Part shown: positions 1 through 64,000 of the stretch, one piece after another
Layout of the letters: the number at the start of each line of letters is the position of its first letter
Position numbering within the stretch: the first letter of the stretch is position 1
NCBI GenBank assembly: GCA_964354375.1
Contig: CAYGZQ010000003.1
Coordinates: forward strand, 50,040 to 114,039
DNA: 64,000 nt
Source: an uncultured Planctomycetota bacterium
GTDB taxonomy: Bacteria > JAJVIF01 > JAPKYR01
Direction: 5' to 3'
Notes under the pieces: model-generated
What the model was told of the DNA's origin: nothing
The model's input: only the letters and a program-made list of their open reading frames with translations
Database searches by the model: none
Made by a program: the position numbers and the translations under genes

Positions 1-922
1 GCAGGAAGAAGTCGACTGGGAATACAAGTCGAAGAACGATGGAATCATGCATGCGTGCGGCCACGATTCTCATGTCGCGATGCTCATCGGGGTTGCTGCG
101 CTTCTGAAATCGAAGCCGGTACGGGGCCCGGTGAAGCTGTGTTTCCAGCCCGCGGAAGAGGGCGGCGTGGGTGCGCAGGTGATGATCGATGCGGGCGTGC
201 TGGAAAATCCACCGGTCGGCGCGGCGATGGGCATTCATGTATGGGCCAGGATTCCCACCGGAAAGATGGGGATCGTGTTCGGACCCTGCATGGCGGCGGT
301 CGATGAGTTCGAGGTGACGATCAAGGGGGTAGGGGGGCATGCGGCCTACCCGCACCTCAGTGTCGACCCCATCCTCATCGCTTCCTACACCATCACGGCC
401 CTGCAGACCATAGTCAGCCGCAACTTCGACCCGATAGATACGGCGGTTGTGACGGTCGGAAGTATCCAGGGAGGCACGGCATTCAACATCATCCCACCTG
501 AGGTGAAACTGAGGGGCACGTGCCGGACCTTCAGCGACAAGGGTCGGAAGCTGGTGAAGAAGCGATTCTTCGAGATTGTGAACGGGACGGCGAAAGCGAT
601 GGGCGGGTCGGCTGAGATCGATTTCCAGCACAAAATCCCGGCCACAGTAAACGACAAGGGTATGTGCAAAATCATCTGGGACGCAGGGGAGATGGTCCTG
701 GGCAAGGGAAAGGTCTTCGAGGACAAGCCGACCATGGGTGGGGAGGACATGGGTCTCTACCTGAGGAAAGTGCCCGGATGCTTCGGTTTCCTGGGCATGC
801 AGAACCCGAAGGCGGGCTCCGATTTCCCGCATCATCACCCGAAATTCTCGGTTGATGAGGCTGTGCTTCCGCTCGGCGTGGAGATTCTCTATCGCGCCGC
901 GGAGCTTTACTACAGCAGGTAG
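1..922 (+). CDS. M20D-family amidohydrolase (aminoacylase/hippurate hydrolase-like); 5' end cut by the window edge
   Basis: ORF 47..922 and the same frame is open back to nt 2 (…[21 protein letters not shown]…). The MHACGHD(S)H metal-binding motif is typical of M20D peptidases. Confidence 0.7.
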
Positions 923-1142
923 AAGTGATCGGCCCGTCCGGGTCCGCCGCTTTTCCAAGCGGCATCTTATTGGCAAGAGCGGACTGGAAAGTCCGCGGAC
1001 CCGGACGCACCCGTGCTTTTGGACATTGGCGGCCCCTTCCGCGCTGTGATATCATTCTATGTTGTGTGAACGATGGTTTGCCGTCGCTTCTGCATCTAAT
1101 TAGTCGGGAGGGGACGATTAAGCCGGCTTACGGAGGTCTGCG

Positions 1143-3524
1143 ATGCGTTCGAAAGCTGCACCCCTGTTCCTGTTGTGCATTCTGCTGATCCTGCTCGCTT
1201 GTATCGGCTGCTCGCACGGCGGCGCGACGGGGCCGAACCCGTTGACGCCGGGACCGTCGGGCGATCCGAGTCTTCCGAGGAGCGGAGAGGTCCAAACGAG
1301 CCATTCGCTGCTCGGCCTGTATGAGTTCATCGTGGTTCCCGACGTACCTGAGATCAGGACGGTTCCGTTACGGGACGCGATGTTCCATCTGAACGCCCTG
1401 AGATTCCTCGAGCCGCCTCCCCCGGTCAGAATCGTCCTGTCCAACTTCCAGTATGACGGACAGACAGTGGATGTGGACGTGCAGCTCGTTCATCCCTTCG
1501 CCGGACTTCCGCAGTTCACCGGCTTCGATGTGTGCGGAATCGTGATAACGTCCGGAAGCATCTCGGGCTTCAGCGATCCCGATCTTGTTGTCGCGGGGGA
1601 GGGTGACACGAGGCTCTGGAACGCGGACGGTTTCACGCGCTGGTGGAATCCGAGAGAATTCCCCTACAACAGCCAGACCCCTATGTGGGGCTATATCAAT
1701 GGCAACAAGGGCACTCCCGACGAGACGGCGCATTACACGGCCACTTTGAACGGCTTCAAGTACTTTGCGGATGGTCTGGGAGCCGGCGATACTCTGTGGC
1801 TGCTCGACCCGCTTTCGAGGGGGGTTTTCACAGCGGGATCGGCGAATACGCGTCACTACAAGATTAGATTGGGCGCTGGCCTGGTCTTCAACTACGCCGT
1901 CGATGCGTGCTGGCTTCCGCCGGACGAGACCCCGGTTATCGTCCCCGACAGCTTCCCCCCAAGCGCGAATCGCGACGAGCCCTGGCTGTTGACTGTCACT
2001 GTCACCGAGAACACGCTGTACTATGATCCGAGCGCAGGGGCGGGCGGCGGCGAACTCGGTTTGGATATGAGCTGCTACGACTGGTTCGACGCAGATCAGA
2101 ACACCGTCCGTGCGGAATGCCCCGGTGTTTTTCAGCCGACGACATCCAGCGTCCCGGTCGGCGGCAACAGCGTCTACTCAACATACCACGTTGATTTGAC
2201 CAATCCCGTTCTCACTTCGGATGATCCGATTGAGATCTGGGTGTCCGCGGAAGCGGCGATGGACTACGATGGTTTTCTTCCGGGCAAGCCCACCGCGGCG
2301 TACCTGGCTCCTCTGCAGGTTGATGTGGAGCTCCTGACTCCTCAGCAGGGCATCGTGCTGGAGTGGGGACCCGAGGGTGTGATCGATCACGCCAACCGGA
2401 TCGCCAACAATGACATCGATCCGGCAGTCATTGTGGACGGCGACGGTGAGGTCCTGATCGCGTTTGTCTGGTACTACTGGAGCAGTGTCCTTTTCAATCG
2501 TCCCTTGTTCTCCAGGTCAACTGACCAGGGGCACACTTTCAACTATTGCGAACAGGGTTACTGGCAGTCGCACAGTGTCGATGCGGACTGGAAATGCTGG
2601 AACAGCAAGTACACTCTCGGATCGGACGGGCAGGCGTTCCATTCGTATTGGGCGCCGTGCGGACACACGCTCCACAAAGCGCCCTGGGGCGGAACCTATC
2701 CCGATGTGAACGGGGGCTCGCATTCCGGACCGGAAATGGAGCATGCGGGAGAGATGCTCTATACCGCTCAGGGCTATCCGATGATGTTCGGCGACAACGG
2801 CGGCACGATCATCATGCATCGCGGCGATTACCCCAACGTCGCGGGCACCGGAACCTGGCCAGTGTTTCAAGGAACCCCGTACACCCTGGTTGCGGAGGGC
2901 ACCTCCAACTACCTCAGCCTCGCCCGATCCGCAATGAAGACATCCGACGGGCTTTGCCACCTGATCTTCTGGCACGAGGGTCTGCCATACATCAGGATGG
3001 TCTCGACGACCGATATCTCCGGCCAGAACTGGGGAGCCCCGATCCCGGTCTTCGAGGGCCTTGCGGAAATATGGGTCGGGGCGAAGGACCCGAGCCTCTG
3101 GATCGACAAGAACGACGGCTTCCACACGTCGTTGGCCGCCGAGGACTGGATGGGTAACTACCATCTCATGTACGGCTATTCCGCGACGGTCGACGGCTGG
3201 GACGAAGGTGCATTCAAAAATATCATGATAGTCCCCATCGCAGACGGCCTTAACGACACCCATGTCGTCGTCTTTGACGCCTTCGACGAAACCTACGTGT
3301 TCCTGAGTTACGAGACCGCAGGGAATGTCTGGTGCCGATATAAGAAGTTCGAGGAGAGCGAGTTCTCCGACCCGATACAGGTCAACGAGCATTTCCCCGC
3401 TAGGCTTCCGGACATCTATCCCAACGGCGGCACCGGCGCAGTCTTCGTGTACGAGGCTGACGACGGTTCGGGCAAGGACCTGACCGACATCTTTTACCGT
3501 CTGGCTGAATTCAAGGAGGAGTAA
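1143..3524 (+). CDS. Secreted lipoprotein, paralog family member A. Conserved N-terminal domain of unknown function, then an Asp-box (BNR)-containing C-terminal region.
   Basis: Lipoprotein signal MRSKAAPLFLLCILLILLACIGCSHGG; RBS GGAGGT upstream. Shared family motifs: FTGFDVCGIVI, NADGFTRWWNP, NGFKYFADGLGAGD, NTRHY, FNYAVDACW. Asp-box SRSTDQGHTF. Confidence 0.75.
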   Translation: MRSKAAPLFLLCILLILLACIGCSHGGATGPNPLTPGPSGDPSLPRSGEVQTSHSLLGLYEFIVVPDVPEIRTVPLRDAMFHLNALRFLEPPPPVRIVLSNFQYDGQTVDVDVQLVHPFAGLPQFTGFDVCGIVITSGSISGFSDPDLVVAGEGDTRLWNADGFTRWWNPREFPYNSQTPMWGYINGNKGTPDETAHYTATLNGFKYFADGLGAGDTLWLLDPLSRGVFTAGSANTRHYKIRLGAGLVFNYAVDACWLPPDETPVIVPDSFPPSANRDEPWLLTVTVTENTLYYDPSAGAGGGELGLDMSCYDWFDADQNTVRAECPGVFQPTTSSVPVGGNSVYSTYHVDLTNPVLTSDDPIEIWVSAEAAMDYDGFLPGKPTAAYLAPLQVDVELLTPQQGIVLEWGPEGVIDHANRIANNDIDPAVIVDGDGEVLIAFVWYYWSSVLFNRPLFSRSTDQGHTFNYCEQGYWQSHSVDADWKCWNSKYTLGSDGQAFHSYWAPCGHTLHKAPWGGTYPDVNGGSHSGPEMEHAGEMLYTAQGYPMMFGDNGGTIIMHRGDYPNVAGTGTWPVFQGTPYTLVAEGTSNYLSLARSAMKTSDGLCHLIFWHEGLPYIRMVSTTDISGQNWGAPIPVFEGLAEIWVGAKDPSLWIDKNDGFHTSLAAEDWMGNYHLMYGYSATVDGWDEGAFKNIMIVPIADGLNDTHVVVFDAFDETYVFLSYETAGNVWCRYKKFEESEFSDPIQVNEHFPARLPDIYPNGGTGAVFVYEADDGSGKDLTDIFYRLAEFKEE

Positions 3525-3611
3525 CCCTCCGGGGCAAGGCTGCGGGGCTGTTGAAAAAGCCCGATCTGTAGGGGCACGGCATGCCGTGCCCCTGCGTGAT
3601 GCCGCATGAAT

Positions 3612-3636
3612 GGCAGGCTGGAAAGCCTGCCCCACA
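3612..3636. repeat. 25-nt hairpin element GGCAGGCTGGAAAGCCTGCCCCACA (8-bp stem, GGAA loop). This is copy 1 of 2, in the convergent intergenic region together with a second perfect 22-nt palindrome GGGGCACGGCATGCCGTGCCCC.
   Basis: An exact copy is found at 18741..18765. Both sit just downstream of stop codons. Confidence 0.6.
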
Positions 3637-3652
3637 TCCGGATACTCACCAT

Positions 3653-5737
3653 TCAGTATATCCTGCCGATCTCCAGGGATGCGAGAGGGATCAGCGCGGG
3701 GCCGACGGTGTCGAGCCCGCCTGCAATGCAAACATACTGGCCGTCCGTCGCGACCGCAGGCACACCTCGCTTGCGCAGAAGCGAATTGATCGAGAACCAC
3801 GTGTCGTTCTTCACGTCGTAGGCATCGACATTCGGGAGCATCATGGCTGCGCTGCCTCCGCCGAACGTGTAGAACCAGTCGTCGACGATGACAGAGACAT
3901 TCCCGTCGCGACCCGGAATGATCGGCGATCGCCACGCCCATGATTTCCAGCCCGGCTCGTGATAGAGCACGTCCTGTCTGTCAGGATGCCCGCCGCATGA
4001 GATGAGATACCCGTCTCCCGCCGCGAAGCCCATCGTGGATGTCTCGAATTCCAGGTCGGTCTGACCGACGAAATCGGGTCCGGGCGGTGCGAAACTGTAA
4101 GTCTCCTGATGAAAAACCCATGAGGACCCGGTGAAATGCCGTCCCCCGGCGATATAGAATGTGTCCGTCATGAGGGCGCATCCGAGGGTCGCGAGAGGCT
4201 CGGGAAGGGTGGGCGGAGATGGGTCGGGGGTTCCTGTCGCGAGGTCGATCACAAGGCACGTGTCTGTGACAACGGTCTCTGCAAATCGCCCCCCGAAAAG
4301 GTAGGCCTTGCCTCCGAGCGTTCCGCAGCCGAACCCGTCCCGCGGCTCAGGAAGGCTCCAGGGACTGTCCCAGGTGCCCGCATCGACATCGTATCTCTCG
4401 ACAGCATCTAACGCAGTGCCTCCGGCGCTTCCCCCGAGCACCCAGAAATATCCGTCCGCGAAAAATCCCCCGGCATAGCCCCTTGGCGTGGGCATGTTGG
4501 GACCCGCGGTCCACCAGATGTTGGGATGCTCCCCCACTACCGCGCTTTCGAAGTCGACATTCGTCGTCTCGTTCCCGAGCGAATCCTGTGCTCTCAGGCA
4601 TAACGTGTGCAGGACGGGATTGAGACCCTCAAGCAGATAGGGCGGCCCCCCGATTCCGGACACTTTGTTGGCCGTATCGAAATCGAGCGTGTTGCCTTCA
4701 ACCCAGTATAAATTATACGTCACCGGACCATTTGGATCGCTCGCAGTGCCGAAATCGACAAGAATGCCCTGCAAACCCGGCGCGGCACTGATGATACCCT
4801 CATCGGCATCCCATATCGGCGGGTCATGATCCGAAAGGTCGGTCACCTCGACATCAACCCACTGGAAAAGGTGGCTGACCACGAGCTGATCTCTCGCCGT
4901 GATGAGGCAGGGATAGGTTCCGGGAGGCATGCCCAAAACGTTCTCAACCGCGCCGGCCCACAAATCTCCGGACACGTGGGACAACTGCGTTTCCGTTCCC
5001 CCGAGCGCATCCGGCTCGATCGTCACTTTGATCGTGTCGCCCTGCCAGTCCGAGACATACACACTGACCAGGGCGTCGGCACCGGGAGCCATGTCTAGGG
5101 GATCCTGTGCGAAGTCGTGGATGTCGTACGCCTCCGGGCAATGGTCCGGCCAGCTTGCATCGATCGCGTACTGAAGATCGATGAAACCCGCACCGTCCGG
5201 GAAGCCCACGATGTATGTATCGGTGGAGCTTTACAATGGGCCAAGCGCGCGATCAGGGTCCTCGGTCTCGTATGCCCGGAAACCTGCCGGAGTGGCAACT
5301 GTCGGCGGAGCGTACAGGAGAGTGTACGCGTAGGCGTTCTTGAGAACATAATCCCCCAGGGGGTATACGATGCCCCTGACATCGCGTCCGGTCAGCTTCT
5401 TCGTGAAGTTCTTCACCGTCACGTCCGCGGTGACTTCGTGGTTGACCAGATCGAGATTGGTGACAGTGATCTTGAAGCAGTCGCTGCAGTACGGGGGCAT
5501 GAGGAAGTGTGTGACGTCATAGTGCGCTTCCGGCTGACGCGCGGGCACTACACCCACCGATCGGGTTTCCAGATCGATGCTGACATTGAAAATGCCCATC
5601 AGGGCGTGCCCCGATGCCCCCCGCCCGCCGGCCTGCTGCGCCAAAGGCGGGTCGAGAGGACTCGTCCGGTTGCATCCGGACGAGAGGCTCGCGCAAATGC
5701 CGAGCAGGACCGCCAGGGTCAGTAAGTTGTATCGCAT
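3653..5737 (-). pseudogene. Paralog family member D, lipoprotein with a C-terminal Kelch-repeat beta-propeller. It is split by an in-frame TAA at 5233..5231 into ORF 5231..5737 (signal peptide plus the start of the family domain) and ORF 3653..5209 (rest of the domain plus Kelch repeats). Disrupted, or read through.
   Basis: Both ORFs are in the same frame, separated by a single TAA and 7 sense codons. The family domain spans the stop: TGRDVRGIVY before it and LQYAIDASW after it. The 518-aa part has no signal peptide of its own and starts at GTG. Kelch signatures GGFFADGYFWVLGG…W. Confidence 0.5.
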
Positions 5738-5788
5738 ACCAATCCGCCCTCCTTGCGTGTGCTGGATACGCGGTTAGCGTCCGATTAA

Positions 5789-6451
5789 TCAATCTTGCGC
5801 ATCTTTCTCGCGCGACTCATCGATGGAATCCTCCTCCGACAGACCCGGCCCCTCGACGTTGCCGGCTCTCGGTGCGCCGTTCGGAAACCTCTGCTTGAGT
5901 GCCGACGCGAGCGTATGGAGAATGAGGATATGGACCTCCTGAATTCTCTGGGTGCTGTTGCCGGGCACGATGATCGGGTAGCTCACCTGGCTGGCGATCC
6001 TGCCGCCGTGTTTTCCGAGGAGTCCGACAGTGCTGATTTCCTGCTCCCGCGCCCACGCGGCCGCGTAGAAGAGGTTCATCGACTCGCCTGACGTCGATAT
6101 CAGCCAGAGCTGGTCGTCCGGTCTGACGAGCGCACGGACCTGCTGCAGGAAAATGCGATCGAACGAGAAATCGTTGGCGACCGATGTCAGGACCGCGGTG
6201 TCGGTAGTCAGGGACACGGCGGGCAGGGGAGCGCTGTAGTGCTCGAAAGAGCCGACCAACTCGGCCGCGACATGGGACGCGTCGGCGGCGGAGCCCCCGT
6301 TGCCTGCGAAGTAGAGAGTTCCGCCCTGCTCGATCAATGCGATGGATTTCCTGATTGCCCCCGACAGTGGCGGCCAGCAGGCCGTCAGCGCCGCCTCCGT
6401 GTGGGCGATGGAGGAGCGGAACATGTCCTCGATGAGCTGCTGGTACTCCAT
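5789..6451 (-). CDS. gmhA: D-sedoheptulose-7-phosphate isomerase (SIS domain, GmhA)
   Basis: FAGNGGSAADASHVAAELVG, ISTSGES and RIQEVHILILH are collinear with GmhA. It has a short acidic C-terminal tail. Confidence 0.8.
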   Translation of the reverse strand: MEYQQLIEDMFRSSIAHTEAALTACWPPLSGAIRKSIALIEQGGTLYFAGNGGSAADASHVAAELVGSFEHYSAPLPAVSLTTDTAVLTSVANDFSFDRIFLQQVRALVRPDDQLWLISTSGESMNLFYAAAWAREQEISTVGLLGKHGGRIASQVSYPIIVPGNSTQRIQEVHILILHTLASALKQRFPNGAPRAGNVEGPGLSEEDSIDESREKDAQD

Positions 6452-6562
6452 TATCGCTTCCTCATCCCGGTCCCTCGCGTCACAGTCATTCTATTGCGTG
6501 AATGGACGTACGTCAATCGCCCGGAAGGGAAATCGGCCTTTGGAGGTGCGCCGCGTGCCCTA

Positions 6563-6592
6563 AAAAAGTAACGGGCTCTTGTCGAGCCCGTT
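6563..6592 (-). terminator. Rho-independent terminator downstream of the 6642..7352 gene
   Basis: Minus-strand hairpin AACGGGCTCGACAAGAGCCCGTT followed by ACTTTTTTA. Confidence 0.5.
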
Positions 6593-6641
6593 GGAAAGAC
6601 CGTCTAGTTGACAACTACACGGTACAACCCGTGTTCCGGGA

Positions 6642-7352
6642 TCACTGGGGATCCCAAATGCCGGCCACACCGTCAAAGAAGACAATGTCGAGAAGCCCGA
6701 AGTAAACGGGCGCACTGATTCTGACCGTAGTAACATCCAGCCCCGGAATCGTTCCGGACGGGATGTAGTACGTATCGTTCAGAACCTGGTAACCGGGCGA
6801 GATCACCCCGCTCCAGTTGTAGATCGGGTCGCCAGGCATCAGACCGCCCGGGACTATCTCACCGTACTGACCATAAGACGCATAATGCATCTCTGCGGTC
6901 ACTTCGGCAACCGATCCGAACCCACCAGGACCGCCGATATTGAACCAGAGGAGCGACAGTATGTTGATGTCATAGTCGACCGTCTGGCCGATATAGTAGT
7001 ACGGCAGACCGGCGTTCGGGCCCGTGAGAATCGTACCCGCAGGGTTGTTGTAAGTCACCCAGCAGTTTATCAGGCCGAGAGGAATCAGGTTGATGTCAAC
7101 CTGAGCACCGCGGTTCTCGATCACGTAGAACCCGTCGTCGTTTCGACCCAGAGTCCCTTGCGCCAGAACATTGCCCTGGAGATCAGTGTAGGTGTACTCA
7201 CCTACGATGGGGCTCGACAGGTCGAAGGAGTTGAAGAACTGCTCCATCGACTGATTGCCCTTGTCAGGTGCGACTGGGTTGGAACCGTTTGAGCAGCCGA
7301 CGCCGATCATGAACACGGCAACAGCTGCAAGTGCCAACACTTTTCTTAGCAT
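6642..7352 (-). CDS. Hypothetical lipoprotein
   Basis: Signal MLRKVLALAAVAVFMIGVGCSNGS; RBS AGGAGG upstream; no recognisable domain. Confidence 0.65.
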   Translation of the reverse strand: MLRKVLALAAVAVFMIGVGCSNGSNPVAPDKGNQSMEQFFNSFDLSSPIVGEYTYTDLQGNVLAQGTLGRNDDGFYVIENRGAQVDINLIPLGLINCWVTYNNPAGTILTGPNAGLPYYYIGQTVDYDINILSLLWFNIGGPGGFGSVAEVTAEMHYASYGQYGEIVPGGLMPGDPIYNWSGVISPGYQVLNDTYYIPSGTIPGLDVTTVRISAPVYFGLLDIVFFDGVAGIWDPQ

Positions 7353-7611
7353 GCTTTGCCTCCTTTCTTGTAGAATGCAAACAATGGAAAAAGCGTTACC
7401 TGTTACTGTCGTGCTCGGAGACCTTTCAAAGCACTCCGCCTGACTGCAGCCCTTATCTCAAAGTGCCCACAACGAGGACAAATGGTAGCATTCCCCGAAA
7501 GAAAAATCAACATTTGAATGAGGATTTAATGCAATCTGACACGATAATTTTACATGGGCCGAGACTGCGTTCCCGAGTGGTTCGAGTCTTTCCCCGGCCG
7601 TGAGCCTTCAT

Positions 7612-10284
7612 TCAGTATATGATTACGGCGATCTCGTCAACCCGGGGTCGCGCGTGCGCGTCCGGCGTAGCGCCGCTTCCAAAGCCGATCGCGGCCCTTA
7701 CACGTCCGATACCGTTCGGGTCCAGGTCTGCCAGGCGATACCTCGCCCAGTTGAACGGCCAGCCATATTCATTCCGCCCCCAGCCATATCGATCGTTGTA
7801 CGTGGCGGGGGTCTCGTCGAACCTGACGTTATTGTTGTTGTAGTACTGCGCGGTATAGTACGGGGTACCCTCGATGTAGTCGGCGGGACGGGCCTCACTG
7901 TATTCGTAGTAGTATTGCTGTTTGTTGTGCAGGCTCGGATCGTCGGGGACAGTGCCGACGCTCAGTCGGGCGTAGTTATCCCAGCATTCGTTCATCGGCG
8001 TCACCTGGGCGCCGAAAATCAGCTCTATGTACCATTCCTGCGTCGTTGCGGCTAAGGCCGGATCGGTCAGTATGGGCAGCGGGGGCGATGCGATGACACT
8101 CCAGATGTGCTGCCGCATATAGCCGGAGTCCGGGTCCATCATCCAGCATCCCCCGGATACTGCGCCACCGTATCCGGGTCTCTCGAACTGCCTGTAGAAC
8201 GCCTGCTCATTTCCGCCGTACCCCATGGTCCACGGGAACTTGTCCTGCGAGGCGCCGTCCGGCTCCGCGTTCTCGAGCTCGATGAACGCCCACTCGGTAG
8301 AGCCGACACTCTCGGAGTTCTTGTTACCCGCGACCGACCGGGCTTTCACCATGAAGTAATACGATCCTCCGCTGTTGTATGCGCTCTGCCCGCTCAGCAG
8401 GTTCAGGCATGACCAAACCTCCGGCGGAGTTGTCCCTATCTCTTTCCAGTTTTCCTGGTCGTCGTGAGGATCGCCGTCCCGGTATACGGCCCACTCGGCC
8501 ACAACCCCCGACACCTGGCTTCCGTCCCACCTCACGACTATCGCCGGTATATCGCTAGGGTTATTTATGTACTCGTAAGAATGAAGCGCAGTGCGTTTCA
8601 CCGAAAGCTCCAGATTCAACCCGGACGTGGGGAACTCCGGCGGGTCAGGCAGCTTGACATCCACCATCAGCGAAGCCTCGCTGTATCCGAAGGTGCCGTT
8701 CAGGTCTTTCACTCTGGTATCCACCGCATAGGAGCCCTCATCCGGGAAGCAGATGTCGATAGAGCCGTTCCCGAACGGGTGAATAGCGTCTATGTTTCCC
8801 GTCCCGTCGTTATACTCGGGCGGTGAGTCGTCTCCTATCTCCCAGGCAAAGACAAGGTCTTCGTTCAGGTCCTGGCAGTCGTAGTAGTTCTCGACGTTAT
8901 AGGTATGCACCTCGCCGGCTGTTACCTCGATCGGACCTGTGACAGGCCCCAACTGCGGCGGAGAGTTCGTACCTACATATGGCTCGTACACCTGGTAAAG
9001 GGCCAGGGGCGCATCTTCAGAGCCCTCGAACGATATCGGTAGTTCTTCAGGGCCCACTGTATAGCTTCCGAGGGGGCTGGTTGCCGCCACCAGCACCAGG
9101 GGGTCGTAGGTCTCGAAATTGTCCGGCACCAGCTCGGCGGTGAATGTCGAGATGTGAGCAGAATAGACATCCGAGCCTCCGACCTCCGTGGCGGGCACGA
9201 AATCCACGCCCAGGTCCGGCGATCCGATAAGCACCTGGTCGATCCCACCTGCTCCCTGCCACGTCGAGACATCGATCCTGACCTTCAGCACTCCACCGGA
9301 TACCGGGCAGTCCTCCAACTGCGGGTCGAAATAGAGTGAGTTAGCCTCTTCGTAAATGTCGATGTTAAAGGGCTCGAGGGAGTTGGCCGAGATCGGGAAG
9401 TCATCGAAGGACTGCGGGGGGATGTTGGCGGGTCGTTCCCAGCTTGCATCGACAGCATAATTGAAGACCATGAAGTCCGCGGCGGCAGGACCGAAATTCA
9501 GGGAGTAATGGCGGCGATTGGTGGACGAGCATGAGAAGCGACCCCGTCCAACCAGAACCAGGGGCTCCATGACCTCGTCGTTCGCACCCAGTCCGTCGGC
9601 GAAGTACTTGTAGCCGTTCACCGTGCTCGTGAAATGTGCGGCCTTGTTCGGCTTGCCCAGAAGCCCGTCCTTGTACCCGAGAATCCCGCCGCCGGTGAAT
9701 TCCGTGGGATTCCACCATCGCGTGTAACCGTCCGCGTTCTCGAGCCTGGTCTCGTCCGCTCCGGGCAGGACCAGGTACTCGCCGAGCAGGTAGTTCTCCC
9801 ATGAACCCCTGGAGATGACGATCCCGCGAACGTCGAAGCCGGTGTACTCGGGATGGCCCGGTAGAGGGTGCTGCAGGATTATGTCCAGAGATACTTTGCC
9901 TTCGGGAACATCGACTTCGAGCGTCTTCGGATCATAGGTCAAGTATTTGAGCATGACCGGCTCGAGGAGCGAGACGACATTCAGGTGCGCCGAGCTCTCT
10001 CGAAGGGGCACGATCTCAACCGTCTTCGTTCGGAGGTCCACCTGGAACCGCCACATGCCCCACAGGACGCGGTTTCCGCCCCCGATTTCGCCTTGGGATG
10101 TAAGCCGCATCCGATCGATGCCGGATGATGGATCGGGTACTACCGGGGGTGTTTGTCCGCAGCCCGGAAGCAACAACGCTGCGACCAAGAGGAGCGCTGC
10201 GGTAGCCGGCAGATGATTCGTCTTGGTTCTCATGATTCCTGAGGCCTTCCTGACGGGTTGGGACGCATGGCGACCCTCAAACAA
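7612..10284 (-). CDS. Secreted protein, paralog family member B (conserved N-terminal family domain plus a long C-terminal region)
   Basis: N-terminal hydrophobic signal. Motifs YTGFDVRGIVI, NADGYTRWWNP, NGYKYFADGLGAND, NRRHY, FNYAVDASW match the other three members. Confidence 0.75.
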   Translation of the reverse strand: MFEGRHASQPVRKASGIMRTKTNHLPATAALLLVAALLLPGCGQTPPVVPDPSSGIDRMRLTSQGEIGGGNRVLWGMWRFQVDLRTKTVEIVPLRESSAHLNVVSLLEPVMLKYLTYDPKTLEVDVPEGKVSLDIILQHPLPGHPEYTGFDVRGIVISRGSWENYLLGEYLVLPGADETRLENADGYTRWWNPTEFTGGGILGYKDGLLGKPNKAAHFTSTVNGYKYFADGLGANDEVMEPLVLVGRGRFSCSSTNRRHYSLNFGPAAADFMVFNYAVDASWERPANIPPQSFDDFPISANSLEPFNIDIYEEANSLYFDPQLEDCPVSGGVLKVRIDVSTWQGAGGIDQVLIGSPDLGVDFVPATEVGGSDVYSAHISTFTAELVPDNFETYDPLVLVAATSPLGSYTVGPEELPISFEGSEDAPLALYQVYEPYVGTNSPPQLGPVTGPIEVTAGEVHTYNVENYYDCQDLNEDLVFAWEIGDDSPPEYNDGTGNIDAIHPFGNGSIDICFPDEGSYAVDTRVKDLNGTFGYSEASLMVDVKLPDPPEFPTSGLNLELSVKRTALHSYEYINNPSDIPAIVVRWDGSQVSGVVAEWAVYRDGDPHDDQENWKEIGTTPPEVWSCLNLLSGQSAYNSGGSYYFMVKARSVAGNKNSESVGSTEWAFIELENAEPDGASQDKFPWTMGYGGNEQAFYRQFERPGYGGAVSGGCWMMDPDSGYMRQHIWSVIASPPLPILTDPALAATTQEWYIELIFGAQVTPMNECWDNYARLSVGTVPDDPSLHNKQQYYYEYSEARPADYIEGTPYYTAQYYNNNNVRFDETPATYNDRYGWGRNEYGWPFNWARYRLADLDPNGIGRVRAAIGFGSGATPDAHARPRVDEIAVIIY

Positions 10285-10529
10285 GCTCCCGACTCTGTTT
10301 ACCCAGTCACGACAACATTTAGATACATCTTACGAGAGTTTCGATAGCAGCCCGGGTTTCCCGCTGCCTGTCCCCACCCTCCTGCATGCGCTTCCGATGA
10401 ACGTAAATATTATAACAGAATACATGGTTTGTTAAAAGAAAAGCGGCGTACATGTCCGCTTCCTGCAATAAGTGGGAAAAAAGCCCGGCGTCATGCCGGG
10501 CGGATCGGGATTCCATTGACTGTGCTGCT

Positions 10530-12767
10530 TCAGCCTGGGTTGCCCTCGGTCTGATCGAGCAGGTTGTTTCCCTCCTCGTTGGGAGCTCCTTCCTGAGGCG
10601 GAGCGGTGGGCTGAAGTAGCCTCGACTGCTCATCGATCGCAGCCTGGCGTTCCTGCTCGGCCTGTTCCTTCCTCGCCGTCAGCTCGTCGACCTTCTTCTG
10701 TACGGTGTCTCTCAGCTGGCTGAGCTGATCCCGCATCTGCTGGGTCAGAGGACCGTTTGGCGCCGGAATCGGCACCTCCGGCACCAGGACCTCCGTTGCG
10801 TCCGACGATTCACCGGCGACCGAAGGCTCGGTTCCGGCAGAAGACGTATCGATATCGGCCCCATCGGCGGCGGAGCCTGTCAGCCCTTCCGACTGGCCTG
10901 CGGAAGCAGCCGGGGTCTCGGTCGTTTCCTCTTTGGCCTTGTCGATCAAGGCAATGAACGGGGCGTCAAGCGACTCAAGCGTCAGACCCATCTCATCTTC
11001 CGGCAGCACCGGGTCGGTCCAGGCCTCCGGGCGCACTCCTCCGGCGAGCTCGAGCGCCCTGTCATCGAGACTGATCATCTGGTTCAGCACAGACACGACT
11101 TTCTGCTCAAGCTCGAAATCCTCGCTTGAATACTCATGGGCAAGGCTCAGGTCGGAAATGTCCCTGGCCATGAGCTGCTGCCGGGCGATATCAAGCTGAG
11201 CCCGCTGCCAATGAGCGAATGGAGCCATGTCCTCGAGCTCAAGGGAGCGGTCTATGTTCTTCAGCGCGATGGCGAAGAAGCCCTGTTCTTGCCTCTTGAG
11301 ATCTTCCGGGAGCTCGGGGAACGTTCCTCCGAACGCTTCCGGGTTTGCCTGGAACTGAGCCCAGATGTCCTGCATCCATTTTCCCTCAACTCTGAAAGCT
11401 CTCGTGGCCCAGAGGTTGGCCGCGAGGTAGCGCAACCGCGCTTCGCCCATCTCCACCTCTACTCGGTTATCGAGTGCGACATCAAGCTTGGCGGCGTTTG
11501 TCCTGAGCGCTTCCTGGTAGTCGGCGGCGGCCAGGTCCCATTTCTCGTTGATGACATGATGCATGGCGCGAATCTCGGGATCGTAGATGACGATCTTCAT
11601 CGTCGCCTCGTCCGCCCTCACCGCCTCCGATACCCGCTGCATCGGATCCTCGGCCTTCAGGTACAGGACTCTTATGGTCGCTTCCTCGTAGTCGGCGATC
11701 ACTTCCTCGTCTGTGACAACAAGGTTCCCCTCGGCAGGCAGCTCAAGCTCGCCCGCCTCCACTTTCTTTCTCTTCTCCTCGAGCAGTTTCTGCCTGATCC
11801 CTTCCTTGGCGGACTCCCAGTCGGGACCGCTGGCGCCTGTCCTGCTCAACACTGTCACGAGCCATGCACCCATGTAGTCCGGCTGGTTGGTCGTGATCGT
11901 GAGACTGGTCTCCCCCACGGGAAGGCTGAAAGCGCTGTCGATGACGGCTTTCGGGAGATCCTTGGAGTCATGCCTCACCATCGGCACCAGTCCGCCCGCT
12001 TCGCTCGAGGATGCGTGCTCCGAGTACTGCTTGGCAGCGTCGGAAAACGGCAGTCCGCCCACAATCTCTCCCCGGATAATGTCGCACCGAGCCGAGAGCT
12101 CCGCCATGATCTCGGTTTCCTTCTGCTTCGAGATCGTTGTCACGTACTGCTGAGCCGTCAGAGTCTGGCGAATGATTCTGCGAAGTCGGACGAGAGAGTT
12201 GGTCGGATCGTACTGCTTCAGCTTCATCTCGAACGCCTTGTCTTCCTTGGCGGAGGTGAAGAGGTCGGCGATTCGCTGAAGGATGCTCTTCGAGCCGGCC
12301 GACTCGACCTGAGGCATGAGCTGGTTGCGGTACTCGTTGACTTTCTCCTCGACCTGCTCGTCCGTCACCGTGATGCCGGTTGCAGCGGCCTTGATGTCGA
12401 AGTACTCCATGTCGATCATCTGACGGAGCGTCGAATACTTGACCGAAGCCGTCCATTCCTCGGGGTGCAGCACAGCCTCGCTGGAGGACTCCTGCCTCTT
12501 GAGCTGCGCGTCATAATCCCGGTAGAAATCCTCGTACGTGATCTTGTGATCCTGGATGGTCGCGATGGCATCGCCGGGACCGGTTGTTTGCGATCCGGGA
12601 CCCTGCTCCCTCTGGTTTGCGCATCGCGATCCGCCGAAGCTAAGGCTCCCGCCGAACACGAGCGCGAGACCCGCGATTATGTATGCTATTCGGATCTTGT
12701 CGGGGTCTCTGAGAGTCGCAACGAGACCCTGTCCTCTTACTTTTCGACGACGTTTCTTACTGGCCAT
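10530..12767 (-). CDS. PpiD/SurA-like periplasmic chaperone (N-terminal membrane anchor, degenerate parvulin-like domain, E/Q-rich C-terminal tail)
   Basis: Basic N-terminus then a TM segment (IAYIIAGLALVFGG). The AGGLVPMVRHDS…FSLPVGETS segment resembles a parvulin domain. Overall architecture resembles PpiD. Confidence 0.45.
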   Translation of the reverse strand: MASKKRRRKVRGQGLVATLRDPDKIRIAYIIAGLALVFGGSLSFGGSRCANQREQGPGSQTTGPGDAIATIQDHKITYEDFYRDYDAQLKRQESSSEAVLHPEEWTASVKYSTLRQMIDMEYFDIKAAATGITVTDEQVEEKVNEYRNQLMPQVESAGSKSILQRIADLFTSAKEDKAFEMKLKQYDPTNSLVRLRRIIRQTLTAQQYVTTISKQKETEIMAELSARCDIIRGEIVGGLPFSDAAKQYSEHASSSEAGGLVPMVRHDSKDLPKAVIDSAFSLPVGETSLTITTNQPDYMGAWLVTVLSRTGASGPDWESAKEGIRQKLLEEKRKKVEAGELELPAEGNLVVTDEEVIADYEEATIRVLYLKAEDPMQRVSEAVRADEATMKIVIYDPEIRAMHHVINEKWDLAAADYQEALRTNAAKLDVALDNRVEVEMGEARLRYLAANLWATRAFRVEGKWMQDIWAQFQANPEAFGGTFPELPEDLKRQEQGFFAIALKNIDRSLELEDMAPFAHWQRAQLDIARQQLMARDISDLSLAHEYSSEDFELEQKVVSVLNQMISLDDRALELAGGVRPEAWTDPVLPEDEMGLTLESLDAPFIALIDKAKEETTETPAASAGQSEGLTGSAADGADIDTSSAGTEPSVAGESSDATEVLVPEVPIPAPNGPLTQQMRDQLSQLRDTVQKKVDELTARKEQAEQERQAAIDEQSRLLQPTAPPQEGAPNEEGNNLLDQTEGNPG

Positions 12768-13016
12768 GTCTGCTCCTCAGGTAAAGCAACGCGAGAGCAT
12801 CCCTCTCGCGGCACAATCTTTTATCGTATGCCAAACCGGCTTCTTTGTCAATTTTCCGTTGACACAGGTTATGGTTGCCCCGCTCATTCTCTCATTATCA
12901 GAGCCGCGAGCGTAAGCGAGCGGTCCTTCCCTGTCACCGACTGATGTCACCAGTTGCCGTCGGGGGGGAACTTGCTCAGGAAGGCGTCATAGCCCCGGTC
13001 TTGATTTCAAATCCTC

Positions 13017-13045
13017 TTGACGGATCGAAATATACGTGTTACAAT
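13017..13045 (+). promoter_or_regulatory. Sigma70-type promoter (TTGACG-17 nt-TACAAT) for the 13078 lipoprotein start
   Basis: Near-consensus hexamers with 17-nt spacing; RBS GGGAGGG before the ATG at 13078. Confidence 0.5.
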
Positions 13046-13077
13046 GAACTTAACAAATCAGGCTTGGGAGGGTTCTG

Positions 13078-16000
13078 ATGTGTTATCTTCCTCGCGCCGG
13101 CGTCTTGGCCTTTATTCTTCTGATTTCCCTGTCGTTTGCCTGTGATGAAAGGGGCTTGCTTTCTCCAGAAGCGCCTTCAGTCAGGTCGGATCGGGGGGCG
13201 GCTGAGGAACCGCCGGAAGTCGATTGCCCCCCTGACCCCTAGGTCCCCGTTGAGCCTGAGCCTCGTCCTCAGCATTGGAGCGGTCCATGGCCGTTGTATC
13301 GATACCGATTCGAACCTGAGATTCCGATAGAGGAGCCATACATCCCGCCGAATCCACCCGAACCGGATCCATATATCGATGGGTCTGCTGCCGTGAGAGA
13401 GACGGTGCCCGGCATCGTGGAGCCTTCTCAGGGACTCGAGCCGGCTCCGATGCCACAGTACATCCCCGCGCCGCTGTCTACGGCGCCCTGTGAAGACCTC
13501 AACCCGGATTGCGATGCTGCCGATCCCAATGGCGACCCTGATGGCGATGGATTGCCGAATCAGGAGGAGCCTGATAACGACAACGACGGAATACCCGATG
13601 AAATGGACCTGGACTGTCTGATGGCGGGCGCTTGCGATAATCCGGGGAGCCCTGAATACGAAGCTTGCCACGATGATCCGGATGATCCTGATGATGATGA
13701 CGATGGAATACCGGATGAATTCGACCCCGACTCGATAGACTCCGATGCCGACGGCATCGTAGACATCTGTGAGGATTACTGCGATCCTGAAGACAAGGCG
13801 GCAGGCTACTGGGACTTACTTCACGAGTGTTTAGGCTCGTGGGAGGGCCAAGACGAATGGACAAATGATGAGGATTGTGATGGCGTCCCCGACCCATACG
13901 AGGATTGGTGGGATAATCGCGACACTGACGGCGACGACATACCCGATGTAAGCGATCCAGACGACGACAACGATGGTAGACCGGACGACGATGACGACGA
14001 TGACGACGGCGATGGCATACTGGATGTGGCGGACCCGGACGGCGACTGTGATAACGACGGGATTCCGAACCTCTACGACTGCGAGTCTCTATGCTACACC
14101 GGGCCTACGTGTTGTTGCCGGGCCGAAGGCGTTCTCCAGCCAAAGATATGGTGGCCGGGCGAGTTCAAAGAAATGAGCGAGTTTGACTACCTGGAGGTGA
14201 TATTCATCAATTTCGGCGTTATAGATCATTGCCCCCCCTGCTACGAGTTAGGGCCCTTCCCCCCGCCAAGATACCGCGTCTTCTTGTTTCTGAACGACGT
14301 TTTGGAGGCCGTATTCAGCACCGACGAGACGGAGACAAGAGTGCTCCCCGTTGCCGTATACCGCCGTGATGCGGCGCGCAATGTGCTTGGCAAATTCGTA
14401 GACGGGCAGAATGATCTTAAGCTAATAATCGAAGACCAGTGCTGCAAGAGAGTATTGGGCATTCAGAAGGATTTCACAGTGAATGCCACGGTCTCTTACA
14501 GAGTCAAGCCATACAGAATGACGTATATTGACCGTGCGGAATTCCCGGCTGGTTATGTGAATAACCCCCTTTATAACATGCAGGGGTTCGCCGGACAGGG
14601 CCAGATACACCAAACGGATCGTTATCAACATGTGTCTTTCAGCCTCCAGGACGAGCTGCCTCACTACTCCGTTTACCTTTCACCCGAATGGTATGAGGGC
14701 TGCGCCCCAAAGGATACCTTCGCGGCTTACAGGATGGGCTCCCAAGTCGGCGTTAAAGTGGATTTCTATAGCCCGGGGACTTACGCAGCCAGCGATCACC
14801 TTTTTCTCCTCCCCTACCAGGTAGCAGGTCTGGGACCACTGCAACTCTACGCAGAAGCCCACATGGTTGTCGTTAACCGACAGAACCCAGGCGTTGTCAA
14901 ACAAGGGACTATGAAGCCTGACAGTTCGTACGGCTATGATGTGGGCCGCCAGCTTCGCCTTATCCGTTGGGATGACGACGACAGAGTGAACGCGGACGAT
15001 ATTCTGAGCGCCCGATGGATTCTTCCCTCTCCGACATTCGATGGCGTGAACGCTTGGTACGACTTCCAGAATGGACAGATCATCGGCAACAAGGTTGAAT
15101 TCACTTACTACGCCGGCGGTGTGTCGTGGGGACCTCCGGCTAATGGCGGAATTATAGAAGAATTCAGGTTCTTCACCTCATACGCCCAGAACTGGACCTC
15201 TAGATCTCATCTCTGGCCGACTGATTTCGCCCTCGAGATGGTCGGACGCTATGCAAGCGGACTGACTAACCCGCAACAGATAATGACTGCAGTTACGGCG
15301 AGAATGCGAGGCCCGAACAACGTCTGGACCAGCGAGGTGAACGATCTGAGTAATGTTACCCTGGACTATGACACAACCCAGCCCGGAAGTTATGACCCGT
15401 ATAGGGCGTTTGATGAGCTTCACGGCCCTCCGGTGGACTACATAATTTATCATTTGGAATGTGACGACTATGCTAACATCCTCACAAGATTCATGCGTGA
15501 CCAGGGCATAGACGCGGAGTCATGGTATGTGTCCGCAGGTCATGACTGCAACCAGCATCCGGGGGGACTGACTAAGAAGGAAAGGGTACGCATGTGGATG
15601 TATGCTCCCGGTGATCCCGGTGATCCCAATCCCCCGGCTTCTCCTCCTCCTTTATACAGACATCCCCCATGGCAGGCCGGATATCTACCGCGGAATGAAC
15701 ATTGGCCAATCGTTTATAACGACTTGCAGTGCTTAGACGGCGCCACGGACACGTGGGGATTTAGGTTCCATCAGGTATGCGAGTACGACGACGACATCTA
15801 TGACCCTGTGCTCTATGATGTGCAGAAGGGGATTGTGCCGTGGGACCAATACAAGCAAGACTACCTGAGTATTTGGGATCGCACGTGGGATATTCCTCCG
15901 CCTCCTTTTCCCCCAGTCCCCGGTGACCCGTGGGTCGACTGCCTCATGTTCAAGCTGCCTTACCCCTGTGCGTACGGGGTCGCTGACGAGGAACACGAAG

Positions 16001-16182
16001 GGCTCAAATCTGTGCTACAGGTAGGTGTTGAGGATCGCGACTATGTGTACAGAATCAAGCACAGCGGGTATCGCTATCCGGATCCTAACCCTGAGTCCAA
16101 TCACCAGTACGTTGTTCCCCATTTCTACATTTGGAACTGGGAGCATCCGATGGATGGGTGGCAACAACGGTTGGACCCATAA
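13078..16182 (+). pseudogene. Lipoprotein with ~20 thrombospondin-type-3-like Ca-binding repeats and a C-terminal domain carrying a transglutaminase-like Cys motif. The reading frame is broken by an in-frame TAG at 13240..13242. Disrupted, or read through.
   Basis: ATG at 13078 encodes MCYLPRAGVLAFILLISLSFAC (lipobox). TAG lies 54 codons in. The same frame continues …PPDP*VPVEPEPRPQ…YRYRFEPEIPIEEP… into ORF 13294..16182, which starts at TTG and has no signal peptide. Repeats of DPDGDGLPNQEEPDNDNDGIPDE type. C-terminal LECDDYANILTRFMRDQGIDAESWYVSAG matches the transglutaminase Cys region. Confidence 0.5.
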
Positions 16183-16216
16183 ATGGAGTACAATACTCTG
16201 CATAGGAGACAGCAAG

Positions 16217-17059
16217 ATGAATACATTACGAGGAATAACACGGACGGCCCTGGTTTTAGCGGGGCTAGTGGCTGCGATGATGATGATCTCCTGTAGTGAA
16301 AGCCCGACGAGAGCGGAGGAATTCGTCGATATCGTTCCCTGGAAAGTCGATGTGAGAGTGCCGGGTCTACAGCTTGCCGATCTCTTTCCGGACGTTAGCA
16401 GCCCCATTCGCGTGGAGCCCAATTATATCTCCTTCCATGTTACACAGGCGGTCGAAACGCCGCAGGTGTATTCGGACCAGATGCTGGCCCTGGAAATGAC
16501 TGACGAGAGACAAGACGAGGTGAGGAGAGCACTCGAACGAGTATTCCCCTCGTGGCTGGTCAGCGACAAGGTTCTGGCTCTTGTCAGACTCGATTCCCTC
16601 GATTCCTCAGAGTTCTGGATTGACAGCACTATGCACATGGGTGATCTCAAGGGAGGGTATCAATACTGGTTCAGTCTGGCGATAAGGGTGGACGATGTCA
16701 GGATCGCGGTCGCAGGCGTCCCTGAGGCGGGATTGGCCGAGGCTTGCATACTGGCCGACTACAAGAGCATCGACGAATTCGATCAACTGGCTCACCAATA
16801 TCTGAATCTCTCGGAGGACGAGAAGGCCGAAGACGATTATCGGCCAACACGGGGTCTGAGTACCGCGTCAGGCCTCATATGTGTCGACTCCGGCAGCTGG
16901 CGGACTGAGGGATACAGGATCAGAGTGGAGGAGGAATACCGGAAAGGACGTGTGCGCAGCTTCACCCGAGATTTCTCCTCGCCGGACGGCGGACAAACAC
17001 TGACAACCATAGAGTTCAACCTATCCTACGGCCAAGAGGTCTCCAAGGGCGCCGACTGA
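16217..17059 (+). CDS. Hypothetical lipoprotein
   Basis: Internal start MNTLRGITRTALVLAGLVAAMMMISCSES (lipobox); the upstream ORF extension lacks features. Confidence 0.6.
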   Translation: MNTLRGITRTALVLAGLVAAMMMISCSESPTRAEEFVDIVPWKVDVRVPGLQLADLFPDVSSPIRVEPNYISFHVTQAVETPQVYSDQMLALEMTDERQDEVRRALERVFPSWLVSDKVLALVRLDSLDSSEFWIDSTMHMGDLKGGYQYWFSLAIRVDDVRIAVAGVPEAGLAEACILADYKSIDEFDQLAHQYLNLSEDEKAEDDYRPTRGLSTASGLICVDSGSWRTEGYRIRVEEEYRKGRVRSFTRDFSSPDGGQTLTTIEFNLSYGQEVSKGAD

Positions 17060-17164
17060 TGGGTCGCGTCTCTCGATATTTTCGGCGTCCTCGTGGTTGA
17101 TTCGGTCAAGAGAATAACCACCAAGGCACCAAGGACACCAAGAAGAAAAAGAAAGAAGATCCGG

Positions 17165-18646
17165 CTACGCAGGCGCTTTCCGGATTGGCACCTTAAGCTC
17201 GCTTACAGCGGGGATTGTGAGGATAAATTCGGCGCCGCCGTCGGGATGGTTCCGCGCGATCAGCTCGCCCCCATGATGTTTCGCAATCGAGTAGCTCACC
17301 GAGAGCCCCAGGCCCGTGCCTTCCCCCGGAGGTTTGGTCGTGAAGAACGGATCGAAAATGCGCTTCAGTGACTCTTCGGGGATTCCCGGTCCCGTGTCCC
17401 TGATTCTGATCTCTATCAAATCCTCCTTGCCCGACGATTTTACGAGCCTCGATGCTATCCGAAGAGAGCCGCCGTTTTCCTTCATCGCCTGCGCCGCGTT
17501 CATGGCGAGGTTATGGATGATCTGCTGTATCTGCTTCGGATCGACCACGACCTGCGGAAGCTCATCGTCAAGGTTCCATTCGACGGTCACCCGCCGAAAG
17601 ATCGGGTGGAACTTGAAAAAGTCCAGCACCTGAATCACCAGCGCATTCAGGTCCGCTTTCTGCGGCTGGATCATCGCGGGGTTCGCGAAATCCAGAAGCC
17701 TTCGTATGATGTCCTTGATTCTGTCGATGTTCGCGAGCACTCTCTGGTACGGCTCCTCGTTGCCGCCCTCGCGTCTGACCCTTTTTGCGAGCATGTCGAT
17801 GACCGTGTAGATTCCGGCGAGGGGATTGTTGATCTCGTGGGCTATGCCCGCAGCCAGGAAGCCGGTGCTCGCGAGCTTGTCGGCCTGAAGAAGCTGCTCC
17901 TCGACCCTCACCATCTCGGTCCTGTTCTCCACGATGACAAGCACGCCTTCGACGCGCTTCTCGGGGCCCATAAGCGGCACGGCTGTGAGGCTCACCGTCA
18001 GGTCCTCCGGACCGCCTCCTCTGAGCGGCTGATTCGCAAGCGAGACCTCCTTCCCGCCGAGCCCGGCTTCGATCGCATCCGTGAGATCAGGGTTCATCGA
18101 TTTCGATATCCTGTCGAACGGCTGATCCACGAGCGTCGCCCGCTTGCCAAGCTGCATCAAGTCGGTGAATGCCCTGTTCACGGCAAGGAACCGACGATCC
18201 GTGTCAAGCGAGAAAATGCCGATCGGAGCGGCCCTGATTATCGAGCTGGCCAGCTCCGCCCGCTTGCGTATCACCTCCTCCAGCTTCTTGCGCTGCGTGA
18301 TATCGTGCGCGATTACCAGCACCCTCTCGATATCCCCGGATTCTCCCGGGATCGGGCTCGCCGACACGTACGCCGGGAACACGTCGCCGTCCGCGCGCAT
18401 AAGCAGAAGCTCGCCGTGCCAGTCCATTTGTTTGAGGGTCTGGTCGAAAAGATCCTCCGCCAGGGAGCGCGAATGCTCCTCGACCCCGCGTAGCAGGTCC
18501 CTTCCGATAATCCGTTTGGGCGGAATCCCCAGGGCCTTGCTTGCCGCAGCGTTGATGTACGTGACACGCCTCTCGGGATCGCACACCATCACCATGTTGT
18601 GCGTCTGCTCGAGATAGCGCGACAGCATTTCGGGGTTGTCGATCAT
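17165..18646 (-). CDS. Cytoplasmic PAS-domain sensor histidine kinase
   Basis: HisKA H-box [10 protein letters not shown]. HATPase_c motifs DTGPGIPEE and [12 protein letters not shown]-like repeats in the N-terminal half. No TM segment. Confidence 0.85.
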
Positions 18647-18740
18647 CCAGAAACCCTTCGAGCCCGACCCTAGGGGCCAAATTAGTATCTGATTAAACGG
18701 GGGAGCTTATCGCGACGCGCGGAATGCGCGCAGAAAAAAC

Positions 18741-18771
18741 GGCAGGCTGGAAAGCCTGCCCCACAAGATTA
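18741..18771 (-). terminator. Hairpin GGCAGGCTttccAGCCTGCC followed by GTTTTTTCT on the minus strand (copy 2 of the 25-nt element); likely terminator of the 18818..22687 gene
   Basis: Stem-loop plus T-tract 50 nt downstream of the stop codon; identical to the element at 3612..3636. Confidence 0.5.
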
Positions 18772-18817
18772 CCCGATGAAGAGTCTGAGCAAGGGACGAA
18801 TTCACCCGGCCCGGCTG

Positions 18818-21800
18818 CTACCGTCGCTTTTTCTTCTTCGGTTGCTTCCGAAATGAGAATGGGCGTCTTATCCCGTGAACCACTTTGCTGGCGGATTCCG
18901 CAACCGCGCCGCCGATGCTCGTGGCGCGGGATTTCGCCATCTCGAAATTCGCTTTGGCCTGGGCGTTGTGCGGGTCACAATCCAGCGCTTTCGCGAATTC
19001 GCGCGTCGCCTGAGTGTACAGAGCTTCCCGGAAGTAATAGCTTCCGATCGCGACGTGGGCTTCCGCGGAGTTCGGGGCTGTCGCCACGGCGAGCTCGTAT
19101 TCCTCCCTGGCCTTGTCCTTGTTGCCGCGCTCGTAGAGGATATCGGCCATACGAATGTGACCCTCTGCAAAGCCCGGAAACAGGTCGAGCGATTTCTGGC
19201 AGTGCCTCAGCGCGAGCTCGAGTTGGCCCTTGTCCTTGTATGCCTGCGCAAGCTGGAAATTCAGTGAGAAGTTGTCCGGCTTGATCTCCAGACCCTTCTG
19301 GAACTCGGCGATCGCCTTGTCGTACATCCCCTCTTCCATGTAGGCCGTGCCTTTGGTGACGTAGTGGTGTATCACCGGCGCGGCGGGGAATCTGCCGGGA
19401 AAAATCCGCTGTGTTTCGCCGACATCGCCAAACTGGATCACGACGCACGCCATGCTCTCCTTGATCGACGATCCTGCTCCCTTGTACCTGGAGCCTGCGA
19501 GCGAGATGATCCGCTCGCACGCCTCCTGCGTGTCTATCGTGCTTGTGACGCAGTTGCGGATTTCCACGTCCGACAACACGCGCCCGAGGTCCGATGTCCC
19601 CACGATGAGGACGTCTCCCGCCCTCAAATGTCTTTCGGCGGTCTCGACCTGCACCGTCAGCTCTTTCCCCAGCATGCGCTTCTCGTCGCCGCGTTTCATG
19701 AACGTGCGTATCGTGGCGCTGCGAAGCAGGTAGGCGAAGCAGGCCCCGACCTTGGCGAGGTAAAGGCGATTCTGGCTGATGGACGCGATAAGGAGCTCCG
19801 CGCCGATCGATCCTATCTTGTTGAGCCTGAAGGCCTCCTGGTTGACGATCCCGTTTGCCCTCTGCATCGCCGATATCGCGAGCTGGTTCGGGTCCTCAAG
19901 TATGTCGAGCCGGCTCAGAGACGAGTAGGAGTAGACCTGCTCGGCCTCTCTGAGCGCGAGGTCGGCGCACCTGAGGGCCTCATCGACCTGCGGGCTGATC
20001 CCCGATGCGACTCCGAACGCGCCTCGTATGCCGATGCTGGACGGGGGATAGCGCTGCGCAAACGTCATCCTCGATTCTTCCTCAGGTGGGGCCTCTTCCT
20101 CCGTCGACACCATCGCGAGGTAGCTCGAATTCCCGGGGATAAACGACAGGATCGATTCCTCGATCTCCGCCGCTGCTGCGCTTGCCTGGTAATCGTCCAG
20201 ATCCTCGATCAATTCCCCCCAGCTCGAATAGCGGGCCGTGTAGTCCTTTCTGAGCGCGCGCTCCAGAATCCGTCTCAGGTCGACTGATATCCCGGTGGCT
20301 TCGAGCCTTTCTCGCGGGTCCTCGTACACGTGCATCGCCGATATCTCGTGCGGCTCGCCGTGGAAGAGGTCGTGGCCGGTGATCAGGTAGTAGATCACAA
20401 GCGCCCACGCGTACACGTCCGACGCACCGGTCTGCTCGCCCAGCCCCGTTATCTGCTCCGGGCTGAGATACTCCGCGCGGTTGAGTTTCATGGGCGTGTC
20501 GTAGAAAACGTCTCTCTCGAAGCCCGACAGCTTTACTTTGAGCTGGGGTTTGGACACGACAAACGCGCTCTCCGGCGACAGACGCCCGTACACCTCGAAC
20601 CCTTCCGCCCTCAAATAGATCAGGGCCTCCGCGATCAGTCTTCCGACTTCGACCGCGTACCCCTCGCTCATCGGACCGTACTCGGCGACATAGTCGGCCA
20701 GAGTATGCGTCCTCAGCTCGCTAACGAAGAAATACGCGCCCTTATCGCGGCCGTGGTCGAGGACGCGGATAAGTCCCGGATGCTCGTATTCCGCCGCCAG
20801 CTTCATCCGCCCGTTCCAGGCCTCGTCCAGCTCATGGGTTTTGGGCACTCTGTAGAACCAGAGCATTACCGGGGTATCGGTGCCAAGGTGAGTTCCCGCG
20901 TACAGAACCAGGTCCTTCTCGGGTGACAGCCCGTATGCCCCTCCGATGTTCGTGAGCCGCTCTTCGAGACGGTATTTCCCCTTGATCGTCGTTCCCTGGT
21001 CTATCAGATGAATGTTGATGCCGCTGTCGGCGCTGCCGATAAGATGATCGATATCGTCGGCCAGATCGTCGTAACTCTGGTACCGCTGGAGCGGGTCCTT
21101 CTCCAGCATTTTGATCATGATGTCGTGGAAAACGAGGGGAATCTCATATCTTTCCTGGATTTTCGCCAGTGCTTCCGTCTTGATGTGGGCATCGAAGATG
21201 TCCTGGGGAAGGCCGTCGAAGAGGAAGTCGCCGGTCACTAGCCGGAACAGTATTCCCCCGAGAGCGTAGATGTCGGAGCGCTGGTCCACCGGAACATCGT
21301 CCTCGTCCAGCCACACTTCCGGCGACGCATACTGGTAACCCGTCGGCGGAACCCCGTATGTCTTGCGTATGAACCTCTCGGTCTCGTGCAGACGAAAGTC
21401 TTTGAGGAGCACCTCGTCGCCGCGCGGGTTGATGAGGATATGCTCCGGCCTGAGAGCGCCATGGGCCTCCAGAGATCCCTTGGTCTTGAGATAGGAGAGA
21501 GTGGCCAGCACCTTCCTGATAATCCTGAGAGCCTGTTCCGGCGCCAGCTTTTTTCGATCTTCGAGAACCGCAGCAAGAGAGGAGGTAACGTGCGTCTCCA
21601 CAACGTAGTACTGGTTCTTGTGCCATCCCTGGGCGATGAGATCGACCACGTGAGGGTGTTTCAGCTGCGCCCGCCCGTAGAGGTCCTTGTTGATCGCCCT
21701 GATGAAATCCTCTTCCCGCGACAGCTTATCGTCGTAGAATTTGATCGCGACGAACTTGTCGCGGCCGCGCTCGAGGGCCTTGTAGAGGCCGGAAAACTGG

Positions 21801-22687
21801 CCGCTGCCGAGCTCCTCCAGGACCTCGTAGCGGTTGTCCACGATCTCTCCCGCGAGGCTCCCCTCGGGTCGGGCCTTCTTGAAGCTGACCGCCGCCAGGG
21901 CGTACGCGACCGCCTCCTTGAACTCCGTCAGCGATGCGTAGCGCTTGGACGGATTCTTCTGCAGCGCCGCGATGAGAATCTCCTTTACCGCCATCGGAAT
22001 CTGCTTGTAGTACTCGATGTGCGGGGTGGCGTCGACATACACCTGCTGGTACCGGACCTTGGCGACATCGCTGTCATGGAAAAGCGGGAAACCCGTCAGC
22101 ATGTGATAAAGCACCATCCCGATCGAGTAGATGTCGGCCGCCTGCGTGATCTCTCCAATCCTGTGGATTTGCTCGGGTGATACGTACTTCGGGTCCTCCC
22201 ATCTCTTCCGCGGCTCCTCGTCCATCATCTCCATCGCTCGACCGACATACCAGTCGGCAAGCTTCACGTCGGTCAGCTCGTCATTAACAAGTATATTGTT
22301 CGGTTTGATCGCCAGGTGCGGGGGAAGTCCGATGTTGTATCCCGTTTCCAGCGCCTCGATCACTTTCAGCGTAATCGACAAGGCGCTGGTGAGGTCCACG
22401 GTCTCGTTCTCGATCAAATATTCTTTCAGGCTCATCGGCAGGAACTCGGTCGCAATCTTCATTCGGTCCGAATGCCTGCCGACCTCCCATACCGGCACCA
22501 GGTTGGGATGCTTGATCGTGCGAAGATTGTTCGCGACATTCTCGCATTCGTCGATGAACCCCTCGTGGACTCCGTAGGGTTCCTTGAAGATCTTTACGCA
22601 TGCCACGCGCGGGTCTTTGGGGTCTTTCCCCTTGTATACAAGGGCCGCTTCACTGCCTCGTATGCGGTCTACGGGTTCAAAAGGCAT
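18818..22687 (-). CDS. Multidomain signalling scaffold: three tandem kinase-like domains lacking catalytic residues, a degenerate PP2C-like domain and C-terminal TPR repeats
   Basis: Start is at the internal ATG 22687, which has an AGGAG RBS; the ORF-track extension to 23065 lacks support. Catalytic-loop equivalents are HLAIKPNN, HGALRPEH and YGRLSPES (no Asp). DFG equivalents are ADW, DFR and GFE. PP2C-like segment is LYLAKVGACFAYLLR…GDVLIVGTSDLG. TPR examples AYMEEGMYDKAIAEFQKGLEIKPDN. Confidence 0.8.
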   Translation of the reverse strand: MPFEPVDRIRGSEAALVYKGKDPKDPRVACVKIFKEPYGVHEGFIDECENVANNLRTIKHPNLVPVWEVGRHSDRMKIATEFLPMSLKEYLIENETVDLTSALSITLKVIEALETGYNIGLPPHLAIKPNNILVNDELTDVKLADWYVGRAMEMMDEEPRKRWEDPKYVSPEQIHRIGEITQAADIYSIGMVLYHMLTGFPLFHDSDVAKVRYQQVYVDATPHIEYYKQIPMAVKEILIAALQKNPSKRYASLTEFKEAVAYALAAVSFKKARPEGSLAGEIVDNRYEVLEELGSGQFSGLYKALERGRDKFVAIKFYDDKLSREEDFIRAINKDLYGRAQLKHPHVVDLIAQGWHKNQYYVVETHVTSSLAAVLEDRKKLAPEQALRIIRKVLATLSYLKTKGSLEAHGALRPEHILINPRGDEVLLKDFRLHETERFIRKTYGVPPTGYQYASPEVWLDEDDVPVDQRSDIYALGGILFRLVTGDFLFDGLPQDIFDAHIKTEALAKIQERYEIPLVFHDIMIKMLEKDPLQRYQSYDDLADDIDHLIGSADSGINIHLIDQGTTIKGKYRLEERLTNIGGAYGLSPEKDLVLYAGTHLGTDTPVMLWFYRVPKTHELDEAWNGRMKLAAEYEHPGLIRVLDHGRDKGAYFFVSELRTHTLADYVAEYGPMSEGYAVEVGRLIAEALIYLRAEGFEVYGRLSPESAFVVSKPQLKVKLSGFERDVFYDTPMKLNRAEYLSPEQITGLGEQTGASDVYAWALVIYYLITGHDLFHGEPHEISAMHVYEDPRERLEATGISVDLRRILERALRKDYTARYSSWGELIEDLDDYQASAAAAEIEESILSFIPGNSSYLAMVSTEEEAPPEEESRMTFAQRYPPSSIGIRGAFGVASGISPQVDEALRCADLALREAEQVYSYSSLSRLDILEDPNQLAISAMQRANGIVNQEAFRLNKIGSIGAELLIASISQNRLYLAKVGACFAYLLRSATIRTFMKRGDEKRMLGKELTVQVETAERHLRAGDVLIVGTSDLGRVLSDVEIRNCVTSTIDTQEACERIISLAGSRYKGAGSSIKESMACVVIQFGDVGETQRIFPGRFPAAPVIHHYVTKGTAYMEEGMYDKAIAEFQKGLEIKPDNFSLNFQLAQAYKDKGQLELALRHCQKSLDLFPGFAEGHIRMADILYERGNKDKAREEYELAVATAPNSAEAHVAIGSYYFREALYTQATREFAKALDCDPHNAQAKANFEMAKSRATSIGGAVAESASKVVHGIRRPFSFRKQPKKKKRR

Positions 22688-22837
22688 CAAACACTCCTGC
22701 GGAATGGTGTACCCACATCCGTCCGAATGATTATACCATTCAGACGCTTTTGAGGGCGCAAGTGTTCCCGACATATGGCTGTCGCGTAGCATGCGCGGGG
22801 TGGGGCTGTTGAAAAAACCTGTTTCGATGCCGAATCG

Positions 22838-22991
22838 GGTGGCACCCTCAGGCGGAAAGACTGCGCGAGCAGGCTTTCTGCCTGAGGGTGTTCGATCTAT
22901 TAATCCCTCTATCCATGAGGCATTCAGGTGATTGGTCCGGCACCCCCAGTCCGCCGCGGCGGACGAGGACTCGCCTGAGGGTGCCACGCCT
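22838..22991. promoter_or_regulatory. Divergent regulatory region with three copies of the motif GTGGCACCCTCAGGCG, one direct and two inverted
   Basis: Copies at 22838..22855, 22874..22890 (revcomp, 1 mismatch) and 22973..22991 (revcomp, exact 16-mer). The first two form a 17-bp-stem hairpin. Confidence 0.45.
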
Positions 22992-23045
22992 GATATGCCC
23001 TCCTTGCGCGAAATTGCGCTTTTTCGACAGCCCAGGACGCGCATG

Positions 23046-23075
23046 TTGCGCGTTTCCCGAATCATGTGATATACT
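23046..23075 (+). promoter_or_regulatory. Putative sigma70 promoter (TTGCGC…TGaTATACT, extended -10) for the radical SAM gene pair
   Basis: Extended -10 TGATATACT lies 38 nt upstream of the GTG start, with RBS AGGAGAGG. Confidence 0.4.
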
Positions 23076-23113
23076 CTGGTGGCTGTAAAAAAAATTTCAG
23101 GAGAGGAAAGAAA

Positions 23114-24619
23114 GTGACAGGGAATCCTTCGATCCTCTTTGTCGCGTTAGTACATCGCGAGTACTCACCGTTACGGTCTGCCTATTCCGGCATGGGGAAT
23201 ACCTATGAGCTTCTCCCGCACAAGTACGCGGTGCTTTCGCTTGTGGCGTGGCTGAGGGAGAACGGCTGCGACGGTCGCTATGTCTGGATTGAGAGCAACG
23301 ATCGCGAGGCAATAGCCCATGTTGAAAAGGCGATCGAGAGGTACAAGCCGGACGCGATCGGGATGAGCCTCACCACGGAAGAAGTGATCCCGCACTTCAA
23401 GATCGCCGGGGTTCTTAAGGAGAGGTATCCCGACCTGCCGATAATCGTCGGCGGGCCGCATCCGAGCGCACTTCCGGAGCATACGCTCGAGAACTTCCCT
23501 GCCGTCGATTACGTTGCGATAGGGGAGGGGGAGCGGACGCTCACCGAGTGGCTGTTCGCGATCTCTCTCGGGGGCAGAAGATCCAGGATGCGGGACATTC
23601 CCGGCCTGGCTTTTCGCGACGACGACGGCAGCATTGTCGTTACGTGTCCAAGAGAGAAAATCGAGAACATCAATGTCCTCCCGAATCCCGCCTACGATCT
23701 GATCCTCGATCCCTCGGATCCCTCCGAATCCAGACCCTGCGTGCCAATCGTCTTCTCGTACGGATGCCCCTTTTTCTGTACCTTCTGCTCCGCGGATCAC
23801 GGAAACTATCGCTTCGTCAGGCCCGTGAACGCCGTGAACCGGATTGAATGGGCGCAGAAGAAGTTCGGCGTGACCGATTTCGCCTTCTGCGACAGCTTCT
23901 GGCCGCCCTCGGGGAAGTGGCTCGACGAGTTCTGCAAAGAAATCGAAAAACGCCGGATCAGCATCAGGTTCCACTTCGAGACCCGTACGGGCGTCCTGAC
24001 TCCCAAGCAGTTCGAGAGGCTGAGGGATATCGGGGCGCAGGCGATAGCCGTAGGCGTCGAGTCCGGCGACTCCTTCGTCCTGAGGAGAATCAGGAAAGGG
24101 ATCACCGTCGATCAGGCCAAAAAGACATTCGACGCTCTCAACAGTGTCGGGATTTTCGCGCGCGCGCTTTTCATGTTCGGGAACCAGGGAGAAACCCTCG
24201 AGAGCATCCAGGCTTCAATTGACCTCATGCACAGGCTCAATGCTCCGGTTGTCACCCTCAGCGTTTTCCGTCCGCTGCCCGGCTCCGATGATTTCGGCCT
24301 GATTACCGACCGCGAGAAGGACTGGTGGATGCGCGGCGACGAATCCGGTCGATGGTGGGCGGGCGGAACTTATCCCTCCATCTGCGAGCTTTCCGTGGAA
24401 GACCTCCTGCTCCTGGCAAGGGAAGTGGGCCTGCGTTACCCGCTGCGGGCATCGTATGTCCTCCAGCACATCATCGGCGGAAGTCTTTCTATGAAATACC
24501 GCATGGTTGCCGCGCGAATCTTCCTTGCGCATCTCAGACGCTACCTCCTCGGCATTTCGGAGAGGTACGAGTTTCTGCGCACCCTCATTCGGGGCGCAAA
24601 GACGATGCTGAGAAGCTGA
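23114..24619 (+). CDS. B12-binding-domain radical SAM enzyme (class B radical SAM, methyltransferase-like), paralog 1
   Basis: CxxxCxxC cluster GCPFFCTFC. N-terminal cobalamin-binding-like domain (…DAIGMSLTTEEV…IIVGGPHPS…). Start is GTG 23114 with an RBS, or ATG 23066. Confidence 0.8.
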   Translation: MTGNPSILFVALVHREYSPLRSAYSGMGNTYELLPHKYAVLSLVAWLRENGCDGRYVWIESNDREAIAHVEKAIERYKPDAIGMSLTTEEVIPHFKIAGVLKERYPDLPIIVGGPHPSALPEHTLENFPAVDYVAIGEGERTLTEWLFAISLGGRRSRMRDIPGLAFRDDDGSIVVTCPREKIENINVLPNPAYDLILDPSDPSESRPCVPIVFSYGCPFFCTFCSADHGNYRFVRPVNAVNRIEWAQKKFGVTDFAFCDSFWPPSGKWLDEFCKEIEKRRISIRFHFETRTGVLTPKQFERLRDIGAQAIAVGVESGDSFVLRRIRKGITVDQAKKTFDALNSVGIFARALFMFGNQGETLESIQASIDLMHRLNAPVVTLSVFRPLPGSDDFGLITDREKDWWMRGDESGRWWAGGTYPSICELSVEDLLLLAREVGLRYPLRASYVLQHIIGGSLSMKYRMVAARIFLAHLRRYLLGISERYEFLRTLIRGAKTMLRS

Positions 24620-24728
24620 CCATCCCCGGTTTTCCCACAGCATTCCTGCGAATCCTTCTCTTCGCATGCTCGTCATAAGGCTGCCCAGACCCCTGCGTGT
24701 GCGCCGTGCTATACTCGATACTAACCTG

Positions 24729-26222
24729 ATGGACGAGAAGCCCACGATCCTCTTCATCGCGCTCATCCCTCGCGACTACTCGCCCTACTACGCCAAAACC
24801 TACGGCATGGAGCGGTCGTTCGACCTCATGCCGCACAAGTACGCCATTCTCACATTGGTGTCGTGGCTGAGGGAAAACGGCTGCGAGGGGCACTATGTCT
24901 GGGTCGATGGGCCCGACGAGGAAGGCCTCGGGACGATCGACAAGGCCATCGAGCTCTGCAATCCCGATGCCCTCGGGTTCAGCCTCACCACCGAGGAAAT
25001 GGCTCCCCATTACCGGCTTATCGAGCTTCTGAAGCAGAGGCATCCCGACCTTCCGGTGATCATCGGCGGACCACATGTGACGGCGGAGCCCGTGCATTCT
25101 CTCGATCTCTTTCCGCTTGTCGATTTCGTTGCCGTAGGCGAAGGGGAGCGGACTCTGACGGAACTCCTCCACAGGATCGCAGCGGGTCACGGCGATGATG
25201 AATTAACGTCCACCAGGAGCATCGGTTTCCGCGACAGCTCGGGAAGGATCGTCATCACTGCGCCAAGGGAAAAAATCAACGACATCAACATCCTCCCGGA
25301 CCCGGCGTACGATCTGATAACGGAGTCCGACCAGCCCGCCGATCGGCGCTCGGCCTTCCCCATAATCTGCTCCTACGGCTGCTACTTCTTCTGCTCGTTC
25401 TGTTCGGTCGAGCACGGGAACTACCGGTGCGTCGCGCCCGAGAGGGTCGTGGATCGCATATATCGGGCTCAGAGGCAGTACGGGATCGAGTACTTCGCAA
25501 TACGCGACAGCTTCTGGCCGCCGACGCGTGAATGGCTGGACAGGTTCTGCAGCGAAGTCGAGAAGCGTAAGCTGAAAATCCAGTTTCATTTTCAGACCCG
25601 CGCGGGGACGCTCACAGACGAGCACATGAGCCGATTGAAGAAGATCGGCGCGCAGGCGATCGGAATCGGCGTCGAGGCGGGCGATCCCGCCATTCTGAAA
25701 AGCATCCGCAAGGGCATCACGGTGAACATGGCGCGGAAAACCGTCGCGGCCCTCAATCAGGCGGGGATTTTCTCGATCACGTTTTTCATCTTCGGGAACA
25801 AGGGGGAGAATCCCCGGACCATACAGGCGTCGGTCGATCTCGCTCGCGAGATGAACCCATCGATGTCTCTCTTCCATGTCCTCTCTCCGCTTCCCGGCGC
25901 TGAGGCGTTCAAATCGGTTCCGGACGGTCGGAAGGACTGGTGGTTGAACAGCATTTCCATGCCGCCTTCTATCTGCGACGTTGAGCCCGAGGGACTGGGA
26001 CATCTCGCCAATGAGGCGTTTCTCAGGTACCCGCTAAGATGGTCGTACTTCCGCCAGCATGTCGTCGGGGCCAGACTGTCCCCCGATTTCCGCCGTATCG
26101 CAAGGCGCATCTTCTTTGTGCACGTGAGAAAATACATCCTGGGGATTTCCGAGCGCTACGGTCCGACGAGAAATCTCATACGCTGGGTCAAATCGATGCT
26201 GCGCCGGTCCGGTAGCTGCTAG
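24729..26222 (+). CDS. B12-binding-domain radical SAM enzyme, paralog 2
   Basis: GCYFFCSFC motif; collinear with paralog 1 along its whole length; start MDEKPTILFIAL. Confidence 0.8.
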   Translation: MDEKPTILFIALIPRDYSPYYAKTYGMERSFDLMPHKYAILTLVSWLRENGCEGHYVWVDGPDEEGLGTIDKAIELCNPDALGFSLTTEEMAPHYRLIELLKQRHPDLPVIIGGPHVTAEPVHSLDLFPLVDFVAVGEGERTLTELLHRIAAGHGDDELTSTRSIGFRDSSGRIVITAPREKINDINILPDPAYDLITESDQPADRRSAFPIICSYGCYFFCSFCSVEHGNYRCVAPERVVDRIYRAQRQYGIEYFAIRDSFWPPTREWLDRFCSEVEKRKLKIQFHFQTRAGTLTDEHMSRLKKIGAQAIGIGVEAGDPAILKSIRKGITVNMARKTVAALNQAGIFSITFFIFGNKGENPRTIQASVDLAREMNPSMSLFHVLSPLPGAEAFKSVPDGRKDWWLNSISMPPSICDVEPEGLGHLANEAFLRYPLRWSYFRQHVVGARLSPDFRRIARRIFFVHVRKYILGISERYGPTRNLIRWVKSMLRRSGSC

Positions 26223-26241
26223 CTTTTTCGTCTTCGAAAAA

Positions 26242-26350
26242 GTAGCTGCTACCGGAGGATCACTGCGCCGGTAGCAGCTACCTTACCGCTCGCTGTGCTC
26301 GCGGCAAGGATAGCAGCTACCGGCAATACTACCGGAGGATCACTGCGCCG
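26242..26350. repeat. Intergenic repeat cluster: a perfect 14-bp inverted repeat GTAGCTGCTACCGG/CCGGTAGCAGCTAC, extra copies of the GTAGCTGCTA core, and a 22-bp direct repeat TACCGGAGGATCACTGCGCCGG (x2)
   Basis: Read directly between the paralog-2 stop (26222) and the ccdA start (26387); a TATAAT box at 26360 follows. Confidence 0.6.
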
Positions 26351-26386
26351 GACACATGCTATAATCGCCCGACCTGAGGTGACCTC

Positions 26387-27352
26387 GTGCAAGAAACACA
26401 GACGATGACATATCCCCTGGCGTTCCTGGGAGGACTCGTCAGCTTCATCACCCCGTGCGTGCTTCCGCTCGTGCCGGTCTACCTGAGCATTCTCTCCGGC
26501 ACTTCGTTCAACCAACTGACCGGCAGGGGCGGCGAGCTTACCGCGCAGGAACGCTCGGACATCCATAAGCGCGTGATTTTCAATGCGCTCGCGTTCATCA
26601 TCGGATTCTCGATCATCTTTATCGCGTCCGGAATCGTGGCGGGAAGCCTCGGCGAGTGGCTCAAGAATTTTCAGGGCAAGTACGGTCCCTCCGTCACAAA
26701 CTGGCTGCTTCTCATCTTCGGCGTTGTTCTTGTGGTGCTCGGACTCAACATGGCGGGCATCTGGAAACCCCGCTTTCTCAACGCGGAGGCCAGGTTCCAG
26801 TTGCAGAAGGGGAAATTCGGAGTCATCTCCTCCGGCATCGTCGGCGCCGCATTCGCTTTCGGATGGACCCCCTGTATCGGTCCGATCCTGGCCATAATCT
26901 GGGGGGTCGCCGCCGAAAGCGGATCACGTCTCACCGGCGGCCTGCTGCTCGCGACATACTCGCTCGGCCTTGCCGTCCCGTTCTTTCTCTCGGCTTTGTC
27001 GGTGAACGGCCTTCTCGCCTTCACGGGCAGAATGAAGCGGCATTTCCACACAGTGGAGATCGTGATAGGGACTATTCTTATTATTCTCGGACTGGGGATG
27101 GGCTACTTCGGTGGGTACGGCATGAAGACCGGTGTGGACGGGCTCACCCCGATCAGGCAGAACATGGGCTGGCTGTGGACATACTCCACCGAGCTCGAGC
27201 AGGGTCTGTCCCAACAGCCTCAAGGCTCCGAGCAGACCGAGGAGCCCGCCGTTTGGAAGGAGGAGATCGAGGCCACACAGGAAAGCGCGCAGCCTGTAGA
27301 GGACAAACCTGTTGTCGGCGGAAACGCCCCGCCTGCTGCGTCGGGCCCTTAG
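26387..27352 (+). CDS. ccdA: Cytochrome c-type biogenesis / thiol-disulfide transporter CcdA (DsbD family) with a Q/E-rich C-terminal tail
   Basis: FLGGLVSFITPCVLPLVPVYLS signature; multiple TM helices. Confidence 0.75.
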   Translation: MQETQTMTYPLAFLGGLVSFITPCVLPLVPVYLSILSGTSFNQLTGRGGELTAQERSDIHKRVIFNALAFIIGFSIIFIASGIVAGSLGEWLKNFQGKYGPSVTNWLLLIFGVVLVVLGLNMAGIWKPRFLNAEARFQLQKGKFGVISSGIVGAAFAFGWTPCIGPILAIIWGVAAESGSRLTGGLLLATYSLGLAVPFFLSALSVNGLLAFTGRMKRHFHTVEIVIGTILIILGLGMGYFGGYGMKTGVDGLTPIRQNMGWLWTYSTELEQGLSQQPQGSEQTEEPAVWKEEIEATQESAQPVEDKPVVGGNAPPAASGP

Positions 27353-27472
27353 TCTCACTCGCAGTCGGCTTGGGTTCGGAGACGAAAAATCAGCCCGGGA
27401 CATCGCCCCGGGCTTTTCGATATGGAGAATATCATGGAGATAGGTGCTTGCTGTCCTTATGGATGGCGGCCA

Positions 27473-28687
27473 CTATTCATCGACGGGCTGGAGGACAATG
27501 TCGATCACGGTGAACTGGTCCGGGAAGACAACCACCGGCCCCTGGTGGACATAGGGCTGGAACTTGTCCTTCATACACTCAAGCTGATACTTGCCCGGCT
27601 TCACCGGATCGAACCTGTAAAGCCCCTTGGGGCTTGTCACTTCCCACATGACGAGCGGCGGAGCGTCTGGATCGTCGGGATTCGGGTGGATTAACCTCAC
27701 AATCGCCTCGGGAACAGGCTTTCCTTCAGGATCCGAGACCTTCCCCTCAACGCCGCCGCAATTCGCGGGCTCGAGGTGGAAGTTGATCATGTTCTGTCCC
27801 GGATGGACGTCCCATAATCGATGTCCCACATTGAAGCATGGAGCCTTGGCCCACAACTGATGCGGTCCCAGCGGGATGGGCGGGAACAGATAGACCCCGT
27901 GTTTGTTGGTGAAGGTCTCGATTTTCTTAGCGCCCGGCACGCCGATCGGCTCAAGTTCGACCAGGGCGTGGGGAATCGGCTTGGGAGCCTGCATCGGACC
28001 TGTCACTACAAATCCGCCCACGATGCCGAAATCGAGCTTCGCAGGGAGGAACAGGTTCTTCTGCACCTCGCCCTCGGCGATCACGAAGACCTGGTCCTTC
28101 GCAGTCGCATGTTCCGGGGCAAAGGCGAGGACAAGCCCCGGTCCGGCGGGCGCATCGGGAACGTTGTAGTAACCGTTTTCGTCCGTGAAATCAGCCCCGA
28201 AATTCTCGGTCTGGTTGAACACGACAACAAAGGCCTTCTTTACCGGGCCAAGTTGATCATGCACGAATCCCCAGACCGTGCCGCGATCGATCTCAGGATC
28301 GGGATCGCCGAATTCCTGCGCGTTTCGCGCCGCCAGCACAACGGTGGTCTTGTACACGACCTCCCCGTCGATTCGAGCTTCAAGTGCAGTTTCGACCTCT
28401 TCATCGACGCCGTAGATTGTGAATGAGCCGTCTTCCCCGGTCCATCCGGCGATCTCGCCGTCGATGTAGATTTCCGCCCACGCCAGAGGGTCGCCGTTGG
28501 AGTCGGTCAGGACCCCGCTGAATGTGCCGTCGGCGGCTGTCCTCGTCCCCTCGCCGGTGTCGGATGACGCGACGACCTCAGACGCTCCGGGCGCGGCTGG
28601 GCTGCTCGCGCCGGTGCAGCCCAGTATTCCCCAAAGCGACCATAGTGCGAGAAGGAGGAGGACTGATGTTGCGGTTCGACTTATCAT
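27473..28687 (-). CDS. Lipoprotein with four tandem carboxypeptidase-regulatory-like (CarboxypepD_reg) domains
   Basis: Start MISRTATSVLLLLALWSLWGILGCTG with RBS GGAGAGG. Repeats of GxVxDxxGxPLxxAxIxI…GxYxF type. Confidence 0.65.
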   Translation of the reverse strand: MISRTATSVLLLLALWSLWGILGCTGASSPAAPGASEVVASSDTGEGTRTAADGTFSGVLTDSNGDPLAWAEIYIDGEIAGWTGEDGSFTIYGVDEEVETALEARIDGEVVYKTTVVLAARNAQEFGDPDPEIDRGTVWGFVHDQLGPVKKAFVVVFNQTENFGADFTDENGYYNVPDAPAGPGLVLAFAPEHATAKDQVFVIAEGEVQKNLFLPAKLDFGIVGGFVVTGPMQAPKPIPHALVELEPIGVPGAKKIETFTNKHGVYLFPPIPLGPHQLWAKAPCFNVGHRLWDVHPGQNMINFHLEPANCGGVEGKVSDPEGKPVPEAIVRLIHPNPDDPDAPPLVMWEVTSPKGLYRFDPVKPGKYQLECMKDKFQPYVHQGPVVVFPDQFTVIDIVLQPVDE

Positions 28688-28819
28688 GTCGGGTACCTCT
28701 CCGTTCAGTTGGTATTTGTACGTAACGGGGTTCCCTCGAAAGGAAACCGGTACCCACATCCTTGCTGTCTGAGGTGTCTGACGAATCCGCGCGGACAATG
28801 TTCCCGGGACCGGGGCGAA

Positions 28820-28848
28820 AGAAAAATCCCGGCCGATGTCGGCCGGGG
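28820..28848 (-). terminator. Rho-independent terminator after flgI
   Basis: Minus-strand hairpin CCCGGCCGACATCGGCCGGG followed by ATTTTTCTTTC. Confidence 0.55.
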
Positions 28849-28885
28849 ACGCTTGAGAGGAGGCTGTAATGCGTAGGAATGGAGG

Positions 28886-30124
28886 CTAGATGATTACGAG
28901 TTCCGCCTGGAGTGCGCCGGAGGCTTCGAGAGCCTGGAAGATGGCGACGATGTCCCTCGGCGTCGCGCCCAGGGCATTCAGGGCCGTCACGAGGTCCGCC
29001 GACGTGATGCGCACGAACTGAGCGGGCGTTTCCTGGACCTCCACTCCGGCCCTGGGAATGGCCATGGAGAATCCGCCGCTGTAGGGTGGGGGCTGTCCGG
29101 CCTCGAAGGATTGAGTGACGGTAATCGACAATGCGCCGTGCGCAATCGCCACCGGAATTATCTGCACGCCCGCGCCCATGACTATCGTGCCGGTTCGCTC
29201 GTTGATGACCACCTTGTTCGCAATATCCGGTTGGATCGTAAGGTTCTCGATCTCCGAGATGAACCGCACGGTATCGTTTCTATACTCGTCGGGCACCCTG
29301 ATATTCACGCTTGCCGGGTCCTGGGCTTCCACGAGACGGATCGACGGGAATGCGGTCACGATGGCGTCCCTGAGACGGATCGCAGTGGTGAAATCAGGAT
29401 TCATCAGGACGAGAGTCACAATGTCGTCCTGCACGAAGCTGAAGTCGACCTCTGTTTCCACGTACGCCCCGTTAGGTATTCGGCCCACTGTGAGGAAATT
29501 CGTCTGACGTCGCGCTCCCGCCCCACCTGCCGCTCCGCCGGCGGTGCCGAATCCGGCAAGGCTTACCGGGCCCTGCGCGACCGCATAAATCTCGCCGTTC
29601 GCAGCCCTAAGCGGGGACATGATCAATGTTCCGCCCTGAAGGCTCTGGGCGTCGCCCATCGCCGATACGGTGATATCCACCGTGTCTCCCTCGCGCGCGA
29701 ACGCGGGGAGGTCACAGGTGATCATCACGAGCGCGAAGTTCTTGACCTTGATCCCGGTCGGATCGGTCGGCAATCCGGCGCGCTCGAGCAAGTTGGCGAT
29801 CGCCTGCGCTGTAAAGTCGACGGAAGACGCGTTGTCGCCGGTACCGGCAAGCCCGGTGACAAGGCCGATGCCGTAAAGCTGGTTCCCGCGCACCCCAAGA
29901 ACGCGGGCGATATCCTTCACCCTGACAAGCGGCGCCTCCGAGTAATAGATCGGTTCTGCGAACTCCCATACGTCGGGCGTCTGACCGGTGTCACTGGCGG
30001 CAGCATCCGGCGCAGGCGCGGCAGGAGGCGTTTCCTGTCCGAATGCAGCCAGGGGAGCCGCTCCCAGGATGATTATCAGAGTCAACCTGATGAGAGTGTC
30101 TGCTATCTGTTTGATCGAGCACAT
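28886..30124 (-). CDS. flgI: Flagellar P-ring protein FlgI
   Basis: RVKDIARVLGVRGNQLYGIGLVTGLAGTGD matches the FlgI signature; signal peptide from the internal start MCSIKQIADTLIRL. Confidence 0.85.
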   Translation of the reverse strand: MCSIKQIADTLIRLTLIIILGAAPLAAFGQETPPAAPAPDAAASDTGQTPDVWEFAEPIYYSEAPLVRVKDIARVLGVRGNQLYGIGLVTGLAGTGDNASSVDFTAQAIANLLERAGLPTDPTGIKVKNFALVMITCDLPAFAREGDTVDITVSAMGDAQSLQGGTLIMSPLRAANGEIYAVAQGPVSLAGFGTAGGAAGGAGARRQTNFLTVGRIPNGAYVETEVDFSFVQDDIVTLVLMNPDFTTAIRLRDAIVTAFPSIRLVEAQDPASVNIRVPDEYRNDTVRFISEIENLTIQPDIANKVVINERTGTIVMGAGVQIIPVAIAHGALSITVTQSFEAGQPPPYSGGFSMAIPRAGVEVQETPAQFVRITSADLVTALNALGATPRDIVAIFQALEASGALQAELVII

Positions 30125-30176
30125 TGCGTTGTCGAGTAGAGTCCTCTTTCCTGCTGTCCGTCGAAAGCTTCCGACG

Positions 30177-30800
30177 TCAGAAGAAGAAATTGAATATTCT
30201 GGACAGGATTCCGTCGTGCTGGCGGTCGGCGATGATTCCCTCGCCCTGGTAGAGGACTTCCATGTCGGCGATCTGGCTCGAAAGAATCGTGTTGTCGATC
30301 GTGACATCGTCCGGACGGATCACGCCTCGGATGGTCAGCTCAGCGGAATCCTTGGCAATCGTGATCGAACGCAGACCCTCGATGACGAGATTTCCGTTGG
30401 GAAGGATGTCCACAACCGTCGCGGTGACCTGGGTGGTGAACGTCCCGGCGGTCGACACTCTTCCGTCGCCCTGGAATGTCTCCTTCGGCGTGAAGGTCAG
30501 GTCTTCGATGGGGGCGATGGTCTCGGGCAGGTCGGCTATCCATTGCAGAAAACCCTTGACCGAGATCTGACCGTCGGTATTGAGGCTCTTGTCGGTTTCT
30601 GTCGACGCGCGGTTGGTCGCGGAGGTTGTTTCGGAGATCAGGATCGTGACAAGATCGCCGATCTGGGCCGCCCTGTCGCACGTTATCAGGTCGCAACCGT
30701 CCTCGTCGAAAAGGCTCGTGGCCGACGAGGGCAGGGGGACAAGAAGTCCCAGGACGATTATCATTGAGAAGATTAAATAGCGCATGTTTGCTTTCCTCAT
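30177..30800 (-). CDS. flgH: Flagellar L-ring protein FlgH
   Basis: Size, signal peptide, IGDLVTILISETTSA motif and position between flgA and flgI. Confidence 0.75.
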   Translation of the reverse strand: MRKANMRYLIFSMIIVLGLLVPLPSSATSLFDEDGCDLITCDRAAQIGDLVTILISETTSATNRASTETDKSLNTDGQISVKGFLQWIADLPETIAPIEDLTFTPKETFQGDGRVSTAGTFTTQVTATVVDILPNGNLVIEGLRSITIAKDSAELTIRGVIRPDDVTIDNTILSSQIADMEVLYQGEGIIADRQHDGILSRIFNFFF

Positions 30801-30820
30801 TGAACGAATAATGTGCCCAT

Positions 30821-31564
30821 CTAATCCTGAATATTTATTTCCGCCCTTGATTGTCCTGTGACAACGGCCGTTATGATCGCGTTGGAATCGGGGTTCCTCA
30901 CACGGATTTCCTCGCCGAGACGTCCCGAGTCGAGCGCGATGCCGTGCAGCGTGACCGTTGCGGCACCGATCGGAACGACGACGGTCACCGCATCGCCCCG
31001 AACCACCAGGATCGGCAGTTCCACCATGGCGCTTGTCAGCACCCGGCCCGCGGGGATGTCAGTGCGAGCCGCGAGGCCTGCGATCTCCTCGAAGCTCCGA
31101 TAGACGTCACCTGACGGAAGCTCCTTCACGTTGACGATCGTTTCCTCGACATCGTCTTCCGTCAGGACCTGCCCGCGCTCGATTTCTCTCGCGGCGGCAA
31201 CCGCGGGGACCGTGACTTTCAGATACGGGCCTGGATCGAAGCGAAGATACAGCGTGCCGTCGACGCGAACTTCCACCGAGACAGCGCCGATGTCCTTGAT
31301 GCCGTTGGGAGTGCGCTCGAGGACCGCCTGCACCTCGATCAGTCCGTCGCTGTAGACCGTTATGTCGCTGGGAGTCTGGTCGATCTCGACCGTGCAACCT
31401 GCAGAGGCCCATGGATCGCTTGTGAGCACCAGGTTCCGGGCGGCCTCCAGAAGCCAGCCCGAGTTAAGGGTCCGGGAACCGGACGCGTTCACCCGGCTGA
31501 GTCCCGTCAGCGCGCAGATCGTAACAAGTGCCGCCATGAATCTTATGAAAGGCTGACTGGTCAT
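30821..31564 (-). CDS. flgA: Flagellar basal-body P-ring formation protein FlgA
   Basis: Signal peptide, C-terminal SAF-like region (RVLTSAMVELPILVVRGD…IRVRNPDSNAII) and conserved gene order. Confidence 0.7.
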   Translation of the reverse strand: MTSQPFIRFMAALVTICALTGLSRVNASGSRTLNSGWLLEAARNLVLTSDPWASAGCTVEIDQTPSDITVYSDGLIEVQAVLERTPNGIKDIGAVSVEVRVDGTLYLRFDPGPYLKVTVPAVAAAREIERGQVLTEDDVEETIVNVKELPSGDVYRSFEEIAGLAARTDIPAGRVLTSAMVELPILVVRGDAVTVVVPIGAATVTLHGIALDSGRLGEEIRVRNPDSNAIITAVVTGQSRAEINIQD

Positions 31565-31830
31565 CTTGAATCATGCAAACTCTCCGGCGGTCCGCCGGAG
31601 CAGTGCTGGAAATATCAAAGGGGAGGGGAGAAGAGTTCCTTTAATTGTTTCTGTGGTGACGTGGGCGCCGCGCCTCCGGAACAGCCCGCTTCGCAACCCT
31701 CTCTTGCGAAGAAGCCGGATAATTTTTGCCCCTTGCGGCCGGGCCTCATCGCCCTTTATGGACTCTTCCCCCTCCCTGTGAAAGTCACTCGTCGTCTCTT
31801 GCTTTCGTCTTCACCTCCCCACGGTGAGAA

Positions 31831-32619
31831 TTATCGCGCAAGATTGTTGGAGATACTCAGGAGCTGATCCGCCACGCTCACAGCGCGGGAGTTGGTCTCA
31901 AACGCGCGCTGGGCGATGATGAGCTGGATCAATTCCTCGACGATTGACACATTGCTGGCCTCAATGAAGCCCTGGGCGATCTGGCCGAAACCTTCCTCGC
32001 CGGGAGTTCCGGTGACCGGGTCGCCCGAGGCGTCGGTCTGCCGGTAAAGGTTCTGGCCTATGGTTTCCAGACCTGCAGGGTTCTGGAACCTGACCAGTTG
32101 TATCTGCCCTACCTGCGTGAGGGTCGTGTCGCTGCCCACCTGCACCGACACGGTGCCGTCGCTCGCCACTTCGACACGCACGGCATCGGCCGGGATCGTG
32201 ATGGGCGGCTCGATATAGAGCCCGTCCGCGGTCACCACGTTACCCTCGGAGTCGAGCTTGAACGTTCCGTCACGCGTGTAGGCCGCCGATCCATCCGCCA
32301 GCGTGACCTGGAAAAACCCGTCGCCGCTGATCATCAGGTCCAACGGGTTCCCGGTCGACTGTGCGGCGCCAAGGAGGAAGATTTTCTGGGTCGCGATCGG
32401 CCTTACACCGTGACCAACCCTGAGGCTCGTGGGAACCATCGAACCGGTCAGGGTGCTCTGACCGGCCCTGCGGTAGGTCTGGTAGAGAAGGTCCTGGAAA
32501 TTCAGCCTGTCCCGCTTGAAGCCGGGAGTGTTCGCGTTCGCGATGTTATTCGCGATAACGTCGGTGTTCATCTGCTGGGCCTGCATGCCCGTTGCCGCCG
32601 TGAATAACGCTCGAATCAT
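31831..32619 (-). CDS. flgG: Flagellar basal-body rod protein FlgG
   Basis: MIRALFTAATGMQAQQMNTDVIANNIANANTPGFK N-terminus; C-terminal rod-protein motif. Confidence 0.85.
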   Translation of the reverse strand: MIRALFTAATGMQAQQMNTDVIANNIANANTPGFKRDRLNFQDLLYQTYRRAGQSTLTGSMVPTSLRVGHGVRPIATQKIFLLGAAQSTGNPLDLMISGDGFFQVTLADGSAAYTRDGTFKLDSEGNVVTADGLYIEPPITIPADAVRVEVASDGTVSVQVGSDTTLTQVGQIQLVRFQNPAGLETIGQNLYRQTDASGDPVTGTPGEEGFGQIAQGFIEASNVSIVEELIQLIIAQRAFETNSRAVSVADQLLSISNNLAR

Positions 32620-32664
32620 GCTTAACTGCCCTCGCTTAGTGCCGCAACCGCATCCATCCGCGTC

Positions 32665-32763
32665 CTAGTACGGGACGAACGCGGTTGCCAGGTAGAGAAC
32701 CAGCAGAACGACCCACAGACATAGGTCCCCAAGGTCGTCCCGCATTCGTCGGAGCATCAACAT
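32665..32763 (-). CDS. Putative 32-aa hydrophobic peptide (MLMLRRMRDDLGDLCLWVVLLVLYLATAFVPY) between flgF and flgG
   Basis: ATG preceded by GGAGGAA. It is below the ORF-track size cut-off and lies in the only intergenic gap of the rod/ring operon. Confidence 0.35.
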   Translation of the reverse strand: MLMLRRMRDDLGDLCLWVVLLVLYLATAFVPY

Positions 32764-32854
32764 CGGGTTCCTCCTGTATCTGTTCTGTTCTCGCTAATCC
32801 TCATTCTCCCCCCAACCCGGTCGACTGATGTTGATTATTGATTTACAGATCCAC

Positions 32855-33646
32855 CTAACCCGGTAACCTGCCCAGCTCGTTGCTTACGCGATTGAGACTC
32901 TGGTTAAACATATCGACAGCTCTCGCCGCAGCTTCATAGGACCGTTGCGCCGAAATGAGCTGCACGAGGGAATCTATGGCGTTCACATTGCTGCCCTCGA
33001 TCACACCCTGCTCGATTGTGGAGTTGAGCGCGTCGAAGGGGGGCGCCGAGGTCGGGTCCACAGTTCTGAAAAACGTCGAGCCCTCTTTCTCGATCAAGCT
33101 TATGTCGGGGAATTCGACGATCCTGAGCATGCCCACCGGGAGACTGTCCTGAGTTATCTCGCCGTTCTGCCTGATGATTATCGGCGAGGGCGACGTGATT
33201 AAGATGGGCTGACGGTTAGAGCCCTGGACCGCATAGCCGGACTGGTTCACGATCCTGCCCTGGCTGTCCAGCATGAAGCTGCCGGCTCGCGTGTAGCGCT
33301 CTCCCTGCGGAGTATCGACGACGAAGAAGCCCGGACCCTTGAGGTAGAGATCGAGCGGATTGCCGGTGGTCTTGGGCACACCCTGGGAGAAATCAACGTA
33401 TTCGCTTTCAGCGATGGGCCCTCCGAGGTTCATCCATCCCACCCTGGGCGGGATGGCCTTCATCCGCAGAGGCGGTTCGGGCGGAGACTCGAGCCGCGAC
33501 ATCAGCATGTCCCCGAACGACCTCATCGCGATTCGGTCGCCCTTGAACCCGTCGGTGGAGACGTTCGCAAGGTTGTTCGCCACCGTCTCAACTTCATGAG
33601 CGCGGTAGCGCATTGCGTTCGCAGCAGCGTAAAGACCTCGAAGCAT
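32855..33646 (-). CDS. flgF: Flagellar basal-body rod protein FlgF
   Basis: Start is the internal Met MLRGLYAAANAMRY (rod-protein N-motif, ANNLANVSTDGFK); the ORF-track N-extension is discarded. Confidence 0.75.
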   Translation of the reverse strand: MLRGLYAAANAMRYRAHEVETVANNLANVSTDGFKGDRIAMRSFGDMLMSRLESPPEPPLRMKAIPPRVGWMNLGGPIAESEYVDFSQGVPKTTGNPLDLYLKGPGFFVVDTPQGERYTRAGSFMLDSQGRIVNQSGYAVQGSNRQPILITSPSPIIIRQNGEITQDSLPVGMLRIVEFPDISLIEKEGSTFFRTVDPTSAPPFDALNSTIEQGVIEGSNVNAIDSLVQLISAQRSYEAAARAVDMFNQSLNRVSNELGRLPG

Positions 33647-33779
33647 AGGAGAACACCGGACCTGGGGGCGATTCTTCTCGCCCATTCTGTTTATCGGAAA
33701 GAGAGTGGGGGGCTGAACGAGGAACGGGATGCAAGAGGCGGGAAAAGTGGACCCGAATGGCCTCCGGCTTCCGATGAAA

Positions 33780-34184
33780 CTACCTTCTTCTGCGACGCAT
33801 CTGAAGACGTGGTTTTCTTTGGCTACCGCTCGCCCAGATCTCGGCCTTGGACCGATCGCCGTATTTGTTCTGCATGGAAGCGTGTCGTTTCTTCGCCGAC
33901 GCGGAGCCGGCAATGTCGTAAATGAGATAAACCGGAAGGCCCCAGAAGTGAAAGACCGAGAAGAAGGCCCACCAGAAATACATGTTGCCGTGCTTCCGAC
34001 CCAGGATTTCGGCGAACACCCTGGTAAGCAGGAACCATGTTGCGGAGCCGAAGATCGCGAGCACGGGCCAGGCGGCGTTGTCGAAATCGAGCGGATGGTA
34101 CAGGCGAGCTTTGTTTATCAGCCAGTAGACCGGATGATAGTAGATCATGTAGATATAAATGAAACGCCAGACCGAGTACCACAT
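33780..34184 (-). CDS. Small multi-pass membrane protein (~134 aa), unknown function
   Basis: Start MWYSVWRFIYIYMIYY with RBS AGAGGA; 3-4 predicted TM helices. Confidence 0.5.
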   Translation of the reverse strand: MWYSVWRFIYIYMIYYHPVYWLINKARLYHPLDFDNAAWPVLAIFGSATWFLLTRVFAEILGRKHGNMYFWWAFFSVFHFWGLPVYLIYDIAGSASAKKRHASMQNKYGDRSKAEIWASGSQRKPRLQMRRRRR

Positions 34185-34315
34185 AACTGTGTTTTCCTCT
34201 GCTCCAAGCCTGCTTATACCATCGGTACGTCCCCGGTGAAATTCATAAGCCACTGTGACCGAAAAAAACGGGCTCGACAAAAGCCCGTCAATATTCGCGC
34301 GATCTCGTCCACTTG

Positions 34316-35311
34316 CTACTCGCTGGTCACATTTATGATTATTTCCGCCGAGTCGCTTGCGCCCTTGTTGTCCTCGACCGTGCATGTGATCTTGCATGAT
34401 GCGGCCTCATCGGGGGCGCGCCAGACCGCGACGTTTTCGTTCACCGAGTTGAACGTGCCCTTGTCCGCAGTCCAGTTGTACTCGAGCGGGTCGTTGTCAT
34501 CGTCGGTGACCTCGAGAGTTATCGTTACGAGCTGGTTCAGTGTCACGCTGTTGCCGGGATTGAGGTCCCATCCCTGTACGACAGGGGCATGATTTTCCTG
34601 CACGATGACGGGGATGATCCTCGACACGTTTCCGCCCGCCTGATCCGAGACAATGAGCGTGATCTGGAAGCTGCCGGGTGCAGGGCTCAGCCACTTCGCC
34701 TCGCCTTCTCCCTCGGACGTGAAGTAGCCTCCGCTCGCTTGCCACTCGTATTCAAGCGGAAGGTTCCCATCCGGATCGTTCGCCTCAACCGTGACGGTCA
34801 CCTCTTCATTCACGAAGGGGTTGTTGTTGGAAATCTCGAGTCCGGTTATCACCGGCTGCTTGTTTGCGTTCACCTCGACCACCACGGTCTCCTGCGACGG
34901 GGTGCCGTAGTAATCGCGGACCTCCACAAGGAAACGGTAGAAGCCGGTCACGGACGGGGCGGTCCAGATGCACGGGTTCTCGTCAAGGACTATGAAGAAA
35001 TCATTGGGGTTGAACGTGCCCGTCCCACCCCCGACTCTCTCCACGGCCCACGTGAACGAGTACCAGGCCTGGTCGGGATTCTCCCCTGCATCCGGGTCCG
35101 TGTAACTTACCTTGATGGTGAGGACACTGCCGGGCTCCATCTGCAGCGTGCCGGCGGGAACCGCTGCGGTGCCCTCCACCGTGAAATCGAAACCCTGGAT
35201 GATCACGGGCCTGTTTGTGTTCTCGGCCGTCTTGTCGCAGGACGCGACCATCAAGGTCAAAACGGCTGGAGCGATGACCCACAGCATCCGTCTCAGGACA
35301 CAATCTCGCAT
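34316..35311 (-). CDS. Lipoprotein with three Ig-like/PKD-like repeats
   Basis: Signal with lipobox (…LMVASCDKT). Roughly 90-aa repeats each contain DPDG(N/D)…LEYEW…G.F. Confidence 0.65.
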   Translation of the reverse strand: MRDCVLRRMLWVIAPAVLTLMVASCDKTAENTNRPVIIQGFDFTVEGTAAVPAGTLQMEPGSVLTIKVSYTDPDAGENPDQAWYSFTWAVERVGGGTGTFNPNDFFIVLDENPCIWTAPSVTGFYRFLVEVRDYYGTPSQETVVVEVNANKQPVITGLEISNNNPFVNEEVTVTVEANDPDGNLPLEYEWQASGGYFTSEGEGEAKWLSPAPGSFQITLIVSDQAGGNVSRIIPVIVQENHAPVVQGWDLNPGNSVTLNQLVTITLEVTDDDNDPLEYNWTADKGTFNSVNENVAVWRAPDEAASCKITCTVEDNKGASDSAEIIINVTSE

Positions 35312-35359
35312 CTCGTCTCTTTCCTCCGGTGCAAGTGAATGAACTACAAGTCAGACGAA

Positions 35360-37906
35360 CTATCCAATGTCATAAATGTCCGGACTCGAAATGCGCTGAT
35401 CCTGCGGTGTGGACTCGGGCTGAGTCTGCTCTTCGCCGGAGTCCTCAGTGTCTGAGGCCCCGCCGTCCGAACCCTCAGCCCCTCCTTGATCGCCGCCCTC
35501 CGAAGTTGAATCGATGGGCCGGCCGGTCTCAGGGTCAATCTCGGTAGGACCGACAACAGCGGGTTCCTCTGCGCCGGGCAACTTGAACAGATCGATGGGC
35601 TCGAATGCAGGCTGCTGATCGAGCCACCGGATCGTCTCGGCGAGGCCCGTCAGCAGCGGATTGGCCCTGGTCAGCGCAAGGTAGTTTATCGTATGCCAGG
35701 CAAGCTCAGGCTTGTCAAAACTCTCATCGGGAATGGGGAATGACGGGACGAGAAGCCTTCTGCCGGCCCAGACGTCGTGCACCTCGAGGCTGTTGATCTG
35801 CCGCAGGTAGGCAATCAGGAACGCTTCGGCATGATAGCGGGCGGACTGCGCATCCATGTCCGGCGGAATCTCTATTCCGGCCATCATGCGAAGGTTGTCC
35901 ACCATGCGAAGCTTCCTCACGACCTGCAAAAGCGTGAGCATCACCGGATCGTTCGCCGAGTACGCAACGATCTGATCCTCCGGCACGGTCGGTTTCCCCG
36001 ATGTGATGTCGATTCCCCTGAGGTCCACGGTCTTCAGTATGTATTCGCCGGGGAAAAGGACATTGTCGAGGTTGTCCAGGACATCCGTGCCGATGGGCAG
36101 GAGGTACGGGTCCACTATGCGGTACGGATTTGTCTCGCCGCTGTACGACCTCGGAGTGGCTTCCTCGGCCACGTGAGGAGTTATGACTATTATGATCTCC
36201 GTGCGGTCCTTGATCTGGCGCGTGCGACGGAAAGCTGAGCCGATCAGAGGAAGGTCGCCCAGTATCGGAATCTTGTAAGTCCTGGTTTCAAGCTCAGTCG
36301 AGATCAGCCCGCCCAGGATCAGTGATTGATGATTGGGGATTCGGACGATGGTCGAGACCTCGCGCGTATTCAATTGCGGGGCCACGAGGCTGAGCTCGCT
36401 GACCACGTTGTTGAGTGTCTCGACATTCGAGACCACCGCGTTGACCTGCATCTGCACCTCGTCCCCGCCCTGACCGATCCTGGGCTTGATGTTGAGGGTT
36501 ATTCCGACCGGGACGAAGTTGATGTTGAAAACGCTGCGGTTGTCGCCGGTCTGTGTCTCCTGCACGACGGGGACCTGTCGGCCGATGGTGATAATGGCCT
36601 GCCTGCCGTCCACAGTCACGACCTTCGGCCTTGCACGCACGGTTGCTTTTCCGTCCAGGATCAGGGCAGCCAGGGCCGCGCTGAAGCTTCCTGCGGGCTC
36701 ACCAGCATCGTCGTACGTAAAGAAATTCCCGCCACCCGCGCCGCCGCTGCCCGACGAACTCCCGCTTTCGCCCGGAAACACCGGGTTCACCGTTCCGGAC
36801 AGGATGTCGTCCAGCCCCGAAACCTGCCTGAGACCCAGGTCCGACATATCGTCCACGTTGAGCTCGATCACCTGCGCCTCGATCAGAACCTGCCTCGCCG
36901 GAACGTCGATCAGCGCAAGAAACTGCTCCAGTGATGCCATCTCGGACGAGGTCCCGAACACGATCAGCTTGTTGATGTCGGTCGTGGCGACAGGATTCTC
37001 GAACGACAGCACGCTGAACTGGTTGCCCTGGATGCCTCCTCCGCCGCCCTCGGTGAAGCGCGTCGACAGCTCGTTTGCCGTCGAGTTCACCTGCGGAGCA
37101 GCATAGATGATCGGTCCCGCACCCGACTGGAGCGCGGTCAATACCGCCTGGTCGGTTCCCGTGGTTGTGTTGACCGCATTGAATCCGGCGGCCTTCAGGC
37201 TGTTTATGGCTTCATCCACCTGCAGGTAGTACAGGTTGACTACGTGAAATGTCCGCATGCTGACAGGCTGATCGATCGTGACCAGAAGGTTCTTGACGGA
37301 GCCGATGAGCCCCTGCTCGTTGGACGTCGCCCGTATATAAACCTGGTATCCCTGGTACCCCAGCGGCTGCACATTGAACGCCTGCACGGCCGCTTCCATG
37401 TTCGGGATGTAGAACGTGACCTGGCCCGCGCCCTCAGCGTTCCTTGCGTAGATTATGAAATTGTCCGACGAGGGCGTGAGTTTCACCATCCCGATGAAAT
37501 TGTTCATGATCTCGTCGAGCTTCACTGCGAATTCGCTCGGGGAGAGATTTCTGACCGTGAAGGAATCGATGAGTTCCGGCGGAGGCGGCGCCGGAGGCTG
37601 CGGGGGAGGATCGATGGTCTGGAGAATCTCCTTGGCGATGTCGATGAGGTCCCTCGGTCCCTGTAACACTATCCTGTCGCTGACGGACGCGATGGTCGTG
37701 ATGACAAGGTCGTCGCGGCTGATCCCCACAAGTTCCAGATTCGCGTAGAGTTGGAGGATGGCCTCTTCCTGGCTCAGGTTGTAGATCGGGACGAATTCCA
37801 TGTCCCGCTCGGTGTCCTGCGCCTGGGCCGCAGAAAGCCCGGCCAGAAATAACAGGCAAAGGCACACACCTAGAGTGCGCCTGAATCGGGCGACCGATAC
37901 CTTCAT
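35360..37906 (-). CDS. Secretin (GspD/PilQ family) with a ~250-aa acidic C-terminal extension
   Basis: Secretin signature ILGDLPLIGSAFRRTRQIKDRTEIIIVITPHV. Signal peptide from start MKVSVARFRRTLGVCLCLLFLAGLSAAQA (RBS GAAGGAG). Confidence 0.8.
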   Translation of the reverse strand: MKVSVARFRRTLGVCLCLLFLAGLSAAQAQDTERDMEFVPIYNLSQEEAILQLYANLELVGISRDDLVITTIASVSDRIVLQGPRDLIDIAKEILQTIDPPPQPPAPPPPELIDSFTVRNLSPSEFAVKLDEIMNNFIGMVKLTPSSDNFIIYARNAEGAGQVTFYIPNMEAAVQAFNVQPLGYQGYQVYIRATSNEQGLIGSVKNLLVTIDQPVSMRTFHVVNLYYLQVDEAINSLKAAGFNAVNTTTGTDQAVLTALQSGAGPIIYAAPQVNSTANELSTRFTEGGGGGIQGNQFSVLSFENPVATTDINKLIVFGTSSEMASLEQFLALIDVPARQVLIEAQVIELNVDDMSDLGLRQVSGLDDILSGTVNPVFPGESGSSSGSGGAGGGNFFTYDDAGEPAGSFSAALAALILDGKATVRARPKVVTVDGRQAIITIGRQVPVVQETQTGDNRSVFNINFVPVGITLNIKPRIGQGGDEVQMQVNAVVSNVETLNNVVSELSLVAPQLNTREVSTIVRIPNHQSLILGGLISTELETRTYKIPILGDLPLIGSAFRRTRQIKDRTEIIIVITPHVAEEATPRSYSGETNPYRIVDPYLLPIGTDVLDNLDNVLFPGEYILKTVDLRGIDITSGKPTVPEDQIVAYSANDPVMLTLLQVVRKLRMVDNLRMMAGIEIPPDMDAQSARYHAEAFLIAYLRQINSLEVHDVWAGRRLLVPSFPIPDESFDKPELAWHTINYLALTRANPLLTGLAETIRWLDQQPAFEPIDLFKLPGAEEPAVVGPTEIDPETGRPIDSTSEGGDQGGAEGSDGGASDTEDSGEEQTQPESTPQDQRISSPDIYDIG

Positions 37907-38067
37907 CGCCTTGACTCCTTCTCTTCTGATTCCGCCAAAGAGACTACTGGAAGATACAGATCCCTGGCCAACCAATAATATCATCTTTCTCCTCCGGTTC
38001 ATGAACTAATAGGATTGATTTTCCGCCGATTTTGACCGTTTTCCTGCTACCCTGTACAATCGGCGCT

Positions 38068-38709
38068 ATGCAAGAACCGCAACCGTCCCCGAAAGCCTCC
38101 CTGGGGCCGATCCTGTATCTCGTCCGTCATGGCGAGACTGAATACAACAGGAAAAGGATTTTCCAGGGCCGCAGCGACATCCCTCTCAATGACCGCGGGA
38201 TCGAGCAGGCCTGCGCCCTGAGGGAGCTTTTGGTTCCTGTTCCCCTGACTCGAGCTTTCGTCTCTCCGCTTGACAGGGCGAAGAGAACCGCAGCCATTAT
38301 CTTAGAAGACAGAGAAGTGCCTCAAACGGTTGAGGAAAGGCTCACGGAAATTTTCTTTGGGGAGTGGGAGGGTACGCCTGAGGAGACCGTCAAGCTGACA
38401 TGGGTCGAGGACTACATGGACTATCGGAACGACATGTCCCGCTTCCGTCCCCGGAACGGGGAGAGCGCTTTGGAGGCACAGAGACGTTCGGGCGAATGGT
38501 GGGACGAAATCTCAATCCGGTACTCCTCACCCGATGAACACATCCTGGTCGTCTCTCACCAGTCGCTGAATGCGGTCCTCGCGTGCTATGTCGCAGGGGT
38601 CCATCTCAAGGACGCCTGGCAGGTCTTCAAGACGAAGCCCGGGGAAGTGATGAAAATCATGCCGGGCAGATTCCCCCAGATCAGCCGGATGATTCCCGAT
38701 ATAGGGTAG
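38068..38709 (+). CDS. Histidine phosphatase family protein (phosphoglycerate mutase-like)
   Basis: LVRHGETEYN…RG.EQA catalytic-core motif. ATG 38068 is preferred over TTG 38032. Confidence 0.75.
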   Translation: MQEPQPSPKASLGPILYLVRHGETEYNRKRIFQGRSDIPLNDRGIEQACALRELLVPVPLTRAFVSPLDRAKRTAAIILEDREVPQTVEERLTEIFFGEWEGTPEETVKLTWVEDYMDYRNDMSRFRPRNGESALEAQRRSGEWWDEISIRYSSPDEHILVVSHQSLNAVLACYVAGVHLKDAWQVFKTKPGEVMKIMPGRFPQISRMIPDIG

Positions 38710-38755
38710 TTGCGCTCGGGGCTGTTGAGATTCTCATCTAAGCGAGTCACCCTCA

Positions 38756-38872
38756 TTCCCCCCCGCTTCGCAGGGGAGAGGTTTTCGACCCAACCGTCCC
38801 CCCCGGTCTTCCTTTAAACTAACCATCCCCCCCGGTCTTCCGGGGGGGATTATAGGGGGGGGCATACCTGCC
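38756..38872. repeat. Intergenic homopolymer-rich repeats: two copies of TCCCCCCCGGTCTTCC, the second forming a C7GG/CCG7 hairpin, with flanking G8 and C8 runs
   Basis: Read directly from the sequence. The ORF 38734..38973 overlapping it is rejected. Confidence 0.45.
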
Positions 38873-39084
38873 GCGTCCGGGAGCGTTTTAGTGTCGGATT
38901 GAACGTCCGATATTGGCAGAAGGGGTATTTGTGGCATATAATGTTCCCGACAAGGGGCGATGGTTCGATCCATCGTCGCATTTTCGGCATCATAACTAAT
39001 GCATGACCCTTGGCATGCTCTTTGAGTTTTAGTCTTTATAACCTGACATTATTATATTATTATATCATTCAAAAGGAGCGCAAC

Positions 39085-40164
39085 ATGGGTCTTCGTTTCA
39101 TGAAGGGCGTGTGCCTCTTCCTCGGCGGGGTCCTCGGTTACGCAATCGCGCTGCTTCTGCAGCCCTACCTGGGCAGCGAGAAGTACGACGAAGTCAAGAG
39201 CATTGTCCCCAACCTTCCCGGCATAATCATCGTGTTCGCCCTGGTCGGGTTCATGCTCGCCAGCATTGCGTACCGCGGTCTCATAAGGTTCAACGAGTGG
39301 TTTCTCAAGCTGATCCTGCAATCCAACGGTCCCAGGCTGGTCAACGGCATCCTGGGCGGGGTTATGGGCCTTGTCCTCGCGTTAGTGATTGACGTGTATT
39401 TCATCAACACGTTTTTCAGCACTCTCGCTGGAGACTACGGGGGCTTCATTTTCCTGGCCTGGGTGGGGATCATCATCATCCTCGTCTACCTCGGTGCGTT
39501 CTTCATGGCCAGCGTGAGGATCGGGATCGGCTCCGAAGAGGGCGGGGATGTCGCGGCTGCAAGCCCCAAAGTGCTCGACACGAACATCATCATTGATGGC
39601 CGAATCTCGGACATCATCCGCTCGAAATTCCTTGAGGGTCTCGTCATCGTGCCCCAAAGCGTGCTGAAGGAGCTCCATAAGCTCGCGGATTCGACCGACA
39701 CTCTGAAGCGCAACCGCGGACGTCTGGGTCTGGAGCATCTGAACAAAATTCAGGAAGCCCAGGACATCAGTATCCAGATTTACGACGATTTCTCCGAGCC
39801 GGACGAGGACACGTTTGACGTCGACAGCCACCTGGTCAGCATCGCCAAGAAAATCGGGGGGAGCATTGTCACGAACGACTACAACCTGAACAAGGTCGCT
39901 GTGCTCCAGGGCGTGCCGGTTCTCAACATCAACGAGCTCGCGAATGCCCTGAAGCCGGTCTTTCTCCCCGGCGAGAATCTCCAGGTGCAGATTATCAAGC
40001 ATGGCAAGGAATCGGGTCAGGGCGTGGCCTATCTTGACGACGGCACCATGATCGTGGTCGAGGGCGGCGACAGCTACATCGGCTGCAATGTCGATGTCGC
40101 GGTGACCAGCATCCTCCAGACCGTCGCGGGCAGGCTGATTTTCGCCAAGCCCCTGAAGGGGTAG
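39085..40164 (+). CDS. Membrane-anchored PIN-domain / TRAM-domain protein (YacL-like)
   Basis: N-terminal TM helices. PIN core [13 protein letters not shown]…[10 protein letters not shown]-terminal TRAM-like β-barrel segment. Start at ATG 39085 with RBS AAGGAG. Confidence 0.75.
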
Positions 40165-40201
40165 TGACTTCAGGTCAGTGTTCTCTCTCGGTGAAGACAG
40201 C

Positions 40202-40228
40202 AGGCCCCGTTACGGGGCCTTTTTTTTG
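40202..40228 (+). terminator. Rho-independent terminator
   Basis: AGGCCCCGTTACGGGGCCT followed by T8. Confidence 0.75.
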
Positions 40229-40405
40229 AGCCGATCTGAAGGAACCGAGTCATGAATCGGCGAGAGAAGCCTGTCTTCTGCCCTGCGTCTTCACTTCACT
40301 GCCGAATCCTGCTACACTACCGCCACTGCGACAGGGGAATCCGGCCGGAGCCGGTGCAGGTTATCGACATTCCCTGACTTCGATTGTCGGCAAGGAGGAC
40401 GCCAC

Positions 40406-41101
40406 ATGTCCGACCAGTGGTACTACATGGACAACCAGCAGACCAGACAGGGTCCGGTGTCTCAGGAAGTGCTGGAGATCATGCTGTCAGACGGCGTGTT
40501 GCCCGGCGGAGCGCTTGTATGGGCGCCTCATCTGCCGTCCTGGATGCCGGCGAGGCAGGTCGCCGATCTTCACTGGACCCAGCCCCTGTATGCTCCCCCG
40601 GACCCGCAGTCGATCTCGCCCCCGTCAGGCGCGCAGCAGCCCGCGCCGCGCCCGGCGGCGCCTCAGGCTCAGCTGCCCTCTTATGCCCAGCAGCCTTCCT
40701 ATTCCCAGCAGCAGTACGCCCCCCCGCGTCAGCAGCAGCCGACGGCCCAGGTTATGTACGGAATGGACGACGAAGCCATGATTCGATCTCTTTCATCGGC
40801 TGAAAATACGTCCGGGGTTGTCTGGTTGATCATCGCCATTCTCCAGATTCTCAGCTGTGCAGCCATAATAGCCGGAGTCTGGAACATATTCGCAGCCACC
40901 ACCAGCTTCAAGCTCTCCAAGAGGATTCTGACAAGAGACCCGGCGATTCCCTCGATCTACGAGAACATGCAGACGAACCTGATAATCACTCTGGTGATCA
41001 ACCTGGTTCTGGGCGGGCTTATCGGAGCGCTGTGGGTCATTTACGATTTCAATGTGCGCTCGAGGGTTCTGGCGAACGCCCATTTGTTTACGGGCCGATA
41101 G
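40406..41101 (+). CDS. Membrane protein with an N-terminal DUF4339 (GYF-like) domain, a P/Q-rich linker and C-terminal TM helices
   Basis: WYY…QGPVS…L…G.L…ALVWAP.LPSWMPA pattern. Confidence 0.55.
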   Translation: MSDQWYYMDNQQTRQGPVSQEVLEIMLSDGVLPGGALVWAPHLPSWMPARQVADLHWTQPLYAPPDPQSISPPSGAQQPAPRPAAPQAQLPSYAQQPSYSQQQYAPPRQQQPTAQVMYGMDDEAMIRSLSSAENTSGVVWLIIAILQILSCAAIIAGVWNIFAATTSFKLSKRILTRDPAIPSIYENMQTNLIITLVINLVLGGLIGALWVIYDFNVRSRVLANAHLFTGR

Positions 41102-41168
41102 CCCGACCTGATGCCGGCTCCGACGGGGAAAGGAAGGCTTCGAGAGCCCTGTCGAATCGCGAAGTCAT

Positions 41169-41196
41169 GACCGGGATCGACCCGGTCGTTTTTTTC
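41169..41196 (+). terminator. Rho-independent terminator
   Basis: GACCGGGATCGACCCGGTC followed by GTTTTTTT. Confidence 0.65.
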
Positions 41197-41298
41197 CGCC
41201 TCGGACTCTCCCGGCTATCGCTATTTATGCTATAATATCGCCGTACGCTGCAGGACTGATCTCCCTTTTCGCATAACTAAAATGGGAGATGTGCAATT

Positions 41299-41805
41299 AT
41301 GGGATCAGCAAGAGTTGCAGGCATAGTCCGTGTCGCCGGGGCGCTCATAATCCTCCTGTGGTCCATGAGCCCGCTTGGCCTGGCGTCCTGCACAAAGGCC
41401 CGGAGCGGTGCGGGGAAAATCGATCCCGAGCTGGAGAGATCGCGCCTCGCCGAAGCTTCAAGCCTTCTTGACAAGGGCGCGTACGACGAGGCGATCGATA
41501 AGTGCAACCAGATCATCGCGTGCAACCCGAACTGCGCATACGCTTATCTTGTCCGCGGGAATTCCCATTTCAGAAAAGACGAGCGAGAACTGGCAATAGA
41601 GGACTACTCAAAAACGATCGAGCTCGATCCCGACAACGCGAAGGCGTACTGTAATCGGGGATCGGTGCTGGCGAAAAATGGGGAGCTGGTGGCCGCAATC
41701 AAGGACCTCCAGAAGGCGCTGGATCTGGATCCATATCTGGCTGAAGCTCGCCAGATGCTTCAACGGGCCGAGCACGAACTCAGCCTGCAGCAGACCGGGG
41801 AGTAG
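41299..41805 (+). CDS. TPR-repeat lipoprotein
   Basis: Signal/lipobox …GLASCTKA; three TPR units (AYAYLVRGNSHF…, AKAYCNRGSVL…). Confidence 0.7.
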   Translation: MGSARVAGIVRVAGALIILLWSMSPLGLASCTKARSGAGKIDPELERSRLAEASSLLDKGAYDEAIDKCNQIIACNPNCAYAYLVRGNSHFRKDERELAIEDYSKTIELDPDNAKAYCNRGSVLAKNGELVAAIKDLQKALDLDPYLAEARQMLQRAEHELSLQQTGE

Positions 41806-41853
41806 AATGCGTATCCTGCGCATGGCTCTCACTTGTATGTTACAATCCGTTGC

Positions 41854-42573
41854 ATGAAAACCGCTTGCTGCATTGTCGCAGCCGGTCAGGGGAGTCGACT
41901 CGGCGAGGAGTGGGCCGGTACGCCTAAAGCGCTGGTTCCGATCCTCGGACGTGCGATGCTCTATTACTCCCTCCACGCTTTCGACAATGCCGGTCCAATC
42001 GACAGATTCGTCATCGCGGCTCCAGAGGATTCGGTGAAGGTTTTCCGGGAGCAAGCAAGGATATGGGGGTTTTCCCGGCCGTCGGAAGTCGTGGCCGGCG
42101 GCGAGACCCGTGCCCAAAGCGTTCTGAACGCGCTTAGAGAGCTGAAAGCGGACCCTCCGGACATTGTTCTTATTCACGACTGCGCGAGGCCGTGTCTGAC
42201 CTCGGAGATGATATCGGCCCTTTTTCAGGCATCGTCCGGCGGTAAGGCCTGTGTGCTTGGGCATCCGACAGTCGACACGCTCAGGGAGGTCGAGGGCGAC
42301 AGGATCGTGCTCGAGATCGATCGATCCGCCGTCGCGGCCCTGGAGACTCCGCAGCTGTTCCCGTATCAACGGATTCTGGAGCTGCATGAGCAGTCCCAGG
42401 GAGATGAGGAACTGCCCGACGACACCACCTTATTCACTCGCGCGGGCGAATACGTGAAACTTGTTTATCATGAAGGCAGCAACATAAAGGTGACGTATCC
42501 AGAGGACATCGCGGCGGCCGAAGGGATACTCTTCCAGAGGGGCTGGCAGGACGCCGGGGAAGGAGAGGAATAG
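41854..42573 (+). CDS. ispD: 2-C-methyl-D-erythritol 4-phosphate cytidylyltransferase IspD
   Basis: MKTACCIVAAGQGSRLG…PKALVPILGR N-terminal signature, with ispF immediately downstream. Confidence 0.85.
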   Translation: MKTACCIVAAGQGSRLGEEWAGTPKALVPILGRAMLYYSLHAFDNAGPIDRFVIAAPEDSVKVFREQARIWGFSRPSEVVAGGETRAQSVLNALRELKADPPDIVLIHDCARPCLTSEMISALFQASSGGKACVLGHPTVDTLREVEGDRIVLEIDRSAVAALETPQLFPYQRILELHEQSQGDEELPDDTTLFTRAGEYVKLVYHEGSNIKVTYPEDIAAAEGILFQRGWQDAGEGEE

Positions 42574-43575
42574 ATGTCTCCGACCGGACCCGAGAACGCT
42601 GCCTGGCGCGTCGGCATCGGATACGACGTCCACCGGCTTGTCGAGGGCAGAAAGCTCATCCTCGGCGGCGTGAAAATCGCCCATCCCACCGGCCTTCTCG
42701 GACATTCCGATGCGGACGTCCTCGCTCATACCGTGATGAGTGCACTTCTCGGTGCGATGGCCGCGGGAAGCCTTGGCGACCATTTCCCCGACACCGACCC
42801 GCAATACAAAAACATCTCGTCCATCGACCTACTTGAGCGAGTCAGGATCCTCATGGAGGAAAGCGGGTGGGTGCTTGAGAATGTCGATTGTATGGTTATA
42901 TGCGACGCTCCAAGACTTGCTCCACATATTGAGCTCATGAGAATGAACCTTTCGGAGGCTCTGCGTGTTCCAATAGAATGCGTGTCGGTCAAGGCGACCA
43001 GCACCGAGGGGCTTGGATACACCGGGACTGGAGAGGGGATCGCCGCGCAGGCGATCTGCCTTCTGAAAATGCCCGGAGAGGAGACCGAGAAGCCTGCCAA
43101 GGATAAGCGAAAATCCGAGAAAACGAAGAAAAAGCCTCAGATGCCGCCGCCCTTGCCGACGATCCGTCCGGGCGAGCTGGAGGGATGCGTTGCGCAGATA
43201 GACGGCGCATCGTCCGGGAACCCGGGACCGTCCGGTATCGGGATAGTTTTTGAAAATCCCGCCGGACATATGATCGGGAAGCTTGCGGAGTCGATCGGCG
43301 AGCGAACGAACAACCAGGCTGAATACCTGGCCGCCATCAGGGCGGCCGAGATATGCGCGGAGTGGGGGGTCAGGAAGCTTTACATCCTGACCGACAGCGA
43401 ATTGTTGTCGAAGCAGCTGGGTGGTTCATACAGGGTCAAGAATCCGGGGATACTAAGACTGTATAAGCGTCTTTCAGAGATTCTGTCGGGGTTCGAGAAA
43501 TGGAAAGTGAAACATGTGAGCCGTGAGGAGAACAAGGAAGCCGACAGGCTGAGTAGGGCGGCCTTGAAAAAGTAG
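42574..43575 (+). CDS. ispF: Fusion protein: MEcPP synthase IspF (N-terminal) plus RNase HI-like domain (C-terminal), joined by a Lys-rich linker
   Basis: IspF: GIGYDVHRLVEGRKLILGGV…GHSDADVLAHT. RNase H: IDGASSGNPGPSGIGIV (D), TNNQAEYLAAI (E), ILTDSELL (D), ENKEADRLSRAA (D). Linker EKPAKDKRKSEKTKKKPQMPPPLP. Confidence 0.85.
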   Translation: MSPTGPENAAWRVGIGYDVHRLVEGRKLILGGVKIAHPTGLLGHSDADVLAHTVMSALLGAMAAGSLGDHFPDTDPQYKNISSIDLLERVRILMEESGWVLENVDCMVICDAPRLAPHIELMRMNLSEALRVPIECVSVKATSTEGLGYTGTGEGIAAQAICLLKMPGEETEKPAKDKRKSEKTKKKPQMPPPLPTIRPGELEGCVAQIDGASSGNPGPSGIGIVFENPAGHMIGKLAESIGERTNNQAEYLAAIRAAEICAEWGVRKLYILTDSELLSKQLGGSYRVKNPGILRLYKRLSEILSGFEKWKVKHVSREENKEADRLSRAALKK

Positions 43576-43599
43576 GGCGGAAGCATATACTAGCAAGGT

Positions 43600-43997
43600 T
43601 TGGGGAGCAGGCGAGGCGATCGCCGTCGTGGGCCCCGAGATTTTCGAGGGGCGCACGTCGGAGGAAAGTCCGAGCACCGCAGGGCAGGACGCTGGGTAAT
43701 ACCCAGGCGGCGCGAGCCGATGGAAAGTGCAAAGAAACCAGACCGCCCGGGCGGAAGCCCGGGTAAGGGTGTGAAGGTGAGGCAAGAGCTCACCGGCGGC
43801 CTGGCGACAGGTCCGTGCAAGCAAACCCCGTCCGGTGCAAGTCAAATCGGGAATACAGGGCTGCCCGTCCTTTCCCGAGGTAGACGCTGGAGGCAGACGG
43901 TAACGTCTGTCGTAGATGGATGATCGCGAGCCAGGGTCCCGAGCGTTGCGAAGGACCGGGCGGAACAGAACTCGGCTTATCGTCCGCTCCCCTTTCA
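43600..43997 (+). ncRNA. rnpB: RNase P RNA (bacterial type A)
   Basis: GGAGGAAAGTCCGAGCACCGCAGGGCAGG (P4 and surrounding region), GGTAAGGGTGAAGGTG, GCAAGAGCTCACCG and ACAGAACTCGGCTTATCG. The P1 strands GGGGAGCAGGCGA and TCGTCCGCTCCCC define the ends. Confidence 0.88.
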
Positions 43998-44101
43998 GCC
44001 CCTGGTCCGGCGAAGGGCTGATGTTGAAGACTTTGCGCTTTCGTGGCTGAGAAACCGATAGACATGGCGAGTCCCCGGACATCCGGGTTGAGGAAAGACT
44101 G

Positions 44102-46387
44102 GTGAATGAAATGCAAAGGCAGATTACTTACTTGCTCGCGGCAGCTTTGACTCTGTCGCTACTTACTTCCTGCGGCGGAGTCGCGTCGAATCCGACATCT
44201 CCGAATTTCAACCAGCCCGGTCAGGGCGGAACGGCCGGCCAGCAGGGAGCCGCAGGGGAACAGACCGGCTTGCCCGGCCTGCCCGGACAGGTGTCCGGCG
44301 GCGGGGCGGCCATGGGTGAGCAGATCCTCGAGGGCACCTATGACACGCTCTGGCCTCAGGGGCTGAGCGCCATGGAAGGCGGTCAGGTGGTTAACGCCGC
44401 GCAGTGCTTCAAGAGCGCTTTGGCACAGGATTCCACAAAGGTCGATGCCGCTCTTGCCTACGCGGTGTCCGACGTCATGCGCGACCATCGAAGGTATTCG
44501 GTCTTCCTGCATCCCGGGGTGGACAAGCTCTTCATGAACACCCCCCTTATCGGACATGCAGAGGTCTTCCCCAATCCCTTCCTGCCCGAGGATTCCTACT
44601 TTCTCAGGCTTGCCGCTCTCGGCTACAGAACCAGGAAACTGGTCCCAATGATGACCTACCCCATACTGGCACCTGTCGATACAGAGCTGTTCTTCACCCC
44701 GGATACATACCTGGCGCTTTCGGGCCTGCGGCAGGAGGGCAATCAGACCGGCACGCAGACCACAATGGGTGGGACCGGTTCAGATGCAGGTGGAAACACT
44801 GTTGCTCCACCCGGTGGAGGGCCACCGCATGGCCCGCAGCCGCCGGCACCGCCACCGCCGGGCGGCGAGTCCACCCAGGGAGTCCACAAGCTGAACCTGG
44901 CTCCCCCCAAGCCCGCTGATGCGAAGCAGGGTCCGGGACCGGGCACCGGGTCCGGATCCGACACGGACCGGGGCGGGAACACCCCACCTGGGGGAACAAT
45001 CGGCGGGCTGGGCTTCGGCCTCGAGGGTCCGGCTGGGCCCCCTAAGGCGCTTCCCGAGAGGGATGAAGCCATTTCTGAACTTGAATGGGAAACGTTGTTG
45101 TCCGAGTACAGGGACGGCGCGTCCCGCGACGGAGCCGACATGTTCCTGTGTGCCAACTTCTACGAAAACCTGAGGACGCTCCACGAGGAAGTCATCGAAC
45201 ACATCACGAATCTGGAGAATGTCCGGTCCGGTGCCGAGGCCGAGGGCTACTCGCTAAGTCTGCCCTTCAACTCGATCGACGGCACCAAGAAAGTGACCAT
45301 GGCGCTCGATGTGGACGACTATCATCTGATCCTTGATTATTTTAAGCTCCTCGATGTCCTGCTCAGCTACGTGGAAGCCTACAATCATGAACTCCAGTAT
45401 ATGCTGCCGACCGATTCAATCGCGGACATGAACGGCGACCAGATTCTCACACCTGACGAGTATCTGCCCGACGCCCCGTTTGGCACTCTCGACCAGGGCG
45501 GCAAAGACACCCTTGGCGGCCTCCTCCCTGCTTTCACCGGTGCGCTCACGATCCTGAACAACGACATGCGTCCGTTACTTCAGGCCACCCAGCTTATCCA
45601 GGCGGGCGATCCTGAGAAGAAGGAAATATTCTATCTGTCGAGCTTCCATCGCAATTACATTCTCATTGAGGAATGGACAGATCTTGTTCAGTCCATCGGT
45701 GAGAAATCCTCCGGCGGTACCGCAATCAAGCTGGCGAGCGGCGCGGACATCGTCGAGGCCGTCGCGGTGTACGATGCTCTCTTCGTCACTCCCCTCGAGG
45801 ACATACGGGGTCCGCTGCCGTCGTACGATTTCGCGACACGGGCGCTGATTACGGATGAAGAGGGGAAATGGAGCAGCGATCCGACATTCGGCGGCTTCTT
45901 CCCCGAGGGTCTGAGCGCTGAGGGGACATACTCGACCGCAGGGCGTTTTTCCGCGGCCGTATACGATGAGCAGATGGGCAGGGCTGTAGGAGACAAGGTA
46001 AACCTCGGTGACCTTAGTGGCGATGTCGGTGAGACCGGGCTGGTGACTGTCAATAACGCTCTCATCAACGAGCTCACCGGGACTCCGTTTGCAGTGTTCG
46101 ACAAGGACGGCGAGGAAGTCGGGACCGGCGCCGTCCGGACTCTGTTCGAGGTGATCCCCCTGTTCGACGTGGCCAAGATCAGCATGATGCTCGCGCCGAT
46201 GATCGGCGGTGGGCCTGAGGGAATGATTCAGGAGGCCACTGGCGCAACCGGCACAAGCGCGCCGGCGGAAGGTGTCGGCCCTGAGCCGACTCCTCCGGCC
46301 GAGGGCGCCGCCGATCAGAACGGCGAAGGAACCGGCGGAAACGGTGAGAAGCCCGTCGATACGGACGGCGAACAGAAGCCCGCTTGA
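44102..46387 (+). CDS. Large hypothetical lipoprotein with G/P-rich low-complexity segments
   Basis: Signal/lipobox MNEMQRQITYLLAAALTLSLLTSCGG; RBS GAGGAAAG. Confidence 0.65.
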   Translation: MNEMQRQITYLLAAALTLSLLTSCGGVASNPTSPNFNQPGQGGTAGQQGAAGEQTGLPGLPGQVSGGGAAMGEQILEGTYDTLWPQGLSAMEGGQVVNAAQCFKSALAQDSTKVDAALAYAVSDVMRDHRRYSVFLHPGVDKLFMNTPLIGHAEVFPNPFLPEDSYFLRLAALGYRTRKLVPMMTYPILAPVDTELFFTPDTYLALSGLRQEGNQTGTQTTMGGTGSDAGGNTVAPPGGGPPHGPQPPAPPPPGGESTQGVHKLNLAPPKPADAKQGPGPGTGSGSDTDRGGNTPPGGTIGGLGFGLEGPAGPPKALPERDEAISELEWETLLSEYRDGASRDGADMFLCANFYENLRTLHEEVIEHITNLENVRSGAEAEGYSLSLPFNSIDGTKKVTMALDVDDYHLILDYFKLLDVLLSYVEAYNHELQYMLPTDSIADMNGDQILTPDEYLPDAPFGTLDQGGKDTLGGLLPAFTGALTILNNDMRPLLQATQLIQAGDPEKKEIFYLSSFHRNYILIEEWTDLVQSIGEKSSGGTAIKLASGADIVEAVAVYDALFVTPLEDIRGPLPSYDFATRALITDEEGKWSSDPTFGGFFPEGLSAEGTYSTAGRFSAAVYDEQMGRAVGDKVNLGDLSGDVGETGLVTVNNALINELTGTPFAVFDKDGEEVGTGAVRTLFEVIPLFDVAKISMMLAPMIGGGPEGMIQEATGATGTSAPAEGVGPEPTPPAEGAADQNGEGTGGNGEKPVDTDGEQKPA

Positions 46388-46447
46388 GTTGCAGAATCGC
46401 TTGAGCCGATTAACCCGACCGCCGGTTCGCCGGTGGTCGTTTACATT

Positions 46448-47302
46448 ATGCCGATCGACACACACTGCCACCTTACCCTACGATTCGATCCCGGTGAGAT
46501 TGCCCAGGTTCTGGATCGCGCTCTCAGGGCAGGCGTCCAAGGAGTCATCTTGGTCGGCTACTGTCCCGTGCATTACAGGAAGACCGCCGACATACTGGAC
46601 GGCTTCGGCACCGGCGGCTGGACTCTCCCTGCGCTCGCCGGGACTATAGGCATCCACCCTCACGAAGCGGACAATCACTCGCCGTCTGACATTGACAAGC
46701 TCCGCCCGGAGCTGGATCGTCCCGACATTGTCGCCATCGGTGAGACCGGACTCGATTTCTTTCGCGACTACGCCGACCGCAACAGGCAGAAGGAGCTTTT
46801 CCGGGCCCAGGTGAAACTCTCGGCCGACAGCGGCTTTCCACTTGTGATACACTCCCGCAATGCGTTTGACCGCACGGTCGCGATACTTCGCGAGGTGAGG
46901 CTTCCTGAGCGCCCCGGTGTATTCCACTGCTACGGCTACGGGCCTGATGAGGTCGAGACGATAATCGGCATGGGGTTCTTTGTGTCCTTCGCGGGTAATC
47001 TTACTTATCCGAGTGCATCCGATCTGCACCAGGCTTCGAAGCGGGTGCCGGGGGACCGCGTTCTGGTCGAGACCGACAGCCCGTTTCTCGTGCCGCAGAA
47101 AGCGAAGAACCGCAAGGTCAAACGGAATGAGCCTCAGTACGTAGCCGAGATATTCGTCAGGCTGGCTGAACTCCGCGGATGGGACCCCATCGAGGCCGAA
47201 TCTGCTATGATTGCCAATACGCTTTCCTGTTTTCCGAGGCTTCGCGACATCGGATCCTGGTCCTTGCTCTCCGCGAGTCAAAGCAGGGAGGCGTCGATCT
47301 AG
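46448..47302 (+). CDS. tatD: TatD-family metal-dependent DNase/hydrolase
   Basis: MPIDTHCHL, GETGLDF and VIHSRNA motifs. Confidence 0.85.
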   Translation: MPIDTHCHLTLRFDPGEIAQVLDRALRAGVQGVILVGYCPVHYRKTADILDGFGTGGWTLPALAGTIGIHPHEADNHSPSDIDKLRPELDRPDIVAIGETGLDFFRDYADRNRQKELFRAQVKLSADSGFPLVIHSRNAFDRTVAILREVRLPERPGVFHCYGYGPDEVETIIGMGFFVSFAGNLTYPSASDLHQASKRVPGDRVLVETDSPFLVPQKAKNRKVKRNEPQYVAEIFVRLAELRGWDPIEAESAMIANTLSCFPRLRDIGSWSLLSASQSREASI

Positions 47303-48124
47303 ATGGCCACCCGATATTTCATAGCGTTGTCCGTGGTGTTGGCCGGTATCGACCAGATTACCAAGTATCTCGCGATCAGGCTGGTCGATTTCGAGAGGCT
47401 TGAGGCGCTCCTGTCCGGCCAGATCAGTCCCGAGCGGAACGAGATTATCCCCGATTTCTACTACCTGACTCTGACGTTCAATAAGGGCATCGCCTGGGGC
47501 ATGCTTCCCGAATGGAGCGAGTACTTCACCTACTTCGCCATCATCATGGTGCTCGTCATCCTGATGATCCTGAGGAAGCTGGATCGTGACGAGGTCTGGC
47601 TGAAGATAGCGCTCGCGTTCCAGATGGCGGGCGCGATCGGCAACATGTCCGACCGTCTGATTCACCACAGGGTGACCGATTTTGTCGATGTGGTCCTTTT
47701 CCCGGGCACGAGATGGCAGTACGACTGGCCGATTTTCAATCTTGCCGACAGCTTCGTGGTAATCGGGACCGTCGTCCTTGTGCTGGTGCTGGTTTTCGCG
47801 AAGGAAGCCAGACCTGAGCCTTCCGAGGTGCAGGCGCAGCCCGTTTCGGGCGACCTTTCCGCACTGCCTGCGAGCGGCGCCTGGGAGAGTGTCGAGAGGC
47901 TCCAGGGCAGCGTGCCGACTGAGGAGGGTCTTGTCGAGATACCGGCCGAGTCGCGCTCCGAGATGCTCGCCCCCTTCGAGGAAGCTGCGTTTCGGGCGGA
48001 AGAGATCGAGGAGCCGCTTGGCACCCGTCCGCCTGCAGGCGACGAGAAGGTTCACGAGCCTGATTCGGTGGTTGATCGCGACAAGCTGGACGAGTTGAGC
48101 AAACGTCCCGAGCGGGATGAGTAG
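47303..48124 (+). CDS. lspA: Lipoprotein signal peptidase II with a ~100-aa acidic C-terminal extension
   Basis: GIDQITKY, FNKGIAWG and FNLADSFVVIG motifs; 4 TM helices. Confidence 0.8.
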   Translation: MATRYFIALSVVLAGIDQITKYLAIRLVDFERLEALLSGQISPERNEIIPDFYYLTLTFNKGIAWGMLPEWSEYFTYFAIIMVLVILMILRKLDRDEVWLKIALAFQMAGAIGNMSDRLIHHRVTDFVDVVLFPGTRWQYDWPIFNLADSFVVIGTVVLVLVLVFAKEARPEPSEVQAQPVSGDLSALPASGAWESVERLQGSVPTEEGLVEIPAESRSEMLAPFEEAAFRAEEIEEPLGTRPPAGDEKVHEPDSVVDRDKLDELSKRPERDE

Positions 48125-48132
48125 CGCCGAAA

Positions 48133-49209
48133 ATGGAACCGTCATTGTTTCGACATGCCGGTGAGGTGAGTGAAGATCAGGCAGGGAAACGTCTCGATTC
48201 GTTCCTGCTGGGTTTTCCTTTCACCCACTTCGACAATCGACTCGGACCGTCGCGCACCACTCTGCAGAAGTGGATCGATGAGGGGTGCGTTCGGGTGAAC
48301 GATGAGGTCAAGGCGGACAAATCCTACCGGGTGCGCGCAGGCGACATCGTCTCGATCGAGGTCCCGATACGGCCGGACATCATGGTTCCGCCGCCGGAGC
48401 CTCTCGACATCGGGATCGTCTTCCAGGACCCCTACATCATCGTCATCGACAAGCCCGCCGGCATATCGAGCCATCCCGTGACTCACGCCATGACCGGCTC
48501 AGTCGTGAATTTTCTCTACTACAAGAAAGTCCCGCTTCCTCCCACATCGCACCCGCTGCGTCCCGGCATCGTACATCGCCTCGACAAGAACACTACCGGC
48601 CTCATGGTCGTCGCCTGCACCGACACGGCCGCGGCAAAGCTGATCGAAATGATCAAGAGACGCGAGGTGGAGCGCACTTACATCGCCATCGTCTGGGGCA
48701 ATCCCCCGCTGAATTCCGGCATAATCGACGCTCCCATTGCCAGATGTCAGAAGGATCGCAAGAAGATGGCTGTCACTCGCGGCGCGAGCGGGAAACCCGC
48801 CCTCACCCATTACCGCGTTCTTGCGAGATACCCGGCGTTCTCTTTCGTCGCCTGCAAGCTCGACACCGGACGGACGCACCAGATACGCGTGCATATGTCC
48901 TACATCGGTTACCCCGTCGCCGGAGATCCCGTCTACGGCGGTCGACACGCGCAGGACAAGATAACAACTGCACTCGCTTCCGTGCAGAAGTACGATCCCC
49001 AGTTGAAGAGCACCGAGCGCATTCTCAGGCAAATTGCCGCGATTCTCACAAGGGACAACGTTCACCTCCTTCACGCCGCAATGCTTCGATTCCCTCACCC
49101 GATAACGGGCGAGAAGCTTTCGTTCAAGGTCGAGCCTCACGGCAAGTTCAATGAGGTGCTCGGACTTCTCAACACACTTCCGCACGAGGAGACCGCAGAT
49201 GCGCTTTGA
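48133..49209 (+). CDS. rluD: RluA-family 23S rRNA pseudouridine synthase (RluD-like, with S4 domain)
   Basis: N-terminal S4 domain; VHRLDKNTTGLMVVA and GRTHQIRVHM catalytic motifs. Confidence 0.8.
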   Translation: MEPSLFRHAGEVSEDQAGKRLDSFLLGFPFTHFDNRLGPSRTTLQKWIDEGCVRVNDEVKADKSYRVRAGDIVSIEVPIRPDIMVPPPEPLDIGIVFQDPYIIVIDKPAGISSHPVTHAMTGSVVNFLYYKKVPLPPTSHPLRPGIVHRLDKNTTGLMVVACTDTAAAKLIEMIKRREVERTYIAIVWGNPPLNSGIIDAPIARCQKDRKKMAVTRGASGKPALTHYRVLARYPAFSFVACKLDTGRTHQIRVHMSYIGYPVAGDPVYGGRHAQDKITTALASVQKYDPQLKSTERILRQIAAILTRDNVHLLHAAMLRFPHPITGEKLSFKVEPHGKFNEVLGLLNTLPHEETADAL

Positions 49210-50323
49210 TGTCGCTCACACCGACTCCAATGCACGTGCGGGCCTGATGCAGACGGCGTATGGGACCGTCGAGACTCCCGCCTTCATGCCGTGCGCGACA
49301 ATCGGCGCGGTCAAGGGTGTGAGATGGGATGAGCTCGAGGAACTCGGCTATGCCCTTATCCTCATGAACAGCCTCCACCTCCATCTTCGTCCCGGAGCGG
49401 ATACGGTGAGCGACCTCGGCGGAATTCACGCCTTCTCGTCCTTCCGAAAATCGATCCTCACCGATTCCGGCGGATATCAGTTTTTCAGCCTGAAGGGTCT
49501 GTATCGGATCGACGACGACGGCGTGGGGTTTCAGTCGCCATACGACGGCAGCCATCACCGCTTCACCCCCGAGAGTGTCGTCGAGCTCCAGGTGAAGCTC
49601 GGGTCCGACATCATGATGCCGCTCGACCATTGCGCCCCGGGCGATTCGCCGAGACAGGGATTTGTCGAGGCGGGCGAACGGACGGTCAGGTGGCTGGAAA
49701 GAGCGAAGAGACGTTTCGCGGAAATCGCCGACCCGGCCCGTCAGGCGCTTTTCGGCATCTTTCAGGGCGGGACCTGTCTGGATCTCCGCCGCGAATTCCT
49801 CGAAAAATCAATCGAGCTTGACATGCCCGGCTACGCGATGGGCGGGATCAGTGTAGGGGAGGACCGCGTCGAGGGGCAGGATGTCGTGGATGAAGTCATC
49901 CCTCTGATGCCCGCGGACAAGCCTCGCTACCTCATGGGCGTCGGCCTTCCGGAGCAGATGCTGGCCGGGATACGAGCCGGGATCGATCTGTTCGATTGCG
50001 TCCTCCCCACGCGCATGGCGAGGAACGGCACTCTGTTCACGAGCGCCGGTCGACTGAATCTGAAGAACTCTCGATTCAGGAATGAGGCGGGTCCTCTCGA
50101 TCCGAAATGCTCCTGCACGACCTGCCAAAGATATTCAAGAGCTTACCTTTCACATCTATACAAATCCGGCGACCCGGGCGTGCTGGGCCTTCTCTCGCTC
50201 CACAACCTGGCTTACTACCTGAGGCTGGTTCAGGACGCCCGCAAGGCGATCATTGCCGACCGTTTTGACTCGTGGAAAGCCGCGACCGAGTCGGGATGGC
50301 GGCACGAGGATAGCGACACGTAG
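49199..50323 (+). CDS. tgt: Queuine tRNA-ribosyltransferase (tRNA-guanine transglycosylase)
   Basis: MRFDVAHTDSNARAGLMQTAYGTVETPAFMP N-terminus; Zn-binding CxCxxC…H at the C-terminus; overlaps the rluD stop by 11 nt. Confidence 0.9.
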   Translation: MRFDVAHTDSNARAGLMQTAYGTVETPAFMPCATIGAVKGVRWDELEELGYALILMNSLHLHLRPGADTVSDLGGIHAFSSFRKSILTDSGGYQFFSLKGLYRIDDDGVGFQSPYDGSHHRFTPESVVELQVKLGSDIMMPLDHCAPGDSPRQGFVEAGERTVRWLERAKRRFAEIADPARQALFGIFQGGTCLDLRREFLEKSIELDMPGYAMGGISVGEDRVEGQDVVDEVIPLMPADKPRYLMGVGLPEQMLAGIRAGIDLFDCVLPTRMARNGTLFTSAGRLNLKNSRFRNEAGPLDPKCSCTTCQRYSRAYLSHLYKSGDPGVLGLLSLHNLAYYLRLVQDARKAIIADRFDSWKAATESGWRHEDSDT

Positions 50324-50338
50324 GCGGGGAATCCTCGT

Positions 50339-50428
50339 ATCCAAGGCCCGAACGTTAGTGAGGGCGCCTTCTCGTGAACGATCCGCTCGAGAGACCTGAG
50401 CGCCCTCACTTACATTCGGGCCTTGGAT
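50339..50428. repeat. Long imperfect inverted repeat with ~27-bp arms and a ~32-nt loop, between tgt and the DUF167 gene
   Basis: TATCCAAGGCCCGAACGTTAGTGAGGGCGC … GCGCCCTCACTTACATTCGGGCCTTGGATG; no T-tract follows. Confidence 0.6.
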
Positions 50429-50491
50429 GCAAGCATTGATCACGTTTCTCGAGCTTTTTGCTATACTGGCGGCCTCGCGAGCGGGATTTCC

Positions 50492-50782
50492 ATGCTGAAG
50501 CTGACCGAACAATCCGGCGCTGTTGAGTTCGAGGTGCTGGCGAAGCCGAAAGCCTCGCGAAATGAGATCATTGGGGTGCATGACGGGGCGCTGAAGGTTG
50601 CCGTCACCGCTCCCCCTGAAAAAGGCAAGGCCAACGCGGCGATTGTGAAACTGCTGTCCGAGATTCTTGAGGTGCCGCCATCTTCAATCGAGATTGTCTC
50701 GGGGGAGACATCCAGACGGAAGCGCGTACGCATCGAGGGTGTCGATGCCGCGGACATGGCGAGGCTGGCCGGGGGATCGTAA
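50492..50782 (+). CDS. DUF167 (YggU-family) protein
   Basis: Matches …LKV.V.A.P.KGKAN.A…L…L…EIV.G.TSR.K.V family members. Confidence 0.65.
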   Translation: MLKLTEQSGAVEFEVLAKPKASRNEIIGVHDGALKVAVTAPPEKGKANAAIVKLLSEILEVPPSSIEIVSGETSRRKRVRIEGVDAADMARLAGGS

Positions 50783-50795
50783 GTTGAGTCCTGAC

Positions 50796-51374
50796 ATGCG
50801 CATTATCGCGGGCATGTGGAAGGGACGGAAGATATCGTCCTTCTCCTCAGGCTACCGTCCTACCGCCGCGGTCGTGAAGAAGAGCCTGTTCGACACGATC
50901 GGAACGGACATCGAGGACGCGGGATTTCTTGACCTGTTCGCAGGCGCGGGAGCGGTCGGACTGGAGGCATTAAGCAGAGGTGCAGGGTTCGTGTGTTTTG
51001 TCGAGAACAACGATTCGAGGGTTGGCGTTCTCCGGAGGAACCTTGAGATACTCGGAGCGCCCCGCGACTCGTTCGGGGTGTTCGGACTGGATTACCTGGG
51101 GGCGCTGCAGATGATGAGGGATCGGGGAGCGGTTTTCGATTTCATTTACGTGGACCCCCCCTACAAAGGTCCCGTTCCGCGGCGTATACTTGCCGAGATC
51201 GTGGCGTCCCGTGTTCTTGCCGAGGACGGCCTTCTTATCCTGGAGGCGGACCGTCGCAATGGCAGGGAGGTCCTCGATTCGGCCCCTGAGGAGCTGTACC
51301 CGTTGCGGGAGCGGCTTCATGGGGGAACGGCGCTGATATTTTTCAGGTGGCGGCGCGAGCCGACGGAGGCCTGA
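50796..51374 (+). CDS. rsmD: 16S rRNA (guanine966-N2)-methyltransferase RsmD
   Basis: MRIIAGMWKGRKI…, LDLFAGAGAVGLEALSRGA, DFIYVDPPY. Confidence 0.8.
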   Translation: MRIIAGMWKGRKISSFSSGYRPTAAVVKKSLFDTIGTDIEDAGFLDLFAGAGAVGLEALSRGAGFVCFVENNDSRVGVLRRNLEILGAPRDSFGVFGLDYLGALQMMRDRGAVFDFIYVDPPYKGPVPRRILAEIVASRVLAEDGLLILEADRRNGREVLDSAPEELYPLRERLHGGTALIFFRWRREPTEA

Positions 51375-51404
51375 ACCGAGCATTTTTGTTAAACGGAGTA
51401 TTTC

Positions 51405-51866
51405 ATGAGAGGAATATATCCCGGGACATTCGATCCGATCACGAACGGTCACCTGGACATAATCGATCGCGCCAGGAGGATCGTGGACAGCCTTGTCGTC
51501 GCGGTCGGCGATAACCCTCAGAAAGTGCGCACGTTTGATCTGGAGACCCGTGTCAAAATGGTCCGCGAGAGCATCCCCGACTCGTGGAATATCGAAGTGG
51601 TGACATTCTCGGGGCTGCTTGTGGACGCTGCGCGGGACGCGGGCGCGAAGGTCATCGTCCGCGGCCTCAGGGCGATCAGCGATTACGAGTTAGAGGTCCA
51701 GATGGCGATCGTCAATCGAAGCCTCAACAAGGACATCGACACGATCATCCTTGTCGCGAGCCACCAGTATTCGTTCATCTCAAGTTCGCTCATGAAAGAA
51801 ATCGCCCGCTTCGGCGGCGACATAAGCCAGTTCGTGCCGAAATCGGCTTTGAAGTATTTCAAGTGA
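51405..51866 (+). CDS. coaD: Phosphopantetheine adenylyltransferase
   Basis: MRGIYPGTFDPITNGHLDII N-terminus; length matches. Confidence 0.9.
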   Translation: MRGIYPGTFDPITNGHLDIIDRARRIVDSLVVAVGDNPQKVRTFDLETRVKMVRESIPDSWNIEVVTFSGLLVDAARDAGAKVIVRGLRAISDYELEVQMAIVNRSLNKDIDTIILVASHQYSFISSSLMKEIARFGGDISQFVPKSALKYFK

Positions 51867-51895
51867 AGTAAGGGAAAGAGGGTGAGAGGCGGCCT

Positions 51896-52366
51896 ATGAT
51901 CGAATCGCCCGACATCATCGAGCGGCTCAGGGCTCTGGTTGAGAGCGGGGGGGCGTTCATGGCCCTGTTCGACCGCTCCATGGTTCAGCGCTCTCGAGCG
52001 CTCGAGCTGATCGAGGTGCTTCTGGAATCGCTGCCGGAGGAACTGGAGCAGGCGAAGAGCATTCTTGAGCGCCAGGACCAGATTCTCGAGGAAGCCCGAC
52101 AGCAGGCGGGGGAGATTGTCGATGACGCAGTGAAGCGGGCCGAGCGTCTTGTGGACGCCGATTCGATCACCAGGCGTGCCCGCGAGCGCTCCGACGAGAT
52201 CATGGACGACAGCGACAGGTATGTCGTCGAGCGTCTTGAATCGCTGGAACACGAATTGAACACGCTGCTCTCCGAGGTCCGTGCGGGGATGGAGTCGATG
52301 CAATCGAGGACTCAGAGCGGAAGGGGTCGCGCTGTGGACAACGGCTCATCCCTTGACAAGGGTTGA
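51896..52366 (+). CDS. Hypothetical coiled-coil protein at the position usually held by yceD/DUF177 upstream of rpmF
   Basis: 156-aa ORF, helical and charged, no Cys pairs; call rests on conserved neighbourhood only. Confidence 0.45.
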
Positions 52367-52414
52367 GTACCCGATTATACTACCGCAGCCTTCATTGTCT
52401 GAACGAGGCCGATT

Positions 52415-52609
52415 ATGGCATTACCGAAATACAAGCTTTCGAGGTCCAACACGAAACAGAGACGCGCCGCATGGAAGGCTCAGCCGCCGGAGCTGGGCAC
52501 CTGTCCGTCCTGCGGAAAATCCAGACCTTCGCATACAATCTGCCCACACTGTGGTTTCTATAAGGGCCGTCAATTCAAGCCCCGCAGGCGTGAGAAGCGG
52601 GAAGAGTAA
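52415..52609 (+). CDS. rpmF: 50S ribosomal protein L32
   Basis: [18 protein letters not shown]…CPSCG…CPHCGFYKG. Confidence 0.85.
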
Positions 52610-52625
52610 CCACCGAGGAGATATC

Positions 52626-52868
52626 ATGAACGAAGAGATTTTCGAGAAGCTCAAGGGCATCATCGTTGAGCAGCTTGGGGTTAAGGAAACCGAGATCAGA
52701 CCTGAGGCACACTTCGCCGACGATCTCGGCGCCGACAGCCTTGACATCGTCGAGATGATCATGGCCGTGGAGGAAGAGTTCGCCATTCAGGTTTCCGACG
52801 AAGAAGCCGAATCCCTCCAGACCGTCGCGGACGTCATCCGCTTCATCAAAGAACACAAGGAAAGCTGA
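52626..52868 (+). CDS. acpP: Acyl carrier protein
   Basis: [20 protein letters not shown] with the phosphopantetheinylated Ser in DSLD. Start is ATG 52626 with RBS GAGGAG, not the longer ORF-track start. Confidence 0.85.
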
Positions 52869-52903
52869 ACCCAGGACGTCTATTCCTTGAACCCTGGCAA
52901 TTC

Positions 52904-52929
52904 GGAGGATGACATGTCCTCCTTTTTTT
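52904..52929 (+). terminator. Rho-independent terminator after acpP
   Basis: GGAGGATGACATGTCCTCC followed by T7. Confidence 0.65.
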
Positions 52930-52997
52930 GCTTTAGCGCAAAAGAGAATTCGCCTCCCCGGGCGAACCTTGTGCTGAACAGGTCTCTTACTTGGAGC

Positions 52998-53801
52998 TTA
53001 CTTCAAGGGTGCGCGGTTTACAGGACTCGCAGCGGCTTCCGGATCGTACAGACGGCGCGAGTACAGGTAGTACCCGATGCCCATCAGGGAAACCGCCAGA
53101 CCCACGGCGATCGCCACGGGCGGGTCGAGCAGGGTGTGCCTGAGGAGCGTGGGATCGAGGTACCATCTGACGAAATAGAAAGCGAAACCGGCCCCGGCCG
53201 CTCCGCCCGCCGCCGCGAAAGTCTGTTTCATTGCAAGCGACAGGGATTTCCGCTCTGTGTATATCCCGAAGAAAAGCGTGATCAGGCCGATCAGGGGCGA
53301 CGCGATCGAGAACCTGGTAATGCAGATGTTGGCGCAGCCGAGCACGATCAGAACGCCCGATACCATCCTCATCAGGCGAGAGCGGTTCATTCCCCGCATG
53401 CGCGACCCTACGAGGTGCGAGATCAGCACGCCCGCCGTCCCGATACATCCGGCGCTTACCGCAGCCACCGACAAGTCGATCATCCCGAAGCGATAGAGGT
53501 AGAAGGCCGCGTTCGCGAGCAGAACCGCCGCTATGACACCGATGGTAAACGATATCCGACCGGAGAAGACCCTGATGTTCTCCGAATTCAGCAGCGCGAA
53601 TCCGGCCAGCTTGATGTACCCCACGAATCTGCTGACCACAAGAATGCTCGTAGCCAGCAGGATCAGTATGCGCCGGTCTTCCTCGGAAGACACGAGCATG
53701 ATGTTCGGCACACCGGCAATCAGCGCCGTGACGCCATAGATCATCAGAAACAGCGCGCTCCTGGTGCGGTAACGTTCGAATGGTCGCGACGGTTTACCCA
53801 T
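52998..53801 (-). CDS. Polytopic membrane protein (~8 TM), unknown function
   Basis: Hydrophobicity pattern only. Confidence 0.5.
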   Translation of the reverse strand: MGKPSRPFERYRTRSALFLMIYGVTALIAGVPNIMLVSSEEDRRILILLATSILVVSRFVGYIKLAGFALLNSENIRVFSGRISFTIGVIAAVLLANAAFYLYRFGMIDLSVAAVSAGCIGTAGVLISHLVGSRMRGMNRSRLMRMVSGVLIVLGCANICITRFSIASPLIGLITLFFGIYTERKSLSLAMKQTFAAAGGAAGAGFAFYFVRWYLDPTLLRHTLLDPPVAIAVGLAVSLMGIGYYLYSRRLYDPEAAASPVNRAPLK

Positions 53802-53987
53802 AACAAAAAAGCCGGGCCGCTCTGTGACGACACCCGATCCTCTGGCTTATCTTAACACGTTCCGACTCCAAGGCCAATAGCCCTCATGCTCGGTGGGGGG
53901 TTCGGTCCATTCGGACACCTTGTCGACCTGCGCGGCCGCAGGTACACGCCCCTCGACTCTCCCCCCATTAAGATCGATTAAACCTCA

Positions 53988-56369
53988 TTAATCGTACACT
54001 ATCGGGACGGAAATCACGAAAATCGTGAGGGCGTGCTGCTCCAGCTCCCCCCGACTGACCCTGACATCGGACGATACACCGGAGGATGCGAGCATGAGAT
54101 AAGCCCTCTGGGGGCGGCCCGTTGTCCAGGACTGGGTGTAGTACTGCGATCGTCCCACCGGCATCGCATAGACCTGCTTCCACAGCTCCTGAAGCACCTG
54201 TCCCATGAGTTGGTCGATCGCATTCATGCCGGGTCCCTGCAATCTGGACGGGAAATCGCCCTGGTATTCCGGGGCAAGCCCCTCGCCCCGGTTGATCTCC
54301 TCTCCGTCGACAAGGTTGCAGTCGAGGTGAATCTCCGTGCCCTCCGGGACCACATTCTTCCCCACCGTCAGCGCACGCGAGGATACGGAGATCCGTCCCG
54401 CAACTGCCGGGAACGACAGCTTTGCGTCGAGCTTGAGGTGAGCCGTGGTCGGGCCGACCGTCAGCTTGCCGGTGGCCGTCAGCTCGGGTGCCTGCCGACG
54501 CATGACAAACGTGCGCTCGCCCAAACCGTCGGCACGCATCGAGACAGCCTCCAGAGGGAGGTCCGGGAGGCTGATTTTCGATCCTTCCTCGACTGTGACC
54601 GTGCCGTATGGCCATACCGCGGGGTCCGCCAGCTCGTCCAGAATGGCGTTCGAATGATTCCACGTGAGCGTGTGTGGGGCCGAAGATGTCGCGCTGTACG
54701 ACATGCACGAGTATACGTGGGATTGTCCGCCTGTCGCTCCAGAGGACTCCTCGGGAACGATCGCCTCGCACCAGTACAGGTTTGCCTCGTTCAGCCTGAC
54801 CTTCTCCGATGAGGGTTTTCCGGTCCTGAAAAAGGCGATGCCAGTGAAGACCACGGACCATAGTATGAACGTGGCCAGAATGATATTTCCCCGACCTTTC
54901 GCCAGGATTGCGATGATCGGCAACGCGAGGAGGTAGATCAGCACTGGTCCGAGAGCGTTGAGCCATCTCATCACCCGGCCCGGACCGCCTCCCGAGCCCT
55001 GCCTGAAAAAGGTCTGGATTCTCGCGTCGTAAAATCCTCTGAACTGGATCACCGAGTCGGCGGCAAGCTGGCGTGCCGGAGAGAAAGGATCGAGAAGCCC
55101 GTAGACGGCGAGCAGTCCGATCGGCGGATCGCCGGCGGCTGGTCCGCCCTCGAACGGATCGAATGCCGCGAATCCCGCGTGACCTCCTCCAAGCGTCCGG
55201 ACAACGAGTATCGGCGACGTCATCCCGGAGACTGTGACCGTCTCGCATTCGACCGCAGGCGTGACCAAGACCGTATTGTAGCTGTCAGGGCGATTCCACA
55301 CATTCTGCGCCGCATCCTCCCCTGCGTCGGGGACTCCGTCACCGCTCGATTCCTCCGGGGGAGTGAAAACCTCCCCGTGAATGCCCCGGGTCTTGCCGGT
55401 GGCCCTTCGAGGCATGAAGCTGTCGAATCCGCCCTCCGGCAAGATTCGGTCGCACGTCTCCAGAAACGCTTCGATCGGCACCGATCCCTGCCCCTGCGCG
55501 GCCGTCACAGCGAGCAATTGATCGCTCTCCCAGCCGTCCACCGGATCGATCCCGTCCTCGTAATAGATCAGCATGTTTCCGCCGTGAAGAACGTACTCCA
55601 GGATCGTGTCTTTCTTCTGTCGGTCCAGAGCGAGGTACGTGCTCACATTTGTCGCGATGAGGCTCACGCTCTCGAGGAGGATCGCGTTGGAGGGCAGATC
55701 GCCGGGGTCGAGAACAACCGGGAAGATCTTCGGAGGATACTCGACAAGGCCTCCGGACGGATGCACGCCCTTCCAAGCCATGTTCAGAAATCCGGGATTG
55801 TTGCCCAGGAACAGGTTCTCCAAAGGCCCCCACGGCGTTCCAAGATGGATGACGAGGCTATCGAACTGGCTGAGCATCCAGGAGTCCAGGTTCACCTGCT
55901 TCAGGGGGTCTCCGTTTGCGCTCAGCACGCTCACCGGCACCGTGCACGGGCTTTTGTCGAAGCAGCCGAAACATCCAATCTCAACTTTCTGCCGCGCGCC
56001 GGGGGGGATAATGATCGGCTGAGTGTAGTAGGTCGGCGGGACCCATCCCTGCATGTCCGCAAGCGCCCAACCCTCCAGCAGGTCCCCCTTGTTCTCGATC
56101 AGGAGGCTTATGGGCGACGGAGTCTGGATTCGGTAGTATCCACCGAATCCCACGGAGCCCGTGAACTCGATGTTTCTGGACCCTGCCTGTGCGTGCAACG
56201 GCCGCGCGGAGGTGAAGACAAGGCAGAGGAAAGTCAACAGAAAGACGCAAAATCGCAGAGAATCGATACCCCCCCTTTGTTCCCCCCCAAGGTGGGGGAC
56301 GGCGAGGAACCGATATCGGAGATGAGTCCGACCTGTCAGTTCAGTGGAATGCGGCCTTGTTCTGAGCAT
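53988..56369 (-). CDS. Large membrane-anchored protein (N-terminal signal/anchor and mid-protein TM helices); paralogous to 57082..59790
   Basis: Start is 6 nt after the upstream stop. Shares the …L.E.V..GG..I… segment and overall architecture with the 902-aa protein. Confidence 0.55.
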   Translation of the reverse strand: MLRTRPHSTELTGRTHLRYRFLAVPHLGGEQRGGIDSLRFCVFLLTFLCLVFTSARPLHAQAGSRNIEFTGSVGFGGYYRIQTPSPISLLIENKGDLLEGWALADMQGWVPPTYYTQPIIIPPGARQKVEIGCFGCFDKSPCTVPVSVLSANGDPLKQVNLDSWMLSQFDSLVIHLGTPWGPLENLFLGNNPGFLNMAWKGVHPSGGLVEYPPKIFPVVLDPGDLPSNAILLESVSLIATNVSTYLALDRQKKDTILEYVLHGGNMLIYYEDGIDPVDGWESDQLLAVTAAQGQGSVPIEAFLETCDRILPEGGFDSFMPRRATGKTRGIHGEVFTPPEESSGDGVPDAGEDAAQNVWNRPDSYNTVLVTPAVECETVTVSGMTSPILVVRTLGGGHAGFAAFDPFEGGPAAGDPPIGLLAVYGLLDPFSPARQLAADSVIQFRGFYDARIQTFFRQGSGGGPGRVMRWLNALGPVLIYLLALPIIAILAKGRGNIILATFILWSVVFTGIAFFRTGKPSSEKVRLNEANLYWCEAIVPEESSGATGGQSHVYSCMSYSATSSAPHTLTWNHSNAILDELADPAVWPYGTVTVEEGSKISLPDLPLEAVSMRADGLGERTFVMRRQAPELTATGKLTVGPTTAHLKLDAKLSFPAVAGRISVSSRALTVGKNVVPEGTEIHLDCNLVDGEEINRGEGLAPEYQGDFPSRLQGPGMNAIDQLMGQVLQELWKQVYAMPVGRSQYYTQSWTTGRPQRAYLMLASSGVSSDVRVSRGELEQHALTIFVISVPIVYD

Positions 56370-56375
56370 CCGGGG

Positions 56376-57092
56376 TCAAATTGTAGCACGGGTTTTGGTG
56401 AAGGGCAGGGGCAGGGCATGGAGCGTGATCGCGATGACGGCGAGAAGCGCGTGAAACGACACGGCGGTCCAGTCCGATTGCACGATCTCGCGCGCCTGCG
56501 GAGCGATCAGAAACGCGTCAGCCATCCCGCGTGCCAGATGAACGGAGCCCGCGAAAATCCAGGCCGTCAGGGGTCGAAGGCGGGGATGCGGCGCACGGGA
56601 AAGGGCGAAATCGACTCCCCAGGCCATCATCGTGCCGAGAATCATCAGGTCTATGACAGCGGTCGCGAGCGCAGCGGGTCCGGGGAACGCGTTTGAGCCC
56701 GCGATCATGGGCATGCTGAGGAGGATGAAGAGGCCGTACAACGTCAGGGCCGACAAGGGAAGTACGCCGCCGGAGAAAGGTTGGCACGCGGCTGTGTCGA
56801 CCAGGTGTCTCTGGACTCCGTGCCAGTACACCAGAACGGAGGGAATGATCAGAAGGCCCGCGAGCGCCAGCATGGAATGAGGGCCGAATGCGCCTCTGGA
56901 CGGGCAGAGAAGGCTGAAGCCGAACGGGTCGATCGACTGGAACGCGTCGCCCCTGAACGGGGATGTGCCGCCCGAGAACGGCAGCATGCAGGCAAGCAGG
57001 AGAAAAAACGCCATGAGCCATTCCGGACGCGCCAGGATTCGACCGAGAAGGATCGGGACCGGAGAGAATATGGATGCTTGGTCACGAAGCAT
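56376..57092 (-). CDS. 6-TM membrane protein (possibly permease-like)
   Basis: Hydrophobicity. Overlaps the upstream gene by 11 nt and precedes the downstream gene by 6 nt, consistent with translational coupling. Confidence 0.55.
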   Translation of the reverse strand: MLRDQASIFSPVPILLGRILARPEWLMAFFLLLACMLPFSGGTSPFRGDAFQSIDPFGFSLLCPSRGAFGPHSMLALAGLLIIPSVLVYWHGVQRHLVDTAACQPFSGGVLPLSALTLYGLFILLSMPMIAGSNAFPGPAALATAVIDLMILGTMMAWGVDFALSRAPHPRLRPLTAWIFAGSVHLARGMADAFLIAPQAREIVQSDWTAVSFHALLAVIAITLHALPLPFTKTRATI

Positions 57093-59790
57093 TTATGGTG
57101 ATGCCGTTCAGGGCGATGATATCGCCCGCGACCGCGGAGTCGCCTTCGATCCTCAGATACAGAGTTCTCCTGTCGGGGGCGAAGTACCTTTCAACATCGT
57201 TCAGCCTTATCATCACCCTGCCCCTCGTCGAGCCGAACTCGGGCATGCGCACCCATATCCCCTGTTCATGGTTGAAGACCCAGACAGTGAAAGGAGCGCT
57301 CGTGTCGGTCGTGCCGACGCTCACGCGAAGCATCGCGGGAAGGTCGACCGACGGCCCGGTGGGGGGAAGACTGATCGAGTAAACCATCTGCCCGTCCGTC
57401 AGGAGAAGCGCGCCGGAGGGCTCGATCTCCATGTTTGCGGCGGAAAGGGCGACGATCTGGCCTTCGGCTCCCTCGACGGGCGAATTGCCCTTCTCGATGA
57501 CCAGCGGAATGTGGATGAGGACGAGCGTTTCCTCATTGTTGGCTCTGATGCGCGGGCTGGACAGAGCCCGGTCGCCCGCCGAGGACCTCCAGCCCGCAAG
57601 CACGAGCTCGTCGGCGCCGGAGCTGTGCGTCGGCCTGGCGTTGAGGACCTCCAGCGCCCCATCGCGAAGCCTGCGCGACCTCGGCGTTACCTGGCTCCCC
57701 ATCGTCCCAAGCGATATCGAGTCCGCACGCGAGTCGGTCAGAAGATCGAAATCGATCGAGCCGTTCCGAAGTCCGGCCTCCGACCCGGCCTGGAGACGTT
57801 TACCTACGAACTGTCCCTGCGTGTAATAGTACAGGAACGGCTCCTGAAGATCGTAGTTCAGCGCGACATTGAGTTTTCCGACAAGATGGTATCCATCCAG
57901 CGACACGTTCTCCAGGAACGCCGATCCGGGGCTCTCGCACGCGCCGGAGCTCTCGAGATGGAGCTCCGACCAGATCTTGATGTACGCGTCGCTTACGAAC
58001 GCATCGCCCCGCTTCCCGTGCTGAACGAGGTTCAACATGTCTGAAGGAGAAACATCCTGTTGAGACATGCCGTACATGGGCGACTGGATCGACGGTGTCT
58101 CGAGGCGCCTGATGAGGTCCCGGCCCGTCTCAAGCTCGACGTCGTAACGCCTGGCAGCCGGACTGAACAGGCTGAACCAGCTCGATTCCCACGCGGTCTG
58201 CGCCGACGGAAACGCATCCAGTACGTTTACCCTCGCAAGCATCAGCCTGGCGCCCTTCGTGCTCAGCGCCCAGCTGTACGATGCGATCACGAACGCCGCC
58301 ACCACAAGGGGAATCGTGTACCACAGCCACTCCCGTCTCCGCATCCTCAGGAGGATGAAGTAGTTGACCGGACCGACCACGATGATATATGCGACGAGAA
58401 ACAGGGCGACCGATTTCACCGCGGGAAGCGCTGTCAGGTTGTCGGATTGAAGGAGGTTGTCGATGTCATAGGAGAGCCTGTAGCGGGACCGCTCCACGAA
58501 CGGATTCGGGTTCTGCCCACCCCGACCCCATCCGTAGCGGTACGGGGACTCGGTCTTCACTATCGGCCTAATTCGATCGTCCGCGGCCATCAGGTAGCCC
58601 ATCATGAACGTCAGGTAATCCCCCAGACCCGCGCTCGTGGTCGCTTTCATTGCGCCCAGGTTGAGCCCGGAAAGAAGGATGTCGCCCTCCCCAAGTTTCA
58701 GGTGCTGAAGGACTGGAATGTCGCCTTCCGCAAAGAGGGTTCTTGCGCTTGCCTGGGGCGCGAAAGTGACCGGGAAGTCCCCCGTTATCGGATTGTGCCC
58801 TGTGAGACCGGGGACCGTTCTCAGCTCGGCCAGCGTGGTCCTCACGGTGGGTTCCGTGATTGCCGACGGTCCGGCCCAGCCGCTTCCGTCGATCGCACCG
58901 GTCAGAAACGATCCCTGGTAACGATTCGGATCCTCTCCGAGCCAGATGATCACTCTGCCGCCGGATACGATCCACTCCGCCAGGGCGGCCTTCTGTTCCT
59001 CCGTGAGTTCGTAGAAGCGCCGCGTGTTCAGGATCAGGCCCTCGACGGACTCGTAACCCTCGGGACGATCGGGAAGGCCGGACGGTTTGATCCAGACCAT
59101 CAGAGGGTCCGCGGGGGAGTAGCGAATATTCGGCGGAGGGGACCCTCCGCTGGTGTACGGACTCCGGTAGCTTCCGTGTGTAGGTCCCTGAGCTTCAGCA
59201 GCGAAACGCGCTATGTCGGCGAACGACGGACCCTCCGGAAGGGAAACGCCGCTCAGGAATACGAAATCGGCGCCTTCGTCCGCGACCTCGACCCACAGCC
59301 TCTCCTCATCCAGAAGGCTTTTCAAGTCAATCACTTCGGTGGCCACAGGCGTGGTCTCAACGTACTGCACGTAGATCGAAGGCGACGGGTCCGCCTCGAG
59401 GAAATAGGGGTACAGGAAGTAGGTCTTTCTTGAGTTTGTCGGGATGTCGCACTCGGCTAGGAAAGTGGCGGTAAGCGGATTCGCTGTGTCCTGGCTGACG
59501 ACCCTCAGTTGCCCCTTGCGGGACGGTCCCGAATTCTCCAGCGTCACCCTGATCGGGAAGTAGCAGCCCTGGCGGATGAAACCGTCCAAAACCTGGCGCG
59601 CTTCCATCTTGAGCCCTTCTGCGTTCTTCTCCGCGCCCTGGCCCGGCTCGCTTTCGGTCTGAGCGACCGCATGTCCCGTGAACAGAACGGCCAAAGCGAG
59701 AAGCATCAACACGAACCAGGTCGCGGATTTGGGCCCTGACGATCCTTTCCTCTTGATGTGGATCCCCGGCTGTCGCTTTGATGAGGTCAT
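57082..59790 (-). CDS. Large membrane-anchored protein with signal peptide and internal TM pair; first gene of a 3-4 gene membrane module
   Basis: Signal …FVLMLLALAVLFTGHAVAQT; TM helices around residues 470-520; EEQKAALAEWIVSGGRVIIWLG segment. Confidence 0.55.
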   Translation of the reverse strand: MTSSKRQPGIHIKRKGSSGPKSATWFVLMLLALAVLFTGHAVAQTESEPGQGAEKNAEGLKMEARQVLDGFIRQGCYFPIRVTLENSGPSRKGQLRVVSQDTANPLTATFLAECDIPTNSRKTYFLYPYFLEADPSPSIYVQYVETTPVATEVIDLKSLLDEERLWVEVADEGADFVFLSGVSLPEGPSFADIARFAAEAQGPTHGSYRSPYTSGGSPPPNIRYSPADPLMVWIKPSGLPDRPEGYESVEGLILNTRRFYELTEEQKAALAEWIVSGGRVIIWLGEDPNRYQGSFLTGAIDGSGWAGPSAITEPTVRTTLAELRTVPGLTGHNPITGDFPVTFAPQASARTLFAEGDIPVLQHLKLGEGDILLSGLNLGAMKATTSAGLGDYLTFMMGYLMAADDRIRPIVKTESPYRYGWGRGGQNPNPFVERSRYRLSYDIDNLLQSDNLTALPAVKSVALFLVAYIIVVGPVNYFILLRMRRREWLWYTIPLVVAAFVIASYSWALSTKGARLMLARVNVLDAFPSAQTAWESSWFSLFSPAARRYDVELETGRDLIRRLETPSIQSPMYGMSQQDVSPSDMLNLVQHGKRGDAFVSDAYIKIWSELHLESSGACESPGSAFLENVSLDGYHLVGKLNVALNYDLQEPFLYYYTQGQFVGKRLQAGSEAGLRNGSIDFDLLTDSRADSISLGTMGSQVTPRSRRLRDGALEVLNARPTHSSGADELVLAGWRSSAGDRALSSPRIRANNEETLVLIHIPLVIEKGNSPVEGAEGQIVALSAANMEIEPSGALLLTDGQMVYSISLPPTGPSVDLPAMLRVSVGTTDTSAPFTVWVFNHEQGIWVRMPEFGSTRGRVMIRLNDVERYFAPDRRTLYLRIEGDSAVAGDIIALNGITINAS

Positions 59791-60158
59791 ATTTCCCTAC
59801 GCCACAGTCTGAAAATCGTCCTTCATCGAAATCGAGGAACTCACTATATCAGACCGAATGAGGCATTGAAAGTTCAGCCAGCAGCGTGGTTTCGAGTCAC
59901 CCGGGAGTGTTGATGCAGCAACGGTGTCCATCTCCCTGATTTCCTGGGGACGGTCCGAACGGGCAGGGGAGGACAAAGTGTCCCCTGTCGGCGGAATTGC
60001 GGGGATATAGCATAATATGCCTAGAGATTCTGAGCCGGTCGGCCTCCCGGTGGCCATCAGCAAAGGGATTCAGCGGCCTCTTAAATCTGCGCTATAATGT
60101 GCCATTTGGTACAATAACTGCCCCGTTACGCTCACAACACCTTCGGGAGTGTCCGACC

Positions 60159-61913
60159 ATGAAAATGTCGCGCCTCGCGTTCCTCTTATCTTTTCTCTTC
60201 CTGGCCGCAGCGCTTTCGTCCTGTGGCGGAAGCGACCCTGTCACCGGCGGGCCGGGCAACACCCCGGACCCTCCTGTCTTCGGCCTCAACACGGACGGGG
60301 TGAGCATCGATGCCCAGGATGCCGGGCAAGGAACGTGGAGGCTCTCCATCGCACCGGGAAGCTCTCATCTTGTTACATACAGCCCGCCCGGCGGCTATGC
60401 AGACGCCATTTTCGAAGCCCGGTGCTCCGATGGTTCATGGCGCGTGGACGGGAAAGATGCCGGCAAGTGCATCGCTACGCGCGACCGCTCCCTCGAATGG
60501 GTTGCACCTTCCTCCACCGCCGAAGTGCAGCTCCTGTTCTTTCCCAGTGACCCTGGAAGCGGGCTCAAGTTAGGCATGATGGTTGTTGTGTCGGATGAAT
60601 GGTATATGAATCCTCGCCGGCCGGTTCCGTATGACCGCGAGGCTACATTCGCGAATCCGTTGACGGGCGAAAAAGTCGTGGCGGCTGCAGGAGAGCTCCT
60701 CATAAAACTGGCGAGCGATCAGCCGGTCACCGCGGTTCTGTCACTCAGGGCGGGCCGGGACTACGAAGTGCTGGAGAGAGTCAGCGCGACCGATCCGGTG
60801 TTCAGGGTCCGACTGAATTCATCGGTGGACATCGGCAGCGCATGGCTCGAGCTTGTCAATGATCCGAGAGTGGCGGTTGTTGAGCCCAACTATCTCGCAT
60901 ATCCGACGGTGGTTCCGGACGATCCCGATTACGGGAACAAGCACGAGTTTCCGATGATCGACGCCCCGCTGGCCTGGGACATGGCGACCGGCTCGCCTGA
61001 CGTGTGGGTGGCAGTTGTCGACACCGGCGCGGATCGCGATCATCCCGATCTTGCCGCCAACGTGCTGCCGGGCGCGGATTTCATCCTCGGGGGCGACGGG
61101 CTCGGAGGCGAGACCCCGGGCGACGGCATCGACAACAACCAGGACGGGTGTGTCGATCAGAACGTGGGACACGGAACGCATGTCGCAGGAATCATTGCAG
61201 CCCAGGCGTTCAACGGCGTCGGGGCCTGCGGAATAGCATACAACACAGCAATACTGCCCCTGAGAATCTTCCCCACAAACGGCGATACCGGCGCGACCTT
61301 CTCGAGCATTATCGAGGCCGTCGAATATGCCACAGCCGAGAGCAACGTGAAGGTCATCAGCATGTCCATAGGGACCACGTACGAGTCGAGCCTGCTTCAG
61401 TCCGCCATAAACGACGCCTGGGCGGCGGGCAAGGTGCTGGTCGCGGCCGCTGCGAACTCGAACACGAGCGCGGAATTTTTCCCGGCTGCGCATGATAATG
61501 TCATCGCCGTGGCGGCCCTCAACAAGAGCGGGACCAAGGCGAGTTTCTCGAACTACGGCGCCTGGGTCGACATCTCGGCTTACGGGACCGGCATCTACTC
61601 GACATATTTCGACAACATGTATGCCTATATGTCGGGAACTAGCATGGCGTGCCCGCTGGTCTCGGGTTGCGTTGCGCTGCTCTTCTCCTATGACCCAACC
61701 TTGTCGAACGAGCAGTGCGTGGACATGATTTTCAGTTTCACGGACGATGTATACGAAGCGAATCCCGACTATCCCGGTCAGCTCGGCAGCGGCATTGTGA
61801 ACCCGTACATGGCGATGGACGGGCTGAATCACAGCCAGCCGGGCGGTGTCGGGGATGCGGGCAGCGACGGAAGTGTCTCAGACACCCGGATCGAGCCGGG
61901 CCCGAAAGCCTAG
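60159..61913 (+). CDS. Subtilisin-like (S8) serine peptidase lipoprotein
   Basis: Catalytic triad motifs VAVVDTGAD, HGTHVAGIIA and GTSMACPLVSG. Start MKMSRLAFLLSFLFLAAALSSCGG. Confidence 0.85.
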   Translation: MKMSRLAFLLSFLFLAAALSSCGGSDPVTGGPGNTPDPPVFGLNTDGVSIDAQDAGQGTWRLSIAPGSSHLVTYSPPGGYADAIFEARCSDGSWRVDGKDAGKCIATRDRSLEWVAPSSTAEVQLLFFPSDPGSGLKLGMMVVVSDEWYMNPRRPVPYDREATFANPLTGEKVVAAAGELLIKLASDQPVTAVLSLRAGRDYEVLERVSATDPVFRVRLNSSVDIGSAWLELVNDPRVAVVEPNYLAYPTVVPDDPDYGNKHEFPMIDAPLAWDMATGSPDVWVAVVDTGADRDHPDLAANVLPGADFILGGDGLGGETPGDGIDNNQDGCVDQNVGHGTHVAGIIAAQAFNGVGACGIAYNTAILPLRIFPTNGDTGATFSSIIEAVEYATAESNVKVISMSIGTTYESSLLQSAINDAWAAGKVLVAAAANSNTSAEFFPAAHDNVIAVAALNKSGTKASFSNYGAWVDISAYGTGIYSTYFDNMYAYMSGTSMACPLVSGCVALLFSYDPTLSNEQCVDMIFSFTDDVYEANPDYPGQLGSGIVNPYMAMDGLNHSQPGGVGDAGSDGSVSDTRIEPGPKA

Positions 61914-61961
61914 CGACGAACCGGGAGAACAGATTCAATGAGTTGACTGGAGGACGCGAAA

Positions 61962-62543
61962 ATGAACGGACAAAGACTGGCGATAGGTCTTATCATACTT
62001 TTCCTCTGCGCCATGTGCCTCATCCAGACTTCGATGACAGGCTGCAGTTCTGCAGACAAGTCTGCAGGTGCGGCGGCATCCGATTCCGCCGACGCCGACT
62101 CCCCGTTCTTCCACGGAACGAGCGACAGTGAAGAGTCACCCGATCAGTGGGAGGCGGTCTCCGAAAAAGTCCTGGACCAGATCAAGGACATGTACGCCGA
62201 CAGCGGAGTCGAGATCCGGGCCCTTGAGAGAAGCCACTACGGAGCCCCCGGAATAAGGTGCAGCCTCGTAAGGAAGGAGGCCGTTCCGACCCGGAAACAG
62301 CTCCTCGACGGCATGTATCTCCTGTACCTTACGTTTCCCCGCCAGAAGGTCTACATGGTCGACCTGGGCGAGGACACTCAGGACAGGCTGGAGACCCGAT
62401 GGGAGGCGCTTGCCGCGTTCGCTGAGGCCGGCTATTCGTTCGAGACCGGCCCGGGCGAGACTGAGAGCTTCTGGTCGATCCTGACCGCGGCGGACTCCGC
62501 CAACCAGCAGGGGAAATCGATCCAGACCGAATCATCCGATTAG
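61962..62543 (+). CDS. Hypothetical lipoprotein
   Basis: Signal/lipobox …SMTGCSSA; RBS GGAGGA. Confidence 0.6.
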   Translation: MNGQRLAIGLIILFLCAMCLIQTSMTGCSSADKSAGAAASDSADADSPFFHGTSDSEESPDQWEAVSEKVLDQIKDMYADSGVEIRALERSHYGAPGIRCSLVRKEAVPTRKQLLDGMYLLYLTFPRQKVYMVDLGEDTQDRLETRWEALAAFAEAGYSFETGPGETESFWSILTAADSANQQGKSIQTESSD

Positions 62544-62572
62544 ATCTTTCTGAAACAAATCCCTGGAGCCTC

Positions 62573-62598
62573 GGCGCGGATTTTTCCGCGCCTTTTTG
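62573..62598 (+). terminator. Rho-independent terminator
   Basis: GGCGCGGATTTTTCCGCGCC followed by TTTTT. Confidence 0.65.
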
Positions 62599-62865
62599 CC
62601 TTTCCCGCTCGCTTCCGACCTTGGTCACCGCTTCTCCGCCGGAATCCCAGGGGAATATTTTCTGCCGGTTAAGTGGTCTGGACGGTTGACAGAGCCGTAA
62701 TAAGATTATAATCTTTAATGTGTCGGTTTCGGGGGACATTCTATACCTCTGGCGATGCTTCTTGCTCGTATCCCATTTTCAAGTGGAACTCGTTGGGTTC
62801 TGCCATATTATTCAAGACGCCTGCCGAACTTAGAACCGGCCGCGCGTTAACATGGAGGCGAATCG

Positions 62866-64000
62866 ATGCCTGATGGAAGAACCGTGAAGACATTGGAGCG
62901 TGCTCGACTTTCCAGTTTCCTTATATACGCTCTATTGCTCATCTTCCTGTTGCCCGGCTGCGGAGGCAAGGGAGCCGGCGATGTTACCGCTCCCGCGACG
63001 GACAAGAATCCATCCACGGACGGACCTCCCGCGCTTACCGCCGCAATAGACTATCCGCCTTCGGTTCCAGGGCAGGTCGGTGGTAAGGCGTCCTGGGGAC
63101 TGTGGGACATCGCCCTCGACCGCGAATCCGGGTTCCAGGTCGTTCCCTTGAGAGGTGTCGAGTATTCGCTTAATGTCAACACCTTCCTGCAGCCCCCCAT
63201 GGGCAGTCTCGCGAACCTCCAGATCAATGTCGTCAACATGGAGAAGCTCTTCATCGCGGGCGATGTCACCGTGGATGTCTCGATCAGCCATCCCTTCCCG
63301 GCGGCTTCCCAGTTCACCGGCTTCGATGTTCTCGGGGTGATCATAGGCAAGGGTACCTTCGTTGCCAACTCCGACATCGGCATCGTCTTTGCCGACCCTC
63401 ACAAGAATCCTGTGTTGAAGAACGCGGACGGGTACACGCGCTGGATGAACCAGCTTGAGTTCACGACGGAGGGCTTACGGGGCTATACAGAGGGTGCCAG
63501 GGGGAAGAAGGGCCAGTTCTGGAATTCGTCCCTCAACGGTTACAAGTACTTCGCGACTAACCTCTATCCCACGGAATCGATCGTCGAATTCTACCAAAGC
63601 TCGTCCATGGTCTCTCAGCGCGGGATGTTCTCCACCAATGCGACAAACACGAGGCGATACGATCTGCATTTCCCGATGGTCGGGGGCTTTCCGGACGTGC
63701 GGTTCCAGTACGCAGTGGTTGCGAGCTGGGTCGAGCCCGTCAACATTCCGCCCCACAATCTTCCGGGGGATTTCCCGGCCGCCGCAAACATGCAGGAGGC
63801 CTTCCATTGCGAGATCTCCACGGTCGGCAGCAGCCTTTACTGGAACAACATGTACGACAACGGCGGAGACCTTTTCCTCACCCTGGAGATTTTCGACTGG
63901 CAGGGCATGACGAATCTCTCCGGCGTCGCGGGCGAGATCAAGCAGGTCACCCTTGACAGCCCGGACGAGTTCATCAACAACGGCAGCAAGATGGTGTTCG
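62866..64000 (+). CDS. Lipoprotein, paralog family member C (N-terminal family domain); 3' end runs off the window
   Basis: MPDGRTVKTLERARLSSFLIYALLLIFLLPGCGG lipobox. Family motifs FTGFDVLGVIIG, NADGYTRWMNQ, NGYKYFATNLY, NTRRY, FQYAVVASW. Not in the ORF track because no stop lies inside the window. Confidence 0.7.
   Translation, partial: MPDGRTVKTLERARLSSFLIYALLLIFLLPGCGGKGAGDVTAPATDKNPSTDGPPALTAAIDYPPSVPGQVGGKASWGLWDIALDRESGFQVVPLRGVEYSLNVNTFLQPPMGSLANLQINVVNMEKLFIAGDVTVDVSISHPFPAASQFTGFDVLGVIIGKGTFVANSDIGIVFADPHKNPVLKNADGYTRWMNQLEFTTEGLRGYTEGARGKKGQFWNSSLNGYKYFATNLYPTESIVEFYQSSSMVSQRGMFSTNATNTRRYDLHFPMVGGFPDVRFQYAVVASWVEPVNIPPHNLPGDFPAAANMQEAFHCEISTVGSSLYWNNMYDNGGDLFLTLEIFDWQGMTNLSGVAGEIKQVTLDSPDEFINNGSKMVF

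Follow-up and report, generated by a model that had tools for sequence, protein, structure and literature searches.

A lineage-specific ochre codon divides the gene of a putative Kelch-propeller lipoprotein

The closest described counterpart of the locus discussed here is the nonsense (ochre) pseudogene or loss-of-function allele, in which a one-base change turns a sense codon into a stop at a conserved position while the orthologues are intact, the genetic code is standard, and automatic annotation reports two adjacent coding sequences in the same frame. All of this applies to our case, which looks like a textbook ochre nonsense change. Where the gene in our window (the whole 64-kb stretch of DNA that was analysed) differs from such pseudogenes is in the lack of secondary decay: there are no additional stops or indels and dN/dS is unchanged, so the lesion would have to be either extremely young or not real.

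Programmed readthrough and natural suppression in bacteria and phages present a comparable picture, namely an in-frame stop followed by a long conserved coding region, and the UGA of the Q-beta coat protein is a well-known example. The known cases involve leaky UGA or UAG codons in a conserved context, and the stop itself is conserved among relatives. In contrast, the stop in the window is UAA, is found in a single lineage and has no associated signal. As for the encoded protein, it has in common with Kelch proteins (KLHL proteins, Keap1 and NS1-BP, or the bacterial mutarotases of the YjhT/NanM type) a six-bladed propeller, which is apparent both in the sequence and in the predicted fold. Unlike them, it lacks a BTB or BACK domain; besides the propeller, the same chain comprises a signal peptide, an N-terminal domain and two beta-sandwich modules.

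The locus occupies 3653..5737 of the minus strand, to which all coordinates of its parts refer. These 2085 nt, or 695 codons, are translated in a single frame with one internal stop, at codon 169. We regard the entire interval as the ancestral gene on the basis of its translation and of an orthologue search and alignment, in which it gives a gapless 2085-nt match to locus L001 at 91.0% nucleotide identity. The Shine-Dalgarno-like sequence AGGAGG (5748..5753 in the upstream sequence listing) is located 10 nt 5' of the ATG at 5737. From this ATG the N-fragment ORF (5231..5737) encodes 168 amino acids followed by TAA; it begins MRYNLLTLAVLLGICASLSSGC, a hydrophobic leader and then Cys22, and contains the signal peptide plus the first part of an N-terminal domain shared with other genes of the window. 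The premature TAA is at 5231..5233, where relatives have GAA or GAG for glutamate. Between it and the first possible restart there are seven sense codons, SSTDTYI (5210..5230), which still align with the orthologues (ESSTETY[IV]). The C-fragment ORF (3653..5209, 518 amino acids) starts with GTG at 5209..5207, ends with TGA at 3655..3653, and has neither a signal peptide nor an upstream Shine-Dalgarno sequence. The two fragments are identical to P0025 (168 aa) and P0023 (518 aa), respectively, NCBI-sourced members of the orthologue cluster that lie on the same 121,783-bp contig. The ORF list and the translation thus agree exactly with what the initial annotation had reported for the TAA (5233..5231), the seven sense codons and the GTG start, and also for the missing signal in the ORF 3653..5209.

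Two ORFs in the same frame are in themselves of little significance in this DNA. Same-frame pairs are numerous across the window, which has 59% GC, and about a third of co-directional neighbouring ORFs share a frame. A scan for such pairs as a control of assembly quality was uninformative, because a GC-rich window contains many long spurious open frames. What takes the case for a split gene beyond chance is that homology to uninterrupted proteins runs on without a break past the stop (E = 0, 100% query coverage).

The gene product is probably an exported, putatively lipid-anchored multidomain protein, judging from its sequence. Its predicted order of parts is a signal peptide with Cys22, a beta-rich N-terminal domain, two beta-sandwich modules and a six-bladed Kelch propeller; this order was derived with the help of an AlphaFold model of P0001, the closest intact orthologue (mean pLDDT 76.5). 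The signal peptide (residues 1-22, 5672..5737) ends in a lipobox-like ...LSSGC that we call putative, as its -3 residue is not the canonical L/V/I; its cysteine is conserved in at least 90% of the orthologues, and residues 5-22 are helical in the model. The N-terminal domain (approximately residues 44-211, 5105..5608) was delimited by a BLASTP match of P0001 residues 21-233 to the paralogue 7612..10284, by other paralogue matches and by the strands of the model. It has no match in Pfam or NCBIfam. The model is of low confidence here (pLDDT 30-80), too low for a meaningful fold search. Around residue 169 it places strands at 151-155 and then at 170-178 and 185-195, also with low pLDDT. The next part (approximately residues 212-400, 4538..5104) appears in the same model as two all-beta, Ig/FN3-like modules with pLDDT 73-96; their boundaries are approximate and the fold class is taken from the model.

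The propeller itself (approximately residues 405-694, 3656..4525; pLDDT about 85-95) is supported by several lines of evidence. In the C-terminal part, PF24681 matches with 64.3 bits against a cut-off of 50, and PF01344, PF13415, PF13418 and PF13964 are above their cut-offs as well. A profile of the orthologues finds Kelch proteins in the PDB with a best E of 6e-46, and in Foldseek the predicted propeller aligns with solved Kelch domains at TM 0.76-0.85, the value for the Kelch domain of NS1-BP being 0.85. These matches and the agreeing fold bear out the earlier statement that the C-fragment carries Kelch repeats. Assignment to the N-acetylneuraminate mutarotases (NanM/YjhT) was considered and rejected, with scores of 18 bits against a cut-off of 416 for NF010730 and 14.8 against 256 for TIGR03547 in NCBIfam.

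The N-terminal domain is common to four lipoprotein-like genes of the window: 1143..3524 (plus strand), 3653..5737 (minus), 7612..10284 (minus) and a gene from about 62,860 on (plus, ~62860..64000), which is partial and runs off the end of the window. It extends over roughly 200-300 amino acids in these genes, in none of which it has a Pfam or NCBIfam match, and each of them continues with a different C-terminal part, Kelch repeats being present in one only. Among its motifs are G(Y/F)DVRGIV, also seen as (Y/R)D(V/I)RGIV, before the position of the stop, and YA(V/I)DASW after it; FIDLQYAIDASWPDH is likewise part of the domain common to the paralogues. Since the paralogue alignments carry conserved motifs on both sides of residue 169, the stop cuts a single homology unit, and the earlier observation that the family domain continues across the stop is correct. 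By sequence, the family sharing this domain is expanded in the genome. It is an uncharacterised protein family, defined by an unnamed N-terminal domain present in several paralogues.

The read-through sequence was searched against a collection of 5.8 billion proteins. The search returned ten full-length orthologues of 688-707 amino acids (54-91% identity, 91-100% query coverage), each encoded by a single uninterrupted ORF, and two further orthologues that are truncated; glutamate occupies the column of the stop in 12/12 of those aligned. The nearest of the relatives, the ENA contig L001 that carries P0001, is collinear with 1022..11717 of the window at 90.7% identity. Synteny is kept over 10.7 kb and none of the five neighbouring genes is disrupted in either genome; in the conserved surroundings of the Kelch lipoprotein gene there are a SIS-domain gene and a SurA-like gene. 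L001 has GAA at codon 169, and so does the JGI contig L002, which was found by a pattern scan of metagenome contigs. L001 and L002 were sampled independently; their mutual identity is 99.8%, hence we count them as one lineage. P0024 is a third intact version, within the same 90% cluster, and the more distant loci L003-L006 are single ORFs with GAA or GAG at codon 169; the more distant genomic loci belong to MAGs labelled Planctomycetota or "uncultured bacterium". A scan with a degenerate 26-mer gave no match in genome contigs and, in metagenome contigs, only the GAA relative L002.

Thus a stop in the column of codon 169 is absent from every relative compared (the 12 orthologues and L001-L006). 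As the closest relatives L001 and L002 read GAA and the gene has no indels, the stop amounts to one G>T change on the gene strand; position 5233 of the plus strand is A here and C in the relatives. In our alignments this G>T transversion is confined to one lineage and affects the first base of a glutamate codon that is otherwise invariant. The alternative foreseen in the initial annotation, that the orthologues are naturally two separate genes, does not hold, given the ten single ORFs with glutamate.

One distant orthologue is also split, in another place and by another kind of lesion. In L010:3001-5053 (JGI Ga0366832_1013544) the gene is divided into ORFs of 435 and 265 amino acids. What divides it is a frameshift, accompanied by a small deletion, close to residue 400-410, where the Kelch domain begins. 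The synteny is the same: a 236-aa gene, the SIS gene, and then the Kelch lipoprotein gene. As read from the two sequences, this disruption is independent of the stop in the window. It suggests that the gene is dispensable, or else that MAG assemblies occasionally break it.

In our opinion the locus is most likely a recent nonsense allele, either a very young pseudogene or a loss-of-function allele that segregates in the population. The recent nonsense pseudogene had been among the explanations offered initially, and we favour it because the orthologues are intact, the glutamate is invariant, the change is of one base and TAA works as a stop in this DNA. According to this scheme, one G>T transversion would have converted the invariant Glu169 codon GAA into the ochre codon TAA. 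Translation from the ATG at 5737 would then stop after 168 residues and yield a signal-bearing stub with only a part of the N-terminal domain. The 525 codons that are left would at best be weakly translated from a GTG that has no ribosome-binding site, and the product, having no signal peptide, would remain in the cytoplasm. With a stub on one side and a weakly made, unexported C-fragment on the other, the gene would be inactivated. We infer that the base call is real and, from the sequence of the fragments, that they are without function. That a gene for this Kelch lipoprotein can be lost follows from L010, where it is independently frameshifted.

How old could such a lesion be? According to the Nei-Gojobori comparison of the window with L001, codons 1-168 have a dN/dS of 0.173 and codons 170-694 one of 0.127, as compared with 0.115 (a 793-aa lipoprotein), 0.122 (the SIS protein) and 0.153 (a 236-aa protein) in the intact neighbours. 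Nine more distant orthologues also served to polarise the amino-acid positions at which the window differs from P0001. Polarisation of DNA substitutions by L001 and L002 was dropped, the two being one lineage, and the protein outgroups were used instead. On the 3' side of the stop, the window lineage accounts for 20 derived amino-acid changes and the P0001 lineage for 21. There are no indels in the gene relative to L001 and no second stop, and neither dN/dS nor the polarised changes indicate relaxed constraint downstream. It follows from this lack of decay that the event was very recent, or that it is an error, or that the downstream part is still translated. In other words, measured against the 9% divergence from L001 the mutation is very young, unless it is not real or the codons behind it are still in use; the complete absence of decay is equally compatible with an error, with readthrough and with a very recent mutation.

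The G>T class is a normal one among the 187 differences, of which it makes up 13, and differences are no denser around the site than is usual. One more of them, E173D (GAG>GAT, codon 173, 5219..5221), is situated 14 nt downstream of the nonsense change, in a column where glutamate is again invariant in all 12 orthologues. Its proximity may be fortuitous, the two changes may have arisen as a cluster, or the consensus may be poor at this point.

The last of these bears on the possibility that the stop is an artefact of assembly or sequencing, the true codon 169 being GAA in an intact 694-aa gene. The T could come from low coverage, from oxidative G>T damage, or from a minority strain variant chosen by the assembler. 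Indeed the source is a metagenome-assembled contig, the codon is a single base away from the ancestral one, the constraint downstream is not relaxed, and a second G>T at an invariant glutamate is found close by; G>T is known as a damage-type artefact. A search of the contig index with the exact sequences of both fragments gave no match, and hence no second assembly of the site. The quality of the surrounding sequence argues against an artefact. A look-up of the neighbouring SIS protein yielded Logan contigs from two different runs, L008 (ERR4334731), which corresponds to 5561..6779 of the window, and L009 (ERR3804373), which corresponds to 5542..6631. Both are 100% identical to the window, hence the same strain is present in both runs, and the absence of mismatches over 1.1-1.2 kb in independent assemblies speaks for a high accuracy of the adjacent consensus; the matches end about 310 nt before the stop, so the site itself is outside them. 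The ends of the two contigs in the N-fragment ORF are no more than 20 nt apart, and this shared break may reflect a drop in coverage or a bubble caused by strain variation. Further, the five genes of the 10.7-kb syntenic block have no disrupted frame, and from this synteny and these intact neighbours it appears that the assembly is not generally error-ridden; the normal local density of differences also counts against an error. Random substitution errors create a stop in only a few percent of cases, and genuine disrupted genes are common in bacterial genomes, much more so than wrong consensus bases that by chance produce a stop. On balance we consider an artefact unlikely and treat the nonsense change as probably real, which brings up the other explanations, all of which accept the TAA.

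That the full-length protein is made regardless, by stop-codon readthrough, an ochre-suppressor tRNA or a programmed recoding signal, had been raised initially and would account for the 525 downstream codons preserved in frame at a dN/dS of 0.127; also, the tRNA search covered the 64-kb window of the genome only. We give this explanation hardly any credence. The stop is absent from every relative, those of 91% identity included, and a conserved recoding site is thereby excluded. TAA ends other genes of the window, in one instance at a position matched by an orthologue's end (see below). The search for suppressor tRNAs that had been recommended found no tRNA gene within the 64-kb window, Rfam has no match within 4900..5500, and the RNA fold of the 131 nt around the stop is no better than that of shuffled sequences (z = -0.38). 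The stop stands in the context UAA-A, and UAA, which RF1 and RF2 both recognise, shows less readthrough in bacteria than either of the other stops (PMC5289835). A related pair of ideas, which we find very improbable indeed, is that the TAA is real and the full-length lipoprotein is produced in useful amounts through an ochre-suppressor tRNA or unusually high UAA readthrough, or that the split is an ON/OFF switch of a surface protein. In the latter version the stop would be a polymorphism of the population, with the downstream part kept by frequent reversion or recombination. The intact state of the 525 codons behind the stop would be compatible with these ideas. Quite improbable, too, is a functional fission into a 168-aa lipoprotein stub and a 518-aa Kelch protein made from GTG 5209. 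P0025 and P0023 are annotated as separate proteins in the NCBI-sourced record, the GTG follows the stop by 22 nt and termination-reinitiation is conceivable, and the C-fragment contains the whole of the Kelch and beta-sandwich modules. However, the break interrupts a homology unit that every orthologue and paralogue has in one piece, and the C-fragment has no signal peptide, yet its domains are exported in every homologue. Nor does a Shine-Dalgarno sequence precede the GTG (something similar to one stands upstream of about 40% of naive starts in the window). The two-gene arrangement exists in no relative, since the sole other split orthologue, L010, is broken elsewhere and by a frameshift. Thus the recent nonsense allele remains the reading that we prefer.

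The behaviour of TAA in this DNA can be judged from the window as a whole. In a greedy set of 41 long ORFs the terminators are TAG (19), TGA (15) and TAA (7, the codon-169 stop included), i.e. six other long ORFs end in TAA. In the gene 1143..3524 the final ...LAEFKEE-TAA coincides exactly with the ...LAEFKEE-TAG at the end of its orthologue, and beyond this point similarity is lost. Within the 64-kb window TAA is a normal stop. An alternative genetic code was rejected, given that about 40 long ORFs, of up to 1415 amino acids, are uninterrupted and that all three stop codons serve as terminators. Selenocysteine uses UGA and pyrrolysine UAG, and both were ruled out for a stop that is UAA; frameshifting was ruled out as well, the two parts being in the same frame.

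The practical meaning of the nonsense allele concerns annotation. The coding sequences of 168 and 518 amino acids should be treated as one disrupted gene rather than as two genes or two protein families, and it would be wrong to list the fragments as a new short lipoprotein or a cytoplasmic Kelch protein. In biological terms, a conserved, syntenic surface Kelch lipoprotein would be dispensable in at least one lineage, with which the second, frameshifted orthologue agrees. If the stop proves to be polymorphic in the reads, the locus would illustrate, on a small scale, how a cell-surface protein can vary by loss of function. It has no bearing on the biology of the genetic code or of recoding. 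The uncharacterised family that shares the N-terminal domain may merit attention of its own.

Several other observations were made in the course of this comparison. The window copy of the paralogue 7612..10284 (minus strand) has a signal peptide with a lipobox (...LLLPGCGQ...), and the public gene call for its orthologue at L001:1636-4125 (829 aa) begins past it, with MSQGE...; this call is probably truncated at its N-terminus. The genes 23066..24619 and 24666..26222 (both plus strand) are tandem paralogues, 52% identical over about 497 amino acids, and the former matches B12-binding and radical SAM domains. Adjoining paralogues are also encoded at 31831..32619 and 32855..33913 (both minus strand), with 33% identity over about 270 amino acids. 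Finally, 18818..23065 (minus strand) encodes a 1415-aa protein with tandem matches to Ser/Thr protein-kinase domains and with C-terminal TPR repeats, and it is adjoined by a gene for a PAS histidine kinase at 17165..18646.

Follow-up and report, generated by a model that had tools for sequence, protein, structure and literature searches.

A strain-specific cassette with an interrupted gene for a putative transglutaminase-like surface protein and a partner lipoprotein gene

Introduction

Calcium-dependent cysteine proteases of the transglutaminase-like type are known from the bacterial periplasm as the BTLCP/LapG family (PF06035), where LapG acts on a surface protein. LapG proteins are small and single-domain, hold calcium within the catalytic domain and have no stalk of DxDxDG repeats. 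Another arrangement is represented by staphopain/staphostatin operons, in which the gene of a papain-like protease lies next to that of its cognate inhibitor, staphostatins being cytoplasmic and lipocalin-like. The transglutaminase-like superfamily as a whole goes back to Makarova, Aravind and Koonin, who defined it in 1999 (cited after PMC10318531). It is characterised by the topology of a Cys-His-Asp triad and by a papain-like fold whose core helix carries the Cys at its N terminus, and several of its families are bacterial toxins (PMC10318531).

Here we analyse a locus within 64,000 nucleotides of DNA (hereafter the window), whose main gene, gene 1, may code for one more enzyme of this superfamily. 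The most probable explanation, to which we assign a probability of roughly 0.55, is that the locus encodes a secreted, calcium-stalked transglutaminase-like protein together with a partner lipoprotein on a foreign, strain-specific cassette, and that gene 1 is most likely a pseudogene. With BTLCP/LapG the candidate would share membership in the superfamily and the character of a secreted bacterial Cys-His-Asp enzyme, although the window protein gave no Pfam match to PF06035 at E ≤ 10. As in the staphopain/staphostatin operons, the cysteine-enzyme gene is followed at once by a small co-conserved gene, but, in contrast to staphostatins, its product is a lipoprotein of no detectable family, for which an inhibitory role is conjectural.

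Results

The open reading frame predicted at 13294..16182 of the plus strand is present as described (962 aa from the first TTG), and all peptides originally quoted from it were found in the translation: DPDGDGLPNQEEPDNDNDGIPDE at residues 81–103, the DTDGDD...DNDGIPN block at 210–259 and LECDDYANILTRFMRDQGIDAESWYVSAG at 721–749. Its start, however, was misplaced, as the frame extends upstream through a single TAG (13240–13242) to ATG 13078, and full-length gene 1 runs from this ATG to TAA 16182, comprising 1034 codons (Table 1). The signal peptide encoded at the new start was called by eye from the sequence rather than by a predictor. The lipobox (...LSFA-C) is atypical, with Phe at −2, and the TAG at codon 55 splits the signal peptide from the body of the protein. 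The upstream signal peptide agrees with the suggested role of a surface enzyme or adhesin; because of the in-frame TAG, however, this strain may have an inactive gene.

Table 1. Features of the locus (positions in the window)
Feature	Position	Strand	Remarks
Strain-specific 4.1-kb cassette	12989..17110	.	Main gene and partner gene; missing from four related strains
Sigma-70-like promoter	13017..13045	+	TTGACG, 17 nt, TACAAT; TG precedes second hexamer; 10/12 in consensus scan, pattern match only
Shine-Dalgarno GGGAGGG	13066..13072	+	5 nt upstream of ATG 13078; sequence reading; rated strong
Signal peptide MCYLPRAGVLAFILLISLSFA, then Cys22	13078..13143	+	Lipoprotein-type or SPase I type; in-frame translation
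In-frame TAG, codon 55	13240..13242	+	Within Pro/Glu-rich linker (...EVDCPPDP*VPVEPEP...)
Open frame 3' of TAG	13243..16182	+	Includes the TTG 13294 ORF and the NCBI-called 929-aa product (GTG 13393); stop TAA 16180–16182
Acidic, Cys-rich region	13474..14133	+	Residues 61–280; 30% Asp, 15 Cys; 9 loops of DxDxDG type at residues 79–262
Strand-rich region, ~360 aa, no known family	14134..15210	+	Conserved in L001 and L002; strand-richness from low-confidence model only
Candidate divergent transglutaminase-like (papain-fold) core	15211..15933	+	Residues 640–880; sequence/profile comparisons
Cys723, candidate nucleophile in CDDYANILTRFMRDQGIDA	15460..15462	+	Invariant in three members; aligned to catalytic-Cys motif of 3isr
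His826, candidate catalytic His in WGFRFHQVC	15769..15771	+	Sole invariant His after Cys in window/L001 alignment
Asp837, candidate third triad residue in IYDPV	15802..15804	+	Conserved in window and L001
Partner gene, 280-aa lipoprotein (MNTLRGITRTALVLAGLVAAMMMIS-C), no known family	16217..17059	+	Co-conserved with gene 1

The family of gene 1 is almost unique. Among 1.84 billion representative proteins only two real relatives (L001 and L002) were registered, both on short metagenome contigs, and overall identity of the three members is 35–50%. A word-indexed homolog search with the single sequence and with a profile returned only the protein itself. Pattern and tblastn searches gave nothing either with the main-protein alignment in genome, metagenome and viral contig collections or with the partner alignment in genome and metagenome contig collections. 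Since tblastn against plasmid and phage collections was also empty, nothing points to a phage or plasmid origin. One more protein, P0004 (E 3.8e-4), was rejected as a family member because only residues 592–659 weakly resemble its unannotated repeat.

Comparison by blastn with four related strains (L003–L006) delineated the cassette: the flanks, ending at 12988 and resuming at 17111, are 92–95% identical, whereas the stretch between them has no similarity, and the same slot in these strains holds a different lipoprotein gene. GC content of the cassette is 54.6% versus 58.9% for the window, and its GC3 is 0.61–0.65 versus 0.73–0.78 in flanking genes. A search for direct or inverted repeats flanking the cassette found none. 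The locus is a clean strain-variable surface-protein slot, its cassette swapped between strains that are about 95% identical in the flanks. The product of the partner gene resembles that of the gene located immediately 3' of the L001 homolog (BLASTP E=9e-20), in an organism with 41% GC; partner genes are intact in both copies seen and have no matches in Pfam, PADLOC or PHROGs. The neighbourhood is rich in orphan lipoproteins, and the flanks showed no genes of secretion systems.

In the acidic region the extended motif [DN]x[DN]x[DN]G[IVLR][PLV][DN] occurs 8 times, whereas 5000 shuffles of this region gave 0.006 on average and never more than 1, so that the repeats are real and non-random; five 35-nt DNA units are recognisable copies. 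The loose DxDxDG motif has 11 overlapping positions corresponding to nine distinct loops (eight strict units and one variant), which reduces the approximately 20 calcium-binding repeats claimed previously to about 9. Their description as thrombospondin type 3-like holds at the level of the DxDxDG motif only: tandem DxDxDGxxDxxD loops are there, but the TSP_3 model (PF02412) has no match at E ≤ 10 in the whole protein or in residues 61–280 alone, and the PDB sequence search gave no thrombospondin or COMP match. Like TSP_3 and the TSP3-like repeats of bacterial OmpA-family proteins, the region belongs to an extracytoplasmic protein and has D-x-D-x-D-G-x-x-D-x-x-D units in tandem, with Cys after some of them. 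The spacing of units is irregular here (13–43 residues), however, and the N-x-x-Q-x-D half-repeat is missing. Judging by these motifs, a generic array of DxDxDG calcium loops, with putative calcium binding, is the more fitting description of residues 61–280.

The rest of the protein had been said to belong to no obvious family, and indeed searches of Pfam, NCBIfam, PADLOC, PHROGs and PDB sequences with the whole protein and its parts found nothing, the window protein remaining unmatched in Pfam even at E ≤ 10. The only one of 24,736 Pfam models touched by any family member is Transglut_core (PF01841), which L002 matches with 12.5 bits (E 0.18) over model positions 30–72 of 108, and the gathering score of 23 bits is not reached by any member. 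The transglutaminase-like reading of the Cys motif noticed earlier is upheld to the extent that sequence comparison allows: its pattern C-x2-[FY]-A-x7-R-x2-G-I-x-A is kept in 3 of 3 members and has no other match in 207,000 six-frame residues. The segment CDDYANILTRFMRDQGIDA aligns gap-free to the catalytic-Cys motifs of 3isr and 6g49 (FCAHYAGAMAFVLRAAGIPAR), a putative cysteine protease of Cytophaga and a bacterial protein-glutamine gamma-glutamyltransferase, respectively, with coincidence of seven signature positions. It deviates from G-x-C-x-x-[FY]-A...R-x-x-G-I-P-A-R in having Glu for Gly at −2 and Asp for Pro, i.e. GIDA instead of GIPAR.

Although His and Asp partners of this Cys were originally reported as missing, they do exist as candidates, because conserved H826 and then D837 follow, within W-x-F-R-x-H-Q-V-C...D-P-V, in the order of the transglutaminase core. 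In the homologs Cys is conserved in all three members and H826 and D837 in the window and L001, invariance across two or three sequences being weak evidence. Transglut_core proteins, many of them extracytoplasmic, have in common with the candidate core the nucleophile signature and, tentatively, a helix before the Cys motif and a candidate His followed by a candidate Asp on a would-be beta-hairpin (H-x-[VW]-x-E ... [FY]-D-P). They differ from it in the distances: here a Pro-rich insert separates Cys and His by 103 residues, which is long, and the His-Asp hairpin takes 11 residues versus 15–23, which is short. Within the superfamily both distances normally vary, for instance in TG2 and factor XIII.

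Alignment with hhalign to 3isr-type proteins brought the Cys motifs together over 23–26 columns (P=0.0034–0.0035, probability 9%), and none of 400 column shuffles reached the score; this P is significant as a single planned test and would fail at the scale of a database search. H826 and D837 matched the catalytic His and Asp solely when the insert was taken out, in a greedy alignment of low confidence, and the His/Asp half by itself gave nothing significant in hhalign. Our own HMM of 3isr-like sequences scored no better than shuffles, probably because the profile is too narrow. AlphaFold was applied to the 682-aa C-terminal part (three sequences) and to the 261-aa core (two sequences). The models place the start of a helix at Cys and a hairpin over His and Asp, but with pLDDT of 29.7 and 28.8 (below 30) their confidence is unusable, and Foldseek with the second of them returned noise only.

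All this leaves room for a non-catalytic surface protein or adhesin, whose Cys motif would be similar to a transglutaminase core by chance or convergence and whose C-terminal 680 aa would form a novel binding or structural domain on a calcium-stiffened stalk. Scores below any family threshold, the non-significant narrow HMM and the structure models of unusable confidence are what one would expect in this case, as are the surrounding orphan lipoproteins, and with 26 cysteines in the gene 1 protein the conserved one could be structural. We nevertheless consider such a protein unlikely: conservation across the family peaks precisely in the Cys motif and the His/Asp block (HQVC...DPV), the match to 3isr and 6g49 covers seven positions, the hhalign value is backed by its shuffle control, and the sole Pfam family touched is the predicted one. 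Based on these comparisons the C-terminal domain is a probable new, highly divergent member of the transglutaminase-like/papain superfamily.

The three copies of gene 1 contain four nonsense codons (TAG in the window, TAG in L001, TAA and TAG in L002) and no frameshifts; apart from the stops, the frames are fully open and well conserved. Since premature stops break the frame here and in both relatives, gene 1 may be non-functional, and in this strain it is possibly a recent pseudogene. Genome-wide reassignment of TAG was rejected, as 19 of the 44 long ORFs in the window end with this codon, the commonest ordinary stop there, and other genes are uninterrupted. Readthrough or suppression of the stops, or errors of assembly or consensus, with expression of the full-length lipoprotein, would explain why nonsense codons occur without frameshifts, why three of the four are TAG with G as the next base, and why the remaining frame, promoter, Shine-Dalgarno sequence and signal peptide are intact. 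It is, however, a very unlikely solution, given the ordinary use of TAG in the window and as the terminator of the L001 homolog gene itself, the TAA among the four stops and their differing positions between copies; pyrrolysine (Pyl) genes or a suppressor tRNA were not seen within the window. Most improbable of all is that every stop reflects readthrough or suppression instead of decay, so that the locus would be a translationally gated "contingency" surface enzyme with a cognate lipoprotein partner, representing a new calcium-stalked transglutaminase-like branch.

Discussion

In the scheme we prefer, the segment 12989–17110 would be a horizontally acquired, strain-specific cassette of two genes. 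The product of gene 1 would be secreted, probably lipid-anchored and multi-domain, with a signal peptide, a Pro/Glu-rich linker, an acidic Cys-rich stalk of nine DxDxDG loops presumably stiffened by calcium, a ~360-aa strand-rich region and the transglutaminase-like domain in this order. Cys723 may serve as the nucleophile, with His826 and Asp837 in support, and the domain would act outside the cytoplasm, where it would cleave or cross-link, in a thiol-dependent way, an amide bond of a protein or of the cell envelope. The small lipoprotein encoded by gene 2, which travels with gene 1, may be its cognate inhibitor, chaperone or substrate-adaptor. The TAG at codon 55 uncouples the signal peptide from the body, and gene 1 is therefore likely a pseudogene, its product presumably inactive.

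The same pair can be viewed as a toxin, i.e. a self-harmful thiol hydrolase of the envelope, accompanied by its cognate periplasmic lipoprotein inhibitor or immunity protein. The cassette would then be a mobile module serving competition or contingency, and its cost would account for its frequent inactivation. A cysteine protease gene followed by that of its inhibitor has a precedent in the staphopain/staphostatin operons. The two genes are adjacent, co-oriented and kept together across very different genomes, the cassette is strain-specific with foreign codon usage, nonsense codons hit gene 1 in 3 of 3 copies while both partner genes seen are intact, and toxins occur among transglutaminase-like families (PMC10318531). 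But gene 1 carries a Sec-type signal of its own, no delivery domain of the T6SS, T7SS, CDI or Rhs kind can be recognised in it, PADLOC and PHROGs searches and the flanks gave no indication of such a system, and binding or inhibition by the partner has to be assumed. The toxin pair is thus rather doubtful, and the interrupted surface enzyme with its lipoprotein partner is retained as the main explanation.

If the protein is a true transglutaminase-like enzyme, it represents a very divergent and extremely rare branch of the papain/transglutaminase superfamily, with an unusual architecture in which a lipoprotein signal and a calcium stalk of DxDxDG loops would precede a large strand-rich module and the catalytic core, with a dedicated lipoprotein as partner. 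Its practical value is modest, as three copies are known, all of them interrupted, and no phenotype is attached to them. For annotation the locus is instructive, as the deposited 929-aa product begins at an arbitrary internal GTG, which masks both the signal peptide and the nonsense codon.

Gene extent and its relatives

With a probability of roughly 0.55, the gene analysed here together with its neighbour specifies a secreted, probably lipid-anchored, calcium-stalked and divergent transglutaminase-like thiol enzyme and, as its partner, a cognate lipoprotein, the enzyme gene being inactivated in this genome by a nonsense mutation at codon 55. The predicted 962-aa frame (13294..16182, forward strand) is present and its translation coincides with the quoted sequence; residues are numbered below from its TTG at 13294. 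This TTG is merely the first start codon past a stop, and further upstream the frame crosses one TAG (13240–13242) and continues back to an ATG at 13078, with the same Pro/Glu-rich composition on either side of the TAG (...EEPPEVDCPPDP*VPVEPEPRPQ...). Thus, the frame running back to this ATG, the SD and promoter-like sites, the signal peptide and the matching composition define 13078–16182 as the real gene, which has 1034 codons and a single nonsense codon, codon 55 from the ATG. The deposited NCBI product (P0001, 929 aa) starts at the internal GTG 13393, which conceals the signal peptide, strong SD, promoter-like site and TAG lying upstream.

Features of the main gene, its partner and its two relatives
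Feature	Location	Strand	Remarks
Near-consensus promoter-like site TTGACG-17-TACAAT	13017-13045	+	Pattern match, upstream of ATG 13078
GGGAGGG	13066-13072	+	Upstream of ATG 13078
Signal peptide, probably lipoprotein-type	From ATG 13078, codons 1-22	+	MCYLPRAGVLAFILLISLSFA-C, Cys at end; in-frame translation
Partner gene, 280-aa lipoprotein (MMMIS-C)	16217-17059	+	Immediately 3' of main gene
P0002	Contig L001 (JGI)		3.6 kb, 41% GC
P0003	Contig L002		1.2 kb, 48% GC

The family of the main protein is almost unique. A word-indexed search of 5.8 billion clusters returned the protein itself and nothing else, and when 1.84 billion representatives were screened exhaustively with HMMER, three more came up: P0002, at 36% identity (E 2.5e-52); P0003, a fragment; and P0004, whose match is weak and lies in a repeat. 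Pairwise identities in the three-way alignment are 35%, 50% and 34%. P0004 is a 1787-aa PKD-domain protein with an unannotated ~175-aa repeat; six of its repeats match residues 592–659 (14905–15108) weakly, with E near 1e-4, which may reflect a shared beta-sandwich module just ahead of the candidate catalytic core.

Direct reading of the DNA of the two metagenome contigs revealed coding frames longer than their called proteins. The homolog frame of L001 extends upstream across an in-frame TAG (L001 121–123), while in L002 a single frame (frame 2) crosses a TAA (...NEFAC*PNW...) and a TAG (...SPHE*GFLD...) and reaches the Cys motif. Thus, all three known members carry nonsense codons, at differing positions, and no frameshifts were seen in them. 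The simplest reading is independent recent pseudogenisation, the alternatives being readthrough or errors. Three of the four nonsense codons are TAG followed by G; readthrough of the in-frame stops, or their origin in assembly errors, appears very unlikely. TAG is an ordinary terminator in the window (it ends 19 of 44 long ORFs), where other genes are intact and tRNA genes are absent.

No known family was found for the partner protein in Pfam, PADLOC or PHROGs. Its homolog, with an additional C-terminal PKD domain, lies directly 3' of the main-gene homolog in L001 (1889–2995, BLASTP 9e-20), and judging by this homology the two genes form a conserved pair, shared by the window and an unrelated 41%-GC contig. 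That the pair is instead a module of a toxin or hydrolase with its inhibitor, frequently knocked out, we regard as distinctly unlikely. Searches for relatives of the cassette with both genes (12989–17110) among phages, plasmids and defence systems found none.

Calcium-loop repeats and the transglutaminase-like part

Residues 61–280 contain 30% Asp and 15 of the 26 cysteines of the protein. The pattern [DN]x[DN]x[DN]G[IVLR][PLV][DN] occurs there 8 times versus a mean of 0.006 and a maximum of 1 in 5000 shuffles of this region. Instead of about 20 repeats originally predicted, nine distinct DxDxDG-type loops were counted, including one variant unit, DTDGDDIPD; five 35-nt DNA units are recognisable copies with 66–80% identity and therefore make a true repeat array. 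Neither TSP_3 nor any other Pfam or NCBIfam model matched the main protein even at E<=10, so that "TSP3-like" describes it solely as far as the generic DxDxDG calcium-loop motif goes.

The best-conserved blocks of the family are C-[DT]-[DT]-[YF]-A-N-[IM]-L-[TA]-R-x2-R-[DE]-[QE]-G-I-D-A, holding Cys723, and W-x-F-R-x-H-Q-V-C-x3-D-x3-D-P-V, holding His826 and Asp837. Since His826 is the sole invariant His C-terminal to Cys723 in the family alignment, the His/Asp partners that the original prediction could not locate have candidates in a conserved block, in the canonical Cys...His...Asp order. The Cys motif of the main protein agrees without gaps with those of solved transglutaminase-like proteins at C0, [FY]3, A4, R12, G15, I16 and A18, a pattern unique to this motif among 207,000 six-frame residues examined. 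In the sequences of these solved proteins, taken from the PDB, the canonical motifs read FCAHYAGAMAFVLRAAGIPAR...HAWVEYW...VDPT (6g49) and a Cys motif followed by ...HACFEAY...FDAT (3isr).

Statistical support for this assignment, as judged from sequence comparisons, appears modest. Among 24,736 Pfam models, no family member touched any but Transglut_core (PF01841), and there the match belongs to the fragment on L002, whose 12.5 bits (E 0.18) stay under the 23-bit cutoff. Two hhalign runs of the family core versus the 3isr-type alignment gave P=0.0035 and P=0.0034 with the Cys motifs paired in both, and none of 400 column shuffles attained the observed score. In greedy mode with the insert removed, H826 and D837 fell on the catalytic His and Asp at low confidence; the His/Asp block by itself was not significant in hhalign, and a narrow HMM built from 3isr-like sequences scored no better than shuffles. 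Spacing is long between Cys and His (103 residues) and short between His and Asp (11), large variable inserts being normal in the superfamily, for instance in TG2 and factor XIII. The fold is defined by Cys at the N terminus of a core helix and His with a polar residue on strands (PMC10318531). AlphaFold gave no usable fold (pLDDT 29.7 and 28.8 for two models) and Foldseek with the second model returned noise; the same pattern is displayed by these models, which at pLDDT <30 are too poor to count as evidence. A non-catalytic adhesin whose likeness to the motif is coincidental seems unlikely. Probably the main protein is a new, very rare member of the known superfamily, with an unusual architecture.

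A variable surface-protein slot

Four contigs of related strains (L003–L006) were reached via exact-sequence look-ups of neighbouring proteins. They are 92–95% identical to the window up to 12988 and again from 17111, and between the equivalents of these positions hold another gene in the reverse orientation, which three of them (L003, L005 and L006) enter for only the first few hundred bases. In L004, the only contig spanning the slot (L004 7734–10255), this gene encodes an 821-aa SBBP-repeat lipoprotein. The cassette of 4.1 kb has a GC content of 54.6% versus 58.9% for the whole window, and its GC3 (0.61–0.65) is below that of flanking genes (0.73–0.78); flanking repeats are absent around it. 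Thus, the identity of flanks enclosing different genes, together with low GC and GC3, indicates that the cassette is foreign and strain-specific and occupies a variable slot for surface proteins, and window 12989–17110 and its L004 counterpart represent a cassette-swapping surface-protein locus.

The N-terminal domain of the L004 lipoprotein resembles the 890-aa lipoprotein of the window (7612–10284). The neighbourhood is rich in orphan lipoproteins: large ORFs at 6642–7352, 7612–10284 and 1143–3524 have no Pfam family, the first two being lipoproteins, and orphan secreted proteins seem to be abundant in the genome. At 23066–26222 lie two tandem B12-binding radical SAM genes, about 66% identical in DNA, adjoined by a 1415-aa ORF (18818–23065) that looks, by eye, like a Ser/Thr kinase with a PP2C-like region and TPR repeats.

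Follow-up and report, generated by a model that had tools for sequence, protein, structure and literature searches.

The gene analyzed here encodes a protein that is probably a soluble cytoplasmic pseudoenzyme, acting as a non-catalytic signaling scaffold or allosteric hub in Ser/Thr phosphosignaling. Key catalytic residues are missing from each of its four enzyme-like domains, so that the protein most likely works by binding signaling proteins rather than by modifying them. It comprises, in this order, three kinase-like domains (D1, D2, and D3), a PP2C-fold domain, four tetratricopeptide repeats (TPR), and a conserved polybasic tail; their positions in the window, meaning the whole 64,000-nucleotide stretch of DNA analyzed, are given in Table 1. 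The initial annotation had described a catalytically dead scaffold. This description holds in that a complete canonical catalytic center is found in none of the domains. However, residues that bind nucleotide and metal persist in D2 (K316, D335, and D430) and partly in D1 (K32, N131, and D145), and these may allow ATP binding or weak or noncanonical chemistry.

Table 1. Positions of the gene, its domains, and neighboring features in the window
Feature	Residues	Positions	Strand	Basis or remark
Pseudoenzyme coding sequence		18818..22687	(-)	1289 codons plus stop; open reading frame and translation
D1	1-266	21890..22687	(-)	Alignments, ortholog motif table, AF2 pLDDT ~85-92
D2	277-553	21029..21859	(-)	Alignments, ortholog motif table, AF2
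D3	561-838	20174..21007	(-)	Fully degenerate; alignments; complete kinase fold in AF2 model
PP2C/PPM-fold pseudophosphatase domain	846-1088	19424..20152	(-)	Profile, fold, MAFFT alignment with true PP2Cs
Four tetratricopeptide repeats	1108-1250	18938..19366	(-)	Pfam TPR_1, TPR_2, and TPR_8 above cut-offs
C-terminal tail	1251-1289	18821..18937	(-)	...SIGGAVAE.ASKV.HGIRRPF..., ends in Lys/Arg run KKKKRR
Terminator-like hairpin		18741..18760	(-)	8-bp stem with 6 G-C pairs, then GTTTTTT
PAS-HisKA-HATPase_c histidine kinase		17165..18646	(-)	Pfam; synteny limited to close clade
Two B12-binding radical SAM genes		23066-24619, 24666-26222	(+)	Adjoining

A GGAG motif lies a few bases 5' of the ATG at 22687. 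The raw open reading frame extends as far as 23065, but the extension from 22687 to 23065 is unsupported, and the N termini of the orthologs share an M-[PAT]-[FY]-[EA]-P motif located at, or only a few positions from, residue 1. No transmembrane segment was found in the 1289-residue protein, in which the highest 19-residue Kyte-Doolittle mean was 1.27. An AF2 model of residues 1 to 1105 showed each domain with confidence (mean pLDDT, 82), joined by low-confidence linkers, with a pTM of 0.53; these values fit modules carried on predicted flexible linkers, and the model gave no support for a defined interdomain assembly. The TPR units that had been recognized at the C terminus proved to be four in number: Pfam TPR_2 scored 65 bits (cut-off, 27) over four stretches, and residues 1111 to 1254 matched consensus TPR proteins with E values down to 6e-74. 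The tail that follows recurs in almost every ortholog, one entry being truncated, and has G1260, E1264, and P1276 invariant.

As the initial annotation had proposed, the N-terminal part of the protein contains three kinase-like domains. Pfam Pkinase (PF00069) matched three stretches (236 bits; cut-off, 31.7; E 5e-70), kinases in the PDB matched D1, D2, and D3 each with E values of 1e-17 to 5e-23, and the AF2 model shows a kinase fold for each of them. To map the catalytic residues, the domains were aligned residue by residue with S. aureus PknB, StkP, and PknE (for D1, by phmmer, with 4eqm and 9ruj) and also compared in profile-profile alignments, in which hhalign placed K32 of D1 on K316 of D2 and D145 on D430. 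The HRD Asp was found to be lost from all three domains, which read H124-L-A126, H409-G-A411, and Y699-G-R701, respectively. The SPE motif previously pointed out in each domain is likewise there; it is normal for bacterial Hanks kinases, and PknB and StkP also read SPE in the same alignments. The β3 (VAIK) Lys is invariant in D1 (K32) and D2 (K316) and is replaced by an invariant Trp (W610) in D3. For the DFG Asp, our mapping departs from the earlier one, which had it missing from two domains on the strength of the motifs ADW and GFE: the Asp within ADW is D145, which serves as the DFG Asp of D1, and D2 keeps D430, so that only D3 lacks the residue (L720). Profile alignment of the catalytic residues thus sustained the reported loss of the HRD Asp and of the PP2C metal ligands but not that of the DFG Asp in D1. 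A pseudokinase is defined by sequence as a kinase-fold domain lacking at least one of VAIK Lys, HRD Asp, and DFG Asp, and this definition fits all three domains, with D1 and D2 lacking the HRD Asp and D3 lacking the whole triad.

The three domains differ in what they have kept. D1 has a degenerate Gly loop (RGSEAA) with at most one glycine and a hydrophobic residue, V51, at the αC Glu position; its catalytic loop retains K128 and N131, and its DFG motif reads D145-W-Y, where D145 fell on the DFG Asp in each of the alignments and was found without exception (28/28 orthologs). In D2, the Gly loop (G294-S-G296-Q-F298-S) is intact and the αC acid is an invariant D335, H416 stands where the catalytic-loop Asn would be, and the DFG motif reads D430-F-R432. 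G294, G296, F298, K316, D335, and D430 are invariant or nearly so among the orthologs (D430 in 27/28), and because the Gly loop, K316, D335, and D430 are kept, D2 looks able to bind nucleotide. D3 reads V-M-L-W610 for VAIK and L720-S-G722 for DFG, and the Lys and Asn of its catalytic loop are replaced by S703 and S706.

The PP2C homology suggested for the fourth domain was strengthened considerably by profile and fold comparisons. The single sequence matched Pfam PP2C weakly (13.5 to 18.1 bits, below the cut-off of 20.3). A profile search of 1.8 billion representatives returned 509 matches, with 9 of 10 sampled ones being Pfam PP2C, and hhalign against a profile of 46 true PP2Cs gave a probability of 99.9% (E 2e-36). 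The AF2 model of the domain (pLDDT, 81; pTM, 0.82) had as its top Foldseek matches exclusively PPM phosphatases, among them PppA, tPphA, and PstP (E 8.5e-14), with target-normalized TM scores of up to 0.77 to these and related phosphatases. At the level of profile and fold, the evidence is decisive that the fourth domain has a true PP2C fold. Every metal-binding Asp has been lost from it, in agreement with the replaced metal-binding Asp residues that had been noted: the phosphate-binding Arg is M859, the NED Asp is S872, DGxGG reads ASGIS (S895), GDSR reads GACF (A982), SDGL reads TSDL (S1032), and DN reads ES (E1077). The Asp residues of DGxGG and GDSR are missing in 28/28 orthologs. The flap is deleted as well, leaving a gap of 20 to 24 residues relative to true PP2Cs between IRTFMK and RGDEKRMLG.

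At least 28 full-length orthologs of 1261 to 1293 residues (44 to 97% identity) share this architecture. All come from metagenome assemblies, in which they are labeled "protein kinase" (e.g., MCX6646785.1 and HYE78098.1) or left unnamed; for the clade of the window, the kinase label is probably wrong. The protein is known only from a small group of uncultured bacteria, the ortholog alignment comprises these 28 sequences only, and our reading is built on comparison of sequences and predicted structures. The domains are all under purifying selection, and the PP2C-like one is conserved best: invariant columns make up 24% of it, against 19% of D1, 14% of D2, and 13% of D3. D1 retains the catalytic Asp in 11 of the 12 most distant orthologs, in the form H-[LM]-D-x-[KR]-x-x-N, and with it a full K/D/D triad, whereas all 16 sequences of the near clade carry Ala or Gly in place of the D1 HRD Asp. 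Because the D1 Asp is kept in these distant orthologs, the fully dead state arose only in the clade of the window, to which it is specific; the initial view of a dead protein does not extend to these distant orthologs. The D1 triad of the latter also means that the family overall may use real phosphotransfer, in which case the clade of the window would rely on a kinase in trans. A comparison of clades that kept the D1 triad with one that lost it offers itself naturally and could show a route from a catalytic protein to a scaffold.

In the scaffold that we favor, D2 is probably a nucleotide-binding conformational switch, comparable to pseudokinases of the HER3, STRAD, and JAK-JH2 types; all residues required for holding ATP and metal are there (the Gly loop, K316, D335, H416, and D430), but the catalytic base is absent. 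D1 would be a recently inactivated kinase in which K32, N131, and D145 persist. Since an invariant Trp replaces the ATP-binding Lys of D3, its pocket is plausibly occluded, and D3 is probably a pure protein-binding module. The dead PP2C domain, having neither metal ligands nor the phosphate-binding Arg, is unlikely to read phosphate and most likely serves as a docking site for a kinase or some other partner, in the way that TAB1 binds TAK1 and p38, while the TPR module may serve in partner recruitment or oligomerization. The candidate partners, which would be encoded at other places in the genome, are active Hanks kinases, PP2Cs, or the substrates of these enzymes. A more far-reaching version, which we consider possible but doubtful, is that this is the first bacterial self-contained "dead kinase/dead phosphatase" module, an ATP-sensing hub in which nucleotide binding by D2 controls the capture of an active Hanks kinase or phosphatase by the pseudo-PP2C and TPR parts. 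The family would then record the stepwise conversion of an active tandem kinase into a non-catalytic regulator, since the D1 triad is kept in distant clades and lost here.

The absence of canonical residues does not prove the absence of catalysis, as the precedents of SelO, SidJ, WNK, CASK, and HER3 illustrate. The protein could be a noncanonical enzyme in which D2 (or D1) turns over ATP and the other domains are regulators or substrate docks, using either weak base-free phosphotransfer of the HER3 kind or AMPylation or glutamylation of the SelO or SidJ kind. Such an enzyme would make sense of the Gly loop, K316, D335, and D430 of D2, of the His and Arg that are nearly invariant in D2 at the metal-binding Asn position and within DFR, respectively, and of the retention of K32, K128, N131, and D145 in D1; acidic residues also occur in the catalytic loops of relatives, as H-Q-[ED]-L-[KQ]-P-x-N in D2 of three orthologs and as H-[LM]-D in D1 of 11. 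However, no conserved acid in the vicinity of the D1 or D2 catalytic loop substitutes for the lost one in the clade of the window, and the Gly loop and αC position of D1 are ill preserved; we regard catalysis of this type as unlikely. That the protein is a decaying relic without function is suggested by the disappearance of catalytic residues from four domains, but the existence of 28 intact orthologs of ~1260 to 1290 residues, down to 44% identity, with conserved architecture and motifs and with the dead PP2C domain as the best-conserved part, effectively refutes this explanation. An anti-phage or immune sensor, whose degenerate kinase and phosphatase domains would lure phage effectors as decoys, also seems highly unlikely. 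The tandem kinase/pseudokinase layout does resemble that of plant resistance proteins, and the PADLOC kinase models PD-T4-6, Mad6, and MkoA match all three domains, and the NCBIfam models MADS6 and PglW match the protein weakly. These matches nevertheless reflect generic kinase-domain similarity, with scores far under the family cut-offs (MADS6, 212 bits versus a cut-off of 460; PglW, 59 versus 990), those of PADLOC cover the kinase domains only, the neighborhoods examined contain housekeeping, flagellar, or regulatory genes and no defense islands or partners, and the gene behaves as if putatively vertically inherited within a single lineage.

The PAS histidine kinase gene and the divergently transcribed radical SAM pair that the initial annotation had named as neighbors are present as described, which raises the question of whether the protein serves specifically to regulate the neighboring kinase, linking a Ser/Thr-type module to a two-component pathway and possibly to the radical SAM genes. 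The order radical SAM-gene-PAS kinase recurs, where the contig reaches far enough to judge, in six loci whose products are 72 to 80% identical (L001, L002, L005, L009, L010, and L011), with the PAS kinase adjoining the gene in L001, L002, L009, and L010, and no response regulator gene was found among the flanking open reading frames scanned. At such relatedness, however, descent alone predicts synteny. The PAS kinase and radical SAM neighbors are absent from L006, a close locus with 75% identity, as well as from each of the five distant-clade loci examined (L003, L004, L012, L013, and L014), where the neighbors are unrelated. Moreover, a strong terminator-like hairpin separates the two genes, 58 nucleotides past the stop codon and ahead of the PAS kinase gene, and a comparable one occupies the same place in L001, though not in L010. 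The context that had been emphasized thus stands for the close clade and is local synteny only, and a dedicated PAS kinase regulator is distinctly improbable. No neighbor conserved throughout the family was found among the loci examined, and the absence of a conserved operon partner fits a stand-alone hub.

Among known systems, TAB1 (TAK1-binding protein 1), whose structures 2irm and 2pop were among the sequence and fold matches to the PP2C-like domain, is likewise a PP2C-fold pseudophosphatase with incomplete metal-binding residues. It works by binding and activating the kinases TAK1 and p38. Unlike the protein studied here, TAB1 is eukaryotic and a polypeptide separate from its kinases, whereas here the dead PP2C domain shares one chain with three kinase-like domains and TPR and has lost its flap. 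PHLPP1/2 also place a repeat interaction module (LRR, rather than TPR) beside a PP2C-fold pseudophosphatase domain with a diverged, inactive center (PMC12002173, PMC13358185). They are metazoan, with PH and LRR but no kinase-like domains, and their active site, though diverged, has not been stripped of every Asp. JAK JH2-JH1 and plant WTK1/Yr15 carry several kinase folds per chain, of which the degenerate ones regulate, or act as decoys for, the active one. This tandem kinase-pseudokinase layout (see also PMC7210774) fits the distant orthologs, with a D1 triad and degenerate D2 and D3; the protein of the window differs in being bacterial, in having three domains instead of two plus a dead PP2C domain and TPR, and, within its clade, in having the catalytic Asp in no domain.

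Bacterial pseudokinases have barely been studied, and the catalogued families are described with single kinase-fold domains. PknG and the Myxo1, Strep1/2, and GN-NS1 families similarly have a Hanks-type domain followed by C-terminal TPR, which a bacterial kinase atlas treats as an interaction or dimerization module of bacterial Ser/Thr kinases (bioRxiv 10.1101/2025.01.12.632604), but their kinase domain is single and mostly active and there is no PP2C-like domain. ActPs1-3, GLW, CP1, DYD, and DLHK are Hanks-derived bacterial pseudokinases with degraded catalytic motifs and of unknown function (PMC12599244). Their partner domains are different (COG3899, helicases, and membrane anchors), and, judged by the published descriptions, the VAIK Lys kept in D1 and D2 and the overall architecture do not seem to fit these families. 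The conserved combination of three kinase folds, a PP2C-fold pseudophosphatase, and TPR is an architecture that appears in neither the atlas nor the pseudokinase review (PMC12599244), and neither the word "tandem" nor "PP2C" occurs in the text of either. Other metagenomic proteins, P0038, P0040 (with FHA), P0041, and P0045, also have three Pfam Pkinase stretches in a single chain and ~25% identity to the protein of the window. They lack a PP2C-like or TPR part, score 430 to 470 bits in Pfam versus 236 here, and contain at least one domain with canonical HRD...DFG, intact HRD and DFG motifs usually being found in only one or two of their domains.

The pseudoenzyme gene occupies positions 18818 to 22687, as the initial annotation had placed it, and consists of a single minus-strand open reading frame ending at 18818. 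A GGAG precedes the ATG at 22687, and the full-length relatives, all of 1261 to 1293 amino acids, carry the N-terminal motif M-[PAT]-[FY]-[EA]-P, either at the first residue or only a few residues away from it; the gene product is therefore a protein of 1289 residues. The longest reading, which starts at 23065 and yields 1415 residues, was rejected because both the ortholog N-terminal motif and the GGAG fit 22687. The 126 open codons upstream of the true start reach the divergent intergenic region, and automated gene calling could extend the gene too far into them. No membrane-spanning hydrophobic segment was found in the 1289 residues (the 19-residue Kyte-Doolittle mean peaks at 1.27), and judged by hydropathy the protein is soluble.

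Three Pkinase stretches were detected in the protein (Pfam, E = 5e-70). Taken singly, the three domains, D1, D2 and D3, match solved bacterial Hanks kinases with E values of 1e-17 to 5e-23, including Staphylococcus aureus PknB (4eqm), StkP (9ruj), PknE (2h34) and Mtb PknB. We mapped the catalytic residues on Hanks-kinase alignments and checked the mapping by profile-profile alignment of D1, D2 and D3 and by the motif columns of 28 orthologs. The earlier claim that all three domains lack the HRD Asp was borne out by both types of alignment, while the claim that two of them lack the DFG Asp proved wrong, since D3 alone has lost it. The SPE in place of APE is present as described, but it is ordinary for bacterial Hanks kinases and also occurs in the aligned PknB and StkP. 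In phmmer alignments, V31 and V607 had fallen at the beta3 Lys position; the profile-profile alignment, which supersedes them on this point, assigns the position to K32 and W610. D1, D2 and D3 share just 23 to 28% pairwise identity, and the triplication or fusion that produced them is thus old.

Features of the pseudoenzyme protein and of its surroundings in the window
Feature	Residues	Window position (strand)	Motifs and mapped residues
D1	1-266		Gly-rich loop degenerate (R-G-S-E-A-A); beta3 (VAIK) Lys K32, invariant, aligned to K316 of D2; alphaC Glu position V51, conserved acid two residues before; HRD H124-L-A126, Asp lost; catalytic-loop Lys and Asn, K128 and N131, both retained; DFG D145-W-Y, Asp retained, invariant
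D2	277-553		Gly-rich loop intact (G294-S-G296-Q-F298-S); beta3 (VAIK) Lys K316, invariant; alphaC Glu position D335, invariant; HRD H409-G-A411, Asp lost; catalytic-loop Lys and Asn positions R413 and H416; DFG D430-F-R432, Asp retained in 27/28 orthologs
D3	561-838		Gly-rich loop not canonical; beta3 Lys position W610, invariant (V-M-L-W); HRD Y699-G-R701, Asp lost; catalytic-loop Lys and Asn positions S703 and S706; DFG L720-S-G722, Asp lost
PP2C-like domain			Phosphate-binding Arg position M859; NED Asp position S872; DGxGG Asp position S895, next Gly (G896) retained, invariant; GDSR Asp position A982; SDGL Asp position S1032; DN Asp position E1077
TPR repeats	1108-1250
C-terminal tail	1251-1289	18821-18937 (-)	...S-I-x-G...E...G-I-[RK]-x-P-F, then Lys/Arg run
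Open codons upstream of the start		22688-23065 (-)
PAS-HisKA-HATPase_c kinase, downstream		17165-18646 (-)
Terminator-like hairpin		18741-18760 (-)
Two paralogous B12-binding radical SAM genes, tandem, upstream on the other strand		23066-24619, 24666-26222 (+)
Flagellar basal-body cluster		28886-33913 (-)
Secretin		35360-38002
IspF-RNase H fusion		42574-43575 (+)
Large Pfam-less ORFs		1143-3524, 7612-10284, 13294-16182, 44102-46387, 46478-48145, 53988-56369, 57082-59790

The PP2C-like domain as a single sequence scored below the Pfam threshold (13.5 to 18.1 bits versus 20.3), and PDB sequence searches with the single sequence and with a profile gave sub-threshold matches only (E = 0.1 to 1.3). 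These searches were too weak, and homology had to be established by an exhaustive profile search, hhalign and a fold search, whose evidence is decisive. A profile of the domain run against 1.84 billion representative proteins returned 509 matches at E <= 1e-3, and nine of ten sampled matches were Pfam PP2C, PP2C_2 or SpoIIE proteins. In hhalign, the 23-sequence family alignment matched a profile of 46 true PP2Cs with a probability of 99.9% (E = 2e-36). An AlphaFold2 model of the domain (pLDDT 81, pTM 0.82) was used for a Foldseek search of the PDB, in which the top matches were all PPM phosphatases, namely PppA (6jkv), tPphA, PstP (1txo and 2cm1), Stp1, SpoIIE and TAB1, with E values down to 8.5e-14 and target-normalised TM scores of at most 0.77. 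The catalytic positions, mapped in MAFFT and hhalign alignments, are all replaced in both; 28/28 orthologs lack the Asp of DGxGG as well as that of GDSR, and a flap of about 20 residues has been deleted. PP2C homology with replaced metal-binding Asp residues, as first proposed, is thus upheld by profile, hhalign and fold evidence as well as by the residue mapping, and on these alignments the domain is a PP2C-fold pseudophosphatase. It is confined to this family: among the 1.84 billion representatives, the next best matches were ordinary PP2Cs (E ~1e-12).

At the C terminus, where at least four TPR units had been expected, we found four repeats. The tail that follows is conserved across orthologs and ends in a Lys/Arg run (KKKKRR in the window protein); it could be a membrane or nucleic-acid targeting signal or a docking motif. 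In an AF2 model of residues 1 to 1105, each domain was confident (mean pLDDT 82), and a search of this model for a fixed inter-domain assembly gave no defined arrangement. Given the pTM of 0.53 and the low-confidence linkers (residues 267-276, 554-560, 839-844 and 858-869), no inter-domain arrangement can be claimed; the model fits modules on flexible linkers.

A full-length search recovered about 30 orthologs of 44 to 97% identity that agree in length and Pfam pattern; every one comes from a metagenome or a metagenome-assembled genome. Species-representative genomes with the gene bear the titles "Planctomycetota bacterium" or "bacterium", and the names given in NCBI entries are "protein kinase" and "hypothetical protein" (MCX6646785.1, HEX9745452.1, HYE78098.1 and HDS29589.1). 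In the window's clade (n = 16, at least 71% identity), the D1 catalytic position is Ala or Gly. Among the 12 distant orthologs (P0025-P0036, 44 to 53% identity), 11 read H-[LM]-D-[IL]-[KR]-x-x-N in D1 and one has Asn, and the same 11 also keep K32 and D145; three distant orthologs have H-Q-[ED]-L-[KQ]-P-x-N in D2 as well. Judged by the usual triad, these 11 proteins have a D1 that is a canonical kinase in sequence, though its Gly loop lacks glycine. The family's ancestor thus probably joined a single, possibly active kinase to two pseudokinases and a pseudo-PP2C, and the distribution of the Asp suggests that D1 lost it once, at the root of the window's clade, giving rise to the fully "dead" state.

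The initial annotation had also drawn attention to the neighboring genes. The PAS kinase downstream and the divergent radical SAM pair upstream are present, but this order is not conserved across the family: it recurs in the close relatives L001, L002, L005, L009, L010 and L011, where the contig is long enough, and is absent from L006 (75% identity) and from 5/5 distant-clade loci examined (L003, L004, L012, L013 and L014). The distant-clade neighbors are unrelated (HU and an XRE-type regulator, seryl-tRNA synthetase, an RND efflux pump, a sigma factor), and no conserved operon partner was found across the clades at these loci. Just past the stop codon, between the pseudoenzyme gene and the PAS kinase, lies a strong hairpin of terminator type (8-bp stem, T-run), and another occupies the matching place in the 72%-identical locus L001 (13895-13916), which suggests that the two genes are separate transcription units. 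L010 showed no such hairpin. The gene is best treated as stand-alone, and its neighborhood tells little about function.

From the missing residues, we infer that the protein would perform neither canonical phosphotransfer nor dephosphorylation. D2 probably acts as a nucleotide-binding switch, the TPR repeats probably recruit partners, and the probable role of D3 and the pseudo-PP2C is that of interaction modules. With the phosphate-binding Arg gone as well, TAB1-style docking seems likelier for the pseudo-PP2C than the reading of phosphate. D2 and D1 both keep the beta3 Lys and DFG Asp and lack the HRD Asp; that either of them is a non-canonical catalyst is unlikely. We consider it less probable still that the protein is a dedicated partner of the PAS kinase.

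An immune decoy is very improbable: the protein has PADLOC and NCBIfam defence-model matches, but these reflect generic kinase-domain similarity and are no evidence of a defence role. There is next to no chance that the protein is a functionless relic, a status excluded by the constraint on every part of it across orthologs; invariant columns make up 13 to 19% of the kinase-like domains and reach their highest share, 24%, in the PP2C-like domain.

The closest functional analogues of this putative catalytically dead protein are the PP2C-fold pseudophosphatases TAB1 and PHLPP (PMC12002173, PMC13358185), JAK and the plant tandem kinase-pseudokinase proteins (PMC7210774), and PknG-type bacterial kinase-TPR proteins. 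Seven bacterial pseudokinase families (ActPs1-3, GLW, CP1, DYD and DLHK; PMC12599244) are listed in a bacterial kinase atlas (bioRxiv 10.1101/2025.01.12.632604) and a 2025 review. Tandem kinase domains and PP2C fusions are absent from both texts; the comparison does not extend to Kwon et al. 2019 (Sci Signal, PMC6997932). The architecture is real, conserved and unusual, and occurs only in a small uncultured lineage; its function is a prediction. Three tandem Pkinase domains also occur in unrelated metagenomic proteins (P0038, P0040, P0041 and P0045; 947 to 1790 amino acids, one with an FHA domain), which typically retain one or two intact HRD/DFG sets, so the tandem kinase-pseudokinase layout is not unique to this family; its distinguishing mark is that a dead PP2C and TPR repeats are added. 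These four proteins may belong to a broader class of tandem kinase-pseudokinase proteins in prokaryotes that has yet to be described.

At the place orthologous to the radical SAM pair, L001, L005 and L010 carry a single copy, and the pair in the window thus looks like a local duplication. The remainder of the window is ordinary chromosome, with flagellar basal-body genes, a secretin, TGT, a pseudouridine synthase and many large Pfam-less ORFs. The flagellar cluster encodes FlgI, FlgA and FlgG-like and FlgF-like rod proteins, and flagellar genes also lie near the ortholog in L001. One ORF is unusual in that IspF (YgbB, MEcPP synthase; E = 1e-62) is fused to an RNase H/RVT_3 domain at its C terminus. 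Lineage-specific proteins are dense in the window, where seven large ORFs of 555 to 962 amino acids are Pfam-less at E <= 1e-5.

Follow-up and report, generated by a model that had tools for sequence, protein, structure and literature searches.

Background

What two neighbouring genes for similar proteins of about 500 amino acids do, and whether they act together with the ccdA gene that follows them on the same strand, are the questions raised by a 64,000-nucleotide stretch of DNA from an uncultured Planctomycetota bacterium (the whole of this stretch is referred to as the window). An earlier note described the two proteins, here rSAM-A and rSAM-B, as a duplicated pair of class B radical SAM methyltransferases, tightly arranged with ccdA and divergent from a pseudokinase scaffold. 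According to the reading that we prefer, and to which we assign a probability of about 60%, they are class B radical SAM paralogs from a lineage-restricted subfamily, the genes form separate transcription units, and the position of ccdA reflects inherited gene order. The features involved are listed in Table 1.

Table 1. Genes, motifs and predicted signals around the two radical SAM genes (positions in the window)
Feature	Position	Strand	Remarks
Pseudokinase gene	18818-22687	-	1289 aa; three pseudokinase domains, PP2C-like region, TPR repeats; divergent from rSAM-A
TGGTATAAT box of the pseudokinase gene	22738-22730	-	promoter motif conserved across loci
Extended -10 box TGATATACT of rSAM-A	23067-23075	+	predicted; TGATATACT or TGGTATATT kept upstream of A-type genes
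rSAM-A	23114-24619	+	501 aa; cobalamin-dependent (class B) radical SAM, A-type paralog clade
CxxxCxxC motif of rSAM-A	23765-23788	+	
Extended -10 box TGCTATACT of rSAM-B	24707-24715	+	predicted; 22 nt 5' of the ATG
rSAM-B	24729-26222	+	497 aa; cobalamin-dependent (class B) radical SAM, B-type clade
CxxxCxxC motif of rSAM-B	25380-25403	+	
Hairpin (inverted repeat I1)	26208-26256	+	predicted; 20-21-bp stem, overlaps the rSAM-B stop codon
Extended -10 box TGCTATAAT of ccdA	26357-26365	+	predicted
ccdA	26387-27352	+	321 aa; DsbD_TM-type thiol-disulfide electron transporter (PF02683)

Results and discussion

Assignment to the cobalamin-dependent radical SAM class

rSAM-A and rSAM-B are intact full-length paralogs, collinear as had been claimed, with 52% identity and 69% similarity over the full length and a single 8-residue gap. 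The start codon of rSAM-A is a GTG located 10 nt 3' of a CAGGAG Shine-Dalgarno sequence; for rSAM-B we prefer the start given in Table 1, the N-terminal extension of the longer ORF (from 24666) being absent in all homologs. Both proteins exceed the Pfam gathering scores for B12-binding (PF02310; 67.4 bits for rSAM-A and 57.6 bits for rSAM-B, threshold 32.1) and Radical_SAM (PF04055; 74.8 and 71.7 bits, threshold 29.5), the only further match being a sub-threshold one to Radical_SAM_N2. The domain order is the same in both: a B12-binding Rossmann domain, a radical SAM core with the cysteines C218/C222/C225 of the CxxxCxxC motif (GCPFFCTFC in rSAM-A, GCYFFCSFC in rSAM-B), and a helical C-terminus. 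In the alignment rSAM-A retains every family-invariant residue. The AF2 model of rSAM-B (pLDDT 88.7, pTM 0.84) exhibits a five-stranded Rossmann fold with a β-hairpin, together with a partial barrel and a C-terminus made of helices, an arrangement also described for OxsB, TsrM and TokK (PMC13331322).

A Foldseek search with this model matched TsrM, MgmA, CysS, OxsB, AprD4 and TokK with TM scores of about 0.6, all top matches being class B enzymes or AprD4; the highest target-normalised score was that of MgmA (0.71), with AprD4 at 0.66-0.69. At the sequence level the best match among solved structures is OxsB (92 bits), followed by AprD4 (6fd2; 85 bits). AprD4, a radical SAM diol dehydratase, is similarly compact (~450 aa), but its sequence alignment is confined to the radical SAM core and the C-terminal part (query residues 183-400), it does not use cobalamin, and it acts in an aminoglycoside cluster. 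rSAM-A and rSAM-B are thus cobalamin-dependent radical SAM enzymes of the Rossmann type (class B), as the earlier note had proposed from the N-terminal domain and the cysteine cluster.

With OxsB, TsrM, TokK, CysS and MgmA the two proteins have in common the domain order, including the N-terminal B12-binding Rossmann domain with its β-hairpin, as well as the presence of GGPH and the absence of a DxHxxG motif; GGPH and the threonine after β3, both generic to the class, are retained throughout the family of rSAM-A and rSAM-B. However, identity to these enzymes is just 17-20%, profile scores do not exceed 92 bits, and the surrounding biosynthetic gene cluster is missing. In the family, moreover, strand 1 is followed by an insert of some 20 residues, an invariant (P/S)HK stands before helix 1 in place of the usual PLGL, and DS(F/L)WPP takes the place of DD(T)F; in the alignment a small residue (T/V/C/A) occupies the position of OxsB Asn186, and Glu or Asp that of TokK Trp76. 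Because of the two motif replacements, the cofactor handling or chemistry of the family may differ from that of the characterised members.

The class also covers cyclases, ring-contracting enzymes and dehydratases, and BchE and OxsB are examples of members that do not methylate. Of the earlier designation as class B methyltransferases, the class architecture therefore stands, whereas methyl transfer by rSAM-A and rSAM-B is something we infer solely from membership of a chemically diverse class.

A lineage-restricted subfamily with old paralogs

The family comprises about 55 clusters at 44-58% identity, with the next relatives at ≤33%, and upon clustering at 50% it shrinks to approximately one representative of full length in a set of 1.84 billion proteins. 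Its genome matches are solely metagenome-assembled genomes (MAGs), which bear the label "Planctomycetota bacterium" or just "bacterium". The TGT from the window exhibits the same isolation, with 61-73% identity inside the clade and then about 52%. These comparisons show a small, tight subfamily restricted to one uncultured, deep-branching bacterial lineage.

Single MAGs contain up to three copies (2-3) on different contigs, and the subfamily comprises four or more paralog clades of old origin. Bootstrapping recovers the A clade as monophyletic in 91% of replicates and A and B as exclusive sisters in 0%; within one genome A and B are 45-54% identical, as compared to 61-67% between B orthologs from different genomes, and an A-type gene occurs alone in locus L100. 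The view of the pair as a recent tandem copy is hence not supported: A represents an old paralog clade and did not arise recently from B. Nor is a duplicated pair exceptional: in a survey of 64 loci from remoter class B relatives in this branch of the superfamily, with about 10 kb of flank per side, 19 contained two to seven class B paralogs. The commonest state in the closer relatives is a single B-type gene adjoining the pseudokinase.

Transcription units

The extended -10 motif TGNTATAMT occurs eight times in the window (0.55 expected), and conserved boxes of this type precede each of the three genes in many of the loci. The rSAM-B box keeps a position of -21 or -22 across the window, L006, L005, L008 and L091, and its distance of 22 nt from the ATG predicts a nearly leaderless mRNA. 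ccdA has its own TGNTATAAT box and a GAGGTGA Shine-Dalgarno sequence in 8/8 loci. The region between rSAM-B and ccdA (26205-26390) folds with a predicted energy of -88 kcal/mol, against -62 for shuffled sequences (z = -6.2), and the hairpin region has undergone an 80-nt tandem duplication in the window (direct repeat D2, 26249-26351) but is present as a single copy in L006. Promoters and hairpin alike are predictions from sequence.

The three-gene order sought by the earlier note in other genomes recurs in L005, L006 and L008. However, spacers between the genes vary in length and content among the relatives, and unrelated genes have been inserted, namely Schlafen/AlbA_2 and ParA-like genes in L097, where they separate A from B, and in L008 a pair of ORFs without recognised identity that separate B from ccdA. 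Because each gene has a conserved -10 box, rSAM-B ends in a hairpin and foreign genes intervene in relatives, rSAM-A, rSAM-B and ccdA appear to be separate transcription units with consensus-like promoters rather than an operon, which speaks against the tight unit envisaged earlier.

The pseudokinase neighbour

The description of the divergent gene as a pseudokinase scaffold was correct: all three kinase-like domains lack the HRD aspartate (HLAIKPNN, HGALRPEH, YGRLSPES), and TPR repeats are present. The annotated ORF of 1415 aa is over-extended N-terminally, and we prefer a product of 1289 aa. A family rSAM gene adjoins the pseudokinase gene divergently in every testable locus (the window, L006, L010, L011, L021, L089, L090, L091, L092, L093, L095/L096 and L097). 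In L005 one PKD gene lies between them, probably as a secondary insertion, because it is bounded by direct repeats of about 190 nt. It is the pseudokinase, and not ccdA, that most constantly adjoins the B-type gene or, where there is one, the A-type gene.

It is conceivable that the B-type (and A-type) enzyme constitutes a functional pair with the scaffold, either by post-translational modification of the scaffold or of another protein that the scaffold recruits, or because the scaffold controls the enzyme. MgmA and Mmp10, which carry out C-methylation on methyl-coenzyme M reductase, provide a model for such protein modification, and MgmA has the highest target-normalised TM score; its likeness is, however, no better than that to small-molecule enzymes. 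The adjacency outlasts the loss of ccdA in L010, and the scaffold is unusually conserved (72-78% identity between orthologs). On the other hand, all these loci belong to one family-level clade in which histidine kinase and flagellar neighbours are syntenic too, large repeat proteins are frequent in these genomes, so that such an adjacency is unsurprising, and genes of the remaining paralog clades are found in quite different surroundings. Besides, each gene has a compact promoter of its own, and the rest of the divergent spacer (134-426 bp) contains no common operator. On balance we consider a functional pair unlikely.

ccdA: process partner or inherited neighbour

The identification of the third gene as ccdA was confirmed by a match to DsbD_TM (PF02683) of 63.2 bits against a gathering score of 27.1. 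The product displays the fold signature of the CcdA/DsbD transmembrane domain family, and its two catalytic cysteines (C24 and C163, invariant in 7 orthologs) lie in TPCxxP motifs, but it differs from the family in an acidic, variable C-terminal tail of about 85 residues. Most likely it is a general membrane thiol-disulfide electron transporter.

The gene follows rSAM-B on the same strand in 8/9 testable loci (protein identity ~60-65% between genomes), including the rearranged L005, where the kinase..A-B-ccdA core is kept despite loss of the flanking histidine kinase and flagellar genes; in L010 the kinase and rSAM-B are present and ccdA is absent. Since c-type cytochrome maturation requires reductant delivered by CcdA, and the tetrapyrrole enzyme BchE is among the best-scoring characterised models, one might suppose that rSAM-B, with or without rSAM-A, and CcdA serve one process, be it the modification of a tetrapyrrole or heme for c-type cytochromes or that of an envelope component dependent on thiol reduction in the periplasm. 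However, BchE reaches 133 bits (cut-off 481), no better than ApyD or HpnJ, and no thioredoxin-like or cytochrome c maturation gene is found among the annotated neighbours. The ccdA gene is served by a promoter and a Shine-Dalgarno sequence of its own in all eight loci, is set off from rSAM-B by the hairpin and, in L008, by the two inserted ORFs, and is missing near the other paralog clades and from all 64 distant loci (0/64). Radical SAM enzymes reside in the cytoplasm, while CcdA serves the periplasm, and a full-text literature search returned no paper linking the two. We hold a shared process for quite improbable.

The conserved block spans unrelated flagellar genes as well (flgI, flgH, flgA, flgG and flgF in L011, L089 and L090; flgI, flgH and flgA as far as the locus end in L091). 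The adjacency of ccdA to rSAM-B is for this reason best explained as gene order inherited in a family-level clade and not as a mechanistic partnership, although the 8/9 loci and the core surviving in L005 may reflect some selective link.

Peptide maturation and known housekeeping enzymes

No NCBIfam equivalog model comes near its cut-off with rSAM-A or rSAM-B: none scores above roughly 134 bits, the cut-offs being 360-750. ApyD (134 bits, cut-off 750) and rSAM_ocin_1 (104 bits, cut-off 282) are nevertheless among the top models, and some clusters for ribosomal peptides (RiPPs) typically hold tandem class B paralogs. The pair could accordingly mature a ribosomal peptide in the manner of PoyB/PoyC, ApyD or the TIGR03975 C-methyltransferases, with the precursor gene overlooked. 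Yet these scores lie far below the cut-offs, no small ORF is conserved across the variable spacers, the small intergenic ORFs being Arg/Pro-rich read-throughs typical of high-GC DNA, and genes for a protease, a transporter or a leader-binding (RRE) protein are absent around the pair, in agreement with the earlier statement that neither a precursor peptide nor a pathway gene is nearby. Every paralog, furthermore, stands alone in a different housekeeping-type context. We regard this possibility as very remote.

That the proteins are diverged copies of a known housekeeping enzyme (BchE, HpnJ/HpnR or a ladderane-associated rSAM) with pathway genes elsewhere, as the automated JGI annotation of several members as "anaerobic Mg-protoporphyrin IX monomethyl ester cyclase" would have it, is hardly credible and largely refuted by the sub-cut-off scores (about 133 bits or less for the BchE, ApyD and HpnJ models with cut-offs of 480-750), the sharp identity gap between the family and everything else, its own motif set, the presence of generic Pfam domains with none specific to a characterised enzyme family, and the generic, COG-level transfer behind the JGI names. 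The specific case of tight clustering with BchE, which is likewise a class B enzyme made of one polypeptide of comparable length and is one of the two best-scoring characterised models, fails at 133 bits against 481 (TIGR02026); Pfam reports no BchE-specific C-terminal domain, and no photosynthesis genes are found among the annotated ORFs of the window.

Proposed reaction and history of the locus

In enzymes of this class the [4Fe-4S] cluster of the CxxxCxxC motif cleaves SAM reductively to generate a 5'-deoxyadenosyl radical. In rSAM-A and rSAM-B this radical would take a hydrogen off an unactivated substrate carbon, and the cobalamin in the N-terminal Rossmann domain would most likely donate a methyl group to the substrate, because class B enzymes most often catalyse methylation. 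Each paralog would have a target of its own, be it another site or another substrate. The ancestral local order would have been pseudokinase (leftward), rSAM-B and ccdA (both rightward), with an A-type paralog located between the kinase and B in only a subset of genomes.

Genes at the locus

Two neighbouring genes encode proteins, rSAM-A and rSAM-B, that align end to end with 52% identity and 69% similarity, each matching both PF04055 Radical_SAM (74.8 bits for rSAM-A and 71.7 for rSAM-B; threshold 29.5) and PF02310 B12-binding (67.4 and 57.6 bits; threshold 32.1). The CxxxCxxC motif of the [4Fe-4S] cluster reads C218-x3-C222-x2-C225 in both proteins, and its three cysteines are invariant among 37 family sequences. 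An alternative upstream start of the rSAM-B ORF at 24666 adds residues found in no homolog. The third gene on the same strand encodes CcdA, which matches PF02683 DsbD_TM (63.2 bits; cut-off 27.1) and carries two cysteines, C24 and C163, both in TPCxxP motifs and both invariant across seven orthologs, with a variable acidic tail after the conserved-cysteine region. The genes, their domains, the cluster motif and ccdA had been described in an earlier note, and that description was borne out in every detail. In 22500-27600, Rfam revealed neither a cobalamin riboswitch nor any further RNA element, and its sole match there, mir-51 on the hairpin of rSAM-B, was rejected as spurious.

Features of the window discussed in the text, with coordinates as window positions
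Feature	Position	Strand	Remarks
ORF without Pfam match	1143-3524		
ORF without Pfam match	7612-10284		
TGNTATAMT box	10409-10417	-	
ORF without Pfam match	13294-16182		
Pseudokinase scaffold	18818-22687	-	about 1289 aa; true start near 22687
TGNTATAMT box	22730-22738	-	pseudokinase scaffold
TGNTATAMT box	23067-23075	+	rSAM-A
rSAM-A	23114-24619	+	501 aa; GTG start, CAGGAG Shine-Dalgarno 10 nt before
TGNTATAMT box	24707-24715	+	rSAM-B
rSAM-B	24729-26222	+	497 aa
Palindrome, four copies	26205-26351		
Tandem duplication, 80 nt	26249-26271 = 26329-26351		
TGNTATAMT box	26357-26365	+	ccdA
ccdA	26387-27352	+	321 aa
Flagellar basal-body block and secretin gene	28886-33913; 35360-38002	-	flgI, flgH, flgA, flgG, flgF
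TGNTATAMT box	39059-39067	-	
TGNTATAMT box	41228-41236	+	
IspF-RNase H-like fusion	42574-43575	+	single ORF
RNase P RNA, bacterial class A	43604-43994	+	245 bits; full-length model match
ORF without Pfam match	44102-46387		
TGNTATAMT box	50459-50467	+	
ORF without Pfam match	53988-56369		
ORF without Pfam match	57082-59790		

Predicted promoters, gene order and candidate partners

The extended -10 motif TGNTATAMT occurs eight times in the window (0.55 expected), with one copy before each of the three genes. A scan for sigma-70 and terminator consensus sequences gave nothing above shuffles, and the signal emerged with the extended -10 pattern. Most copies lie just 5' of gene starts at positions kept in related genomes, and the motif looks like the main promoter signal of the lineage. 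The box of rSAM-B, which in the window precedes the ATG by 22 nt, stands at -21 or -22 in five loci, so near that a nearly leaderless mRNA is predicted, while ccdA has its own box and a GAGGTGA Shine-Dalgarno sequence in 8 of 8 loci. A predicted hairpin at 26208-26256, its stem 20-21 bp long, extends over the stop codon of rSAM-B, and the spacer between rSAM-B and ccdA folds at -88 kcal/mol, compared with -62 for shuffles (z = -6.2). The palindrome GGTAGCWGCTACC, which would form this hairpin, is present in this region and nowhere else in the window, and the tandem duplication of the hairpin region is represented by one copy in L006, one of the loci fetched from other genomes (95% identical).

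When the three-gene arrangement was searched for elsewhere, the order A-B-ccdA was found in L006, L005 and L008, and the two paralogs also occur together in L097. The commoner arrangement is a lone B-type gene followed by ccdA (L011, L089, L090, L091, L093, L095/L096). Insertions are tolerated at several points: in L008 two ORFs of no known kind separate rSAM-B from ccdA, in L097 the two paralogs are split by a Schlafen/AlbA_2 gene and a ParA-like gene, and in L005 a repeat-flanked PKD gene stands between the kinase and rSAM-A. L010 keeps the kinase and rSAM-B without ccdA. The L097 insert (2236-4430 of that locus; Schlafen/AlbA_2-HATPase_c_4 and ParA-like AAA_31) is possibly a small mobile or defence cassette. 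In L005, an element of ~190 nt (4777-5135 and 8138-8333) precedes the PKD gene as a tandem pair and recurs behind it as one diverged copy, which suggests repeat-mediated insertion. The conserved order extends beyond the trio, with a PAS histidine kinase at one end and flgI, flgH, flgA, flgG and flgF at the other. Across the syntenic loci FlgI is 67-76%, ccdA 56-63% and rSAM-B 61-67% identical; since unrelated syntenic genes have diverged to a comparable degree, adjacency at this distance carries little functional weight.

The three genes do not show the combination of a shared promoter, short spacers and freedom from insertions that would mark an operon or co-transcribed unit. The earlier note's interpretation held as to enzyme class and orphan status and failed as to a tight arrangement with ccdA, against which speak the separate predicted promoters, the predicted hairpin, the tolerated insertions, the absence of ccdA from L010, the wider synteny and the lack of a ccdA near other paralog clades and distant relatives. 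Our preferred reading, to which we give a probability of roughly 60%, is that these are orphan class B radical SAM genes and that the adjacency of ccdA is inherited gene order, not partnership.

Among the alternatives, a functional tie of the rSAM pair to the pseudokinase survives best, and we regard it as unlikely. The divergent upstream gene encodes a scaffold with three kinase-like domains, all lacking the HRD aspartate, followed by a PP2C-like region and TPR repeats; its 1415-aa ORF (18818-23065) is over-extended and overruns the gene's own promoter box. The scaffold is the sole neighbour found at every testable locus, including those from a reverse search begun from the scaffold itself, and as the only consistently linked neighbour it is a candidate partner. 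Its sequence is 72-78% identical between genomes in which TGT and rSAM-B reach only about 61-73%, an unusually strong constraint for a 1289-aa protein that is, by its motifs, catalytically dead. On the other side of the balance, a conserved TGGTATAAT box of its own precedes the kinase, and the remainder of the divergent spacer ranges in length from 134 to 426 bp and shows no motif in common.

A functional tie of the rSAM enzymes to CcdA or heme, to which the recurrent B-ccdA pair might point, is in our view improbable: ccdA is found near none of the other paralog clades and at none of the 64 loci of distant relatives, and a literature search for CcdA together with cobalamin-dependent radical SAM enzymes found nothing. 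The supposed ccdA operon was a tempting but weak lead that is now removed. Equally doubtful is a lineage-specific functional module of scaffold, B-type rSAM and CcdA, in which the enzyme could, for example, carry out a radical-type modification of the scaffold or a client, and the His-Lys that replaces PLGL would then indicate that the cobalamin sits in surroundings unusual for a radical SAM enzyme, possibly His-on. The invariable pairing with the scaffold, or the His-Lys motif, would matter more only if functionally meaningful.

Several paralogs adjoin giant repeat proteins (PKD/PQQ, HEAT, TPR), and the idea that each modifies its giant neighbour was considered and set aside: 12 of the 50 kept ORFs of at least 80 aa exceed 700 aa, so giant ORFs are common in the window and chance adjacency is likely.

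Enzyme class and relation to characterised enzymes

Cobalamin-dependent radical SAM enzymes carry out chemically difficult reactions, and for most of their subfamilies we know of no assigned substrate. In the reaction expected from the chemistry of the class, the [4Fe-4S] cluster would cleave SAM reductively to give a 5'-deoxyadenosyl radical, which would take a hydrogen off an unactivated carbon of the substrate, and the cobalamin, by analogy, would most probably then hand over a methyl group. The family will have no wider consequence until the substrate is known.

An AlphaFold2 model of rSAM-B based on an alignment of 37 family sequences reaches high confidence (pLDDT 88.7, pTM 0.84); in it a Rossmann fold of five strands is followed by a beta-hairpin (165-168, 174-176), a partial barrel and a C-terminus made of helices. 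This modelled layout resembles that described for OxsB, TsrM and TokK, which combine the same four elements (PMC13331322). A Foldseek search of the model against the PDB returned TsrM, MgmA, CysS, OxsB, AprD4 and TokK, with E-values of 1e-19 to 1e-22 for the top set (TsrM, MgmA, CysS, OxsB and TokK); all matches have a TM of about 0.6 and 17-20% identity, and none stands out. The best match of the family profile among PDB sequences is OxsB, with 92 bits. In HMM alignments, the residue aligned with Asn186 of OxsB is small in the family (T/V/C/A), and that aligned with Trp76 of TokK is Glu or Asp. Members of the class bind cobalamin base-off without a histidine ligand; the family lacks the DxHxxG motif, but its His36-Lys37, where helix 1 begins, is invariant. 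Taken together, sequence and model predict that rSAM-A and rSAM-B are two intact class B (cobalamin-dependent, Rossmann-type) radical SAM enzymes.

Scores (bits) of rSAM-A and rSAM-B against models of characterised enzymes; no cut-off is reached
Model	rSAM-A	rSAM-B	Cut-off
ApyD (NCBIfam)	134	117	750
BchE TIGR02026	133.0	133.8	481
HpnJ TIGR03471	120	101	578
RiPP C-methyltransferase TIGR03975	104	96	282
HpnR TIGR04367	89	49	650
Ladderane-associated rSAM	85	93	360

Because both proteins fall far under the cut-offs of all characterised equivalogs, they are orphans of a known class. That the pair matures a RiPP whose precursor gene went unrecognised is very unlikely, as the ApyD and TIGR03975 cut-offs are missed and a search for a conserved small ORF at the window and at the relatives' loci found none; across the loci of all paralogs, no biosynthetic cluster, precursor peptide, riboswitch or pathway gene was seen. 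That the pair is a diverged BchE- or Hpn-type housekeeping enzyme we consider scarcely credible, for the tight clustering with BchE envisaged in the earlier note did not appear, the BchE model scoring far under its cut-off, and none of the window's annotated ORFs was recognised as a hopanoid gene. Literature searches for class B sequence-similarity-network surveys found nothing, and those for B12-binding radical SAM proteins in Planctomycetes returned only archaeal GDGT/GMGT lipid papers, which deal with lipid-modifying B12 rSAM enzymes, GrsA/B and Gmm among them, and offer no link to the family.

Distribution and signatures of the family

Of 5.8 billion protein clusters searched, about 55 belong to the family, 490-505 aa long and 44-58% identical; beyond them the next matches fall abruptly to 33% or less. 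Clustering at 50% leaves practically a single full-length representative of the family in 1.84 billion; the superfamily around it is huge, with 16,036 proteins matching at E < 1e-30. Among species-representative genomes the family is found only in MAGs labelled "Planctomycetota bacterium" or "bacterium", and the TGT encoded in the window is 61-73% identical to clade members and then only about 52% identical to proteins of assorted phyla; this distribution and the isolation of TGT indicate that the host belongs to a deep-branching lineage. The subfamily is a signature of this uncultured, deep-branching lineage of bacteria, and is now defined by its motifs, paralog structure, confident model and mapped genomic context.

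Three signatures set the family apart from about 80 more distant relatives: an invariant (P/S)-His-Lys that replaces PLGL where helix 1 begins, DS(F/L)WPP in place of DD(T)F, and an insert of ~20 residues behind strand 1; the generic GGPH motif is kept. The last 65 residues carry a net charge of about +11, and this basic tail was rejected as a clue to the substrate, being only modestly above the +7 average of the distant relatives.

History of the paralogs

In a bootstrapped neighbour-joining tree, the A-type clade (the window protein, those of L006, L008 and L005, and the proteins P0004 and P0009) was recovered in 91% of replicates and the B-type clade in 65%, while A and B were exclusive sisters in 0%. 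A and B from the same genome share 45-54% identity, less than the 61-67% between B orthologs of different genomes, which argues that A is an old paralog rather than a recent tandem copy. A evolves faster than B (A orthologs are 50-59% identical), with all family-invariant residues kept. There are at least three further paralog clades, and single MAGs hold two or three copies on different contigs, e.g. LacPavin_49_9 (L010, L012 and L020). In L100 an A-type gene occurs by itself in an oxidative-stress context, and neither a B-type gene nor the kinase nor ccdA is found near it.

In the surrounding branch of the superfamily, class B paralogs often stand in tandem: 19 of the 64 loci of distant relatives hold two to seven of them, within a flank of roughly 10 kb on each side, and fused proteins with two to four modules exist. 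In a Deltaproteobacteria MAG, seven distant class B paralogs lie within 13 kb (L046, 1823-14282), and the proteins P0121-P0131 are giant fusions, reaching 2331 aa and four radical SAM modules.

Other features of the window

Six ORFs of the window, 760-960 aa long, have no Pfam match; large ORFs of no known kind are frequent in the lineage and often adjoin the rSAM paralogs of relatives. The flagellar basal-body block, beside a secretin gene, occurs in a lineage labelled Planctomycetota, and its FlgI ORF, 473 aa long where relatives have about 408 aa, has an over-extended N-terminus. Besides the gene for RNase P RNA, the window contains an unusual combination in one ORF, IspF (YgbB, MEcPP synthase) fused to an RNase H-like domain (RVT_3/RNase_H).
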